In this document: piece after piece, positions 1 to 42,278 of the stretch
How positions within the stretch are numbered: position 1 is the first letter of the stretch
How the letters are laid out: the number at the start of each line of letters is the position of its first letter
Assembly (NCBI GenBank): GCA_016188145.1
Contig: JACPIJ010000068.1
Span: forward strand, 1 to 42,278
DNA length: 42,278 nt
Origin: Candidatus Woesearchaeota archaeon
Lineage (GTDB): Archaea > Nanobdellota > Nanobdellia > Woesearchaeales > UBA10216
Direction of reading: 5' to 3'
The notes under the pieces: generated by a model
The model's input: the letters and a program-made list of their open reading frames with translations, nothing else
Told to the model about the DNA's origin: nothing
The model's database searches: none
Made by a program: the position numbers and the translations under genes

Positions 1-2
1 AG

Positions 3-233
3 AAAAGGTACACCAAGAGGGTTGTCAGTGAGGAAGTAAACACGCTGCTTGAAGGCAGGTTCGGGGTTTTGGATGATTCGATAGGGACAGGCTCTTCAAC
101 TCAGAGGGGCAAGCCAGAATCAGCGCTGCCGAAGTTACTGCCTGATGAACTGGTGAAAAGCCTTGACCCAAAGAACCCGGCCTATTCAATGCTTATGGAG
201 GCAGTGAAAAGCTACAATGGGGAGAGGCGGTGA
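3..233 (+). CDS. 3' end of an upstream gene (partial; hypothetical protein)
   Basis: Frame 3 is open from the window edge to TGA at 231-233 (...KSLDPKNPAYSMLMEAVKSYNGERR*). It ends 21 nt before the next ORF. No motif recognised. Confidence 0.4.
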   Translation, partial: KRYTKRVVSEEVNTLLEGRFGVLDDSIGTGSSTQRGKPESALPKLLPDELVKSLDPKNPAYSMLMEAVKSYNGERR

Positions 234-254
234 GCCAAGATTACACTTGACAGC

Positions 255-1109
255 TTGGCACGGGAAGCCGTGCAGTACTTGGACAAGGGCATTCTGCCTT
301 TGAAGGTAGAGGCGATAGACGCATTCCTTGGCAGAGCTGAAAGAACACACCGCAGTGCTACACGATTTAACCCAACTTTGCCATTTACATACCATGACGA
401 GCATGGAGTTAGCCATAAAGTTCAGCCAGAGTACGGATACGGCTGCAATCAATTCCCTGACGAAAGGGTAAGGCAGCTGTACGGGGCTGACGTAAGCTGG
501 GTGCCTGTTGTCGGACTGAATCCTAAAGAGAGGCACATAGCTCAACTTCCCATAACTGTTTATGGCACATGCCTGTACATAATGGATCATGATCATTGGA
601 ACAACCTTGCGCCTTTATCAATAATGTTCACGCCACGTAATCATCCACTTAGTAGTAAGTTCATTTCACACGAAAGAGTTCACGGCGTGAGAGACAGACC
701 TTTCCTCTCAGATGATGGTCTTCTTCACACCGAATTTTATGCGTATGCGGCATGTGGCAATGTTGCGAGCATACTTTTTGGCGCTGATGCCCTTGGACAC
801 CAGCTTAACCTAAACCCAGGCATTTTGACTTTAGGGGCACAAATCATGTCGCAAAGCCTCCGAAGTGTGCTGGCCTATTTTGATTTCAAAAAAACGCTGA
901 AAAATGCCGAAATGGCGCTGAGTGAAGAATTTGGCACCCGAGGAGCGCGGTACGTTATTGGAAGGGCGTCTTTTGGGGAAGCAAAGGAGATTGCAGGATG
1001 CAAAAACAGCAGGGGACTGGAAGAGCTGCTGCAGAATAAGGCAGGCGATGGGGCAGGCGATGGTTTACGATGGGAGCTTCTCCAACAAAAATTGGAGGCG
1101 GTGGACTGA
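255..1109 (+). CDS. Hypothetical protein with an HExxH motif (HERVH); first complete gene of the cassette
   Basis: 284-aa ORF from a TTG start. No early in-frame ATG exists, so the start is uncertain. HERVH is encoded at 669-683. The stop lies 1 nt before the next ATG. Confidence 0.55.
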   Translation: MAREAVQYLDKGILPLKVEAIDAFLGRAERTHRSATRFNPTLPFTYHDEHGVSHKVQPEYGYGCNQFPDERVRQLYGADVSWVPVVGLNPKERHIAQLPITVYGTCLYIMDHDHWNNLAPLSIMFTPRNHPLSSKFISHERVHGVRDRPFLSDDGLLHTEFYAYAACGNVASILFGADALGHQLNLNPGILTLGAQIMSQSLRSVLAYFDFKKTLKNAEMALSEEFGTRGARYVIGRASFGEAKEIAGCKNSRGLEELLQNKAGDGAGDGLRWELLQQKLEAVD

Positions 1110-1110
1110 A

Positions 1111-1923
1111 ATGGTTAATGAACATAATGGGGGCGGCGGTTATGATCCCTCTTTTGGCGGCGGTGTTGGCCCGGGCGGTATTCCTTTCGGTGATGATTCT
1201 AGGGATTCAGGCGGCAGCGATGATCCTGGCGGCGATGGCGGTCAGGGCGACTATGATCCCGGACAGCATAGTCAGGATAGCGGTGGCTGGCCTAGCTGGC
1301 TTGGCTGGTGGCCAGCCTTCCTAAGTTTACTTGTCACCGAAGATAAAGGCAATCAGGGAAAAAGGGAAGGAGCATCGAGCAGCGGCGGTCCGAGGCGAAG
1401 AGGATTTTACAGCGGCCACATGAGTTACGGCAGAGTTCATGTTGATTCTGGCGATTTGGAATACGCGATTGACGAGTCTTACAGAGGTGTCGGCGCAGTT
1501 ACGCTGAAGACGATTTCAAACGGCATCACTCTGGCCTTGTCAGATGACGGGAAAGTGTATGTGAGCGGATTCATAAGTCGTGAGCCTGAAATCAGGGCAG
1601 GCCGCCTGTTCATTGATGGCTTACGGGGAATCCTGAAATTGCCTAAAAACAAGGAAAGCCTCACGCTTGAAGCCAATCTCACCTCTGGAGATGTCCGTGG
1701 CGCTATCGCTCACAGCGGCAGAATCGCTACAGTATCTGGCGGCATTAATCTGGAGTTGTATGCGCCACTTGCACTTGAGGCAAGTGTTGTCAATGGCGAA
1801 GTTTCTGTTATAGGAATGATGTCTGAAGGCAGGGGCGTCTACAGCCCGCCTAATGCGCAACCGAAGGGAAAACTTTCTCTTCAAACTACATCTGGCGACA
1901 TTAACGTGAGGTATATGCTATAA
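1111..1923 (+). CDS. Gly/Asp-rich protein with a C-terminal DUF4097-like (putative adhesin) beta-solenoid domain
   Basis: ATG at 1111 directly follows the previous stop at 1107-1109, so the track ORF starting at 922 is an overlapping extension. The C-terminus has repeated xSGDVx / SGGINL / NGEVSV / TSGDINV strands. It is clearly paralogous to the C-terminus of the J-domain protein (3545-4801). Confidence 0.65.
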   Translation: MVNEHNGGGGYDPSFGGGVGPGGIPFGDDSRDSGGSDDPGGDGGQGDYDPGQHSQDSGGWPSWLGWWPAFLSLLVTEDKGNQGKREGASSSGGPRRRGFYSGHMSYGRVHVDSGDLEYAIDESYRGVGAVTLKTISNGITLALSDDGKVYVSGFISREPEIRAGRLFIDGLRGILKLPKNKESLTLEANLTSGDVRGAIAHSGRIATVSGGINLELYAPLALEASVVNGEVSVIGMMSEGRGVYSPPNAQPKGKLSLQTTSGDINVRYML

Positions 1924-1934
1924 GGTGAAATGAA

Positions 1935-3539
1935 ATGAACATTTTAAGCAAGCTGCCGATTGGAATGGGAAATCAAAGGTACGAGCCGAACTTTCACGTG
2001 GAAGTGAGAGGACTTGACAGGATTGTTGAGAAGGCTGTTTCAGGCTTAGAAGCCGGCTCAGAAGGTGAGTACAGTCTGGGAAGGGCAGCAATGGCCCAGT
2101 CTCCAGTGCAGGAAGTCGGGGTAGTGCTGAAGCCCTCAAAGAGTGGGGTTTACGGTTATGCGGTTAATGCTTCAAAGAAGCTTATGACGCAAGTTACGGG
2201 CTTTGTTCCCTCTTACACCTTGGAAGCAGTTATAGACGTTGATGGCAGCAGGCCATACCTACATGCCGACCTGAAAGCGTTAGAAGAAGCAGGCTTCCGT
2301 GTTGTTGGCAACAGAAAAAGTGACGCTCTCCTTCACATTTTCAATGACAAACTTTTTGGGGGAGGTAGGCATGCGGAATATTCTGCAAAACCGCAAAGTG
2401 CAACGCTCACATATTCAGCCAAGGCAGAAAACCATACCACAGAAGAAGTAGGCAGGGCGATAACAGGCTTTGCCCAACTGCTTGAGCTCATAGTCAATGG
2501 CGCCTACAAGGCAGCAGGAAAAAGCCCCCCTGACACAACGCTCAACTTCGAGCTTGGCGAAAAAATCAGCAGGGTAAAGGGGCAGAAAATCCAGCCAGTC
2601 AGCAGCCAAAATGGCGGGCACAGCGATGCATACGCTAAGAAGGCTGACGGAGCTGACGAAGATAACTTTACCCAGGCTTTGCAGCCAGCAAAAAGCGATG
2701 TAACGTTCAAAGACATTGGCGGCTACCGAAATGTAAAGGGGCAGCTTAGTGATTTCCTTCTTGCAATAAAAAACCCGCAGGAAGCCAGGAGGCAAGGCTA
2801 CACGCCATCAAAAGGCATTCTGCTGCATGGACCGCCCGGGACAGGCAAAACGTTGTTTGGCAAAGCGCTGGCGGGTGAGTTAGGAACAGAGTTCATCTAC
2901 TACAACGCCTCTGACATGCTGCAGAAGTATGTGGGGGACTCTCCAAAGGCGCTGAAAGCAGCTTTTGAGGGAGCGCAGCAGATAGCCGACAAGACAAAAA
3001 AACCCGTCATCCTGTTTATTGACGAGATTGACTCGGCATTCCCGCAAAGGGGAACTGCCCATGACGTTAAGATCGATCTAGTCAACCTCTTCAACCAATA
3101 TATGGACGGCTTTGAAAGCAGGAGGATTCCGAACGTGTGGGTAGTCGGAGCAACCAACAGGCTACGTGAAATGGACGAAAGCGCAACCCGCGCAGGGCGA
3201 TTCGAAAAGATTGAAGTTCCGCTTCCTGACCTGGAAGCAAGGACAGCCATATTCCAAGTTACGAAGGACTCCCTTCAAAGGGAAGCAGGAACGCAGCTGT
3301 TTGAGCCAGCGATAGACTACGCTACGCTGGCAAAGGCTGCTGAAAAATTCTCAGGGGCAGACATTGCTGATGTAATGAGGGAAGCAAGGCAAAAAGCATT
3401 CAGGCAGGCGGCAGTTTCCGGCCAAAAGAATGTTGTGCCTACAACAGCTGCACAGCTTGAAGAAGAAATAGCAGCTTACAAGCAGCAACAGAAGCGTGAC
3501 GGCAAAAGCAAAAATACACTTGGCTTCAAAAAGGACTGA
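1935..3539 (+). CDS. Classic-clade AAA ATPase (single Cdc48/FtsH/Vps4-like AAA module) with a unique ~270-aa N-terminal domain
   Basis: Walker A is GPPGTGKT (2829-2852) and Walker B is ILFIDEIDS. The second region of homology is VVGATNRLREMDESATRAGRFEKIEV. A GGTGA Shine-Dalgarno-like sequence sits upstream of the ATG. Confidence 0.9.
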   Translation: MNILSKLPIGMGNQRYEPNFHVEVRGLDRIVEKAVSGLEAGSEGEYSLGRAAMAQSPVQEVGVVLKPSKSGVYGYAVNASKKLMTQVTGFVPSYTLEAVIDVDGSRPYLHADLKALEEAGFRVVGNRKSDALLHIFNDKLFGGGRHAEYSAKPQSATLTYSAKAENHTTEEVGRAITGFAQLLELIVNGAYKAAGKSPPDTTLNFELGEKISRVKGQKIQPVSSQNGGHSDAYAKKADGADEDNFTQALQPAKSDVTFKDIGGYRNVKGQLSDFLLAIKNPQEARRQGYTPSKGILLHGPPGTGKTLFGKALAGELGTEFIYYNASDMLQKYVGDSPKALKAAFEGAQQIADKTKKPVILFIDEIDSAFPQRGTAHDVKIDLVNLFNQYMDGFESRRIPNVWVVGATNRLREMDESATRAGRFEKIEVPLPDLEARTAIFQVTKDSLQREAGTQLFEPAIDYATLAKAAEKFSGADIADVMREARQKAFRQAAVSGQKNVVPTTAAQLEEEIAAYKQQQKRDGKSKNTLGFKKD

Positions 3540-3544
3540 TAAAA

Positions 3545-4801
3545 ATGGCATTTGACCCAAGGCAGCAAAGGAAATTTGAAGAGCTTCAGGCAAGACTCCG
3601 GAAGAGCTACGGCAGCGGGAGTCTGTACGATGCGCTTGGGGTTAAGCCTGGCGCAACTGAGGATGAAATCACAAAGCGGTATAGGAAAATGGCGTTTGAA
3701 TTTCATCCTGACCGCAACAAGGCTCCAGATGCCGAGCAGAGGTTCAAGGACCTGCAGGCAATTAATAATATCTTATCAAAACCGGAAGAAAGGGCAAGCT
3801 ACGATGCGTGGCTTGCAACGGCAGGAGGGGCAGGAGCTGGCTCAACCGGGCAGCCTGGTGCCAAGCAATGGTCGCAGCATCACAGTAATCAGGGGGCTGG
3901 CGCTTTTGGAAGCAGCAGCCACAGCACTGGCAGCAGCGATAGCAGAAGCGGCGTTTATGTCAACGGCGTTGAGTTGCCGAAAGAGTTTGCCGGAAGACGG
4001 ACGGTTATCATAAACGGCGGGCGTCAGGTAATAATCTCCTATGGCGGAACAAAATATGCGGAGGTCAACGGCGGTGTTCATGTCCATGACATGCCTCCTG
4101 GCGGAAAGATAAAATTTGACGGCTTGACCATAGAATACCAAAGCTCTGGAAGCGGCAGCCAGCCTCATGTGAGGGTTTCCAAAGGCGGGATTTTCAGCAG
4201 GCAGGAGATTGTAACGAGCGGTGGTGGCGTAATCAACATAGGTAATGGCGGTTCTGTTGTTATGGGAGGAGTCCACAGTTCAGGAAGCTCTTGGCATGGT
4301 GGCGGCGGATTTTATGGAAGCGGCCTTGAAACAGAGATAAACCGGGCATACGATAACATCAGCGCAGTTTCTGTGACGCATGGCGATGGCGACATACGAT
4401 TCGGATTTTCCAAAGATAGAAGGGTGTATGTCAAAGGAAATGTTTCAGAGAAACCTCTGGTTTCTGATGGAAAGCTTGCAGTTGCCGGCCTGGATGGCAT
4501 CCTGGAACTTCTGCTGCCGAAAGAAAGGGAGCTAAACTTGTCAGTTCTTACGGGGGATGGCGCGTTACGCGGCGACATCGCTCACCAAGGCAGAATAGCA
4601 ACAGGCGATGGCCCAATCAGCCTTAACCTGCACTCGCCGCTTGAGCTGCAGCTGAGAACAGGATATGGCCTTGTTAACGTTTCAAACATGATAAGCAGGG
4701 GAGGAGGAATCTACTCGCCGCCAAACCAGAAAAGCACGGGAAAGCTTGAAGTGAAGACAGGAGACGGCAGCATAAGCATCAACTACGTTGGAAGGGCTTA
4801 G
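3545..4801 (+). CDS. J-domain (DnaJ N-terminal domain) protein with a Gly/Ser-rich linker and a DUF4097-like beta-solenoid C-terminus
   Basis: The N-terminus reads LYDALGVKPGATEDEITKRYRKMAFEFHPDRNKAPDAEQRFKDLQAINNILSKPEERASYD, with HPD encoded at 3704-3712. There is no Zn-finger or DnaJ C-terminal domain. The C-terminus is paralogous to gene 1111-1923. Confidence 0.9.
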   Translation: MAFDPRQQRKFEELQARLRKSYGSGSLYDALGVKPGATEDEITKRYRKMAFEFHPDRNKAPDAEQRFKDLQAINNILSKPEERASYDAWLATAGGAGAGSTGQPGAKQWSQHHSNQGAGAFGSSSHSTGSSDSRSGVYVNGVELPKEFAGRRTVIINGGRQVIISYGGTKYAEVNGGVHVHDMPPGGKIKFDGLTIEYQSSGSGSQPHVRVSKGGIFSRQEIVTSGGGVINIGNGGSVVMGGVHSSGSSWHGGGGFYGSGLETEINRAYDNISAVSVTHGDGDIRFGFSKDRRVYVKGNVSEKPLVSDGKLAVAGLDGILELLLPKERELNLSVLTGDGALRGDIAHQGRIATGDGPISLNLHSPLELQLRTGYGLVNVSNMISRGGGIYSPPNQKSTGKLEVKTGDGSISINYVGRA

Positions 4802-4807
4802 ATAAAA

Positions 4808-6694
4808 ATGGGACAGGCAACCGCTGAAAACGCTGAAAAAACAAATGAGAAAACAGAAGCATCACCGCACATACTGGAAGAGCTGGTAAAGGCAGCCCCA
4901 GGAGCGGGCTTTGAAGAGAAAGAGCAGGCTTTGCATTCTACGCTGCTGCTGGCTTTTTACCGCGCAGCACAGGCTGTTGTTTCGAAAGAAGTAATAATTC
5001 CCATGTTCTTTGGAGTTAGTTACAATAATAATACCAGGCAGATTAAGTTCGTAAATCATGGGGGAACTGCGCCAGTGCAGAGCAAGGGCAGAACTGACGT
5101 AAACGGGCTTGACCTGATTATTTCTGCAACTTTAAGAGGTGGGATGCCCCTGCTTCTTGAAGGCGACACAGGAACAGGAAAGACGCTCATTACAGAGAAG
5201 TACTTGGCAACCATTCTTGAAAGGGAAAACTATGTCACGATGACCCTGAGCCAGAACCAGTTTGCAAACAACCCGCTGCAGCCGTTCACTAAGAAAGACC
5301 CTAACGACGTTACAAAGACGCATATTGACAAGGATGCGCTGCGAAGAATAGCTGCTCTGTTTGTTGACGAGCTCAACAGAGGGCAAACGCAAACCCTTCT
5401 CCAGTTGGCTTACGGAAGAATAAACGTTGGCGGGGAGTTTGACGAAGTGGCCATACCAGTTCCAGAACTAACCCCTAATGGCGTTGACTACTCCGAAAAA
5501 GGCAGGGTAAAGAAGCTTTTGTTCATAGGCGCCCAGAACCCTTCGCAGCAGAAGGACGCGACATTCACAGGCACTATGCAGCTCGACCCAGCCCTTTCAA
5601 ACAGGCTGCTGACTGTTGAGTTTCCGATTTTGACAAAAAGCGCTGGCGCCTCTATAATGGTGGTTGAAAGCGGCAACGGCTTGCATGACAAGTTTTTGGA
5701 AAGCGTTGCGCAGTATCTGGAAAAGTCTTTTGGCGCCAAGGTTGACAGGGACAGGCTCAAGGAGCAATGGCTGTCAACTTATGCATATGTTGCCGACCCA
5801 AAGAGGACTGACAAGGCTTTCTTGCGCTCCTCATTGGAGCTTGCTGACATGCTGGCAGTTGCCCTCGCAGGCGATGTAGCAAGCACATACGAGCAAGAAC
5901 AGAAAATGATTGCAAACTGGGACGCTTACATATCACACATATCACCGACCCTCAGGACAAATTTCTCGCTTGGCCAAACAAAGATAGACGCCACAGACGA
6001 GGCCGTGCAGCGCTTGGAAGAGGTGGTTGGAACGTTTGAAAAAACCGCAATGCCAAGGGACTTGATAAAGATAAAGAATGTAGCTGATATATTCTCAACC
6101 ATCAGAGGCATCAAAACAGCCTTCGCGGCACAAAACCCTGCACAAACTTACGTAAAAAAGTCTGGCTACGTGACTGTTGAAGACATTGCAGCTGCCTCAA
6201 CGCTTGTTGCCAAGAGCAAGCAGTTCAAGGCGACGGCAGACCCCATAATCATAGTGAACTCAATCCTTACAGAATATACTGCGCTGGCGGAAGAAGCTAC
6301 CGCAGGGATCACGGGCAGGCAGATACCGTTTGACAGCAATGACTACGAAGCAGGAATACTGAACTACACCTTCGGACACGCTTGGGAATCAGCAAGTAAC
6401 CATAAGGGCCTGGTGCAAAAACTAAGTGAATACGCTGTTATGCTGAAAAGCTTGCAAACAGGCACAGGAGCTAACGAGCTCAGGCGCTTAATAGTCGCAA
6501 GAACAGTTGGGGATTTGGCAACATTGAGCGGTTTCCTGATTGACAACGCAGCAGATGTTGACTCATTGCTTGGCAAGGCAAAAGGCGATGTCGGCGCAGC
6601 CTTTGCAGGACTAAAGCAAATGTACGAAGAACAGCGCGAAAACCCGCTGATGCCAGAAATTTACAAGCACAGGCTTGAGAAAATGCTTTCATGA
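4808..6694 (+). CDS. MoxR-class AAA+ ATPase (AAA_3/AAA_5-like)
   Basis: Walker A is GDTGTGKT (5162-5185). Walker B and sensor read FVDELNRGQTQTLLQLAYGR. The downstream segment IGAQNPSQQ...GTMQLDPALSNRLL matches the MoxR pattern DEiNR...AtqNP...LpeAqlDRF. Confidence 0.85.
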   Translation: MGQATAENAEKTNEKTEASPHILEELVKAAPGAGFEEKEQALHSTLLLAFYRAAQAVVSKEVIIPMFFGVSYNNNTRQIKFVNHGGTAPVQSKGRTDVNGLDLIISATLRGGMPLLLEGDTGTGKTLITEKYLATILERENYVTMTLSQNQFANNPLQPFTKKDPNDVTKTHIDKDALRRIAALFVDELNRGQTQTLLQLAYGRINVGGEFDEVAIPVPELTPNGVDYSEKGRVKKLLFIGAQNPSQQKDATFTGTMQLDPALSNRLLTVEFPILTKSAGASIMVVESGNGLHDKFLESVAQYLEKSFGAKVDRDRLKEQWLSTYAYVADPKRTDKAFLRSSLELADMLAVALAGDVASTYEQEQKMIANWDAYISHISPTLRTNFSLGQTKIDATDEAVQRLEEVVGTFEKTAMPRDLIKIKNVADIFSTIRGIKTAFAAQNPAQTYVKKSGYVTVEDIAAASTLVAKSKQFKATADPIIIVNSILTEYTALAEEATAGITGRQIPFDSNDYEAGILNYTFGHAWESASNHKGLVQKLSEYAVMLKSLQTGTGANELRRLIVARTVGDLATLSGFLIDNAADVDSLLGKAKGDVGAAFAGLKQMYEEQRENPLMPEIYKHRLEKMLS

Positions 6695-7755
6695 TGGCGA
6701 ACAATATGGAACCTGGAAAATCTGGTGGCAGAAAAGATGAGGACGTTGGCACAGGAGGGCCAAGATTAGTTAGAGTTAGCAGAACAATAAGGCCGGATAA
6801 GAAAGGCTGGGAAAAAATACTGGGGAAAACGCCTGGCGAAGCCCATGCTCAAGGTGGAAATGATGCCGGGCAAGAAGGCCAGCCCAACGCTCCAGCGCAA
6901 GAACAGCCCTCCCCTTCCGAAGCATCGCCTTCAACTGCGCCAGCTGCGAATTTGGCAAACTTAACTAGGTCCAATTACCCCATCCAGTTCAGAACTGACG
7001 TAATAGAGCACCTTTACGAAATGCTGAAGGGCAAAGGGCTTCCGAACCTGCTAAGCATTCAAGCACTCTCGCAGCCTTTCCAGAACGTTGAAGAGCCGCT
7101 TGCGTATGCGCATGCAACGCTTCTTGAAAACATGTTCGGCCCAGAAGGCTTTGACATCACTAACTCAGCAGGAAAGTTCCCAACAGACGAGTATAGGTGC
7201 TTTTCCTCCCTTCAGGCTAACCCTGTCAGTTTAGCGAAGGTCAGAAATTACGTAACAGCCCTGTTAGGGCATGAAGCTCTTATGGAACTATCAGCCTCGC
7301 AAATAGCAGAAGCCGGGCTGGAATCAATGATTGAAATAGGAAGCCTGCCAAAATACTTTCCCAACTCGCGCGGCCTAAAATTCGCAGAAATGTTCAAAAG
7401 CCGTGTCTCGTGCAAAGAGCCCTTCAACTCAGCATACTTCATCGTAATGGAGATGCAGCCGCCAAGCACAAGGCTGCTAGTTGCCAAAGCACTTGAAGCC
7501 GCTTATGCAGACGGAAGCCTGGCAGCTCCTGCGCTGCAAACTTTTCCAACAGACACTTTTGATTACTTTTTTTTCTGCTTAAAGTTAACTCCAAGGGTGG
7601 AAAGAAGCCGAGCTTATCTTAAGATTCCTAACCAGGCCCTGCAAAGGGAAGCGCAAAAGCTTGGCGTCAATGATACGGCACCTCATGCTGCTGCTTATGA
7701 AAAAGCCTGGGGCAGCCTGGTTGAGAGGCTGCATGAAAAATTGATAGGTCTGTAA
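6691..7755 (+). CDS. Hypothetical protein, paralog A (P/Q/A-rich N-terminus, conserved C-terminal domain)
   Basis: Its ATG overlaps the MoxR stop (ATGA at 6691-6694). It is paralogous to 7769-8785, with shared blocks EEPxAYAHAxLL and IVMxMQPPSTRLLVAKAxEA. Confidence 0.7.
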   Translation: MMANNMEPGKSGGRKDEDVGTGGPRLVRVSRTIRPDKKGWEKILGKTPGEAHAQGGNDAGQEGQPNAPAQEQPSPSEASPSTAPAANLANLTRSNYPIQFRTDVIEHLYEMLKGKGLPNLLSIQALSQPFQNVEEPLAYAHATLLENMFGPEGFDITNSAGKFPTDEYRCFSSLQANPVSLAKVRNYVTALLGHEALMELSASQIAEAGLESMIEIGSLPKYFPNSRGLKFAEMFKSRVSCKEPFNSAYFIVMEMQPPSTRLLVAKALEAAYADGSLAAPALQTFPTDTFDYFFFCLKLTPRVERSRAYLKIPNQALQREAQKLGVNDTAPHAAAYEKAWGSLVERLHEKLIGL

Positions 7756-7768
7756 AGGAAAGGCGAGC

Positions 7769-8785
7769 ATGATGGCTGAGAGAACAATAAAACCGGACTG
7801 GGGAAAGGTGCTTGGGAAAGGTCCGCAACCTTTGAAAAAGCCGCAAGAGGCGGGGCAAGATGCTGGGCAGCAGGGGCAGCAGGCCCAAACTTTGCCAGCT
7901 ACGCATGAAGATGCAGTGACTGCTGCGGCTTCGGTGGCAACGGACTACCCGCTGCAATTAGTGATTGACGTGGCCTCGCACTTGTATAGCTTGCTGAAGG
8001 GTAAAAGCCTTCCAGCCCCACAAGCGGTTCAGGACATTGCGCAAGTTATCAAAACTTTTGAAGAGCCCACGGCTTACGCGCACGCAATCCTGCTGGTTGA
8101 AAAGTTAGGGATAGAAAGCTTTACCATAAGCAACAGCGTAGTTAAACTGCCAAATGATTTGCAAGATTCACAGCGAAAGAAAAAACAAAAGACGCCTTTG
8201 CAGGACTATTTTAGGGTAGTTTCCGGGACATTTGCAAATTCAGTCACAGCTGAAAAAGCCCGAGTATACGTGGCTGCGCTGTTTGGGCCAGACGCCCTTA
8301 ATGCGCATCCGGCTAATTACCTGGCACAAGCCAGCTTAGAAACTAAACTTGCGCTGTCAAGCCTGCCACAACTCCTTCCCCACATGCCAGAAACAGGTTT
8401 TCTGCAAATGTTCCAAAAGCCTCTGCACTCAGGGCCTTTTAACTCCGAATACTACATTGTCATGGCGATGCAGCCGCCAAGCACAAGGCTGCTAGTTGCC
8501 AAAGCGATTGAAGCCACTTCCGGAAGCCAAAATTTACCAGCGTCCCCGCCCGAGATTTTCCCGAATGACAAATTTGGCACGGATTACCTGCCTGTTGCAG
8601 AGAATAGACATTTTGACAATGAGTTCCATTCAAAAGTTTCATTAGACGCCCTAAAAAGTGAAGGGAAAAAGCTTGGTATAAAGGACACGAACAAACCTGT
8701 AGAAAGCTACCGTGCTGCGTGGGAAAAGTTACACTACCAATTTCAGACAGCACCTTACAGCTCACCAGTAGACATTCAAGGGTGA
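7769..8785 (+). CDS. Hypothetical protein, paralog B
   Basis: It starts 13 nt after the previous stop and is preceded by AGGAAAGG. It is paralogous to 6691-7755. Confidence 0.7.
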   Translation: MMAERTIKPDWGKVLGKGPQPLKKPQEAGQDAGQQGQQAQTLPATHEDAVTAAASVATDYPLQLVIDVASHLYSLLKGKSLPAPQAVQDIAQVIKTFEEPTAYAHAILLVEKLGIESFTISNSVVKLPNDLQDSQRKKKQKTPLQDYFRVVSGTFANSVTAEKARVYVAALFGPDALNAHPANYLAQASLETKLALSSLPQLLPHMPETGFLQMFQKPLHSGPFNSEYYIVMAMQPPSTRLLVAKAIEATSGSQNLPASPPEIFPNDKFGTDYLPVAENRHFDNEFHSKVSLDALKSEGKKLGIKDTNKPVESYRAAWEKLHYQFQTAPYSSPVDIQG

Positions 8786-8790
8786 AGCCG

Positions 8791-11025
8791 ATGCTTATAC
8801 CTGAATCCTTAGATAAAGCGGTTGCTGCTTGGGAACAGCACCGCGATGCGCAGTTCCCGATTTTCTCAGACATAACAGTAGAGACAGAGCCGAAGAAGGG
8901 CAAGCTAGGGAAAAATCCTAGGCAGCAGGCGCTCTGGTCGTTTTCAACTAACAACAAAAAGATACATGCCTACATCTTCAAGCCAGAGGACATTGAGATG
9001 ATTTTCAGGCAGGTTGTTGTGCCGCTATACGCAAAAGGAGCATACGGCAAGGACATGACTGCATTGCTCAAGGACCCCCAACATTTTGAGGCGTTTCTAG
9101 AGGCTATTGCGTTCCACAACAGCCTCTCCCTGCTAAACCACGAACTGCTCCACCCAGCGGGATGCCCAAACAGCAAGGAAGACGAGGAAAAGATTGACCT
9201 GGCGCTTTACGAAGGTGTAAAGGAGGCAATGCCGCAGCTCGGAGCAAAAGACCTCGTCCAAAAAGCAGGCAACGTAAGAAATTTTGTTTGGGACCACGTC
9301 GATGACCTGTTCCAGTACTACTTCATAACCACTGATACCCCTTACAGGAGAAACCTTGAGTCTGTGCTGGCAGCCAACAGCCACAGCGTAAACGGAACAG
9401 CAATTACCAAATTCCCAGAAGGCATAATTCCACTATTTGACGTTGTATCGGTCGCTTCTTTCAAAACAGCAGGTGCAACAGGCACAGTCCAGACGCCAAG
9501 CGCCCTTTACCCGCTTACAAGGATATTCTACGCTATGCTTTTCTGCGGCGACAGCGAGACCAGAAATGGAATATACGAGCATTTCATGCGAGCCATAAAA
9601 CAGTTCAGAGACCTCGACTACGCACAATTCACAGAGCAAAGGGCAAACAGCTTAATAAAAAAGGCGATGCTTGGCATGGTCTCGGAGCTTGATAGCTCTG
9701 AGCTAAGCGCGAAGGGCATAAGCTATTCGCAGTTTGAGGCCGCTGTTGATGGGATGTTCAAAAACATAGCAAAACCGCAGTACAGCTTACCACACCGTGA
9801 AGTTCTTGAAGGCCTGGCTGCAGTGCTGATGGACAAAGAAACAAGGTACAAAGCCGTAAAGGGCTTCATAAAGCCGCTAGCGCCTTACATTTCAATCCAG
9901 CATTCAGAGGACAGGCACGAGCACGACGACGAGGAAGAAGGAGGTGGAGGAGGGGCAAGCTCTGCCCTTGAAAACCTGCTTGGCCAGCTTCCAAAGGACG
10001 AGGCAAACCAGCTTCTCCAAGACATCGCAAACTCCGGCCAGCCGGCAACGGCAAAAGATGCAAAGCTACAGCTTCAAGCCATTGACGAGCATTACAAGCG
10101 CAACGCCAAAGAAGTAGCATTGAGAAGCCCGAAGCCTGAGGTAACAACAATAGACCTTGGAAAGGTGAAAGAGTGGCAGCCTGTGAGGTCAGAAACAGTA
10201 ACCGAGCAGGAGCTGCGCGACAATTACAACATTGATGCCCTAATAGAGTTTGCAGCAACTACAGGATTACCAGTGCTTCAAAAGCTTGACGAAAACAACT
10301 GGAAAATCAGCTACTTCGAAGAAAAAGAGTTACCGCTTACCTCGTACACTTTTCAAAGCACAGGAATAGAGCTGCCGCGGAATGTTGTCTTCGTTGTTGA
10401 CACGTCAACCAGCATGCTTGAAGGCGCCAGGCTATCGGGCGCATCACTGCAAAGCCAAATAGCAGCCCTTACTTCATCAAGGAATGGAAACCGCTTTGTC
10501 GGAACAGGCAACAAATACGATGCCCTGATGAACGTTGTCTACGGTCTACTGAAGACAATGGACAAGGCAAGCAAGGACTATGGTGCTCCTGTAGAGCTTG
10601 TTACTGTAAATTACTCAGGAACTACTGTGGCTAATGGACCTGTAAGCGTACAGGACGCACTATCACAGGCAGCAAGCCCTGTAAAGACCAACCTGTTAAG
10701 CCCGCAGCTTGGAGTAACAACGCTTGACGCACTAGTACTACAAAGCGTGGAAAAGCAGCTCCAGCCCGGAAAAACGGTCTGGCTGGTATTCTGCGACGGA
10801 GACTTGCGAGGAGTAACTACGCCAGTGTTCCAGCAATTTGCAAAACTTGCTGGGAAGAAGGACAACAGCATCGTCTACTTCCAGCTTTACGACCAGGGAG
10901 GGGCTTTTGGAGGCTTTATGAGCCAACTAGCAGCAGCCAGGCCGAACGTGTCCTATAACCACATAACAGACATGAACCAGGTAACAAAAGCTGCAATGAG
11001 CGTGCTGGTAAAATACGCCAAATGA
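8791..11025 (+). CDS. HExxH putative metallopeptidase-like domain + C-terminal VWA domain with MIDAS motif (DUF2201-like MoxR partner)
   Basis: ATG at 8791 lies 5 nt after the previous stop, so the track start at 8719 (GTG) overlaps gene H. NHELLHP is encoded at 9139-9153. The VWA MIDAS motif is VVFVVDTSTSM (DxSxS at 10399-10413). An acidic/Gly linker (HDDEEEGGGGG) separates the two domains. Confidence 0.8.
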   Translation: MLIPESLDKAVAAWEQHRDAQFPIFSDITVETEPKKGKLGKNPRQQALWSFSTNNKKIHAYIFKPEDIEMIFRQVVVPLYAKGAYGKDMTALLKDPQHFEAFLEAIAFHNSLSLLNHELLHPAGCPNSKEDEEKIDLALYEGVKEAMPQLGAKDLVQKAGNVRNFVWDHVDDLFQYYFITTDTPYRRNLESVLAANSHSVNGTAITKFPEGIIPLFDVVSVASFKTAGATGTVQTPSALYPLTRIFYAMLFCGDSETRNGIYEHFMRAIKQFRDLDYAQFTEQRANSLIKKAMLGMVSELDSSELSAKGISYSQFEAAVDGMFKNIAKPQYSLPHREVLEGLAAVLMDKETRYKAVKGFIKPLAPYISIQHSEDRHEHDDEEEGGGGGASSALENLLGQLPKDEANQLLQDIANSGQPATAKDAKLQLQAIDEHYKRNAKEVALRSPKPEVTTIDLGKVKEWQPVRSETVTEQELRDNYNIDALIEFAATTGLPVLQKLDENNWKISYFEEKELPLTSYTFQSTGIELPRNVVFVVDTSTSMLEGARLSGASLQSQIAALTSSRNGNRFVGTGNKYDALMNVVYGLLKTMDKASKDYGAPVELVTVNYSGTTVANGPVSVQDALSQAASPVKTNLLSPQLGVTTLDALVLQSVEKQLQPGKTVWLVFCDGDLRGVTTPVFQQFAKLAGKKDNSIVYFQLYDQGGAFGGFMSQLAAARPNVSYNHITDMNQVTKAAMSVLVKYAK

Positions 11026-11034
11026 GTGATAAAA

Positions 11035-12174
11035 ATGGCATTTGACCAGCTTACCGAACACCTCGGCAATGAACTCTCTGACCTTGAAGGTAAAGTCTCC
11101 GCAGCAGTCATGGAGCGCCTCGAAGCTTACGACGCCATTACTTCTTCGGAATTCTACCTGCCCGTAATCGACTATTTCTTCCTTGCACACCAGCAAGGAG
11201 GCAAAAGCCACATTGACCTGGCGAGAGAGGTTGGAATTGGAAAGAGCACAGTGAGGAAAATATTTCTTCTTTACGGCTTACCGATAGTTGGCAGGGCAGA
11301 AGCCACCAAAAGAAAACTGGCCGACCCCGATTACCAAAAGAGAGTTGCACAGACCTCAAGGGAAACAATGTACCGGCTGAAGCAGGACCCTGAATTCCGA
11401 AAGAAGCAAGCCGCCGCTAGTAGCGCAGTTTTTCATAATCTTTGGGACAATCCTGAGTTTGCCCAGGAAGTTGCAGAAAGGGGAAGGAAGCAATTTAACG
11501 AAAGGTGGAAGGATGCCGGATTCAGGCAGCGGCAACATGACGGTCTGGAAAAGGAGCTTGAAAAAAGGTGGCACGACCCGGAAGCCAACCCTGCCTTCAG
11601 AGAAAGGTTTGCAGAAACCCATAAAAAATCAACAAGGCAGCTATGGGAAAATCCGCAGTTTAGAAAGAAGATTGCCGAGGCATCAAGGGATGCAAGATAC
11701 CGCCCTGAAGGCCTGAATTCAAGAACGCACATTCCTTCAATTCATGGCTACAGGCGCGACATAGGATTTTACGCACAATCAATGTGGGAGGCAAACCTTG
11801 CAAGGGCATTCATGACCAGCCATGCCAACTTTTCAAGAAGGCAAACATTCCAGTTGAGGGTTCCCGAAGAGCACAGGCAAGCAATTGGCTCAGAAAAAAC
11901 AGATCTCACTGTTGACTTCGCGGTACGTGACCCCAAAACCCACAAGGTGACATTGTATGAGGTAATGGCGCACCCTCTCGAAGCACCTGTAGGCAGGATA
12001 AAACTCGAGCTGCTGCGGCAGCAGTTCCCGCAATTCAGGGTTGTGGCTGTCGATCCAAAATATTACGAAACGTTAAGAAACGAATTTGCCGCAAAAATAA
12101 GCCGTTCGGGATGGCTTTGCGGCTGGGAAACAACAAAGGACAACCTGAGAACAAACCCTGAAAAATACGCGTGA
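11035..12174 (+). CDS. HTH + six tandem ~21-aa repeats + C-terminal PD-(D/E)xK-like (TnsA-N/restriction-endonuclease-fold-like) domain
   Basis: The ATG lies 9 nt after the VWA gene stop. The HTH reads IDLAREVGIGKSTVRKIF. The repeats have consensus [DN]P[EQ]F[RA]xK...LW and span roughly nt 11310-11700. The C-terminus carries SMWEAN ... TVDFAV ... LYEVM, an E / D / E-x-(K replaced by M) pattern. Confidence 0.7.
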   Translation: MAFDQLTEHLGNELSDLEGKVSAAVMERLEAYDAITSSEFYLPVIDYFFLAHQQGGKSHIDLAREVGIGKSTVRKIFLLYGLPIVGRAEATKRKLADPDYQKRVAQTSRETMYRLKQDPEFRKKQAAASSAVFHNLWDNPEFAQEVAERGRKQFNERWKDAGFRQRQHDGLEKELEKRWHDPEANPAFRERFAETHKKSTRQLWENPQFRKKIAEASRDARYRPEGLNSRTHIPSIHGYRRDIGFYAQSMWEANLARAFMTSHANFSRRQTFQLRVPEEHRQAIGSEKTDLTVDFAVRDPKTHKVTLYEVMAHPLEAPVGRIKLELLRQQFPQFRVVAVDPKYYETLRNEFAAKISRSGWLCGWETTKDNLRTNPEKYA

Positions 12175-12313
12175 CAGCCGCGTTGTGGCAGCCGACCTTT
12201 GCAAGTATTTCGTTCTCCTGACTGATTGGTAGTTTGCTGCGGCAGAAGTGGCTTCACTCGCGTTTTTCTGTTTTTTACTAATATTTATAAACCGAACTTT
12301 GGAAATTACTGCA

Positions 12314-12796
12314 ATGGACGTTGAAATTGACATCAGCGAAAACCTCAAAAGGATCGATAAGGACAGCTTTTTGGGAGTTTGCAGCAAGGATAGCGCTTAT
12401 AGCAAAAGCGTCCAATTGCCTTCTTCTGTCAAGAAACGAATCAAAAAGTACCCAAAATTAAGGGCGCAAATTCATGTCGCTCTAATCTATACTCTTATCA
12501 AGGGCGATTTGCCAGCTTACACCTCAATAAAAATCTGTCCAGACGTGAGCAGAAATGCCATACATAACGGCTTGCTCAGCCTCTTCAAGAATAATCCGCA
12601 TTATCGCAAACTTCAAGCAAATGGTAAAATCAAAATAAGTCCAGTTGGTCATGACGAATGTGCTGTTCACGATTATGTCACTATGTTAAAAGCAAAAAAG
12701 TTGGAGCCGACATTTCGAATGACCCTTGAAGAGTTATATGAAATTTTAAATACGTTCAGGCATAGATGTCCTATTGAAACAACAGAAACAGAATAA
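12314..12796 (+). CDS. Hypothetical protein
   Basis: ATG at 12314 lies about 25 nt downstream of TATA-like ATATTTATAAACC, suggesting a leaderless or short-leader start. The longer track ORF starts upstream of that TATA. No motif recognised. The gene looks AT-richer than the cassette. Confidence 0.5.
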   Translation: MDVEIDISENLKRIDKDSFLGVCSKDSAYSKSVQLPSSVKKRIKKYPKLRAQIHVALIYTLIKGDLPAYTSIKICPDVSRNAIHNGLLSLFKNNPHYRKLQANGKIKISPVGHDECAVHDYVTMLKAKKLEPTFRMTLEELYEILNTFRHRCPIETTETE

Positions 12797-13111
12797 GCAA
12801 AGACCGCCCAGTTCAGGGGATTTCGCCGATTTTGCCCTTTGCAGGGGTTCTCCAGCCAGCCTTTGCTATGTATGTGTGTAAGTTTCTTAGTTATATAAAA
12901 CTTACTATGATCAAATATCTATGTTAGATGGAAACAGTAACCTTTAAATAGAACCTGTTGTTTACTTTTTCTGGAAGTTTGGGGTTTTGTTTGGTGGTTT
13001 TTCGTCGCAAATCGGACAATGTCCGATTGCGCATTCCGCTAAAAGCGAAATTGCGTTGTGGCAACTGCGATGTAGATTATTAGCGTCACGATTGTTAACT
13101 TATTTGAAAAG

Positions 13112-13483
13112 ATGAAGGTGAATGGAAAAATGGAACAGCCTGAAGGGCAGCAGATTAACATTGAAGTGCAGAACGGCACAGATTTCTTTGCGGACCAGGT
13201 AAGCGTGAGCCACAACCCGCTCAGGTTCATACTTGATTTCACGAGGACAACGCCAAGGATTGACGGCAGCACGACAGGGCAGCCGAGGCTTGTCATGAGC
13301 CACAATGTCGTAATGATAGACCCTTACCTCGCTTTGGAGTTTGTCAACGTCCTCAAGGACAACATTGCAAAATACGAGAAGCGCCATGGCAAGATAGCAA
13401 GGCCTGGCGCATTGAAAAAGCTTGACGAGGAAGCAAGGAAGGCAGGCAAGTCGGACGCCAAGAAGCAGGAATATTTTGGATAA
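13112..13483 (+). CDS. DUF3467-family protein
   Basis: INIEV...FADQVSVSHNPLRFILDFTR...LKDNIAKYEKRHG resembles the DUF3467 signature as I recall it. An alternative start is ATG 13130, which lies behind an AGGTGA. Confidence 0.7.
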   Translation: MKVNGKMEQPEGQQINIEVQNGTDFFADQVSVSHNPLRFILDFTRTTPRIDGSTTGQPRLVMSHNVVMIDPYLALEFVNVLKDNIAKYEKRHGKIARPGALKKLDEEARKAGKSDAKKQEYFG

Positions 13484-13550
13484 TGTGACCTTTTTGCGAA
13501 ACCACGTCGTGCAAGCACGACGGGTCCCATCGCCATAGGCGATGTGGAAA

Positions 13551-13565
13551 GGTCAATCAAAAAAC
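13551..13565 (+). promoter_or_regulatory. Promoter-like motif GGTCAATCAAAAAAC upstream of the thermosome gene
   Basis: It ends 25 nt before ATG 13590. The same motif lies at 15709-15722, 21 nt before ATG 15743. Variants occur at 18423-18436, 29308-29322, 29341-29355, 34322-34336 and 34355-34368. Confidence 0.55.
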
Positions 13566-13589
13566 GACGATTTCAGGAGGGATGTGAGG

Positions 13590-15224
13590 ATGGCACAGCA
13601 GATACAGCCGATATTTATTTTGCCGGAAGGCAGCCAGAGGACAACCGGAAGGAACGCGCAGCGAGCCAACATAATGGCCGCAAAAGCGGTTTCCGAGACA
13701 GTGAGGACTACTCTTGGGCCTAAGGGAATGGACAAGATGCTCGTCGACAACCTTGGAGACATTGTCATAACAAATGATGGAGTAACGATTCTTGAGGAGA
13801 TGAATGTTGAGCATCCTGCTGCAAAGATGATCGTTGAAGTAGCAAAGACGCAGGAAGACGAGATAGGTGATGGCACAACAACAGCGGTAGTTATAGCAGG
13901 AGAATTGCTGAAAAAGGCAGAGGACCTGCTTGACCAGGACGTGCACCCCACGGTAGTTGTGAGAGGCTACAGGATGGCCGCTGAAAAAGCGCTTGAGGTT
14001 CTCAACAAGATTGCCGAGCCAATCGCTGAAAAGGACACGGCAATGCTTGAGATGATTGCCATGACAGCAATGACTGGAAAGGGCGCTGAGAAGGCAAAGG
14101 AGCAGCTCTCCAAACTGGCTGTGAAGGCAGTCAAGGACGTTGCCGACCTGAAGGATGGCAAGCTCTCTGTAAACAAGGACAACATAAAGATAGAAAAAAA
14201 GGTTGGCGGAGCGGTTGAGGACTCTGAGCTTGTTGAAGGCATAATCCTTGACAAGGAAAAGGTCCATCCGGGAATGGCTGACGTTGTCAGGAATGCCAGG
14301 GTTGCACTGATTGACGTTGCTGTTGAAGTCAAGAGCACAGAGACCGAAGCCAAGATACAGCTCACGGACCCGAACCAGCTGCAGGGCTTCATCGACATGG
14401 AAGAGAAAATCCTCAGGGACAAGGTTGAAAAGATAGCAAAGTCCGGAGCCAATGTGGTGTTCTGCCAGAAAGGCATAGACGACCTTGCCCAGCACTTCAT
14501 GGCAAAGAAAGGAATGTATGCTGCCAGAAGGGTTAGCAAGAGCGACATGGAAAAGCTTGCAAGGGCAACAGGAGCAAAGATAGTCACCAGCCTTGAAGAC
14601 CTGTCTGCTTCCGACCTTGGAGCCTCAGGCGTTGTTGAGGCAAAGAAGGTTGGGGATGAAGACATGACCTTTGTCAAGGAATGCAAGAATGCCAAAGCGG
14701 TTACGCTCCTGATAAGGGGCGGGACAGCGCACGTTGTTGACGAGGTCAAAAGGGCGGTTGAGGACGCAATTGGCGACGTTGCAAGCGCGCTAGCAAGCGG
14801 AAAAGTGGTTGCCGGAGCAGGCGCAACCGAAATAGAGCTCGCACTGCAGCTCAGAAGGTATGCGGGATCGCTATCAGGCAGGGAACAATTAGCGGTAAAC
14901 TCATTTGCAGAGGCAATAGAGATAATCCCAAAAACACTTGCGGAGAACTCGGGGCTTGACCCCATAGACGTCCTTACAGAGCTGAAGAGCCAGCATGACA
15001 AGGGAAGGAAGTGGGCAGGCATAGACGTCTTCACAGGCAAAATAATGGATGCCTGGAAGGAAGGCGTTCTTGAGCCATTAAAGGTAAAGACCCAGGCCAT
15101 AAGTTCAGCAAGCGAAGTTGCAGGAATGATATTAAGAATAGATGATGTCATTGCCTCTGGAAAATCAGAGTCCAGAGGCCCACCAAGCATGCCCGGGCCA
15201 GAGGGAATGGGCGGTGACTATTAG
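13590..15224 (+). CDS. ths: Thermosome subunit (group II chaperonin)
   Basis: The N-terminus is [24 protein letters not shown]. Signature segments [19 protein letters not shown] and GDGTTTAVV are present, and the C-terminus has a GGM-like tail. GGAGG lies upstream of ATG 13590, so the track start at 13542 is an upstream extension. Confidence 0.95.
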
Positions 15225-15283
15225 CGACTATTAGTTCGCTTAACAAACTTTACTTGCGTTTAAGTTCGTTTAAACAGCTATCA

Positions 15284-15303
15284 AGTATACATTAATGTAT
15301 ACT
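15284..15303. repeat. Perfect 20-bp palindrome AGTATACATTAATGTATACT
   Basis: I read it directly. It is self-complementary and lies in the ~520-nt AT-rich non-coding region downstream of the thermosome gene. Confidence 0.9.
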
Positions 15304-15708
15304 GTTAGCTTTATTCGGCTATTTTCAAGCGTCGTTATTAACTTTTTCTTAGTGGTTTGGACCTATAATTAACAAAGTTTAAATAATAGAACCACTTACT
15401 ACTGACATCGGAGAGTTAAATTGGGGTAGTTAACTTTCACCGCATAAGTTTACAAAAATAGGTAAAAAACATTAATTTCGATGTTTATCACAAATATCAC
15501 AACTTAACGTTCCTGCCTCCTGGGCGTAGGCGTTTTGCACACCTCTTTTTCGCTTACGCCTTGGGGCTGGAAACTCTGAATTCTAACAGTTTTATTCGTT
15601 TAATTCTTCTTTTTACTGCTGCAAATTAAAAAAGTTTAAAAACTCAGCATGACCTTTTAGGAAAATGTCACCGGAAAGGTGACATTCTTCGTCTCTAAGA
15701 CGAAGAAA

Positions 15709-15722
15709 GGTCAATCAAAAAC
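15709..15722 (+). promoter_or_regulatory. Promoter-like motif GGTCAATCAAAAAC upstream of the coiled-coil gene
   Basis: See 13551-13565. It is preceded by two perfect hairpins, at 15666-15684 and 15685-15707. Confidence 0.55.
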
Positions 15723-15742
15723 TACGAAAAGAGTGTGCTGTT

Positions 15743-16183
15743 ATGAGTGTTGAACGCATTGTGGGGCCCTCAAGCTCAAGGCCTGCTTCTGAGAAGGAGG
15801 CGCTGAAAGACAGCGTTGAAGAGCTAATCATGGTTGTGAGGACTCTTGTTGACGTTTTCGAAAAGGCAAAGGACGAGATAAAGGCAGAGCCGACCCAGCA
15901 GGTGCTTATGAAGCTCGATGAGCTTACCATTTACAACAAGCAGCTCATTGAGCAAAACAGGGAGATACTCCAGCAAACAGGCAAAGCGCTTCAGCAGAAC
16001 AAAGACATGGCGCATTCGCTTCTTACGCTTCTGGACCTTCACAGGGAGCATTTGCCGGAGATAGCGAAGCACACAAGGCTTTCATCAGAGATTAGAAGAA
16101 TGCCCCCTCCTGCATTCCCTGGCGCACCATTTTCGAGAACCAGGCATTTGAGGCAGCCGGGCAATCCTTTGCAGCAGCCATGA
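15743..16183 (+). CDS. Hypothetical coiled-coil protein
   Basis: ATG lies 21 nt after the promoter-like motif GGTCAATCAAAAAC. The sequence is heptad-rich with a Pro-rich tail. No family recognised. Confidence 0.5.
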   Translation: MSVERIVGPSSSRPASEKEALKDSVEELIMVVRTLVDVFEKAKDEIKAEPTQQVLMKLDELTIYNKQLIEQNREILQQTGKALQQNKDMAHSLLTLLDLHREHLPEIAKHTRLSSEIRRMPPPAFPGAPFSRTRHLRQPGNPLQQP

Positions 16184-16431
16184 GCGTCTTTAGGTGAGCA
16201 CTGCCATGTTTTCAAGCCCTTTAGCGCACTATTTCAGGCACGCCCTGTTGGCCTACCATGAAAGCGGCGGGAATCTCAGGCACAGGCTTCTTGCAAGGAG
16301 GGAACTGAATTCCCTGGAAGCCTCATGCTTGAAACTGCAGATGGAGCACCCCAGGCATCCGAAGATTCCGGTTCTGATTGAGCGGATAAGAAGCATGAAG
16401 GCGTCGCTCTGAACCTGTAACTGCGCCTATT

Positions 16432-16623
16432 CTATAAGTCCCTGCCCATTAGCGTTCTTCTGTTGTTTGCCCTTGCCCGCTCTACCGCTTCCTCAACCAT
16501 TTTTTTGACTTTGGCATTTATTGCCGGGAGAAAATCCTCTGAAAGGTTGTTGACAGAGCAGCCCTTTTGCCTGCTTATCTCTTTTACGGCAGCCGATATG
16601 TTTGTTTTTACTACGAGCCCCAT
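16432..16623 (-). CDS. Small histone-fold-like (DUF1931-like) protein
   Basis: The sequence is MGLVVKTNISAAVKEI...NLSEDFLPAINAKVKKMVEEAVERARANNRRTLMGRDL. I started it at the internal Met because the 93-aa track ORF overlaps the GluRS 3' end. Confidence 0.5.
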   Translation of the reverse strand: MGLVVKTNISAAVKEISRQKGCSVNNLSEDFLPAINAKVKKMVEEAVERARANNRRTLMGRDL

Positions 16624-16655
16624 TTTTATCACCGTCCAAAAAAATCTGGTTGAAT

Positions 16656-18365
16656 CTAGTTGTGGCAGTAAATGAACGACAGCTCCTTTTCGTTTTTGCT
16701 TTCCAACCTGCAAAAGCCGAACCTCGCAAACTGCACAATTTCTCCTGCCTTCACGTCAGCTGCCGCAGCTTCTGCCAGCCCCTTGCTTGTGTTTCCATCA
16801 GGCATCAGCACTTTCACGTTAAGAAGTCTTTTATCATCTGCAGGCAGCCAGTGTATGATGATGCTGCCGCTCATCCTGTAGCGCTCGTACTCAACCGAGT
16901 CAAACACAAAGCCGCTGTCAGACTTCCTGAGGTTGAGGCAGTCCATCAGCCTGACGAGTGAAGCGCCTTTCAGCTTTGAGATTGCGTCAAGGTCTTTCTT
17001 TGACAGGTAGAAAGTGTCGCTGACGGAAAACTGCCTGCTGCCACGTTCTGGCAGGTCAGGGTGGAGCTTAAGCTCTACTTTTTTCTGGGGAGCGCCTTTC
17101 ACAGTTACCTTCTGCGGATTTTCAATGTAAAAATAGCGGTTGCATTTCGGGTCAAGTACTTTCCTGTTGACTGCTGAAATCAGCTGCCAGTCAAAGTTTG
17201 TCTCTGTTGGCGAAAGCCCGACCTCAATCGCAAGCTCCCAGAACGTTTCAGGCTGCACTCCTCTCCTCCTGAGCGCTTTAATCGTGACAAGCTGCGGGTC
17301 ATCCCAGCTTTTAATTGCACCGGTTTCCATGAGCTTTCTTATCTCCCTTCCCTGAGTTACAGCTCCCCTGACGTTGAACCTTCCGTACTGGATTATGGTT
17401 TGCTTCGGCAGCTTGAGAAGGTCTTTGATCGTGTCCTGAAGCTCTATCCTCATTGTGCCGAACTCGCTGCTCCTCATAACATGGGTAATGCCCATCGTGC
17501 CGTCTTCGACTGAATTGGCAAAGTCGTACAGGGGCCAGACGCAGTACTTCGCCCCCTGCAGGTAATGCTCCTTATAAGTCACCCTGAACAGCACCGGGTC
17601 GCGCATAACATGATTGGGCGAGCCCATATCACCGTTCAGCCTTAACACAGCCTCGCCTTCCCTGTACTTTTTGTCAAGCATTCTCTTCCATTCCTCGATG
17701 TTTTGCTTAATGCCGTTCTTCCTGCAGCTGCAGCCAAACCCCTCATGACGAAGCTCCCTCATCTTCTCCTGGGTGCAGAAACAAACAAAGGCATTGCCCT
17801 GCCTTATCAGCTTTTCAGCCTGCTCATAAAGCGTGGGCAAGTCGCTGCTGATGCTGACAACCTTGACTGGCTGTATCATCAGGTACTTTATGTCTTCGAG
17901 CATCGCATCAGCATACTCTTTTTTTGCCATTTCCGGATTGGTGTCCTCAAACCTTACAAAGCACTTGCCATTGTATTTTTTAGCGTACATGTAATTTATG
18001 AGAAAGCTCAGCGCATGCCCTATGTGTGCATACTTTGAAGGCTCAGGAGGAATCCTTGTAACAACCTTGCCCATCACAGCATTCCTGAGCTCAGGCAGGT
18101 CCTTCCTCTCGGCCTTTCTCTTCTCAAGGAGCTCAGGCGCCAGCTTGCCAAGCTCCTCGACCTGCTTTTCAACATCAAGCCGGTTGACAGATTTAAGCAC
18201 GGCACTGACAGCAGCAGCTATTTCCTTTATCTCCGGCTTCAGGGAAGGGTTCTCGGCCAGAATCTTACCAATCACAGCGCCGGATGCAGCCTTGCCCCCG
18301 AACTGGGCAGCGTTCTGCAGGGCATACTTCCTTATCGTGGTTTCAATGTCTTTCGGCAGCGCCAT
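16656..18365 (-). CDS. gltX: Glutamyl-tRNA synthetase, archaeal/eukaryotic type
   Basis: The N-terminus has a YqeY-like helix bundle (IRKYALQNAAQFGGKA). The class I HIGH motif is AHIGHAL. FVRFEDTNPE, ITHVMRSSEF and the overall layout fit GluRS. A TATA-like AAAGGTTTAAATA lies upstream on the minus strand. Confidence 0.93.
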   Translation of the reverse strand: MALPKDIETTIRKYALQNAAQFGGKAASGAVIGKILAENPSLKPEIKEIAAAVSAVLKSVNRLDVEKQVEELGKLAPELLEKRKAERKDLPELRNAVMGKVVTRIPPEPSKYAHIGHALSFLINYMYAKKYNGKCFVRFEDTNPEMAKKEYADAMLEDIKYLMIQPVKVVSISSDLPTLYEQAEKLIRQGNAFVCFCTQEKMRELRHEGFGCSCRKNGIKQNIEEWKRMLDKKYREGEAVLRLNGDMGSPNHVMRDPVLFRVTYKEHYLQGAKYCVWPLYDFANSVEDGTMGITHVMRSSEFGTMRIELQDTIKDLLKLPKQTIIQYGRFNVRGAVTQGREIRKLMETGAIKSWDDPQLVTIKALRRRGVQPETFWELAIEVGLSPTETNFDWQLISAVNRKVLDPKCNRYFYIENPQKVTVKGAPQKKVELKLHPDLPERGSRQFSVSDTFYLSKKDLDAISKLKGASLVRLMDCLNLRKSDSGFVFDSVEYERYRMSGSIIIHWLPADDKRLLNVKVLMPDGNTSKGLAEAAAADVKAGEIVQFARFGFCRLESKNEKELSFIYCHN

Positions 18366-18518
18366 ATCAACACCAAATGAAAAGGGTTCTGGGGAGCGTA
18401 TTTAAACCTTTTTGCCGAAAAAGGTTTATCAAAAACGGTTGAAGTTTACCACAGCCACTGTTTTGTCAGAAGGTTTATTAAGTTACAACTTGAAATGCTA
18501 TTCATGGAGGTGGCTTGA

Positions 18519-18767
18519 ATGAGCATTGAAACGGTAATAGAGTTACTGATAAAAGCATGGGACAAAGTGGCTTATGAAAAGATGAATCAAACTGAGAAAA
18601 TCATTTATTATATTGGCCTATTGTTTAATGCTACAGGAACTGTAATTTCTCTTATACTCTTATTCAATGGTTGGTCAAGATGGTGGGCTCCTTTGTCAAT
18701 TTCTTGGATGATTGGGATTCCCATGATTTGGGGGGCTCGAACTTATGCTTTAAAAAAGAAAGGTTAA
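18519..18767 (+). CDS. Small membrane protein (two predicted TM helices)
   Basis: GGAGGTGG lies upstream of the ATG. Hydrophobic segments are IIYYIGLLFNATGTVISLILLF and WAPLSISWMIGIPMIWG. Confidence 0.45.
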   Translation: MSIETVIELLIKAWDKVAYEKMNQTEKIIYYIGLLFNATGTVISLILLFNGWSRWWAPLSISWMIGIPMIWGARTYALKKKG

Positions 18768-19183
18768 TAGCCACTTTATAGCCAAAGCCAACAAGTGCTG
18801 TTGTTGAGGTTAAAAAATAAGAAAAAAGCCGGGTTCCGAAACCGGCAAACGCGCTTGCTTTATTTGCAAGCAACCATCCAGGTCTTTGTATTCTTAATAA
18901 GTAGACTACTTAATATACTTTCGCCTGAAAATTTTTCGATTTTTGGGCTTATGAGCACTGGACACTGGACAGATGCCCGGCGAGGGTATTTAAACTACTT
19001 CTTCTAAAACGCTCGGAGGACCGCAGAGCTGCCAAATTATGCTTTTCCCCTGCTTCGCATGGTCGCTAATCGCTAAAAGCAATTAGGCAGCTCCGCTCAG
19101 TGTCCTCCTCGCCCTAAACGTAAGATTTCTCAGCCAAGCGTGAGAAATCTCAACAATTGATTGAGGTCTCAGAGGTAAAGAAA

Positions 19184-19939
19184 ATGAGAAGATTGCCAGA
19201 AATGCTTCAGCAAGAAATCGAGTTAGAAATAGCCGAAGGCACTTCTTTAAATGCAATATCGAATTCTTACAATATTGGTAAATCAACGTTGTATTATTAC
19301 TATAAGAAAATTAAAGGGAAGAAATTTGTTCCTCCGAATGTAACTCCTGTTCTTTCGGAAGAAACTGGAGAAATCCTAGGGATTTTTGCAGGCGATGGAA
19401 GCCAATATTTTGAGGCGAGGAACTACCATTATGAAATTAATGTGCATTTTGGACATAAAAAGTTAGCCTATGCCAATTATGTTAAAGCACTATTTGAAGG
19501 GTTTTTTAAGAAGAAGTTTAGGTTACAAAGAGAATCGCATGAATTAAGACTCAGAACGTATTCTAAAGAAATTTTTTATTTCTTCAATAATTTTATATCT
19601 TATAATCCTAAAATAAAACATTCGACTGTTAAGCTAATTTCAACGTCAGTACCTGCTAATTTTAAGATTGGTTTCCTACGAGGTTTATTTGATACTGACG
19701 GATCTATACTCTACATTAGAAAACAAAAAAGAGTACGAATAGCTTACTGTACAACATCTTTAGAACTCATGAGACAAGTGAAATCCATAATGGACGAATT
19801 CGGTTTAAAATACGGGGTTTACACAGACCACCCAAAAAGACATAAGGACATTTATCGTATGACTTTGTGGAAAGAAAGCAACAACATATTTTTAAATACG
19901 ATAGAACCTTTCAAAAAACGTTTATTATTGGGCCGGTAA
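19184..19939 (+). CDS. Free-standing double-motif LAGLIDADG homing-endonuclease-like protein with an N-terminal HTH
   Basis: The two LAGLIDADG-type motifs are ILGIFAGDGSQYF and GFLRGLFDTDGSI. The HTH reads ISNSYNIGKSTLYYYY. ATG 19184 lies behind GAGGT. The gene is markedly AT-rich by eye. Confidence 0.85.
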   Translation: MRRLPEMLQQEIELEIAEGTSLNAISNSYNIGKSTLYYYYKKIKGKKFVPPNVTPVLSEETGEILGIFAGDGSQYFEARNYHYEINVHFGHKKLAYANYVKALFEGFFKKKFRLQRESHELRLRTYSKEIFYFFNNFISYNPKIKHSTVKLISTSVPANFKIGFLRGLFDTDGSILYIRKQKRVRIAYCTTSLELMRQVKSIMDEFGLKYGVYTDHPKRHKDIYRMTLWKESNNIFLNTIEPFKKRLLLGR

Positions 19940-20028
19940 TTCAACCTGGAATCGGTTAAAACGGTGGGTAATAGAATGCGCCGCTGGCCGCGGTGATGCT
20001 TCGGGTTCAAATCCCGACCGGTCCACCA
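19930..20028 (+). tRNA. tRNA-Ala (anticodon GGC) with a ~22-nt non-canonical intron in the D-loop and an encoded CCA
   Basis: The acceptor GGGCCGG/CCGGTCC contains a G3:U70 pair. The D-arm is ATTC-AACCTGG[intron 19950-19971]TA-GAAT. The anticodon arm is CGCCG-CTGGCCG-CGGTG and the T-arm is TCGGG-TTCAAAT-CCCGA. The gene ends in ACCA followed by a T-run. The spliced length is 77 nt. C at position 37 is unusual. Confidence 0.75.
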
Positions 20029-20057
20029 TTTTTACTTTCGAGCTGGTGTTTTATCAA

Positions 20058-20954
20058 ATGAAAGCAGGATTTTGGTATGCAATTCTCTCATCGCTTTTCC
20101 TCTCAACAGGCTTCATCCTTGCAAAGCACTTTCTCCAGTACACCAATCCTGAAACCCTGAACACGCTGTGGTTCGGTATTGCGTTTGTAGTGTCGATTCT
20201 ACTGCTGCTGATTAGGAACGCTTCGAAAACCCTCAGGACGTTTAGGGAGCACTGGAAAGACGGCGTGGTCATTGGAGGGGCTAACGCTGTTGCCGCAGCC
20301 TTCTGGTTTCAGGCGATAAACATTGCAGGCCCAACCCTGACTGCGTTTCTGGTGAGGTTTAGCACAATCTTTATCATATTTCTGGGAATATTTTTCCTGA
20401 AGGAGAAGCTGCACTTGCAGGACATAGCCGGCATGGTGATTGCAGTGGGTGGCGCTTTTACGATAAGCTTTGCCAACGGAGAATACCTGACAATGGGAGT
20501 GGCGGTGGCGCTTGCAGCCTCTTTTGCAATAGCCGTGCACCAGGTGCTGTCAAAGGTTTACGTCAAGAGTATAAATCCTTTGGCGCTTGTAAGCCTCAGG
20601 ACGCTTTACACTGCGCTGTTCCTGCTCATATACGCTGTTGCCTTTTCAAAGCTTCAGCCTTTCCCGCTGAGCCAGCTGCCTTTCCTTACCATTGCGGTAG
20701 CAGTTAACGCTGTTCTCGGCTTTGTCTTCTTCTACAAGGCGCTTGAGCTCCTGGACGTTTCAAAGGTTGCAATAATCAGGACGCTTGACCCGTTCGTTGT
20801 TGTCGTATACGCGCTAATTATCTTCCAAACGCTCCCGTCGCTTAACGAGCTCTCCGGAGGCACGCTCGTAGTTATTGGCGTGCTGGCAACAATGTACGGC
20901 CACAACATCAGGACAATTCTAAGAGCTGTGAAAGGCCTGCCGTGGTTTGGGTAA
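20058..20954 (+). CDS. EamA/DMT-superfamily transporter (10 TM)
   Basis: The protein has two EamA-like halves and is hydrophobic throughout. The first ATG is at 20058; the track ORF starts at GTG 20046. Confidence 0.85.
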   Translation: MKAGFWYAILSSLFLSTGFILAKHFLQYTNPETLNTLWFGIAFVVSILLLLIRNASKTLRTFREHWKDGVVIGGANAVAAAFWFQAINIAGPTLTAFLVRFSTIFIIFLGIFFLKEKLHLQDIAGMVIAVGGAFTISFANGEYLTMGVAVALAASFAIAVHQVLSKVYVKSINPLALVSLRTLYTALFLLIYAVAFSKLQPFPLSQLPFLTIAVAVNAVLGFVFFYKALELLDVSKVAIIRTLDPFVVVVYALIIFQTLPSLNELSGGTLVVIGVLATMYGHNIRTILRAVKGLPWFG

Positions 20955-21006
20955 TGCAATGATAAAATTTTTATAAACGTAACATAGCAGCAACTGGTTA
21001 ATAAAA

Positions 21007-21444
21007 ATGGCAGCAGCAAATAATGCTAAACGAGCGAATGATTGCATCTTCTGCAAGATAATCGAAGGGGGCCTGCCTGCGTACAAGGTTTACGAAGACA
21101 CCAACGTTATGGCTTTTCTGGACATTTTTCCGATACACCCAGGGCACGTGCTCGTTGTTCCGAAGAGGCACTACACCGACATCTTTGACACACCCGAGAA
21201 AGACCTCCAGAACGTCATCGCAGCTGCAAAGAAAATCTCTCCTGCTGTTATGAAAGCAACAAATGCCGATGCTATAAACATTGGCATGAACAACAGACCT
21301 GCCTCGGGCCAGGTAGTTATGCATACCCACCTGCACGTAATTCCCCGTTACAAGGACGATGGCCTGAAAACATGGCCGCAGAGGCCCTATAACAACGACG
21401 CAGAGAAGGAACACGTTGCGGCCGCAATAAAAAGTTCGCTGTGA
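21007..21444 (+). CDS. HIT-family (histidine triad) nucleotide hydrolase
   Basis: CIFCKII, HVLVVPKRH and the histidine triad HTHLHVIP are present. A TATA-like TTTTTATAAAC lies about 35 nt upstream. Confidence 0.9.
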   Translation: MAAANNAKRANDCIFCKIIEGGLPAYKVYEDTNVMAFLDIFPIHPGHVLVVPKRHYTDIFDTPEKDLQNVIAAAKKISPAVMKATNADAINIGMNNRPASGQVVMHTHLHVIPRYKDDGLKTWPQRPYNNDAEKEHVAAAIKSSL

Positions 21445-21502
21445 ATGTCTAAGTTCTCCATCAAAAACCTTTAAAAGCTGCTCAAGATGCCGATTGTGTC
21501 AT

Positions 21503-21725
21503 GTCGGGGTAACTCAGCCTGGTTAGAGTGCGGCGCTCATATGTTTGAGCGATGAGCCGAGCAGTCGGCGATGAACTTACTCTACCAGAACGGGGAGACG
21601 CCGTTGTCGCGAGTTCAAAAAGCCCTTTTTTGCTTCGCAAAAAAGCCCTTGGGGAAAACGTTTTCCGCCAGCGCTTTTGCGAGTAGCAACGAGCAAAAAG
21701 GGCTGTGAAAGTCTCGCCCCCGACA
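21503..21725 (+). tRNA. tRNA-Met or tRNA-Ile2 (anticodon CAT) with two introns: 37/38 (21542-21597, 56 nt) and T-loop 59/60 (about 21620-21711, 92 nt)
   Basis: The acceptor is GTCGGGG/CCCCGAC and the D-arm is ACTC-AGCCTGGTTA-GAGT. The anticodon arm is CGGCG-CTCATA|intron|A-CGCCG and the variable loop is TTGTC. The T-arm is GCGAG-TTCAAA|intron|T-CTCGC. The discriminator is A and no CCA is encoded. Confidence 0.8.
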
Positions 21726-21731
21726 CTATTT

Positions 21732-22478
21732 TCAATGCGCGCCTTCCAGCGCTTTTACGATGCCTGCCTTTCTTTCCTGGTATGCCGGCCTTACCGCATG
21801 GACAGTTGCGTCAGGGAACATCCTGGCAACAGCCACGATTCCCCTTAACTTTTCGCTTGCCTCACAGCTCTGGTATTCAGAGCCAATGAAATGCTGGCCT
21901 TTCAAAAGCTGCCATGCAGCTTCTGCATACAAGAACTTGCCGACGTTATTTGCAAAGAGACCGCAGTCAGGATGCGCCATGAGCCAAATCCTCATGGCAG
22001 CTGAAGCCTTTGCAGAACAATACTGGACCAGAGCCATCAAAACTGCCTGAGCTACGTCTCCAGCTGCGCCGTTGGGCTTTCCGAAAGCAAATCCCGTGCC
22101 TTCCTTCCCGTTTACGAAAGCGTAGGCATCTCCCGGAATGCCCATGACTATAGTGCTTTCTCTAGTGCCTTCTCCCAGCGCAAGCTGTACAACCCCTTTT
22201 GGAAGATTCTCATTGACACTATCCTTTGTTATTTCCTTAAAGCTGTTTGAAGCGGCATCGTACACTAAGAAAAGCTGCCTGAACTGCTTGGAATCGCCTG
22301 CCTGCTGGACATGGCTGTCATCGTACCAAACATCGGCTTCTTGGCATTCTTCGCCTAACGACCGTGCGGGGTATTTCGGGTCCACGCAGGTCACGATAAA
22401 CCTCCACGCCTTCTGCTGTGCGCTTTTAGCTCGCAATATATCTTCGACCCGTTCGCCAATCTTTGCCATTTTTGTCAT
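21732..22478 (-). CDS. Hypothetical protein
   Basis: This 248-aa ORF has no competing frame and is divergent from the GT4 gene across a shared AT-rich promoter region. No motif recognised. Confidence 0.6.
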   Translation of the reverse strand: MTKMAKIGERVEDILRAKSAQQKAWRFIVTCVDPKYPARSLGEECQEADVWYDDSHVQQAGDSKQFRQLFLVYDAASNSFKEITKDSVNENLPKGVVQLALGEGTRESTIVMGIPGDAYAFVNGKEGTGFAFGKPNGAAGDVAQAVLMALVQYCSAKASAAMRIWLMAHPDCGLFANNVGKFLYAEAAWQLLKGQHFIGSEYQSCEASEKLRGIVAVARMFPDATVHAVRPAYQERKAGIVKALEGAH

Positions 22479-22583
22479 TTGAGGCGCAGAGGCCTGTTTT
22501 TAAGCCTTTCCCGTTTGGGATGGAGCGGATACGTGGTTGTTGTAAATATTTATAAAAAAGCTGTTGCTGCCAACTCGGTTAAG

Positions 22584-23742
22584 ATGAAGATAGCTCTTGT
22601 CTGCCCTTACGACATAGCATACCCTGGAGGGGTAACCAATCACGTTACCCAGTTTGCCCAATACGCAAGGAAAGTGGGGCACGACGTGGCAGTAATAGCA
22701 CCTACCTCACGAAAAGGCGCATACGAAGGGGTTATTTCGTCCGGGAAAGCAATCCCTTTTCCAATAAAAGGCGGCACTGTGCCGAGGCTTTCTTTCTCAT
22801 TCTGGAATTATCCTGAAATAAGAAAACTGTTTGTAAGCGAGAAATTCGACGTGATACATGTTCACGAGCCGGGGGTTCCGCTACTCGGCTTCGCTGCACT
22901 GGCCTGCGCGCCCCAGCGCCTTAGCGCAATAGCTGCCACGTTTCACACCAATGCGCCTTACAACTTCTTGTACAAGACTTACGGCAAAGTTGCCAAGCTG
23001 TCAAAGCTTGCTGACAAGCTGTTGAGGAAGGTTGACGTGAAAATAGCCGTTTCCGAAGCAGCCAAAATGTTTGCCTCAAGATACGTCACCGGGGAATACT
23101 GCATTATTCCTAACGGCGTAGACGTGGAGCACTTCTCGCCTGAGACAAAGCCAATCGGGCATTACAGGGATGGCAAGGTTAACATCCTGTTTGTAGGCAG
23201 GCTTGGGAACTACGAAAAAAGGAAAGGGCTGAAGTATTTGGTTTCGGCTTTCAACAAGCTGCATGCCAACCATCCAAACGCCAGGCTGCTGGTTGTGGGG
23301 CCAGGCAAGCCCCAGGTATTACGCAACAGCTGACATCTTTTGCTCGCCAGCAACGCATGGCGAAAGCTTCGGAATGGTCCTTGTCGAGGCAATGGCTTCC
23401 GGAAAGCCTGTTGTGGCTTCTAACATTGACGGCTACAGGAACGTCGTTTTAGGCAGCAGCGGAAGCGGCAGGAACAGCAATGCCGTTAGCACTGGTGGCT
23501 TTGATGGCTTGGTCAGAACCGAAGCCGGAATCCTGGTGCCTCCGGGAAATCCGCATGCGCTGGCTGACGCTTTGGAAGAGCTGGTCACTAACGAAGCCTT
23601 AAGGCTCAGCATGGGAAAGAGCGGGAGACGAATAGTCATCAAAAACTTCAGCTGGGACGTTGTTGCGCCGCAGATCCTGGCGGTTTATGAGAGAGTTATT
23701 GCGGCAAAACGGCAGCGAGAAGTAGTAACTGCAAAAGTTTAA
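22584..23742 (+). pseudogene. GT4-family glycosyltransferase, disrupted by an internal deletion and frameshift
   Basis: The N-terminal half (22584-23333) reads MKIALVCPYD...YPGGV...ILFVGRLG..KG...ARLLVVGPGKP and then hits a stop. The C-terminal half continues in the +1 frame from about 23318 (YYATADIFCSP..ESFGMVLVEAMASGKPVVAS...GILVPPGNP). The roughly 35-45 aa that normally separate these motifs are missing. Confidence 0.7.
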
Positions 23743-23755
23743 GCGCCGGGACAGG
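23742..23755 (-). repeat. Duplicate of the tRNA-Ser(CGA) 3' end (AGCGCCGGGACAGG on the plus strand)
   Basis: This 14-nt stretch is identical to 23884-23897. It lies 128 nt beyond the tRNA 3' end and directly abuts the GT4 stop codon. Confidence 0.8.
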
Positions 23756-23885
23756 TGTCCTCACCGCTGCTGCGGCTCGGGACCTGCCCGTCGCTATGTG
23801 GATTTCTTGGTCAAGCTTACTTCGGCTTAGAGCCGAAGGATGTTGCTTCTCCAGCAACATTCTTTGCTTGCCAAAGAAGGTTGAG

Positions 23886-24077
23886 CGCCGGGACAGGGAT
23901 TTGAACCCCGATAGCTTTCGCAATCCGCTTTCTTTCTGACCGTTTCCCACGTCGCTTTGAGGCGACGGGGCCCAATCGTGCTTCGCACGATTTGGGTTTG
24001 GTCAAGCTTTTTGCAAGCCGCAGCGCGCAAAAAGATTGTTCGAGGCGGACGGACGCACCGGATCGTCCACTCCCGGC
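23886..24077 (-). tRNA. tRNA-Ser (anticodon CGA), class II, with a 109-nt intron at 37/38 (23930-24038)
   Basis: The acceptor is GCCGGGA/TCCCGGC and the D-arm is GGAC-GATCCGGTGC-GTCC. The anticodon arm is TCCGC-CTCGAA|intron|A-GCGGA. The 13-nt variable arm is TTGCGAAAGCTAT and the T-arm is CGGGG-TTCAAAT-CCCTG. The discriminator is G. Position 8 is G, which is unusual. Confidence 0.8.
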
Positions 24078-24204
24078 AATAAGGGCAGCTCCACGCCGCC
24101 CTTATCAACCCTACGGCAAAATACCAAGCTTATAAAGATTGTCAAGAAATAATAATGCTAATTTGGTAACCCTACAAATATCTCAAACATTTCATTTTGC
24201 AGGG

Positions 24205-24558
24205 TTATAACGCCTTTACTTTCCTAATCATCAGGCCGCCTGTTGATGGGATTATTTTGACGGTTACGCCTTTGCTAAGGTTCATATGGCTGGCCAGCTC
24301 CTGTGGAATTGTTACTGCCAAGCTCCTGCCTGTAACAGTTATTTTTCTATGGAAGCCGAAAGTGCTTTCGATAAGCGCATTTGTCCTTTGCTTCATGCGT
24401 GCTGCTTGTTCCCCACTGAAGAACACGTTGCCGCATTTAGGGCACTCGTAAGCTGGTACGTTGCTTAAAGCGTGGCCTTCCAGATACTCGTAACTTGGAA
24501 GCAGTGCCAGCTTCATTTCAGAGTCACACTTTGCGCAGTAAATAGCACCTTCCTTCAT
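24205..24558 (-). CDS. Antitoxin-like protein: YgiT/MqsA-type zinc ribbon + SpoVT/AbrB-like domain
   Basis: Two CxxC pairs are present (CAKC...CPKC). The C-terminus reads RKITVTGRSLAVTIPQELASHMNLSKGVTVKIIP. Its ATG overlaps the toxin stop (ATGA at 24555-24558). Confidence 0.7.
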   Translation of the reverse strand: MKEGAIYCAKCDSEMKLALLPSYEYLEGHALSNVPAYECPKCGNVFFSGEQAARMKQRTNALIESTFGFHRKITVTGRSLAVTIPQELASHMNLSKGVTVKIIPSTGGLMIRKVKAL

Positions 24559-24800
24559 TTTGGTTGCCATCTTTTCCTTCTGACCGTGTAGCACGTTACC
24601 ACCCTTGTTTCTTCCTTTCTTAAAGTGTATATCACGACTATTTCCTTGCCTTTTAGCTGCAGTTGCTTCCCGTAGCGCAGCTCGCCCTTAACCACTTGCT
24701 TTATCACGAGTTCGCCATGTTCCAGGCACGCCTCAGCTTCTTCCCTTGAAATGCCGTCTTTCAGCATCTCATCCTCAGCATGCTGGGGAAACGTAATCAT
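24555..24800 (-). CDS. DUF4258-family toxin-like protein
   Basis: MITFPQHAEDEMLKDGISREEAEACLEHGELV...IVVIYT...RVVTCY fits the DUF4258 pattern. A TATA-like TTTAAATAC lies about 27 nt upstream of this internal Met. Confidence 0.7.
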   Translation of the reverse strand: MITFPQHAEDEMLKDGISREEAEACLEHGELVIKQVVKGELRYGKQLQLKGKEIVVIYTLRKEETRVVTCYTVRRKRWQPK

Positions 24801-24991
24801 TATCAACCACTTACCAAATAAGTATTTAAAGTTTTCCATTAAATTCAATAAGGATGAGTGCCCCGTCCGAGCAGGGCGAGATTGTCTAATTTACTGCACG
24901 TTTTCTGCTTTGCATAAAGGTCGAATGTTTATATATTAGCTAATGATACGTTAATGCAAATTTAAATGTTTTGTTTCGAGGTGATTAGAGA

Positions 24992-25138
24992 ATGCCAAAG
25001 ATTCAAAGGATGGGAAAAACCCACTGGGTAAGCATTCCTGCCTACATTTGCAAGCTCAAGGGCTGGAGTAAGGGTATGGAGCTTTACTTTGACATAGACC
25101 AAAGAACAGGCAAGGTTGTGCTAGATAAGGTGTCGTAG
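24992..25138 (+). CDS. Small SpoVT/AbrB-like protein (48 aa; not in the ORF track)
   Basis: GAGGTGA lies 7 nt upstream of the ATG. The translation is MPKIQRMGKTHWVSIPAYICKLKGWSKGMELYFDIDQRTGKVVLDKVS*, which fits the AbrB swapped-hairpin pattern. Confidence 0.55.
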   Translation: MPKIQRMGKTHWVSIPAYICKLKGWSKGMELYFDIDQRTGKVVLDKVS

Positions 25139-25195
25139 TCTGAGTATGTGAAACTTTTGAAAAAATATATAAACTTCGGTGGAGGAGTTAACAAT

Positions 25196-26173
25196 ATGTC
25201 GCTATTTCATGCAGGCGGGGCTAAAAGGTTTAGAAATGTGAAGATGAAGATAGCACTTCTTGCTGCAGGCGCTGCTATTCTGGGTTCTTCTCTTATGGGA
25301 TGTGCAAAGAGTGGAGCGCCTACCCCTCAAGAGACGCATCAGCTACAGCCTCCAGACAGAGCGGTGGTTCTTCAGGAGGAAAAGCAGGTTCAGAAATCAG
25401 AAAGCGTTAGAGAACATGTTTTTGTAGCTGCAGAGGAGATACTCAAAGGCCAGCAACTTTTGGGGCAAGCTCAGGAGAGTCTGAAAAACAGCATCTATTT
25501 TCTTGCTGCTGAGCAGGATTTATCACAAGCGCTTACACACTTTTTAAAGGCTGAGGAGAATGGTGTTGATGTTTCCCATTATATTAAACAAATTAAACAG
25601 CTCTACCAGCAGCTTGTGCAAGCTGATTTCGAATTGTTGAGAGAAGGCATTGAGCATAAAATCCAGTCGGGCTATTGGCAAGATGCTTTATATGCGATTA
25701 AGGAATTTGAAAAACAGCTTGTGAGGTTGCAGGCCTTCGTTAATCGTGGCTTCTATGAGAAAGAAATAGAAATACTGAGAGGGAAAGTGCATACTGCTTA
25801 TGTTGAACATCAGTTTGCTTTTGCTAGGCAATTGTTGCAGAAAGCTACAAGTCCTGCTCAACTACCTCAGGTAACAATGGAAGTCAAGGACGCCTTACAG
25901 TTTATTGAAAAGTCAAAATCTCAAGATTTTGGGCTTGATATTGGAAAAATAGAAGGTGAAGGAAGGCAGATTATTGGTTCTACATATTTGAAGGATGCTG
26001 AATTTAAGGTAGCTTCTTTTAAGGCTCATCAGAAAATTAACATCGGATTTGCCATTAAGGAACTGGAAGATGCGAAAAAATTAGCTCAGAAAGCCGCAGA
26101 GTATGGCGTTAACGCTGGACCTGTCCTGGGAGAAATTGAGAAGACTCTTGTTGAAGTAACCGGCAAGCCATAA
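25196..26173 (+). CDS. Putative lipoprotein, largely helical
   Basis: GGAGG lies 8 nt upstream of ATG 25196. The signal peptide has a lipobox-like end (KMKIALLAAGAAILGSSLMGC). No family recognised. Confidence 0.6.
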   Translation: MSLFHAGGAKRFRNVKMKIALLAAGAAILGSSLMGCAKSGAPTPQETHQLQPPDRAVVLQEEKQVQKSESVREHVFVAAEEILKGQQLLGQAQESLKNSIYFLAAEQDLSQALTHFLKAEENGVDVSHYIKQIKQLYQQLVQADFELLREGIEHKIQSGYWQDALYAIKEFEKQLVRLQAFVNRGFYEKEIEILRGKVHTAYVEHQFAFARQLLQKATSPAQLPQVTMEVKDALQFIEKSKSQDFGLDIGKIEGEGRQIIGSTYLKDAEFKVASFKAHQKINIGFAIKELEDAKKLAQKAAEYGVNAGPVLGEIEKTLVEVTGKP

Positions 26174-26184
26174 GACAAGGAGTA

Positions 26185-26871
26185 TTATTCTCCTATGATT
26201 GTTATGTTCCGCCCGCCCCTAATTCTAGCGTTGCGTCCTGGAGGAACCCTAAACGTTTTACCGTCTACAGTAACTGTGTAACCTCTTGACCTGGGCGTGT
26301 CTTCTTGCTGAGGATTGTATTGCGGCTCAGATTCTGTTTGTCGTAAAGCTTTGTCTATGTGCAAGATAAACCGCTTAGCGTCTGAGTGCAGTACCCCTAC
26401 ATAGCCATCTTCGCGATCTTCCGGAATACTGTGAGTAGTATTGTACCCAACTCCTGCACGCAAGTCATGGAGCTCTTTTGCGTGTTCCATTTCATCAGCT
26501 AGCTGGTATACAAGCTCTGCCAAGTTCTTTGCTCGCTTGCCAGATGTAGGATTAGGCGTGAACTGTATGTTTGCTACCACAGGAAAAGCTACTTTATAAA
26601 ACGTCCTTGTTCCTTCTTTTGACTTGATAGTGCGTTCCTCAACATTGCCTAATTCGCCTATTAGAACATGGTAAAGGGCTTTGTCATCAAATCCTTCTAG
26701 TGTATGAGTCCGTTGCCCCACAAGACCGAGTATCGTTCCTTCTTGTAGATCCGGAAGCTGGCCAAGCCCTATTTGGTTTAGAGTGCCATGGTTTTGGAAA
26801 GCCTTCAGCACATCAACTCCAAAACGAGCTGCTTCTCGCATTTTGTAGCCGCCTTCTTGATAGTTAGTCAT
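26185..26871 (-). CDS. Hypothetical protein
   Basis: This 228-aa ORF is divergent from the metalloprotease gene. No motif recognised. Confidence 0.55.
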   Translation of the reverse strand: MTNYQEGGYKMREAARFGVDVLKAFQNHGTLNQIGLGQLPDLQEGTILGLVGQRTHTLEGFDDKALYHVLIGELGNVEERTIKSKEGTRTFYKVAFPVVANIQFTPNPTSGKRAKNLAELVYQLADEMEHAKELHDLRAGVGYNTTHSIPEDREDGYVGVLHSDAKRFILHIDKALRQTESEPQYNPQQEDTPRSRGYTVTVDGKTFRVPPGRNARIRGGRNITIIGE

Positions 26872-26981
26872 TCTGCAGGTTAGTATAAGGAACTAGTATT
26901 TAAAGCTTTCGATATTATTACTACTAATAAGTTACAAAAATAGAAAAGTTATTATACTGGTTTGTTCCGAAAACTTGTATC

Positions 26982-28307
26982 ATGAAGCTTAAAGAACACA
27001 CAGCCAAAGCTGTAGGATACGTAGTTGGAGGTATGCCATTCATACCTACAGAAAAGAAGATAAAAATACCTGGAACAGGCTACCACCTCATAAAGCTTGC
27101 TCCGGAATGGGGTAAAAGGCACAAGATACTTTATAGGGCTTACAATTCTGCATTAACAGCTCTGCTATTCCTTTCACCAGCAATAGCTGATGGGGTAGGG
27201 AACACTGTTGCCTTATATAAGGCAGGGCAGCATAAGCTACAGCACAGCACACAAGCTCCACGAGGTGCTGGAATTGATAGGAAAGCTGCAGAAAATGGAC
27301 TGTTAACCCTTGCCGTTTACAATGTTAATTTTGGAGAAGAAGATGCTAGCCATTATAGTCGTTCAGAGCTTGAAAAATATTTGGATACTGCTTTTGGAAG
27401 GCTTGGGATAGGCATAAATGTAGAATACCTCGATGTTAATCCTAGACAAGAGTGGGAGGTAAGACTTAGGGAAGTGTACACCGATGAGGAAATGAAAACT
27501 CCTAAGCTTCAACAAAAATTACAAGGGTTTCCAGCAGAGTTTGAAAAGTTTGTAAGGAACACAGAAATTAATAAGCCTCTTGAAACGCCTGATGAAAAAT
27601 TTATGAATGCAGGAAAACCGACCACAGAACCACAGTTGGTTGTTGCCATCTACTTGGAGGATCTGCTTGGATCAAAATTCTTCGAAATGCCTGGCACGAT
27701 AGTCGCAGGGACCTCTGGAATAGTAAACGCCCCAAGAGCTGATGTGAGTATTGTAATAGCAGATTTCAAAGATGGCAGTGCTAGTGGTACTGCGCATAAC
27801 TACTCAAACACTGTATTCGGCGAACCATACGTTTTAGTAGACAAAAGGCATTCAAATAAGACAATAGACCAAAAAAGCTTGAAAGCATTATTAGCCCATG
27901 AAACTGGTCATAAAATAGGATTGGACCATTCCTCATTCTGGCCCCTGGATGTAATGAGTTATGCGCCTATATCCGGATGGTTTATCGAAAGAGTCCCGCA
28001 ACTTGCGTTTGGACCAGAAAGTTGGTTTGAATGGAGAGGCATAAAAGGACACTACACTGCTGATGAAAGATCAGCAAATCATAATTCGCAAGCTATCGAT
28101 TCAGAATTAGATGATAAGATGTTCGTTCAGAAGAGTGGGTTATGGGTTCCGGCGAATGACAGCTTTACCCCTGCTTTTGAAGATGGGAAAAGCAAAACCA
28201 GCTTATTGATACCTAATAGAGGTCTTGAACGAACACTAAAACTTCATCCAGATTTGGACACGCCTGTTTATAGAAAAACATATTTACAACAGATTACTCA
28301 AAATTGA
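26982..28307 (+). CDS. Membrane-anchored metzincin-like zinc metalloprotease
   Basis: HETGHKIGLDH matches HExxHxxGxxH and is followed by a Met-turn candidate (LDVMSY). An N-terminal hydrophobic segment is present. Confidence 0.75.
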   Translation: MKLKEHTAKAVGYVVGGMPFIPTEKKIKIPGTGYHLIKLAPEWGKRHKILYRAYNSALTALLFLSPAIADGVGNTVALYKAGQHKLQHSTQAPRGAGIDRKAAENGLLTLAVYNVNFGEEDASHYSRSELEKYLDTAFGRLGIGINVEYLDVNPRQEWEVRLREVYTDEEMKTPKLQQKLQGFPAEFEKFVRNTEINKPLETPDEKFMNAGKPTTEPQLVVAIYLEDLLGSKFFEMPGTIVAGTSGIVNAPRADVSIVIADFKDGSASGTAHNYSNTVFGEPYVLVDKRHSNKTIDQKSLKALLAHETGHKIGLDHSSFWPLDVMSYAPISGWFIERVPQLAFGPESWFEWRGIKGHYTADERSANHNSQAIDSELDDKMFVQKSGLWVPANDSFTPAFEDGKSKTSLLIPNRGLERTLKLHPDLDTPVYRKTYLQQITQN

Positions 28308-28339
28308 ACGCTCCCCAACCCTAAAGGGTGGGGATTCTT

Positions 28340-29010
28340 TTGATAACGACTGATTTTGGCGTGGCGAGCCTCATGCTATCACCTTGGGTGTCGGCACTGA
28401 ATGAAATAAGGGGCTGCTGACCCTTATAATCCCCTTCCGCCTTCGCCCCTCGTCAAGCCCTCTGAGGGCTCGCCGTATCTGGCTCGGCGGTAAATGTTTG
28501 CAGTTGCTGCTGCACGTCATCGATGACGATAATGCCGTGATGCTGCTGTTGTGAGCGAGCATACGCTTCTGCCTGCTCAAAATCTTTACCGATACTCTGG
28601 TGGTGCTCGTAGCCGCTCCAGAACCGGCCATCAGGGTAACGCTTTCTGAAGCCCGGGTGCTCGGCAAATATGCGTTTTGCCGAGTGGCTTTTCAGCATAA
28701 TCTCAGCAACCATTACAGAATACTTTTTCGGCACGTTCGCGTCAAAGTGAACGTGCGTTCCTCCAAAACCTATCGTTCCGAACTGTAAGCCGAAAGCTTC
28801 CAGTTCCTTAAAGCCTGAAGTGCAGGAGTTTATCGTGCTCTGTTTCCTGAAGCAGTTGTAACGCTTATGCGTTACAAACATGAACTGCATCCAGTTGTTT
28901 CGGGTGTCGCCCGAAACTTTTTTATAGCTCACGCTACTAAAAACTGCCATTTCACATCACCTTTTGAAAGGTTAGTCAAAGCCCGCACGGCAAATGCGGG
29001 CTTTGCTTTT
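28340..29010 (-). mobile_element. IS200-like element (tnpA only); boundaries approximate
   Basis: A Y1 transposase gene is flanked by hairpins. One is a perfect 10-bp stem, AAAGCCCGCA-N7-TGCGGGCTTT, at 28978-29004 just upstream of tnpA, as in IS200. The other is a GC-rich hairpin at about 28311-28335. No tnpB is present. Confidence 0.4.
28453..28950 (-). CDS. tnpA: IS200/IS605-family Y1 (HUH) transposase TnpA
   Basis: The HUH motif is THVHFDANVP. LKSHSAKRIFAEHPGF and the catalytic-Tyr context RFWSGYEHH are also present. Confidence 0.85.
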   Translation of the reverse strand: MAVFSSVSYKKVSGDTRNNWMQFMFVTHKRYNCFRKQSTINSCTSGFKELEAFGLQFGTIGFGGTHVHFDANVPKKYSVMVAEIMLKSHSAKRIFAEHPGFRKRYPDGRFWSGYEHHQSIGKDFEQAEAYARSQQQHHGIIVIDDVQQQLQTFTAEPDTASPQRA

Positions 29011-29154
29011 ACTCCAAAAGGCGATTACTCAAGAAAAAGCTTACTGCCAATTCATCTGCGGGTCTTCGCTGCTGCTCAGACCACGCAGAATTCTTGGCAA
29101 AACTTTAATAAGCATTCGACCTGAAAAGCAGCATAAAATTAGACAAATGAAAAG

Positions 29155-29288
29155 TGCCCCGTCCGGGATTTGAACCCGGGTCCCGGCCTTTCTCCACGTT
29201 TTATGGATTTTTTGGTCGAGCTTTTTTGCCGCGCCAAAAAAGGTCGTGCGAAAGGGCCGTGTCCTTGACCGGACTGAACGAACGGGGC
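29155..29288 (-). tRNA. tRNA-Glu (anticodon TTC) with a 59-nt intron at 37/38 (29190-29248)
   Basis: The acceptor is GCCCCGT/ACGGGGC and the D-arm is GTTC-AGTCCGGTCAA-GGAC. The anticodon arm is CGGCC-CTTTCG|intron|A-GGCCG. The T-arm is CCGGG-TTCAAAT-CCCGG and the discriminator is A. Confidence 0.85.
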
Positions 29289-29357
29289 ATGACCCCTTTA
29301 GAAAAGCGGTCAATCGGAAAACTGACCTCCTTCTGAAAAGGGTTTATCAAAAAACGA
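29289..29357 (-). promoter_or_regulatory. Conserved ~70-nt block immediately upstream of tRNA-Glu (copy 1)
   Basis: 32 of the first 34 nt are identical to 34303-34336, upstream of tRNA-Ser(GGA). It contains GGTCAATCGGAAAAC and, 33 nt further on, GGTTTATCAAAAAAC. Confidence 0.6.
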
Positions 29358-29397
29358 GTTAGAAGTTGTTTTTAAAGGTTTGCTGTTTAAATGACCG

Positions 29398-29961
29398 CTA
29401 TTTTTTCACGTACGCCTTCGTGATGGCAACGTCCTCAACAGGCCAATCAGAGTTGCCTCCCCTGTTGCCGGTCTCTACAGCCGCTATGGCGTTTACAACT
29501 TCCATGCCGCTCACTACCTTTCCGAATACAGCGTAGCCATCGTTGCCCGGCGCGGAGTTCAGGAAGTCGTTGTTTGCCACGTTTATGAAGAACTGGCTCG
29601 TTGCGCTGTCAGGGACTGACGTGCGAGCCATGGCTATTGTTCCTATGTTGTTCTTAATGCCGTTATTAGACTCAAGCTTTATCGGCCCTCTGGTTGGCTT
29701 CTGGGTGCCGTCAGGCGTAAAACCGCCTCCCTGTATCATGAATCCTGGAATTACGCGGTGGAAAACAGTGCCGTCATAATGCCCTTCATTGACGTATGCG
29801 AGAAAGTTTGTAACAGTAACAGGCGCCTGCTGAGGGTATAGTTCTATTTCTATTGTGCCTTTTGTCGTTTCAAGGATCACTTGCGGATTCATTTTGACAT
29901 CCTTATTTGAACAGCTTGCTGCTAATATTGCAATTACAATTGTTAATAAAATTGCTCGCAT
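29398..29961 (-). CDS. Cyclophilin-type peptidyl-prolyl cis-trans isomerase, secreted or lipoprotein
   Basis: FHRVIPGFMIQGGGF, IAMARTSVPDSATSQFFIN and YAVFGKVV are present. The N-terminal signal has a lipobox-like end (LAASC). Confidence 0.9.
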   Translation of the reverse strand: MRAILLTIVIAILAASCSNKDVKMNPQVILETTKGTIEIELYPQQAPVTVTNFLAYVNEGHYDGTVFHRVIPGFMIQGGGFTPDGTQKPTRGPIKLESNNGIKNNIGTIAMARTSVPDSATSQFFINVANNDFLNSAPGNDGYAVFGKVVSGMEVVNAIAAVETGNRGGNSDWPVEDVAITKAYVKK

Positions 29962-30036
29962 TTTATACGCGGATTAGATAACTATTCTTAAAGTTGTCGC
30001 AAAAGGCTTTTAAATGAATCTTCATTATCCAACACA

Positions 30037-30810
30037 ATGGTAATAGACAGCATTGTATCTGGCATTGCTAATCTACATCTTTACCCTGATGAGAAGCGGT
30101 TTTTGCTTGGTAAAGGAACAGAGGCCTCTCTAGACGGCTTGGAAGAATTAACACGCGAGATGTTCAGGCCTCTTATCAGGGAGATTGCGAGGGTGCATGG
30201 TTGGCCTTTCAGGCAAAACTCTTTTTCTGCGATAGAATTAGGGCCTCAATTGAGACATGAGCTGATGGAGCTAGTACTAGCAAGCGGGAATAGCGTCATA
30301 GGGATTGGTGATGATTCAGCATTTGCTGCTGAAGCTCATTTAATGCCACATTTAAGGTGCGTGAAAGATTATAACGATTTCCTTAGAACGCAGCCATCAG
30401 AAAGCGTGGATATTATATATGGACGTGATTCCTTTTTACCGTATTATCTTTGGCGAAGTAACCCTGCGGCAACACCTGAAGATTATTTTGTGGAAATGGT
30501 AAGGGTGCTGAAACCTCATGGGCGAATCATTCTATATTTTGATGAAGGAATAGGCACGCTCATTGGTCACAGATTAAGCAAAGAAGAAAAAGATATGCTG
30601 CGAATGTCTCGCGATAAGGCCCCTTCAGAATTGACAGAACGTGAGTTCTTTGTAAGATTTATGAATGAGGCTCAGGATTTAGGAAGGATCGGTTTAGGGA
30701 AGGTACTACAATATCAGCATGCCTTTGAAAAAAGGCCATTAGACAGCAGGGGATTTGAATGGACAAAGAGTAAGGGCACCGGTATTGTTGAGGTTTACCA
30801 AAAAAGTTGA
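30037..30810 (+). CDS. Hypothetical protein, possibly a degenerate class I SAM-methyltransferase fold
   Basis: The evidence is weak: VIGIGDDS is motif-I-like, VDIIYG is motif-II-like, and EMVRVLKPHGRIILYF is a typical post-II motif. Confidence 0.45.
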   Translation: MVIDSIVSGIANLHLYPDEKRFLLGKGTEASLDGLEELTREMFRPLIREIARVHGWPFRQNSFSAIELGPQLRHELMELVLASGNSVIGIGDDSAFAAEAHLMPHLRCVKDYNDFLRTQPSESVDIIYGRDSFLPYYLWRSNPAATPEDYFVEMVRVLKPHGRIILYFDEGIGTLIGHRLSKEEKDMLRMSRDKAPSELTEREFFVRFMNEAQDLGRIGLGKVLQYQHAFEKRPLDSRGFEWTKSKGTGIVEVYQKS

Positions 30811-30821
30811 GATAAACCGCT

Positions 30822-31910
30822 TCAATCCGGAAAGTATTCGCTGACCAGCTTTTGGCTGCTGCTTTTCTGCTCCAGGTGAGCCATCCTTATCCCAACCTGC
30901 CTTAACTTTCTCTTATCGCTGAAGAACGGCTGCAGCAGCTGTTTTGCAACTTTTCTAATTGTGTTGATGTCTGCTGTTGCCTCGCTTAGCGTCTTTTCTT
31001 TTGTGTGCGTTTCAAAGTCCTCAAATCTCACCCGTATGCCAACGGTTCTGCAACAAAAATTGTTCGCTGCAAGAGCGTTGTGGGCGTCTTCAAGCATCTC
31101 GTCAATGGCTGCGAAGATGAGTTGCTCGTCCTTAGTGTCCTCTTCAAAGGTGAAGTTCCGGTTTATTGACTTTATTTCGTAGTTTTCCTCGACCACACTG
31201 TTGTCAATGCCGTTGGCTGCTTCGTGGAGGTAAAGGCCGTATTTGCCAAATTCTTTGTGGAGGAAGTCTTCCGGCAAAGCGGCTAGCTCGCCGATTGTGT
31301 TGATGCCCATCCCTTTCAGAACTGCCTCCGTCTTCTCACCAACGCCGATAAGCTTCCGCACAAGCAGCGGCGACAGGAACTCTTTTTCTTTTTCCGGTTC
31401 CACTATTGTGAAACCACCTGGTTTCTTGAAGTCTGACGCAATCTTCGCAACGAGCTTGTTTGAGGCAATGCCTATGCTGCAGCTCAGCTTTTCCTTTTCG
31501 CCAATTTCGTTTTTTATTGCGGCTGCGAATTTTTCTATTTCGCTTTTATCGCCGCTGCTAACCTTTGCAGTTACGTCAATGAATGCTTCATCAATGCTGA
31601 CCTGCTCGAATTTGTCGCTGTAGCTGCGGAGAATATTCATTACAGCTTCGGATGCTGCGGTATAGAGGGGAAAGTTTGGCGGCGTGTATATTGCGGTTGG
31701 GCAAAGCCTGTACGCTTTTGAGATTGGCATTGCTGACTTTATGCCGAACTTTCGCCCTTCGTAGCTGCAGGTCATTACAACGCCACGGCCTTTGCCTCCC
31801 TTGGGGTCTGCGCCAACGACCACAGGCTTTCCCATCCATTCCGGATGCTCGCGCTGCTCAACTGCAGCGTAGAAGGCGTCAAGGTCTATGTGCATTATGG
31901 TGCGTTGCAT
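30822..31910 (-). CDS. dinB: Y-family DNA polymerase IV (Dpo4/DinB)
   Basis: IMHIDLDAFYAAVEQRE, SIDEAFIDVT and VGIASNKLVAKIASD are present. I started it at ATG 31910, downstream of TATA-like TTTTTATAAAC; the track start at 31931 is TTG. Confidence 0.9.
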   Translation of the reverse strand: MQRTIMHIDLDAFYAAVEQREHPEWMGKPVVVGADPKGGKGRGVVMTCSYEGRKFGIKSAMPISKAYRLCPTAIYTPPNFPLYTAASEAVMNILRSYSDKFEQVSIDEAFIDVTAKVSSGDKSEIEKFAAAIKNEIGEKEKLSCSIGIASNKLVAKIASDFKKPGGFTIVEPEKEKEFLSPLLVRKLIGVGEKTEAVLKGMGINTIGELAALPEDFLHKEFGKYGLYLHEAANGIDNSVVEENYEIKSINRNFTFEEDTKDEQLIFAAIDEMLEDAHNALAANNFCCRTVGIRVRFEDFETHTKEKTLSEATADINTIRKVAKQLLQPFFSDKRKLRQVGIRMAHLEQKSSSQKLVSEYFPD

Positions 31911-31978
31911 ATATAATGGCTTTGGCTGCAATGGTTAAAAATGTTTATAAAAATAAAAAAAGAAAAAGGGCTTTTCAA

Positions 31979-32158
31979 TCAGAACTTTTTGTGCTTCTGG
32001 TAGCAGTCCCTGCAGTAGACAGGCTTTCCTTCCGCAGGCTTGAATGGCACTTCGCATTCCTGGCTGCATTCTGAACATACTGCCTTGTGCATCTCTCTTG
32101 GCCCGAAGCCGCCTCCCCTGAAGCCGCCACCGCCACCTGACCTTTCTCCATATCCCAT
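31979..32158 (-). CDS. Small RGG-rich CxxC...CxxC zinc-ribbon protein (59 aa; not in the ORF track)
   Basis: I translated it by hand as MGYGERSGGGGGFRGGGFGPREMHKAVCSECSQECEVPFKPAEGKPVYCRDCYQKHKKF*. This is the CxxC-x17-CxxC VPF...PVYCxxC pattern seen at the C-termini of some RNA helicases. Confidence 0.6.
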   Translation of the reverse strand: MGYGERSGGGGGFRGGGFGPREMHKAVCSECSQECEVPFKPAEGKPVYCRDCYQKHKKF

Positions 32159-32311
32159 TTGCTTTTCACCTTCTGATGCTTTCTAATGCTCTTAGTACAC
32201 GCCCGGGTTTCTCCTGATTTTGAAGAACCAGCCGTATACTGTGACTGCGACTTTTGGCCAGTATATAAAGGTAACCAATTTATACCCATGTGCTCTCTGC
32301 TGCCGGTTAGC

Positions 32312-33523
32312 ATGTCAATAAGCCTGTGCATGATTGTGAAAAATGAGGCAGAGTTCATTGAGAGGTGCATCAATTCAGTTAAAGGGCTGGTTGACCAGAT
32401 CGTTGTTGTGGATACAGGCAGCAGCGATAACACTGTCGAGATTGCCAAAAGGCTTGGCGCTGAGGTCTATTTTTTTGAGTGGAATGACGATACCTCTGCA
32501 GCGAGGAATGAAAGCTTGAAACATGCAACCGGAGACTGGATTCTTGTTTTGGACGCTGACGAAACTATCTCTGGCAGCGACTTCGACAAGATACGAAAGT
32601 TAGCCGCTGATGCCGAATATGACGGCTACGCTCTTGTGCAAAGAAACTACACTAATGACACCTACCGCGAGGATTTTCTTTGGGCACTAAACGATGCCTA
32701 CGAGGAAAGCAGAGGGTTTACAGGCTGGGTTCCAAGGCTGATAGTGAGACTTTTCAGGAACAAGCCGGAAATAAAGTTTGAGGGTGTAGCACATGAGCTG
32801 GTTGAGCCGGCTATTGAGAGAACCGGAAGCAAGTATGCGGTTGCTGATGTTCCCATCCACCACTTTAAGGAAAAGAAGTCTGCAAACTACCTCAGGGCTA
32901 AGCCTGAGCATTACCGCAGGATAGGGGAGAAAAAGCTCGCTGCAGAGCCTAACAATCCAAGAGCATGGCACGAGATGGGTACAGTGGAAAGAGAAGCGGA
33001 AAACTTTGCGAAAGCTAAGGAGTATTTTGAGAAAGCCGTCGGGCTTGATGGCAGGTTTGTTGAAGCATGGCATAGCTTAGGCGTTTGCTGCAGCAAACTC
33101 GGCGATACGGACGGGGCAATTGCTGCTTTTAAAAAAGCTATTGGCCTGAATCCGCATTACCCAACGCCTTATTTCAGCTTGGGTGTAGCTTACCACAGGA
33201 AAGGCATGCTTAATGCAGCCAGGGACATTATAGTCGAGGGGATGAAAAGGAACCCGAACGACTTCAACGCCATGACAAATCTCGGGGCAATTTATGAGCA
33301 GGGCGGCAATCCGGAAAAGGCTGTTGAGGTTCTGCAGCATGTAGTGGGCATTGACAACAGCAACTGCAGGGCATTCTACAATTTAGGCGTTGCGCTGGAA
33401 AAATCAAACAGGCATAAAGAAGCAGCAGAAGCTTATGAGAAAGCAGCTGAGCTTAATTACGCGAAAAAAGCTGAAGCTTTGAGAAGGGCACAGGTTCTGA
33501 GAAGTCTAAGCACGGGAAAATAA
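32312..33523 (+). CDS. GT2-family glycosyltransferase fused to TPR repeats
   Basis: SISLCMIVKNEAEFIERCI, VVVDTGSSDNT and LVLDADE are present, followed by at least four TPR-like repeats. TATA-like GTATATAAAGG lies at about 32258-32268. ATG 32288 is an alternative leaderless start. Confidence 0.85.
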   Translation: MSISLCMIVKNEAEFIERCINSVKGLVDQIVVVDTGSSDNTVEIAKRLGAEVYFFEWNDDTSAARNESLKHATGDWILVLDADETISGSDFDKIRKLAADAEYDGYALVQRNYTNDTYREDFLWALNDAYEESRGFTGWVPRLIVRLFRNKPEIKFEGVAHELVEPAIERTGSKYAVADVPIHHFKEKKSANYLRAKPEHYRRIGEKKLAAEPNNPRAWHEMGTVEREAENFAKAKEYFEKAVGLDGRFVEAWHSLGVCCSKLGDTDGAIAAFKKAIGLNPHYPTPYFSLGVAYHRKGMLNAARDIIVEGMKRNPNDFNAMTNLGAIYEQGGNPEKAVEVLQHVVGIDNSNCRAFYNLGVALEKSNRHKEAAEAYEKAAELNYAKKAEALRRAQVLRSLSTGK

Positions 33524-33535
33524 AGCGCCCAATGC

Positions 33536-33877
33536 CTATGTAAATCCTTTTGGGCCGATAACCTTTAGAATTTGCTTGATCTCGTTTATTGTTTCCTGCT
33601 GGTGTTTCTTGTCTGACATCCTGACAAACCGTATCAGTAAGTCGGTTAATTCTTCCTCTATCAGGCACTTGAGCTTAAAACCATCGGTAATGAAATAAAA
33701 CCTAAACGTGCCATATCTCAGTTCTTTAATGACAATGCCACCAACCGTTCCGAGCAGTTTCCCTTTTTGGGGTGACTGCTCGAGTGTTTGCATCAAATCT
33801 ACAATCTTAAATGCTTCTTGCTTGAATTTTCTTTCAATCTCTTGGTAGAGGGTTTCAGTTATCTCTACTTTGACCAT
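33536..33877 (-). CDS. RelE/ParE-like toxin candidate
   Basis: QSPQKGKLLGTVGGIVIKELRYGTFRFYFI fits the RelE/ParE core pattern p..G..L.g.l.g.y.lR.g.yRiiY. It overlaps the upstream small gene by 13 nt. Confidence 0.5.
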   Translation of the reverse strand: MVKVEITETLYQEIERKFKQEAFKIVDLMQTLEQSPQKGKLLGTVGGIVIKELRYGTFRFYFITDGFKLKCLIEEELTDLLIRFVRMSDKKHQQETINEIKQILKVIGPKGFT

Positions 33878-34068
33878 CGTTTTGCAAGTCTTTTTCTGGC
33901 TTCATCCAAAGAAAGGGTGTTTTCAGATGACATTAGAAATTCCCGGAGTTGCTCTTTTACTGCAAGGCGGCACATTCTTTTAAGAATGTCTTCGTAAGTG
34001 TCTTCCTTGGTTCCGAAGGTTCCTATAAGTGCCTTTGTATCTTCGCTCAGCTGGATAGTGGTTGTCAT
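33865..34068 (-). CDS. Antitoxin candidate (67 aa)
   Basis: MTTTIQLSEDTKALIGTFGTKEDTYEDILKRM... looks like a beta-strand followed by helices. TATA-like TTTATATAC lies about 25-30 nt upstream. The longer track ORF would run into the tRNA gene. Confidence 0.45.
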   Translation of the reverse strand: MTTTIQLSEDTKALIGTFGTKEDTYEDILKRMCRLAVKEQLREFLMSSENTLSLDEARKRLAKRWSK

Positions 34069-34119
34069 ACTATGGTCGCTATAGCAGCTATAGTATATAA
34101 ATTTTATGGAAATAATAAG

Positions 34120-34302
34120 CGCCGGGACTGGGACTTTCACAGCCGTTTTCCCCCAGGGCTTTTGTGAGCCGCTGCGAACAAAAGGGCTGATTTGAACCCA
34201 GACACCCTTGCGGGAACAAGCTCTCGCAATGCTCTTCACATATTCCAGGCCTACGCTAAGCCTTCAGCTTATTTGCGCAATACCAGGTTATGCGATCCCG
34301 GC
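34120..34302 (-). tRNA. tRNA-Ser-like class II tRNA, most parsimonious anticodon GGA, with three putative introns (about 26/27, 37/38, 59/60)
   Basis: The acceptor is GCCGGGA/TCCCGGC, identical to tRNA-Ser(CGA). The D-arm is GCAT-AACCTGGTA-TTGC. A 22-nt insert sits at 34254-34275. The anticodon arm is TAGGC-CTGGAA|20 nt, 34223-34242|A-GCTTG, and the 15-nt variable arm contains CCC-GCAA-GGG. The T-arm is CTGGG-TTCAAA|57 nt, 34134-34190|T-CCCAG. The exon lengths sum consistently to 84 nt. The anticodon assignment is tentative. Confidence 0.7.
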
Positions 34303-34372
34303 ATGACCCCTTTAAGAAAGCGGTCAATCGGAAAACGACTGACTCCTCTTAGAAAGGTCAATTGAAAAGAAC
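34303..34372 (-). promoter_or_regulatory. Conserved ~70-nt block immediately upstream of tRNA-Ser(GGA) (copy 2)
   Basis: See 29289-29357. It contains GGTCAATCGGAAAAC at 34322-34336 and GGTCAATTGAAAAG at 34355-34368, with the same 33-nt spacing. Confidence 0.6.
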
Positions 34373-34416
34373 TCAGTGCTGATTTATAAATCTGTTGCAG
34401 AAAAACAGAACTCGCA

Positions 34417-35778
34417 TCAACCCTTAAACCCTTCCAGCCCCTTCATCCCGCCCATCTTGCCGAGCATCTGCTGCATCTTCTTTGGTGTTGCGCCTTTGAA
34501 CATCTTGACTACTTTCTTGCTTTGGCGGTATTGCTTCATCAGTTCTTTTACCTCGCCGCTGCTGATGCCAGCGCCTTTTGCTATGCGGTCAATCCTGTCT
34601 GCGGTAAGGAGCTCAGGGTCCTCAAGCTCTTTCTTCGTCATGCTGTCCATTGCGAATTTCCACTTCTTAAGCTTCCCTTCCTGCACTTCAAGCATGTCCT
34701 TCGGCAGCTTGAGCTGCCCGAATCCCGGAATCATCTCCATGACCTTGGCTATGGGCCCCATCTTTCTCATGGCACTCATCTGCTCGTAAAGGTCAAGCAA
34801 GGTGAACTCGCCCTTTAGGAATTTCTCGCTGATGTCCTTGGCTTCCTCTTCTGTTATGGCTTCCTTTGCCTTTTCAAGCAGTGCCTCAATATCGCCCATT
34901 CCAAGAAGTCTGCCGACAAACCCTTTTGGGTTGAACCTTTCCAAGTCCTCAATCTTCTCCCCAACACCCACGAACTTTATCGGCGCCCCTGAAACCGAGC
35001 AGGCGCTGAGCGCTCCCCCGCCTTTTGCAGTGCCTTCAAGCTTTGTGATGATGACACCGGTTATTTTGCATGCTTCATGGAAGGCTGTTGCCTGCTTCTC
35101 TGCCGCCTGCCCGATGTCAGCGCTGATGATGAGAAGGTTCTCTTTCGGTTTAATGACATCGGAAACGGATTTAAGCTCGTCTATGAGTTGTGTTGAAAGC
35201 GCATCCCTTCCTGCAGTGTCAACAATCACAACATCAAATTTTTTAAGTTCGTTTTCGCAGCTGCCGTAAATTTTTAACGGATTTTTCTCGCTTTTGTTGC
35301 CAAATACTGGCACTCCGATCTGTTTTCCGAGTTGCTGGAGCTGGTCAAATGCTGCCGGCCTGTAGACGTCAAGCTGCACAAGGGCCACCTTCAGGGCTCG
35401 TTTTGAGAAATATCTGGCTAATTTTCCTGCTGTCGTTGTCTTGCCGGAGCCAAACAGCCCTGAAAGCATAATCGTTGTTGGCTTTGCTGAGGTGTCTATC
35501 TTGCTTTCCTCGCCTCCCAGGAATTTGACAAGCTCCTCGTAAACTACTTTGATGAGGTATTCGCGCTTTGTCAGGCTGCCTGGAGTCTCCTCTTTCAGAA
35601 CTCGCTCCCTGATGCGCTGGCTGAGGCCGAAAACGAGCTTTACGTTAACATCAGACTGCAGAAGAGCCCTCTGCAGCTCCTTGACCAGCCCGTTCACCAA
35701 AGTGTCATCTACAAAGATGCTCCTTGCAACCTTTTGCAGGGCATCCTTCAGCGATTCTCCAAGCTTGTCCAGAACCAT
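34417..35778 (-). CDS. srp54: Signal recognition particle protein SRP54
   Basis: The GTPase motifs are GLFGSGKTTTAGKLA, DTAGR and TKLEGTAKGG. A Met-rich M domain is present. Confidence 0.95.
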   Translation of the reverse strand: MVLDKLGESLKDALQKVARSIFVDDTLVNGLVKELQRALLQSDVNVKLVFGLSQRIRERVLKEETPGSLTKREYLIKVVYEELVKFLGGEESKIDTSAKPTTIMLSGLFGSGKTTTAGKLARYFSKRALKVALVQLDVYRPAAFDQLQQLGKQIGVPVFGNKSEKNPLKIYGSCENELKKFDVVIVDTAGRDALSTQLIDELKSVSDVIKPKENLLIISADIGQAAEKQATAFHEACKITGVIITKLEGTAKGGGALSACSVSGAPIKFVGVGEKIEDLERFNPKGFVGRLLGMGDIEALLEKAKEAITEEEAKDISEKFLKGEFTLLDLYEQMSAMRKMGPIAKVMEMIPGFGQLKLPKDMLEVQEGKLKKWKFAMDSMTKKELEDPELLTADRIDRIAKGAGISSGEVKELMKQYRQSKKVVKMFKGATPKKMQQMLGKMGGMKGLEGFKG

Positions 35779-35832
35779 TTTGCCGTGGAAGAATTCGGGA
35801 TTCGGCAGCCTATTTAAAAGTATTCACAAAAG

Positions 35833-36150
35833 TCACAGCGTTATGGTTTTGCTTATTTCGCTCTCAACCTTGCTAAGGGCTGTTTCCAGAGCAAGCATCA
35901 GGTCCTTGTTTGTCACTGTTGACGTGAAGATTTTGCCCTTGTCAAAAGCCGAAACGTGCACTTCGTATTTTTCGGAGTGCTCCTGAGCGTGCACCTTCTT
36001 CATCCTTACAGCCAGTTTTTCAAAGCCAATGCATAGCTTGGAATACCGGCTCATGTAGTAGCTGATTCTGCTGTTGACAACGGCCATTGCCGAGTCGTCA
36101 ATATCTTTGAAGCCGGACAATTCAAGGTTTGGGCCAAAATCAGCAGGCAT
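35833..36150 (-). CDS. HPF/RaiA (S30AE)-like ribosome-associated factor candidate
   Basis: The pattern matches short HPF proteins. LELSGFKDIDDSAMAVVNSRISYYMSRYSK corresponds to the N-terminal region, KYEVHVSAF..GKIFTSTVTNKDLMLALETALSKVESEI to the C-terminal region. This is a by-eye alignment only. Confidence 0.45.
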   Translation of the reverse strand: MPADFGPNLELSGFKDIDDSAMAVVNSRISYYMSRYSKLCIGFEKLAVRMKKVHAQEHSEKYEVHVSAFDKGKIFTSTVTNKDLMLALETALSKVESEISKTITL

Positions 36151-36300
36151 TTCAGGGGCTTATGTAGCAAAGCAGGTATAAAAGAATTGCGGTTGTAGTA
36201 AAATTGTTAGTGACGTGAGAAAGGGCTAGCGAAAGCATTAAAAACGCTTGTTCGTAATTCAGGGCAAGAATTTGTCTTTTATGCAAAAGAGGAAGGTTGG

Positions 36301-36810
36301 ATGATTTTTGGTAACTCTGCCAGGGCCCAGGCCGCCATGGAGTTCCTGATGACGTATGGCTGGGCCATACTCGTCGTTCTCGTTGTTATCATGGCTCTGG
36401 CTTACTTTGGCGTGCTGAGCCCGTCTAACTTGCTGCCGGAGAAGTGCACCTTCTCTGCAGAAGTATACTGCTTGGACTTCACTGTTGGAGCAAGCGACGT
36501 GACGGTTGTGCTTTCGGACGCTACCAACAAGCCTATGCTAATAGAATCAGTGTCAGCCGCTTCGCAAGCTTTGGGCGATGGTGACATTGGCCAGGGGTGC
36601 GGCACTGAAGTGGAAGGCTACCCGGTATCCCTGAAACCGGGCGAAAGCGCGGCATTTGTGATGGACATACCACCTGAAGGCTCAACGTGCGATTACGCAG
36701 ACACCGGACGAGACATAAACAGGTACAACCTGACACTACTTTATTCGTGGCAAGACAGCCTTGGTATTTTGCACGAGATAAGTGGAGAGGCCTTTGCGCG
36801 GAAAAAGTAA
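36301..36810 (+). CDS. Archaeal type IV pilin-like protein (class III signal peptide, DUF361-like)
   Basis: The N-terminus is MIFGNSARAQAAMEFLMTYGWAILVVLVVIMALAYF. It has a charged residue, then Q-x3-EF, then a hydrophobic helix. Confidence 0.6.
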   Translation: MIFGNSARAQAAMEFLMTYGWAILVVLVVIMALAYFGVLSPSNLLPEKCTFSAEVYCLDFTVGASDVTVVLSDATNKPMLIESVSAASQALGDGDIGQGCGTEVEGYPVSLKPGESAAFVMDIPPEGSTCDYADTGRDINRYNLTLLYSWQDSLGILHEISGEAFARKK

Positions 36811-36902
36811 CTGTCAGCTCAGGCAAAGCAAAAGCTATTTAAAACCGAAGTACAATTGATAAAGGGAACACGCTTTTTAAGCTGTGTCTTAGTTGGTGCT
36901 GC

Positions 36903-38384
36903 ATGGCAAAGAACACTGGAGTAAAGTATTTGATTTGCACTGGCGTGCTGCTTTCTCTGGTTTTAGCCCTTTACTTTTCAATTGACTCAGCGGCTGTTGC
37001 CGCAAGCGGTTGTACTGATACTGATGGCGGCAAGAACATTTACGCCAAAGGAAACGTGACGTGGGCAGGCGCGGTGTCCTCAAAAATAAGAACAGACAGC
37101 TGCTCAAGATTGTCCACTAATAGGCTTTTGGAGTATTACTGCGATGGCAGCAGCCTGCACGGAACTTACGTTTACTGCCCATCAGGCTATAAGTGCAGCG
37201 ATGGTGCCTGCGTGCCTGGCGGCGGCTCAAATGGCGAATTAGGCTCTGCCGGCTCAGCTACAGGAAGCGGCTATGTTCCGTGTTGGGACTCTGACGGCGG
37301 GAAGGATGTTTACGTCACTGGCATTACCAAAGGCATTTACAGCGATGCCGCAGGCGGGCCAACAGGGGGGACTACATACCAGGGAAAATCATACCCGAAC
37401 GGCGCTTATGGCGAATTTCAGGACTACTGCCTGGGGTTAAGCATGTATGAGTACTCGTGTTTTGGCAGTGGCAGAAAATCTTATGTGACGCAAAGCGATG
37501 TTCTTTGCCAGAATGGCTGCAGGGACGGTGCGTGTTTAAAAGAGCTCCCGCCTGAGAACAAATGCTCTGACTCAGATGGCGGCGAAAACTTGTATGTTAA
37601 AGGCACAACCAGCGGTTTGACGAGCATTGGCGGCAAAGATGTGGAGACAGACTCATGCTCTGTCCCTGGTGGCAGGCTTATAGAGTACGTATGCAACCAG
37701 TTTAATATCGTCTTGGGATATTCATCGGATTGCCCGTCCGGGTACAAGTGCAGCGATGGTGCCTGCGTGTCTGCTTCTGCCCCGCCTCCGGTTCAGAACG
37801 TGACCCAATCATCTGTCTGCGGTGACGGCGTTTGCAACGGGACAGAGACCAGTGCAACGTGCCCTGCTGATTGCAGGCCGGCTGACTCCTGCACTGATAC
37901 GGATGGCGGCAACGTGCCAAGTGTTTCCGGCATTGTTTTCGGTTACCTTCAGGGAGCCTCTTATAGCTATGGGGACATCTGTGTGAATGCTAGCAGCTTG
38001 ATGGAATATTTCTGCAGCGGAACAGCCCCTTTCATGCAGCAGCAGGCATGTGCTTCAGGATGCAGCAACGGAGCCTGTACCGCATCTGCGGCGAGCGCTG
38101 GCGTGTGCAGTTTTGCCCCTGACGGTGTGTGCCCTTCAACCTGCGCGGTAGGATCAGATGCTGATTGCTGCACAAATAAAGGATATTATGTGCTCACGTA
38201 CAACCAAAGTGGTGCATGCGTACCGGGCTGCTACCCCACAGATTACACTCCTGCAACCAAGCCTTGCTCTCCATGCACTCTTCAGTATTCAGACAGCGCA
38301 TGTCCAAACTGGTGCAGTGCAGGGAGTGACTACGACTGCTGTAAGCAAGCCGGGAAAACCCCGACCAGCAGCGGTTGCGTGTAG
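36903..38384 (+). CDS. Cys-rich repeat surface protein (signal anchor + at least 4 repeats of C[TS]D[ST]DGGxNxYxKG...EYxC...CPSGYKCSDGACV)
   Basis: An N-terminal TM segment is present. The repeats are internal and visible at DNA level: the 24-nt stretch AAGTGCAGCGATGGTGCCTGCGTG occurs twice, near 37190 and 37745. Confidence 0.7.
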   Translation: MAKNTGVKYLICTGVLLSLVLALYFSIDSAAVAASGCTDTDGGKNIYAKGNVTWAGAVSSKIRTDSCSRLSTNRLLEYYCDGSSLHGTYVYCPSGYKCSDGACVPGGGSNGELGSAGSATGSGYVPCWDSDGGKDVYVTGITKGIYSDAAGGPTGGTTYQGKSYPNGAYGEFQDYCLGLSMYEYSCFGSGRKSYVTQSDVLCQNGCRDGACLKELPPENKCSDSDGGENLYVKGTTSGLTSIGGKDVETDSCSVPGGRLIEYVCNQFNIVLGYSSDCPSGYKCSDGACVSASAPPPVQNVTQSSVCGDGVCNGTETSATCPADCRPADSCTDTDGGNVPSVSGIVFGYLQGASYSYGDICVNASSLMEYFCSGTAPFMQQQACASGCSNGACTASAASAGVCSFAPDGVCPSTCAVGSDADCCTNKGYYVLTYNQSGACVPGCYPTDYTPATKPCSPCTLQYSDSACPNWCSAGSDYDCCKQAGKTPTSSGCV

Positions 38385-38408
38385 AAGCTGCAGCAGCTAC
38401 ATTATTGC

Positions 38409-39704
38409 ATGAAAGTCTTCATAGAAACTTACGGCTGTTCTGCCAACGTGAACGATTCCGAGATAATGGCAGGGCTCCTCACTAAAGACGGGCATCAAAT
38501 CGTTGCAGCTGCCGACGAAGCTGACGCGGTTATCGTCAACACCTGCACTGTCAAGGGCCCAACAGAAGAAAAAATAAGGACGAGGATAAGACAGATACAA
38601 GGAAATAACGGCCATAAAAAGTTAATCGTAGCGGGGTGCATGGCAGAAGCCCAGACTGAAAGTGTCAGAAAACTGGCACCGGCTGCTGCTATCATCGGAA
38701 CTCACAAAATAAATGAAATCGTTGATGTCGTTGAAGGCAGGAAATCGGTTGCGGTTGGCGGCAACAGCAGCCTGAATAAAGCTGAACTGCCGAAAATAAA
38801 CGTAAACAACCTCGTAAGCATAATCCAGATTAACGATGGCTGCCTGGGAGCCTGCTCGTTCTGCATCACAAGGCTCGCAAGGGGGAACACCTTTTCCTAT
38901 CCCGTTGGCACTATCCGCAACAGTGTTGAAGAGGCCGTAAAAAGCGGGTGCAGGGAGGTATGGCTCACAAGCCAGGACACAGGGACTTATGGGCTAGACA
39001 GGCGCACAAACCTTCCGCAATTGCTGCAGCAGCTATGTGAAGTTGGGGGCGAATTCAAGATTCGTGTCGGGATGATGAATCCCTCATTGGCAAATCACCT
39101 GCTGCAGCCGCTGGTTGACTCTTATAAAAATGACAAGGTATTCAAATTCCTGCACATTCCGCTTCAGTCAGGAAGCAACCCGGTCCTGGCAGCGATGAAG
39201 AGGGGATACAAGGTTGAGACGTTCAAGAAGATTGTTGGAGATTTTAGGAAGCAGTTGCCTCGGATTACGATTGCAACAGACATAATCTGCGGCTTCCCGG
39301 CAGAAACAGAAGGGGATTTTAACGAAACACTAGCCGTTGTTGAAGAAACGAAACCTGACATTGTCAACATCTCAAGGTTCTGGCCAAGGCCGGGCACGGC
39401 AGCGGCAGTGCTGGAAAGGCTGCCGGACAGCGTTGTGATGGGCAGGAGCAGGAAACTCCACAGCCTTGCAAGGAAAATCGCTCTTGGGAACAACCGGAAA
39501 TGGGCAGGGTGGAGGGGAAAAATCATTGTTGACGAAAAAGGGAAAGTGCCAGGCACGTTTGTCGGCAGGAACTTTGCTTACAATCCAGTCGTTGTCAGCA
39601 GCGAGAAGGATCTGTCAGGAAGGCTTATTGAGGTTGAGATTACAGGTGCTGCTGCCGCATGCATTTATGGCAGGATTATTCCTCTTCAAGCAGCCCTTCT
39701 GTAA
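38409..39704 (+). CDS. Radical-SAM methylthiotransferase, archaeal MiaB-like/MtaB (CDKAL1-like) type
   Basis: The UPF0004 N-terminus is MKVFIETYGCSANVNDSE. The radical SAM motif is CLGACSFCITRLARG. A TRAM-like C-terminus is present. Confidence 0.9.
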   Translation: MKVFIETYGCSANVNDSEIMAGLLTKDGHQIVAAADEADAVIVNTCTVKGPTEEKIRTRIRQIQGNNGHKKLIVAGCMAEAQTESVRKLAPAAAIIGTHKINEIVDVVEGRKSVAVGGNSSLNKAELPKINVNNLVSIIQINDGCLGACSFCITRLARGNTFSYPVGTIRNSVEEAVKSGCREVWLTSQDTGTYGLDRRTNLPQLLQQLCEVGGEFKIRVGMMNPSLANHLLQPLVDSYKNDKVFKFLHIPLQSGSNPVLAAMKRGYKVETFKKIVGDFRKQLPRITIATDIICGFPAETEGDFNETLAVVEETKPDIVNISRFWPRPGTAAAVLERLPDSVVMGRSRKLHSLARKIALGNNRKWAGWRGKIIVDEKGKVPGTFVGRNFAYNPVVVSSEKDLSGRLIEVEITGAAAACIYGRIIPLQAALL

Positions 39705-39795
39705 AGCCCCTCATGAAGCCCTCTTCCCCGGGGCTAATCTCGTCGTCGTCGAGATAGTTCTCGAACGTGTCATAAAAATCGTCGGTATCCGCCAT
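39676..39795 (-). CDS. Small acidic protein (39 aa)
   Basis: GAGGTGAT lies 6 nt upstream of ATG 39795. A strong AAAGGTTTATATATAG BRE/TATA lies further upstream on the minus strand. The translation is MADTDDFYDTFENYLDDDEISPGEEGFMRGFTEGLLEEE*. Its 3' end overlaps the convergent MiaB-like gene by 29 nt. Confidence 0.35.
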   Translation of the reverse strand: MADTDDFYDTFENYLDDDEISPGEEGFMRGFTEGLLEEE

Positions 39796-39971
39796 CTGTA
39801 TCACCTCTTCGACTTGGTTGATTGTCACACCAAAACACGTTTTATATGATAACATCATACGATATATGATATCTATATATAAACCTTTCGCTTATATTAC
39901 CTTCTCACACAAACGAAACGTTTAAATACGGAACTGCCCATTGCAGTGCGAAACGTGGCAGGGGTTTCGAA

Positions 39972-40814
39972 ATGAAAGAAAGGGTAACTCTTACGCTTGA
40001 CGGCAGCGTGCTGGCTGAGGTTGACCGCAAGGTAGATGGCCACAGGATTAAGAACAGGAGCCACGCCATTGAGCTTCTCCTCATGCAGGCACTCGGAAGC
40101 GCCGACATGCCCAAGGTAGCTGTTATACTCGCAGGAGGTGTGGGCACGAGGCTTCAGCCAATAACCTTTGAGATTCCAAAGCCGCTTGTTCTGGTTCACG
40201 ACCGGACTTTACTTGAGCACCAATTTGACCTTTTCAAGAAATTCGGCATAAAGAACATAGTCCTGTCCATCGGCTACAAGGGAGAAAAGATAAAGCACGC
40301 CATTGGAGATGGAAGGAGGTTTGGCGTCAACGTGAGCTACGTTGAGGAGGCCAAGGCCCTGGGCACGGCAGGCCCACTGAGGCTTGCCAAGGCGTTCCTC
40401 ACAGAGACATTCATAACAACAAACTCAGACGAGCTTAAGGAGATTGACCTTCACGACATGTACCTCTTCCACAAGGAAAACAAGGCGCTTGTGACAATTG
40501 CTTTAACAACCGTAGACAACCCGAGCATGTATGGCGTTGCCAGGATGCAGGGAGGCAAGATACTTGAATTCGTTGAGAAGCCAAAAAAGGATGATGCCCC
40601 GTCAAACCTGATTAACTCAGGCCTGTACATGATGGAGCCTGAAGTGCTTGATTATATCAAAAGCGATGGCTTTTCCATGCTTGAGAAGGACGTGTTCCCA
40701 AAACTGGCTCACGAGGGCAAGCTCTTCGGCTACCCCTTTTCAGGCCAGTGGTTCAACACAGGCACGCTGGAGCTCTACGAGAAGGCAATAAAGGAATGGA
40801 AAGACATCATCTGA
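39972..40814 (+). CDS. RHH (CopG-like) domain fused to a sugar-1-phosphate nucleotidyltransferase
   Basis: The N-terminus is MKERVTLTLDGSVLAEVDRKVDGHRIKNRSHAIELLLMQAL, a strand-helix-helix pattern. It is followed by AVILAGGVGTRLQPIT..IPKPLV and the rest of an NTP_transferase fold. Confidence 0.85.
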   Translation: MKERVTLTLDGSVLAEVDRKVDGHRIKNRSHAIELLLMQALGSADMPKVAVILAGGVGTRLQPITFEIPKPLVLVHDRTLLEHQFDLFKKFGIKNIVLSIGYKGEKIKHAIGDGRRFGVNVSYVEEAKALGTAGPLRLAKAFLTETFITTNSDELKEIDLHDMYLFHKENKALVTIALTTVDNPSMYGVARMQGGKILEFVEKPKKDDAPSNLINSGLYMMEPEVLDYIKSDGFSMLEKDVFPKLAHEGKLFGYPFSGQWFNTGTLELYEKAIKEWKDII

Positions 40815-40875
40815 TTATTGATTTTTCTATTCGGCAACAGCGGCTGCAGCTGCGATAAGAATCAAAATACGGGGC

Positions 40876-42240
40876 ATGGCGAAGATGGACACAAGCTTTT
40901 TTCATGCGTATGACATTCGCGGCCTGATTGACAACGAGCTGAATGACGAAACTGCCGGGAACATAGGAAAGGCGTTTGGCACAATCATAAAGAGAAAGCC
41001 GGTTGTTGTTGGCAGGGACATACGGTATTCTTCAAAAAAGATTGCCCCAGCGTTCATCAGGGGACTGATATCAGCAGGCTGCACCGTGACTGACATTGGG
41101 GAGTGCCCCAGCCCTATGCTTTTTTTCAATGCCTTCCACCTTAAGCAGTTCGGTGCCATAATTACGGCAAGCCACAACCCCGCAGAATACACCGGCTTCA
41201 AGTTCGTCGAGCCGAATGGCCTTTCATTCCTTCACCAGTATGAGAAAATGAAGAGGATTTATGAGCAGCAGCAGTTCATTAGCGGCAACGGCGGCTTTAC
41301 CAAGGCTGATGGCTACACGCCTTACAGGAACTTTCTTCGCCAAATAATAAAGCTTAACCCGAAAAGGAAAATCACAGTTGCTGTGGAGTGCCTTTACGCT
41401 TCAGGAGCAGTCCTTATTCCAAGGCTGTATGAGGAGCTTGGGCTGAAGGTTGTTCCTTCGCACTGCGAGCCGAAGCCTGACTTTAACAAGCAAAGGCCAG
41501 AGCCAAAAGGTGAGAACCTGAAGGAGCTTGGCAGCATCATTGCCGCAAAAGGCGCTGACTTCGGCGTTGCCCTTGATGGCGACTGTGACAGGTCGGTAAT
41601 AGTTGACAACAAAGGAAGGGAACTTAACGGCAGCATAAGCTCCGCCATCTTTATTAAGAAAATTCTCCCGCTGCAGCCAAAGCAGCGAAGAAATGTAGTA
41701 ATTACGGTAGATTGCAACAGCGAACTGAAGCAGTTGACAGGAAGCCTTGGCGGAAAGCTTGTGTGGAGCGATGTTGGGCACAGCTTCATCGGCAAGGCAG
41801 TGCATGACAGCAATGCTGTTTACGGTGGAGAGATGAGCAGCCACATGTGGTTTGAGGAATATCCCTTCAGCGACGGGTTCCTGACCGGTTTGAAAATGGC
41901 AGAAATCCTCAGCAACAGCGGCGAAAAATTGTCGAAAATGGCTGACGAGGTAAAGTTTGCGCCAATGCTCAAGGAATATGTAAGCTGCGGCACTCATGAG
42001 AGAAAAGAGAAAGTTATTGCCAAACTGGTTGCTGCAGCGAAAAAGCAGCATCCCAACGCAACATTAACAAGAGACGGCATAAAGTTCTTCCTCAACGACC
42101 TCGAATGGGTCATGCTGAGGAAAAGCAACAACCTTCCCGAAGTGTGCATTGTTATTGAGGCACAGGATGATGGAAGGCTGAAGCGGTTGCACAGCGAGTA
42201 CAGGGAGCTGGTGGATACTACTATTTCTGCGACCAACTAA
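40876..42240 (+). CDS. Phosphohexomutase (phosphomannomutase / phosphoglucomutase / GlmM family)
   Basis: The active-site loop is ITASHNPAEYTGFK and the metal loop is ALDGDCDR. GGEMSSH is also present. Confidence 0.9.
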   Translation: MAKMDTSFFHAYDIRGLIDNELNDETAGNIGKAFGTIIKRKPVVVGRDIRYSSKKIAPAFIRGLISAGCTVTDIGECPSPMLFFNAFHLKQFGAIITASHNPAEYTGFKFVEPNGLSFLHQYEKMKRIYEQQQFISGNGGFTKADGYTPYRNFLRQIIKLNPKRKITVAVECLYASGAVLIPRLYEELGLKVVPSHCEPKPDFNKQRPEPKGENLKELGSIIAAKGADFGVALDGDCDRSVIVDNKGRELNGSISSAIFIKKILPLQPKQRRNVVITVDCNSELKQLTGSLGGKLVWSDVGHSFIGKAVHDSNAVYGGEMSSHMWFEEYPFSDGFLTGLKMAEILSNSGEKLSKMADEVKFAPMLKEYVSCGTHERKEKVIAKLVAAAKKQHPNATLTRDGIKFFLNDLEWVMLRKSNNLPEVCIVIEAQDDGRLKRLHSEYRELVDTTISATN

Positions 42241-42278
42241 AGAAGAAAAGAAAAAATGTGAATCTGGTTCTCGCTTAA

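Follow-up and report, generated by a model that had tools for sequence, protein, structure and literature searches.

A MoxR-like ATPase and VWA protein gene pair with changeable neighbours in a Woesearchaeota-type gene run

RavA-ViaA, NorQ-NorD, CbbQ-CbbO and CoxD-CoxE are each formed by an AAA+ ATPase of the helix-2-insert/pre-sensor-1-hairpin clade and an adjacently encoded protein whose C-terminal part is a VWA domain that retains an intact MIDAS. In the CobS/CobT pair, CobT has an N-domain joined by an acidic linker to a VWA domain. Proteins with the Pfam domains DUF2201_N (a putative metallopeptidase) and DUF2201 (VWA-like) are encoded next to MoxR-like ATPases. Midasin/Rea1 combines six AAA_5 modules with an acidic linker and a C-terminal MIDAS domain. 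MoxR-VWA pairs have been described as a chaperone and its co-chaperone, and ternary conflict systems were reported with a MoxR and vWA core and variable neighbours (Kaur, Burroughs, Iyer and Aravind 2020; PMC7159879). [quoted passage not shown]

A run of ten genes was analysed here in a 42,278-nucleotide stretch of archaeal DNA, which is referred to as the window. With moderate confidence, we consider the run to be a co-transcribed but evolutionarily composite gene string on a DPANN chromosome of the Woesearchaeota type. The only deeply conserved unit in this reading is an ATP-driven MoxR/VWA pair, F and I, with G and H as fast-evolving partners.

Layout of the gene run

The successive genes A', B, C, D, E, F, G, H, I and J are co-directional on the + strand and are separated by spacers of 21, 1, 11, 5, 6, -4, 13, 5 and 9 nt. 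These values are identical to those of an earlier sequence-only reading, which had placed all ten ORFs within 255-12174. Nine are complete in that interval; the tenth, A' (1-233, stop codon at 231-233), lies just upstream of it as the 3' end of a gene cut by the start of the contig. Judged from the sequence, the tight co-directional packing of the ten genes supports co-transcription. The very close spacing of B-C-D-E, and of all ten genes, suits a single operon and could mean functional coupling, which is compatible with the two or three related genomes compared. K (12314-12796, + strand, 160 aa) starts 139 nt after J, has no family match and is probably a neighbour outside the tight run. The DUF3467 and thermosome genes that had been reported downstream are present at 13112-13483 and 13542-15224, the surroundings of the run in the window consist of housekeeping genes, and the GC content is uniform over the region. 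An IS200-like transposase and a LAGLIDADG ORF are found elsewhere in the window.

Nearly all of the motifs claimed earlier were recovered by Pfam scores, motif positions and family conservation, and HExxH appears twice in the nine proteins, where about 0.13 occurrences are expected by chance. A' belongs to an excisionase-type helix-turn-helix gene (Pfam HTH_17, 39 bits) that is extended upstream on Logan contig L032. B (255-1109, 284 aa) contains a single HExxH, HERVH at residue 139, which is a motif only; no match was obtained in Pfam, NCBIfam, PHROGs or PADLOC, and hhalign gave no relation to the N-domain of I. C (1111-1923) joins a Gly/Asp/Ser-rich N-terminus to a C-terminal Toastrack (DUF4097) domain (PF13349, 25.5 bits; cut-off 22.9), and is paralogous to the C-terminus of gene E (residues 261-415), with 42% identity over 156 aa. 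D (1935-3539) is a single-module classic AAA ATPase with its core at about 2817-3212 and a lid extending to about 3407 (PF00004, 117 bits, plus AAA_lid_3). Its translation includes GPPGTGKT, ILFIDEID and a KYVG pore loop, the best PDB sequence matches are D2 domains of VAT/Cdc48/p97 (E 1e-79), and the N-domain of 250 aa has no family match.

Gene E (3545-4801) encodes a J-domain at about 3623-3805 (PF00226, DnaJ, 75 bits; HPD at residue 54), a Gly/Ser linker and a Toastrack-like C-domain at about 4325-4789. J (11035-12174) consists of a weak HTH, six tandem repeats of 21-25 aa ([DN]PxF...W; about 11323-11712) and a C-terminal domain for which a putative PD-(D/E)xK-like fold had been proposed, and has no match in PDB, phage or Pfam searches. 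The repeats attributed to J earlier were recovered; the HTH scored 17.7 bits against HTH_7, under the cut-off of 23.8. J lies between I and K in six of six Logan contigs, all from the same organism. A second AAA ATPase, a J-domain protein and an HTH/repeat protein do share the tight co-directional run with F and I, as first described. All of these genes are on the + strand.

The F/I pair and its partners G and H

The first component of the deep core, F (4808-6694, + strand, 628 aa), is a divergent MoxR-like AAA+ ATPase in which an N-terminal beta subdomain is followed by an AAA+ core at about 5105-5677 and by a helical C-terminal region of roughly 330 aa. Walker A and B motifs and an AQNP sensor-1 are seen in family alignment A1. 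Only weak P-loop/AAA_5-type matches were obtained in Pfam, NCBIfam, PHROGs and PADLOC: AAA_5 was borderline at 24.3 bits (cut-off 22), AAA_7 scored 25.3 bits, and neither AAA_3 nor CbbQ_C was matched in Pfam. The AF2 model of F (pLDDT 79, pTM 0.81) has MoxR 2r44 (8.5e-5), RavA, BchI and NorQ as its best PDB neighbours in Foldseek. F also matches PHROG 249 ('porphyrin biosynthesis', CobS-like) with an E of 1.9e-6 over about 290 residues. At E<=1e-30, F matched 62 clusters when 1.84 billion representatives were searched; outside this family, the F profile next matches giant multi-AAA_5 proteins, one of which, P0110, is midasin-like by Pfam scan.

The second component, I (8791-11025, + strand, 744 aa), runs from a helical N-domain through an acidic/Gly-rich linker and a beta-rich segment to a VWA domain at about 10378-11022. 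Its HELLH motif (9139-9153, residue 117) lies within HExxHPxxCP, which is invariant in the family, and its MIDAS motif DTSTS (10399-10413, residue 537) is conserved. The invariant positions in family alignment A2 are H117, E118, H121, P122, C125, P126, D537, S539, T612 and D669. No match to I was obtained in Pfam, NCBIfam, PHROGs or PADLOC; with 32.8 bits, its L008 orthologue scores above the cut-off of Pfam VWA. The AF2 model of I has a pLDDT of 67.5, falling to about 45-60 around the HExxH. Almost all of the 50 best-scoring Foldseek matches listed are VWA domains, including ITIH1, the Rea1/MDN1 MIDAS and NorD, most with a probability of 0.97-1.0. Foldseek gave no fold match for the poorly modelled N-domain, which also did not match the ViaA, NorD, CbbO or CoxE models; its motif suggests a putative zincin. 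I had 4 matches among 5.8 billion proteins. The pairing of a MoxR-type AAA+ protein with an HExxH-VWA protein that had been pointed out earlier is genuine, and it is named in none of the profile libraries searched (Pfam, NCBIfam, PHROGs and PADLOC).

The top viral structural match of F in BFVD is ATV ORF618 (E 1e-5, 679 aligned columns, with a low TM-score of 0.23), a MoxR ATPase of 618 aa whose partners are a VWA protein and additional proteins. This match could point to a viral derivation of F and I, akin to the tail-development chaperones p618/p892, in an integrated or domesticated viral element, and the excisionase-type HTH of A', the IS200-like transposase and the LAGLIDADG ORF can be read in the same way. 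Such an origin is very improbable given the low TM-score, the tblastn search of F, which returned no phage match past the P-loop, and IMG/VR, which holds no relative of I. Genes for an integrase, a capsid or other viral functions are missing, and the uniform GC content and the syntenic housekeeping flanks also argue against it. The family further has a vertically conserved distribution, and its chromosomal setting is preserved across many DPANN genomes.

G (6691-7755, + strand), the start of which overlaps the stop codon of F (ATGA), and H (7769-8785, + strand) are 37% identical, and their reported paralogy holds. In G, a conserved N-terminal peptide (RTIxPD..W..iLG) is connected by a disordered Q/P/A-rich linker to a domain of roughly 250 aa; G has no family or PDB match. 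The conserved peptide and the disordered linker of G and H fit a docking motif.

Neighbourhoods of F and I across DPANN loci

Wherever F and I are both present (the window, L001, L005, L008-L011, L013-L019, L020-L030, L042 and L043), they share a strand and are no more than about 2 kb apart. The F/I family is small, and all of its named members are DPANN archaea. In the sister genome, L001, the thermosome and GluRS are 90% and 80% identical to those of the window, and the flanking housekeeping genes are syntenic. Identities to the window are 72% for F, 64% for I, 30-40% for G and H against two L001 paralogues, and only 38% for gene E. Counterparts of the HTH_17 gene and of E, F, G, H and I are retained in L001. 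The HTH_17 gene (2664-3275; 36% identical to A', E 5e-20) sits between E and F there, and upstream of B in the window. B, D and J, which are lineage-specific, and K have no counterpart in L001, and C has no separate gene, with matches only to the C-terminal part of gene E. A Band_7 gene is located nearby in L001. In a third relative, L044, a G/H-like gene lies downstream of F and a different gene, unrelated to E, lies upstream. Gene E does not adjoin F upstream in either L001 or L044. G/H genes, placed between F and I, occur in the window, L001 and L044, and only in this clade. In about 20 other loci F/I has no B, C, D, E or J beside it, apart from one lone J-domain gene (109 aa) about 2.4 kb downstream of I in L009 and its apparent duplicates L016 and L027, apparently from one organism. 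In an Aenigmatarchaeota locus the neighbours of F/I are a 125-aa gene and others.

The ten genes had been proposed as a candidate multi-ATPase remodelling or defence system. As a remodelling system, D, C/E and F/I would act on one substrate, with A' and J as regulators or effectors. The spacers of -4 to 21 nt through the whole run, the Toastrack domain common to C and E on either side of D, and the retention of A', E, F, G, H and I in the sister genome favour this proposal, and the nearby thermosome, DUF3467 and (in L001) Band_7 genes hint at a proteostasis theme. The proposal is nonetheless unlikely. Compact DPANN genomes commonly have short gaps between genes of one direction, the genome with a 90% identical thermosome lacks B, D, J and K, and E and F are not adjacent in the two relatives. 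When co-occurrence of F, I, E and D was followed across loci, F and I persisted together in about 20 more distant ones with differing partner genes, and neither D nor E accompanied them.

As a MoxR-vWA-centric conflict or defence system, F/I would be a conserved threshold-setting chaperone core, with G/H, E, D and the nuclease-like J as sensors or effectors. Conflict systems with MoxR-vWA cores have been described (PMC7159879). G/H and E diverge much faster than the housekeeping genes, neighbours turn over between close relatives, and sequence inspection suggested a possible nuclease-like C-terminus beside the HTH of J. Matches to defence models in PADLOC and NCBIfam were confined to D: its similarity to the IetA and TRIP13 models of PADLOC is generic to AAA proteins, and its 85.8 bits against the NCBIfam IteA model fall far short of the cut-off of 510. 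An IetS-like protease is missing, and the PADLOC matches of F, G, H, I, E and J did not rise above noise. No VMAP, iSTAND, FtsH or beta-propeller third component was found, the one trace being a sub-threshold 12.7-bit VMAP-M8 match. The restriction of the family to DPANN, the housekeeping surroundings in the window and the lack of a relative of I in IMG/VR also weigh against defence, a role for which no positive evidence was obtained and which we regard as decidedly unlikely. Most F/I pairs, moreover, reside in a stable nucleotide-metabolism string (PK, Ham1, ThyA, QueC-like ... PfkB, NUDIX) and not in defence islands.

In most relatives F is preceded by QueC-like-X-Y (Q/X/Y) within a string of nucleotide-salvage genes. 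The main-clade order is PK-Ham1-ThyA-QueC-like-X-Y-F-I-PfkB, followed by NUDIX and NAD genes, with gene ends overlapping or abutting. This embedding raises a slim but plausible chance that F/I is a dedicated maturation or activase factor that inserts a cofactor or releases an inhibitor, like NorQD, CbbQO, CoxDE and CobST, with a client in nucleotide salvage, and that the client or adaptor genes were swapped for G/H in this clade. The match of F to the CobS-like PHROG 249 and the presence of BchI/ChlI and NorQ (for F) and NorD (for I) among the structural neighbours agree with such a role. X and Y, however, have almost no invariant residues and are unlike enzymes in this respect; CobN, RuBisCO, NOR and CODH genes are absent from all loci examined; and Q/X/Y are absent near F/I in the window clade, where the context differs. 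Gene order kept among related DPANN genomes may also reflect inherited synteny and not function.

Proposed mechanism and comparison with described systems

F and I are best read as a chaperone-type pair with changeable neighbours, neither a new ten-gene machine nor a defence system. By analogy with RavA-ViaA, NorQ-NorD, CbbQ-CbbO, midasin and ATV p618/p892, F would form a hexameric ring onto which I would dock, and the MIDAS metal site of I would grip a client protein by an acidic residue. The client would then be remodelled, assembled or matured as F hydrolyses ATP. The invariant HExxHPxxCP of the N-domain of I is predicted to bind zinc and may serve client proteolysis or a structural or metal-handling role. 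G and H are most likely clade-specific clients or adaptors, and would fill the role held by the unrelated X/Y genes in most other family members; hhalign gave no relation of G to X, Y or Q. A' and gene E, which only the sister genome shares, may regulate F/I or supply it with clients. Five genes seem to have been added recently and in this lineage only, namely B, C, D, J and K, and their functional tie to F/I is putative. Of these, C duplicates part of E, and D is an unfoldase-type AAA resembling Cdc48/PAN.

I resembles the DUF2201_N/DUF2201 proteins in combining an HExxH N-domain with a VWA-like C-domain and in being encoded beside a MoxR-type ATPase. I does not match those Pfam models even at E<=1, however, is nearly twice as long, and carries its motif in the context HExxHPxxCP. 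A MoxR and vWA core with variable neighbouring genes is common to F/I and the ternary conflict systems, but F/I is set in DPANN archaea in a housekeeping context, and has no VMAP/iSTAND/FtsH/beta-propeller third component and no effector-domain fusions. CobS/CobT and phage CobS-like genes are linked to F by PHROG 249, but CobN is absent from the loci examined and I matches neither CobT nor CobT_C. Cobalamin synthesis is not expected in DPANN genomes. I shares with Midasin/Rea1 an acidic/Gly-rich linker that directly precedes a VWA domain with a MIDAS, and its top fold matches include Rea1/MDN1 MIDAS structures. F/I differs in being two polypeptides with a single AAA module, with no UBL-domain substrate identified and no ribosome-biogenesis gene link.

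ATV p618/p892 is likewise a pair from an archaeal context and is similar in size (618 + 892 aa, compared with 628 + 744 aa), and p618 is the top viral structural match over the full length of F. The two pairs have no detectable sequence similarity and a TM-score of 0.23, and the genes in the window lie on a chromosome and have no association with virions; IMG/VR contains no relative of I. The partner proteins of p618 resemble the possible role of G and H. Compared with MoxR, NorQ and CbbQ, F is about twice the size, has the N-terminal beta subdomain and the helical tail, and matches AAA_5 at a borderline level with no AAA_3 or CbbQ_C match. I differs from ViaA, NorD, CbbO and CoxE in its conserved HExxHPxxCP N-domain, and F/I differs from all of these pairs in its restriction to DPANN archaea. 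F/I nonetheless agrees with RavA-ViaA, NorQ-NorD, CbbQ-CbbO and CoxD-CoxE in the adjacency of an AAA+ gene of the same clade and a gene for a VWA-ending protein with an intact MIDAS. F is structurally nearest to MoxR 2r44, RavA and NorQ, NorD is among the neighbours of I, and in these pairs, as in F/I, the partner or client genes vary by lineage.

Organization of the gene run

Ten ORFs are arranged in one direction on the plus strand over positions 1-12174 of the window. Gene A' (..233, +) is truncated by the contig start and is followed by B (255-1109), C (1111-1923), D (1935-3539), E (3545-4801), F (4808-6694), G (6691-7755), H (7769-8785), I (8791-11025), and J (11035-12174), all on the plus strand. 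The successive spacers are 21, 1, 11, 5, 6, -4, 13, 5, and 9 nt, with the start codon of G overlapping the stop codon of F, and GGAGG- or GGTGA-like sequences precede several of the start codons. The ORF calls bear out the sequence-only reading, which had described ten co-directional ORFs with spacers from 21 to -4 nt. Packing is looser past J, where 139 nt separate this gene from K (160 aa, family unassigned) and a further 315 nt lead to the DUF3467 and thermosome genes, both of which had been noted downstream of the run. No transmembrane-grade hydrophobic segment was found in the predicted proteins, and no RNA family was matched in an Rfam scan of the whole window.

The genes at the two ends of the run were assigned using Pfam and related profiles. 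Gene A', extended via a Logan contig, encodes an HTH_17 (excisionase-type) DNA-binding protein. Protein B matches no family and contains a single HExxH motif, against a chance expectation of ~0.13 such motifs over the nine proteins; the motif alone is present, and it is seen in near-identical sequences. Kinship of B with the HExxH domain of I was ruled out using hhalign, which finds no relation. Protein C scores above the cut-off for PF13349 (Toastrack/DUF4097; 25.5 versus 22.9 bits) over the C-terminal part of the model. The C-terminal domain of E is 42% identical to C and is thus counted as Toastrack/DUF4097; its J-domain scores 75.3 bits (PF00226) and has the HPD tripeptide at residue 54. 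No DnaK gene was seen within the 42-kb contig. Protein D has a 250-aa N-domain that matches no family and a single classic AAA module (PF00004, 117 bits, plus AAA_lid_3) with a KYVG pore loop in the translation. It is nearest to VAT/Cdc48 D2, the best PDB match, and to PAN. These Pfam scores and identities agree with the earlier assignments of C, D, and E, as they do with that of G and H as paralogues. For J, the six tandem repeats (21-25 residues each) stand, but the proposed HTH scores below threshold. The C-terminus of J, a candidate PD-(D/E)xK nuclease domain, has no match in Pfam, NCBIfam, PHROG, or PDB sequences; by eye it reads S..E ... D ... EVM, with Met at the Lys position of PD-(D/E)xK.

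The window corresponds to a complete contig of 42,278 bp, and its remaining gene content is ordinary archaeal housekeeping, including thermosome, GluRS, SRP54, a DinB-type polymerase, cyclophilin, and sugar-nucleotide enzymes. The DUF3467 gene lies immediately 5' of the thermosome gene with a 58-nt spacer both here (13112-15224) and in the sister genome L001 (12556-14556), and the small DUF3467 protein may be a conserved associate of the chaperonin. A LAGLIDADG endonuclease-like ORF (19157-19939) ends 9 nt short of tRNA-Ala(GGC) (19949-20028). The GT4-family glycosyltransferase at 22479-23742 is present as two overlapping ORFs in different frames, of which 22479-23333 encodes the N-domain plus the beginning of GT1 and 23263-23742 the remaining GT1; either a frameshift, pseudogene formation, or faulty assembly accounts for the split. 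An IS200/Y1-type transposase gene (28453-28950, minus strand) occurs amid housekeeping genes and adjoins the cyclophilin gene (29398-29961, minus strand).

The F, I, and G/H proteins

The assignment of F as a MoxR-type AAA+ protein holds by motifs and by predicted structure. Twelve family members show little or no variation in GDTGTGKT, FVDELNRG, AQNP, and NRLL, which correspond to the Walker A and B motifs, the sensor-1 Asn, and the conserved Arg of the AAA+ core. Pfam matches are borderline for AAA_5 (24.3 bits, cut-off 22) and AAA_7 (25.3 bits, cut-off 25.8), and AAA_3 (MoxR proper) is not matched; P0070, a member of the sister subfamily of F, passes AAA_5 with 35 bits. PDB sequence and profile searches with F returned the P-loop only. 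In the AF2 model of F (pLDDT 79, pTM 0.81), a beta subdomain at the N-terminus precedes the AAA+ core and an extended helical tail. The core has additional beta-hairpins following beta2 and preceding sensor-1, in line with the helix-2 insert and pre-sensor-1 beta-hairpin of the MoxR-type fold. The best PDB matches in Foldseek are the MoxR protein 2r44 (E 8.5e-5), RavA, BchI/ChlI, and NorQ.

Protein I had been described as HExxH plus VWA with a MIDAS, and this holds across its relatives. The sequence HExxHPxxCP is invariant in seven orthologues, as are D537, S539, T612, and D669 of the MIDAS in the 7-member alignment, with S/T at the fifth position. The orthologues share an acidic/Gly-rich low-complexity linker. 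By sequence, the protein from the window stays below threshold (VWA_2, 13.8 bits), and the full-length orthologue from locus L008 passes PF00092 with 32.8 bits; PDB sequence and profile searches with I found nothing specific. In the AF2 model (pLDDT 67.5), nearly all of the best 50 Foldseek matches listed for the C-terminal domain are VWA, most with probability 0.97-1.0, and these include the Rea1/MDN1 MIDAS and NorD. The HExxH region, with pLDDT of about 45-60 in this model, matches no Pfam family or known fold. From its motif, the N-domain of I is a candidate for a zincin-type metallopeptidase site.

Proteins G and H are paralogues (37% identical) with no family or PDB match. Each has a conserved N-terminal peptide, RTIxPD..W..iLG, followed by a disordered linker and a globular domain that evolves faster. 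The consensus of the peptide over the window (6691-8785), L001 (5979-7970), and locus L044 (2158-2658) is (E/K)RTI(R/K/Q)P..W..(I/V/A)LG, and the linker is Q/P/A-rich. Remote homology of G/H to X and Y (genes of unassigned family upstream of F in most relatives), to the QueC-like protein Q, to the I N-domain, or to the F tail was rejected, as hhalign and hmmsearch returned nothing (probability ~1% or less).

Conserved core and distribution of the family

The window was compared with L001 (Woesearchaeota MAG JACPBY010000003), in which the thermosome, GluRS, and DUF3467 genes keep their order and the proteins are 90%, 80%, and 82% identical, respectively. Identities to L001 are 72% for F, 64% for I, 38% for E, and 30-40% for G/H, the last in genomes with 90%-identical thermosomes. 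L001 yields no match at all for genes B, D, J, and K and has other small genes instead; C finds a counterpart there only in the C-terminal part of E, and the homologue of A' sits between the E and F genes. In L044, F is 69% identical and the gene 5' of F is unrelated to E. These differences show that the ten-gene run is not a conserved unit, and the reading of all ten genes as a single machine, for which the tight co-directional packing had been the starting point, is less likely. The sets are nested: the immediate clade shares {A', E, F, G, H, I}, F-G/H(-I) is constant in the clade, and F + I is the deep core. The observation is confirmed and its interpretation partly supported.

A word-indexed search of 5.8 billion proteins found 11 relatives of F and 4 of I. 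Repeating the search with the I alignment gave the same four only, low-complexity words having probably filled the candidate list. An exhaustive search of 1.84 billion representative proteins with the F family profile gave 62 proteins at E<=1e-30; the next-best matches are giant multi-AAA_5 proteins, and P0110, the one among them that was scanned against Pfam, resembles midasin. Profile scans of genome contigs yielded matches with the I alignment and none with the F alignment, and a metagenome scan likewise yielded matches with the I alignment and none with G/H. All named members of the F/I family are DPANN (Woesearchaeota, Nanoarchaeota/Nanoarchaeia, and Aenigmatarchaeota). The pair also occurs in MAGs labelled Methanosarcinales (L017) and Deltaproteobacteria (L018); both contigs are probably DPANN sequence assigned to the wrong bin, given the DPANN affiliation of the rest of the family.

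Neighbourhoods were read at about 20 distinct loci. The F gene is near a VWA-protein gene in every locus containing both, and F and I are always on one strand, adjacent or at most two genes apart. The order in most members is PK, Ham1, ThyA, QueC-like (Q), X, Y, F, I, and PfkB, followed by NUDIX/NAD genes. Genes of G/H type after F are limited to the clade of the window (the window, L001 with its Logan copies, and L044). Proteins X and Y have few invariant residues and evolve faster than F and I. An Aenigmatarchaeota locus consists of F, a 125-aa gene, and I, then other genes of unassigned family. In the sister subfamily F' is shorter and I' is without HExxH.

Further features were recorded at individual loci. 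A tightly abutting string of pyruvate kinase, Ham1 (ITPase), thymidylate synthase, and QueC-like PP-loop genes ends in the F/I region of L005, L009-L011, L014, L016, L019, L021, L022, L024, and L027 (e.g., L009 5403-15052), often with NUDIX, NAD-synthesis, or nucleoside-hydrolase genes on the 3' side. A short motif is common to X and the QueC-like protein, and the L008 gene at the X position has a VWA-like start, DVSGSM. A 109-aa stand-alone J-domain gene lies ~2.4 kb 3' of I in one main-clade Nanoarchaeota genome (L009 16519-16848). Loci L016 and L027 are apparent duplicates of L009 (J-domain gene at L027 14597-14926), and this gene is the sole J-domain seen near an F/I pair apart from the window clade.

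Nucleotide-salvage RuBisCO occurs in DPANN, and for this reason a CbbQO-like RuBisCO-activase role was considered. No RuBisCO gene was seen in any locus, and the idea survives only within a broader reading, an enzyme-maturation factor linked to nucleotide salvage, which is less likely than a remodelling machine.

Probable function and relation to known systems

A defence role had also been proposed. The only positive matches for it are the generic AAA matches of D to IetA, TRIP13, and IteA models. PADLOC matched mainly D, by generic AAA similarity, and among E-J gave nothing but two marginal P-loop matches of F (AbiO and Nhi, E about 0.005-0.01). As an IetAS/IteA anti-phage ATPase, D scores 85.8 bits with the NCBIfam IteA model versus a cut-off of 510 bits, and 165 with PAN/Cdc48 models; no serine-protease gene is found nearby as an IetS-like partner. 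A MoxR-vWA ternary conflict system was rejected, as no VMAP, iSTAND, FtsH, or beta-propeller Pfam domain was found and the sole trace is a 12.7-bit VMAP-M8 match. A defence system is thus less likely.

The closest viral structure to F is ATV ORF618 (MoxR ATPase p618), and derivation of the module from a virus was weighed. GC content is uniform over the region, the housekeeping flanks are syntenic, and I has no relative in IMG/VR, so a provirus or viral origin was set aside as the main reading and is less likely. No phage match was obtained by tblastn with F and J, and PDB searches with J and G/H were also empty.

By analogy with the characterised MoxR/VWA pairs and ATV p618/p892, the F/I pair is most likely an ATP-driven remodelling or assembly machine. 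In such a machine F would act as a hexamer and I as an adaptor carrying a MIDAS and a putative zinc site, and lineage-specific partner genes would supply the client. The G/H proteins are good candidates for client or adaptor because of their conserved N-terminal peptide, disordered linker, and faster-evolving globular domain. In the tiny genomes of DPANN, the large pair (~1,370 codons) is retained over Woesearchaeota, Nanoarchaeota, and Aenigmatarchaeota, and its role is probably in some process of importance to the host-dependent lifestyle.

A more specific version is improbable as a whole: F/I would be the equivalent, peculiar to DPANN, of midasin or the ATV p618/p892 tail chaperone and would assemble or turn over a fast-evolving, lineage-specific structure that consists of or includes G/H in this clade and X/Y elsewhere, with an E/C sensor and D unfoldase circuit added in this organism. 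If true, the structure could be, for example, a host-attachment or cell-surface apparatus, and the J-domain/Toastrack sensor (E, C) and Cdc48-like D coupled to F/I would make up a bespoke proteostasis circuit in this organism. The set of F, I, and G/H or X/Y is a concrete target for structural and interaction work. Removal of the ten-gene "multi-ATPase defence system" idea avoids a risk of over-interpretation.

In comparison with cobaltochelatase, the AAA+ module of F matches the CobS-like PHROG 249, I has no CobT match, and CobN is in no locus examined. CobS/CobT was rejected, the PHROG 249 match of F standing alone. Characterised MoxR/VWA pairs have been reviewed (PMC7159879), and ATV p618/p892 has been described (PMC4124505). 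Literature searches on MoxR/vWA proteins in DPANN, on these proteins together with J-domains in archaea, and on Toastrack-DnaJ proteins gave no account of the F/I family. This unnamed MoxR-like/VWA family is confined to DPANN, has interchangeable partner genes, and adds to the MoxR/VWA chaperone systems a branch with its own HExxHPxxCP site and lineage-dependent partners.

Follow-up and report, generated by a model that had tools for sequence, protein, structure and literature searches.

The gene at positions 3545..4801 (+ strand) of the window, the whole 42,278-nucleotide stretch of DNA that was analysed, encodes a J-domain joined to a Toastrack β-helix. The product, referred to here as J-Toastrack, is most likely a class C (type III) J-protein of uncommon architecture, and its conserved neighbour is the upstream AAA ATPase, more precisely the N-terminal domain of that ATPase. 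We tentatively propose, as a reading that falls somewhat short of probable, that J-Toastrack tethers an Hsp70 to the adjacent AAA unfoldase within a proteostasis cluster.

Domain architecture and family of J-Toastrack

The J-Toastrack open reading frame begins with ATG and translates into 418 residues; its start lies 5 nt from the stop of the AAA gene upstream. The AlphaFold model computed from an alignment of 50 sequences (pLDDT 81.5) contains, in order, an N-terminal helix, the J-domain, a disordered linker, a middle β-domain, a Gly/Ser linker and the Toastrack, all encoded on the + strand. The extra N-terminal helix (residues 5–22; 3557..3610) is present in both models; it is common to the short J-proteins of relatives and is kept in P0005-7 and P0089. 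The J-domain (residues 24–92; 3614..3820), modelled at a pLDDT of ∼96, is followed by a disordered Gly/Ser/Gln-rich linker (residues 96–134; 3830..3946) with pLDDT below 50 in both models. The middle β-domain (residues 135–215; 3947..4189), which features the stretch 'NGVELPxEF...', reaches a pLDDT of 83–95 with the deep alignment. A mostly disordered Gly/Ser-rich linker (residues 216–260, 4190..4324; pLDDT below 50 for residues 227–260) connects it to the Toastrack β-helix (residues 261–418, 4325..4798; pLDDT 95–98). No transmembrane segment was found in J-Toastrack. The host is a groundwater DPANN archaeon of the Woesearchaeales; the J-Toastrack sequence is present in DNA metagenomes only, and no RNA-seq runs containing it were found.

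The J-domain is canonical and carries an intact HPD motif, which bears out the original prediction. Residues 27–87 match the Pfam DnaJ model PF00226 with an E value of 4.2e-21 and a score of 75 bits, well above the cutoff of 27.8. In Foldseek, many J-domain structures are matched at prob 1.0, and the AlphaFold model superimposes on the DnaK-bound J-domain 5NRO_B with an rmsd of 1.6 Å over 62 residues. The HPD motif (H54-P55-D56; 3704..3712) is present without exception in the 7 close homologs and in the 24 related J-domains that were aligned. Within the same 24 sequences, K/R occupies the position of E. coli DnaJ K26 in 22 and an aromatic residue that of Y25 in 22; the equivalents of F47, K48 and D67 are retained in 16, 18 and 22, respectively, and a basic residue is found at R63 in all 24. 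The positions of DnaJ R22 and K23, which belong to the basic patch of helix II, likewise carry conserved K/R, and the equivalent of Y66 is conserved too. The conservation of the HPD motif together with the contact residues indicates purifying selection on the known Hsp70-binding face.

The predicted lack of the remaining DnaJ domains was confirmed by Pfam scan, in which neither the zinc finger (PF00684; CxxCxGxG in class A) nor the C-terminal domain (PF01556) was detected in J-Toastrack; the DnaJ model TIGR02349 gives 72 bits, below its cutoff of 377. Canonical DnaJ of classes A and B has a Gly/Phe region, whereas the J-Toastrack linkers are rich in Gly, Ser and Gln. Class C J-proteins, among them DjlA, HscB, Sec63 and auxilin, have been catalogued (Malinverni et al., 2023; PMC10410713). 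Like these proteins, J-Toastrack combines an HPD-containing J-domain with an unrelated targeting domain on flexible linkers and lacks the zinc-finger and C-terminal client-binding domains, and local recruitment of Hsp70 is the logic expected for it too. Unlike the class C members catalogued in the main text of that survey, it targets by a Toastrack and a subfamily-specific β-domain, belongs to a DPANN host and is linked to a AAA N-domain.

The rest of the protein had been predicted to consist of a Gly/Ser linker and a DUF4097-like domain. The Toastrack assignment was confirmed by structure, and the middle β-domain had been missed. The Toastrack exemplar 4QRK is the top Foldseek match of the β-helix (E 1.3e-10, prob 1.0, target-normalised TM 0.52), with 4YGU and 4OPW matched as well. 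The Toastrack domain unites DUF4097, DUF2154 and DUF2807, occurs in LiaG, the LiaF C-terminus and YvlB, is represented by PDB 4QRK and 4OPW, is sporadic in archaea and has been proposed to be a flat protein-docking platform (Ravi et al., 2024; PMC11237479). The β-helix of J-Toastrack diverges from known Toastracks: it gives no match to Pfam DUF4097 (PF13349) at E values up to 1, a model that is matched by four of eight Toastrack family members (best 3.4e-6). A PDB sequence search with the Toastrack profile returned no meaningful matches. Unlike the bacterial Toastrack systems, the window and related loci contain no PspC, LiaI-LiaF-TM or SHOCT partner and no two-component envelope-stress genes.

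The window encodes a second Toastrack protein, a Toastrack-only paralog of 270 residues from the ATG at 1111 (1111..1923, +; PF13349 E 1e-5). It is 42% identical to residues 261–415 of J-Toastrack (E 4e-32) and has a Gly/Asp/Pro-rich N-terminus without a J-domain; P0081 of the protein library is the same 270-residue sequence. The middle β-domain occurs in 45 of 104 sequences of the Toastrack subfamily, mostly without a J-domain, and is a hallmark of this subfamily.

An exhaustive HMMER search for the subfamily yielded 94 representatives at E ≤ 1e-10. A word-indexed profile search was insensitive: the C-terminal profile gave only two extra proteins, and the AAA N-domain profile found nothing, its own query sequences included. 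Neither the AAA N-domain nor the Toastrack domain gave a match in scans of JGI metagenomes. The J-Toastrack fusion is rare, not unique: clustering at 50% identity gives at least 20 groups, each with the HPD motif and the conserved Hsp70-binding surface. Neither is it a common DnaJ-like family that is already annotated as such. Databases label its members merely as 'DnaJ domain-containing protein', and the fusion of a J-domain to a Toastrack is mentioned neither in the Toastrack paper (PMC11237479) nor in the main text of the J-protein survey (PMC10410713), where DUF4097 has 0 occurrences.

Linkage to the AAA ATPase and its N-domain

The neighbour upstream was predicted to be a classic AAA ATPase, and this assignment stands. 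Its N-terminal domain (residues 1–250; 1935..2684, +) precedes a single classic AAA module with its lid (residues 254–513; 2694..3473, +; PF00004 8.5e-34, AAA_lid_3). The translation reads a Walker A motif GPPGTGKT, a Walker B motif ILFIDEID, a pore loop KYVG and Arg fingers in RAGRF, and the C-terminus ends in GFKKD with no HbYX motif. Among PDB sequences, the AAA module is matched best by archaeal VAT/Cdc48, in its D2 ring (1.6e-79); the model TIGR01243 is matched with 159 bits against a cutoff of 803. The ATPase resembles archaeal Cdc48/VAT in being nearest to D2, with the pore loop and Arg fingers intact and an N-domain as putative adaptor site. It differs in having one AAA ring instead of tandem D1/D2, and in an N-domain that is unrelated in sequence to the double-psi-barrel N-domain of Cdc48. 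This N-domain has no Pfam or PDB sequence match, and no relatives of it were detected outside the clade.

In six of seven informative Woesearchaeales loci, all from one family in which shared synteny makes the 'independent' cases seem more numerous than they are, a Toastrack protein adjoins the AAA ATPase or a stand-alone N-domain. The P0007 contig is a possible further case, with a split into 217 and 253 residues. The N-domain has a Toastrack-subfamily gene no more than two genes away in the window, L003/L004, both modules of L001, L014 and L015. The window has Toastrack genes flanking the AAA gene on both sides, with gaps of 11 and 5 nt. The N-domain and the AAA module form one protein in L003/L004, in the window and, twice, in L001; L014 and L015 encode the N-domain on its own, directly after J-Toastrack. 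At two distant J-Toastrack loci, L012 (marine) and L016, neither the AAA ATPase nor the N-domain is encoded nearby. ARPP-1, encoded next to a marine J-Toastrack, was considered as an Hsp70-like partner and rejected, being the unrelated 'ARG and Rhodanese-Phosphatase-associated' domain.

The head of the Toastrack proteins varies between a J-domain, TPR (L001 module 2) and none (the 1111..1923 paralog). As the head changes while the Toastrack and the N-domain stay, these two point to an interacting pair, and the N-domain is proposed, from sequence and gene order, as a candidate docking site of the Toastrack proteins. In relatives, the cluster encodes one or two additional J-proteins. A 309-residue helical coiled-coil protein is encoded between the two J-protein genes in L003/L004, and the operons of L001 and L015 encode conserved proteins of ∼135 residues with an N-terminal hydrophobic anchor.

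The proposed Hsp70 partner and alternative explanations

A DnaK probe in all six frames and Pfam scans of the ORFs detected no Hsp70 or GrpE in the 42-kb window, and the predicted absence of both from the vicinity of J-Toastrack therefore holds. None were seen on about 10 related contigs, and the closest J-only matches, P0008 and P0010, reached no DPANN dnaK locus. Complete bacterial-type DnaK-DnaJ-GrpE systems occur in many DPANN (PMC8204110) and in 74.2% of Woesearchaeota genomes (PMC8407392). An orphan status of J-Toastrack at the level of the genome is therefore unproven and unlikely. An Hsp70 that is encoded elsewhere, presumably in this same genome, and recruited is favoured over a non-Hsp70 partner.

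In the mechanism tentatively put forward here, the J-domain would trigger ATP hydrolysis by a bacterial-type Hsp70 (DnaK) encoded elsewhere in the genome, and the middle β-domain and the Toastrack, carried on floppy Gly/Ser linkers, would constitute the targeting part. The targeting part would dock on the clade-specific N-domain of the single-ring Cdc48/VAT-D2-like AAA, or on its stand-alone copy; such Toastrack–N-domain binding is suggested by the gene linkage. Hsp70 and the AAA motor would thereby be brought onto the same clients by a bi-chaperone logic like that of Hsp70-ClpB, with client unfolding or disaggregation as the presumed output. The headless (1111..1923) and TPR-headed (L001) Toastrack proteins could act as alternative adaptors for the same motor. 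The module lies in a proteostasis neighbourhood beside the thermosome gene.

ClpB is a double-ring AAA+ protein whose M-domain makes direct contact with Hsp70. By analogy with Hsp70-ClpB/Hsp104, a J-driven Hsp70 and a hexameric AAA+ threading motor would act on the same client. The proposed system differs from ClpB in its single-ring, Cdc48-D2-like motor and in the link itself, a putative J-protein adaptor on the N-domain of the motor. A bolder version, which we regard as unlikely, is that Toastrack adaptors with interchangeable heads on a AAA N-domain make up an Hsp70-AAA+ bi-chaperone or disaggregase with parts unlike those of Hsp70-ClpB; in its extreme form, for genomes truly devoid of Hsp70, the AAA motor itself would be the direct target of the J-domain. 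J-proteins decide where Hsp70 acts, and a new targeting domain points to a new task for Hsp70. Toastrack function is uncharacterised even in bacteria, and the linkage to the AAA N-domain offers a concrete candidate partner for both the Toastrack and this AAA subfamily. A real coupling would show genome-reduced DPANN, whose bacterial-type DnaK system coexists with archaeal chaperones, wiring that system into archaeal AAA machinery; otherwise, J-Toastrack is one more among thousands of class C J-protein architectures.

The same genes could instead form a membrane-proximal stress scaffold, in which the Toastrack builds a complex beneath the membrane with small membrane proteins, the J-domain recruits Hsp70 and the AAA ATPase is a Vps4-like remodeller instead of a general unfoldase; a comparable role has been proposed for bacterial Toastrack proteins of the Psp/Lia envelope-stress systems. 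Toastracks are portrayed as docking platforms inside the cell and close to the membrane, with links to PspC/LiaF and, via PspA/Snf7, to classical AAA ATPases (PMC11237479). The anchored ∼135-residue proteins of L001 and L015 fit a membrane role at least as well, the coiled-coil protein of L003/L004 is in line with it, and the AAA ATPase matches the NCBIfam CdvC (Vps4-like) model at 1.3e-38. Any small membrane proteins of the window would be out of view, since its contig starts at the first operon gene. However, no locus contains a PspA/Snf7, PspC or LiaI-LiaF-TM domain, J-Toastrack is devoid of transmembrane segments, and the AAA ATPase, in which no MIT domain is recognisable, is a better match to Cdc48/PAN than to CdvC; we regard the scaffold as an unlikely explanation. 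It is very improbable that J-Toastrack is a true orphan in a genome without Hsp70, its J-domain regulating the adjacent classic AAA or the AAA_5/MoxR-like ATPase. The absence of Hsp70 and GrpE from the window and related contigs and the translational coupling of the J-protein gene to the AAA gene across the 5-nt gap would fit such an orphan, as would the fact that about a quarter of Woesearchaeota MAGs have no detectable DnaK-DnaJ-GrpE (PMC8407392). Yet MAG incompleteness can explain much of this 26%, the relative nzgw63 being 76–87% complete. Moreover, a J-domain that had switched partners would not be expected to keep its Hsp70-contact residues, J-Toastrack does not have the MoxR-like gene as a conserved neighbour, and no HPD J-domain is known to activate an ATPase other than Hsp70.

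Cargo of a mobile element or defence island (virus, plasmid or anti-virus), with the J-domain hijacking or monitoring cellular Hsp70, is also quite improbable. Gene turnover is high in this region, as seen in the MoxR/vWA block inserted in the window and the two modules of L001; AbiEii is present in L001 and HEPN in L014, and HTH_17 excisionase-like proteins and an IS200 transposase are encoded elsewhere in the window. The AAA ATPase also matches IetA defence-ATPase models in PADLOC at 7e-27, but this is far weaker than the 1.6e-79 to VAT/Cdc48, and no other protein of the cluster matched the IetAS (Ietron) system, in which IetA is paired with the IetS protease, or anything else in PADLOC. Searches of viral contigs in IMG/VR, of GenBank phages and of plasmids turned up no relatives, and a viral, plasmid or defence origin found no support in these searches. 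The chromosomal position beside the DUF3467 and thermosome genes is fixed across lineages, and the GC content is unremarkable.

Other genes of the neighbourhood

Directly downstream of J-Toastrack, a window-specific block (4808..11025, +) is inserted. It begins with a 628-residue ATPase of AAA_5 (MoxR/CobS-like) type (4808..6694, +), for which the predicted label MoxR found weak support: AAA_5 is matched with 24.3 bits against a cutoff of 22 and phrog_249 (CobS-like) at 1.9e-6, and there is no meaningful PDB sequence match. The block continues with two paralogous uncharacterised proteins (6691..7755 and 7769..8785, +) and a 768-residue protein with a MIDAS-like 'DTSTS' motif (8719..11025, +), for which no match was found in Pfam (vWA included) or the PDB. 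With an AAA_5-type ATPase and, a few genes on, a large DxSxS MIDAS-like protein, the block recalls MoxR-vWA pairs; unlike these, its pair has no vWA by Pfam, its AAA_5 match is marginal, the ATPase is atypically long and the two genes are not conserved with J-Toastrack. The whole block is absent after J-Toastrack in the syntenic relatives L003/L004 and in L001 and L014, which contradicts the earlier view of the MoxR-like ATPase as part of the machine.

The gene following the block (11026..12174, +) is a conserved neighbour; its 382 residues include a weak HTH and recurring (D/N)PEF motifs. Its homologs lie just downstream of J-Toastrack in L014 (70% identical) and L001, the latter a 74% identical C-terminal fragment directly after J-Toastrack. 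Further downstream are a DUF3467 gene (13112..13483, +; PF11950 8e-11) and the thermosome gene (13542..15224, +; PF00118 9e-185). This order of DUF3467 and thermosome follows the module in four lineages, two of them cut at the contig end: the pair is seen in the window and in L003 and L004, and the gene after DUF3467 is cut off in L001 and the P0007 contig.

The first operon gene, ORF_A (255..1109, +), encodes 284 residues, and the contig of the window starts at this gene. It contains an HExxH motif (H139–H143), invariant in alignment A6, and a downstream E160 in 'EFYAYAA', on the basis of which ORF_A is possibly a zinc metallopeptidase, an assignment at the level of motifs; the Pfam match to M56 is insignificant (E 0.33). 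Its orthologs, 56% identical and confined to the closest relatives, immediately precede the AAA gene in L003/L004.

Architecture and distribution of J-Toastrack

The open reading frame at 3545–4801 (+ strand), whose start codon lies 5 nt past the stop of the upstream gene, encodes a protein of 418 residues. Pfam places a DnaJ domain at residues 27–87 (E 4.2e-21) with the HPD motif at residues 54–56, and this domain matches the DnaK-bound J-domain 5NRO_B with 1.6 Å over 62 residues. The DnaJ zinc-finger and DnaJ C-terminal domains were not found in the protein by Pfam, and it scores 72 bits against the canonical DnaJ model TIGR02349 (cutoff 377). A first AlphaFold model, with 7 homologs as input, was good for the J-domain and the C-terminus only; a second, with 50 subfamily sequences, has a mean pLDDT of 81.5. 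The second model contains an extra N-terminal helix (residues 5–22), the J-domain (∼24–92), a disordered linker (96–134), a small, confidently modeled middle β-domain (135–215), a disordered Gly/Ser linker (∼216–260), and a β-helix (261–418; pLDDT 95–98). The top Foldseek match is 4QRK (E 1.3e-10, probability 1.0), which together with 4OPW serves as a reference Toastrack structure (PMC11237479). The C-terminal domain itself has no Pfam DUF4097 match; that family is matched by a paralog at 1111–1923 (E 1e-5) and by 4 of 8 family members. The original prediction of an intact J-domain joined by a Gly/Ser linker to a DUF4097-like domain, in place of the usual DnaJ domains, is thus correct except for the middle domain, which it overlooked.

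Word-indexed searches recovered seven full-length members and two extra domain relatives, and two genomes were matched among 185,579 GTDB species representatives with patterns that reach close relatives only. HMMER, run exhaustively over 1.84 billion representatives, returned 37 sequences at E ≤ 1e-30, 94 at ≤ 1e-10, and 1,173 at ≤ 1e-3. Nearly all of these members, even the query proteins, had been missed by the word-indexed profile searches, so that claims of rarity drawn from the indexed search alone would be wrong. The typical subfamily member has ∼260 residues and consists of the middle domain and Toastrack; the ‘NGVELPxEF’ middle domain is present in 45 of the 104 subfamily sequences examined and a J-domain in 21, every one with HPD. 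Fusions to a J-domain recur in a minority of the subfamily, with 14 or more additional clusters at 50% identity, Tara Oceans samples among their sources. Members are currently annotated only as ‘DnaJ domain-containing protein’ or COG0484. J-domains go unmentioned in the Toastrack paper (PMC11237479), as does DUF4097 in the main text of a 280,000-sequence J-protein survey (PMC10410713).

Conserved neighbors of the J-Toastrack gene

The window is archaeal, as indicated by its thermosome, archaeal-type GluRS, SRP54, and Dpo4-like polymerase genes. Its nearest relatives are MAGs labeled Candidatus Woesearchaeota; the relative nzgw63 is placed by GTDB in Nanoarchaeota, Woesearchaeales, f_UBA10216 and is 76–87% complete (PMC9938205, supplement). 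The window sequence was detected in groundwater DNA metagenomes only.

Genes from 255 to 12174 are tightly packed, all on the + strand. ORF_A (255–1109) is followed by the Toastrack paralog (1111–1923), which has no N-terminal head and is 42% identical to the J-Toastrack C-terminal domain, a classic AAA ATPase (1935–3539), and J-Toastrack. Downstream lie a 628-residue AAA_5/CobS-like ATPase (the ‘MoxR’ gene, 4808–6694), two paralogous unknown proteins that are 37% identical (6691–7755 and 7769–8785), a 768-residue protein with a MIDAS-like motif ‘VVFVVDTSTSM’ (8719–11025), and a 382-residue protein (11026–12174). In ORF_A an HExxH motif and a downstream Glu (‘EFYAYAA’) are invariant in all three orthologs; these motifs suggest a zincin-type metallopeptidase, which next to an AAA ATPase would amount to an FtsH-like pairing in trans. 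Support from metallopeptidase profiles was not found for ORF_A.

Two related contigs, L003 and L004, share synteny with the window (thermosome 92% identical; DUF3467, GluRS, EamA, and GT4 in the same order). Their order is ORF_A, AAA, J-Toastrack, a 309-residue helical protein, a short J-protein, DUF3467, and thermosome, and the MoxR-like block is absent. Locus L001 has one module of AAA, short J, and J-Toastrack, and a second of AAA and an 850-residue TPR protein ending in the same Toastrack domain. A head-less Toastrack gene is present in L014 too, where a homolog of the 382-residue protein (70% identical) is encoded two genes 3′ of J-Toastrack; on the contig of a further relative, P0007, J-Toastrack is followed by a 217-residue protein and a 253-residue AAA. 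Directly after J-Toastrack in L014 and L015 lies a stand-alone homolog of the AAA N-domain (BLAST E 4e-10 and 2e-24). An HMM built from N-domains including these two copies found no more in other loci.

This comparison of loci shows that the block 4808–11025, the ‘MoxR’ gene included, is an insertion specific to the window, and that the conserved partner of J-Toastrack is the AAA ATPase, more precisely its clade-specific N-domain. Toastrack and N-domain are constant, and the head may be J, TPR, or absent. The observation behind the original prediction is confirmed and its interpretation partly supported: the AAA neighbor is kept in relatives, whereas ‘MoxR’ belongs to the window-specific block. 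Near two distant J-Toastrack loci (marine L012/L013, and L016) no AAA or N-domain gene was found, so the AAA link can be considered established within the Woesearchaeales clade surrounding the window only.

The AAA ATPase has a single ATPase module, nearest to VAT/Cdc48 D2 (1.6e-79), with intact Walker A and B motifs, KYVG pore loop, and Arg fingers. Its N-terminal 250 residues have no match in Pfam or PDB.

The inserted block may be a divergent MoxR-vWA system lying between J-Toastrack and the gene at 11026–12174; no vWA profile is detectable in the 768-residue protein. In L012, 7 kb separate a canonical MoxR-vWA pair from the marine J-Toastracks. The 382-residue protein, 70% identical between the distant loci (11026–12174 here; 9430–10587 in L014), carries a weak HTH and multiple repeats containing (D/N)PEF, and a 64-residue C-terminal fragment survives in L001 (11330–11524); it accompanies the module as a conserved, unexplained neighbor. 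A regulator transcribed divergently and an unknown protein of ∼364–401 residues are encoded upstream of the operon of small proteins and J-Toastrack in L001 (3471–5583), L014 (305–2501), and L015 (4046–6243). The regulator, a candidate controller of the cluster, has two HTH_24/AsnC-type domains and is 70–75% identical between lineages; the window contig begins too late to show either gene. The short J-proteins (L003 4548–5210; L001 9381–9971; L011 1617–2102), ∼196–220 residues where complete, have the extra N-terminal helix of J-Toastrack and a helical C-terminal domain, and none is present in the window. The related protein P0006, consisting of J, a short-J-type helical domain, and Toastrack, bridges both types.

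Probable Hsp70 partnership and proposed function

The window contains exactly one J-domain gene. As originally claimed, no Hsp70 or GrpE is nearby: a DnaK probe run on the six-frame translation of the 42 kb detected no Hsp70, and Pfam scans of its ORFs detected neither protein. Several indirect lines argue against orphan status. The positions through which canonical J-domains contact Hsp70 are conserved across 24 related J-domains, with HPD in all, K/R at the position of DnaJ K26 in 22, an aromatic at Y25 in 22, F47 in 16, K48 in 18, a basic residue at R63 in 24, and D67 in 22. A complete bacterial-type DnaK-DnaJ-GrpE set is found in many DPANN (PMC8204110); its share among Woesearchaeota genomes is 74.2% (PMC8407392), a value that incomplete MAGs would depress. 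Relatives carry two or three J-proteins within the J-Toastrack cluster, a number not readily accounted for if Hsp70 were absent. It is therefore likely that the source genome has an Hsp70 served by J-Toastrack.

Such conservation of the Hsp70-binding face also speaks against a true orphan J-domain acting on an AAA ATPase, a mode of action for which we know of no precedent. A membrane-proximal, Psp-like scaffold has support in the small anchored proteins that the operons of L001 and L015 encode and in published ideas on Toastrack (PMC11237479), but PspA, PspC, and LiaF domains were not found. Nearby AbiEii, HEPN, and HTH_17 genes, together with an IetA match of the AAA ATPase (7e-27), could point to mobile-element or defense cargo; the ATPase, however, matches Cdc48 far better than IetA, and neither PADLOC partners nor viral, phage, or plasmid relatives were found.

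The protein is most likely a class C J-protein in which Toastrack serves as the targeting module, and its gene is linked in the genome to that of an uncharacterized AAA subfamily. Its J-domain would trigger ATP hydrolysis by DnaK. Toastrack and the middle domain, on long flexible linkers, would tether it to the neighboring AAA unfoldase, by way of the latter's N-domain, or to the stand-alone paralog, so that Hsp70 and the AAA motor could act on the same clients; head-less and TPR-headed paralogs may be alternative adaptors. We infer both the Toastrack–N-domain binding step and the functional output. The proposed pairing follows a logic similar to Hsp70-ClpB, by analogy and not by membership. 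A role in proteostasis fits the fixed position of the module beside the DUF3467 and thermosome genes.

Additional features of the window and its relatives

The contig CAZBFZ010000028.1 (L004/L008) is labeled ‘uncultured Methanosarcinales archaeon’; proteins of the shared region are mostly 98–100% identical to the L003 Candidatus Woesearchaeota MAG, and the public label is probably wrong. A tRNA-Ala(GGC) at 19930–20025 (+), placed by ARAGORN at 19949–20028, carries an insertion of ∼24 additional nt around the D-arm (28 nt vs 4 in the Rfam model) and probably contains an intron at a non-canonical position. Rfam scores it at 39.7 bits only in a search restricted to that region and missed it in the whole-window run. 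A free-standing LAGLIDADG endonuclease ORF (19157–19939), in a low-GC (0.40) stretch, ends inside the 5′ end of this tRNA. The GT4 glycosyltransferase is split into overlapping ORFs at 22479–23333 (N-terminal GT4 domain) and 23263–23742 (Glycos_transf_1), the result of pseudogenization by frameshift or of an error in the assembly; the L003 ortholog is a single 387-residue gene, partly outside the compared stretch. An IS200-like Y1 transposase is encoded at 28453–28950 on the − strand (PF01797, 3.7e-08).
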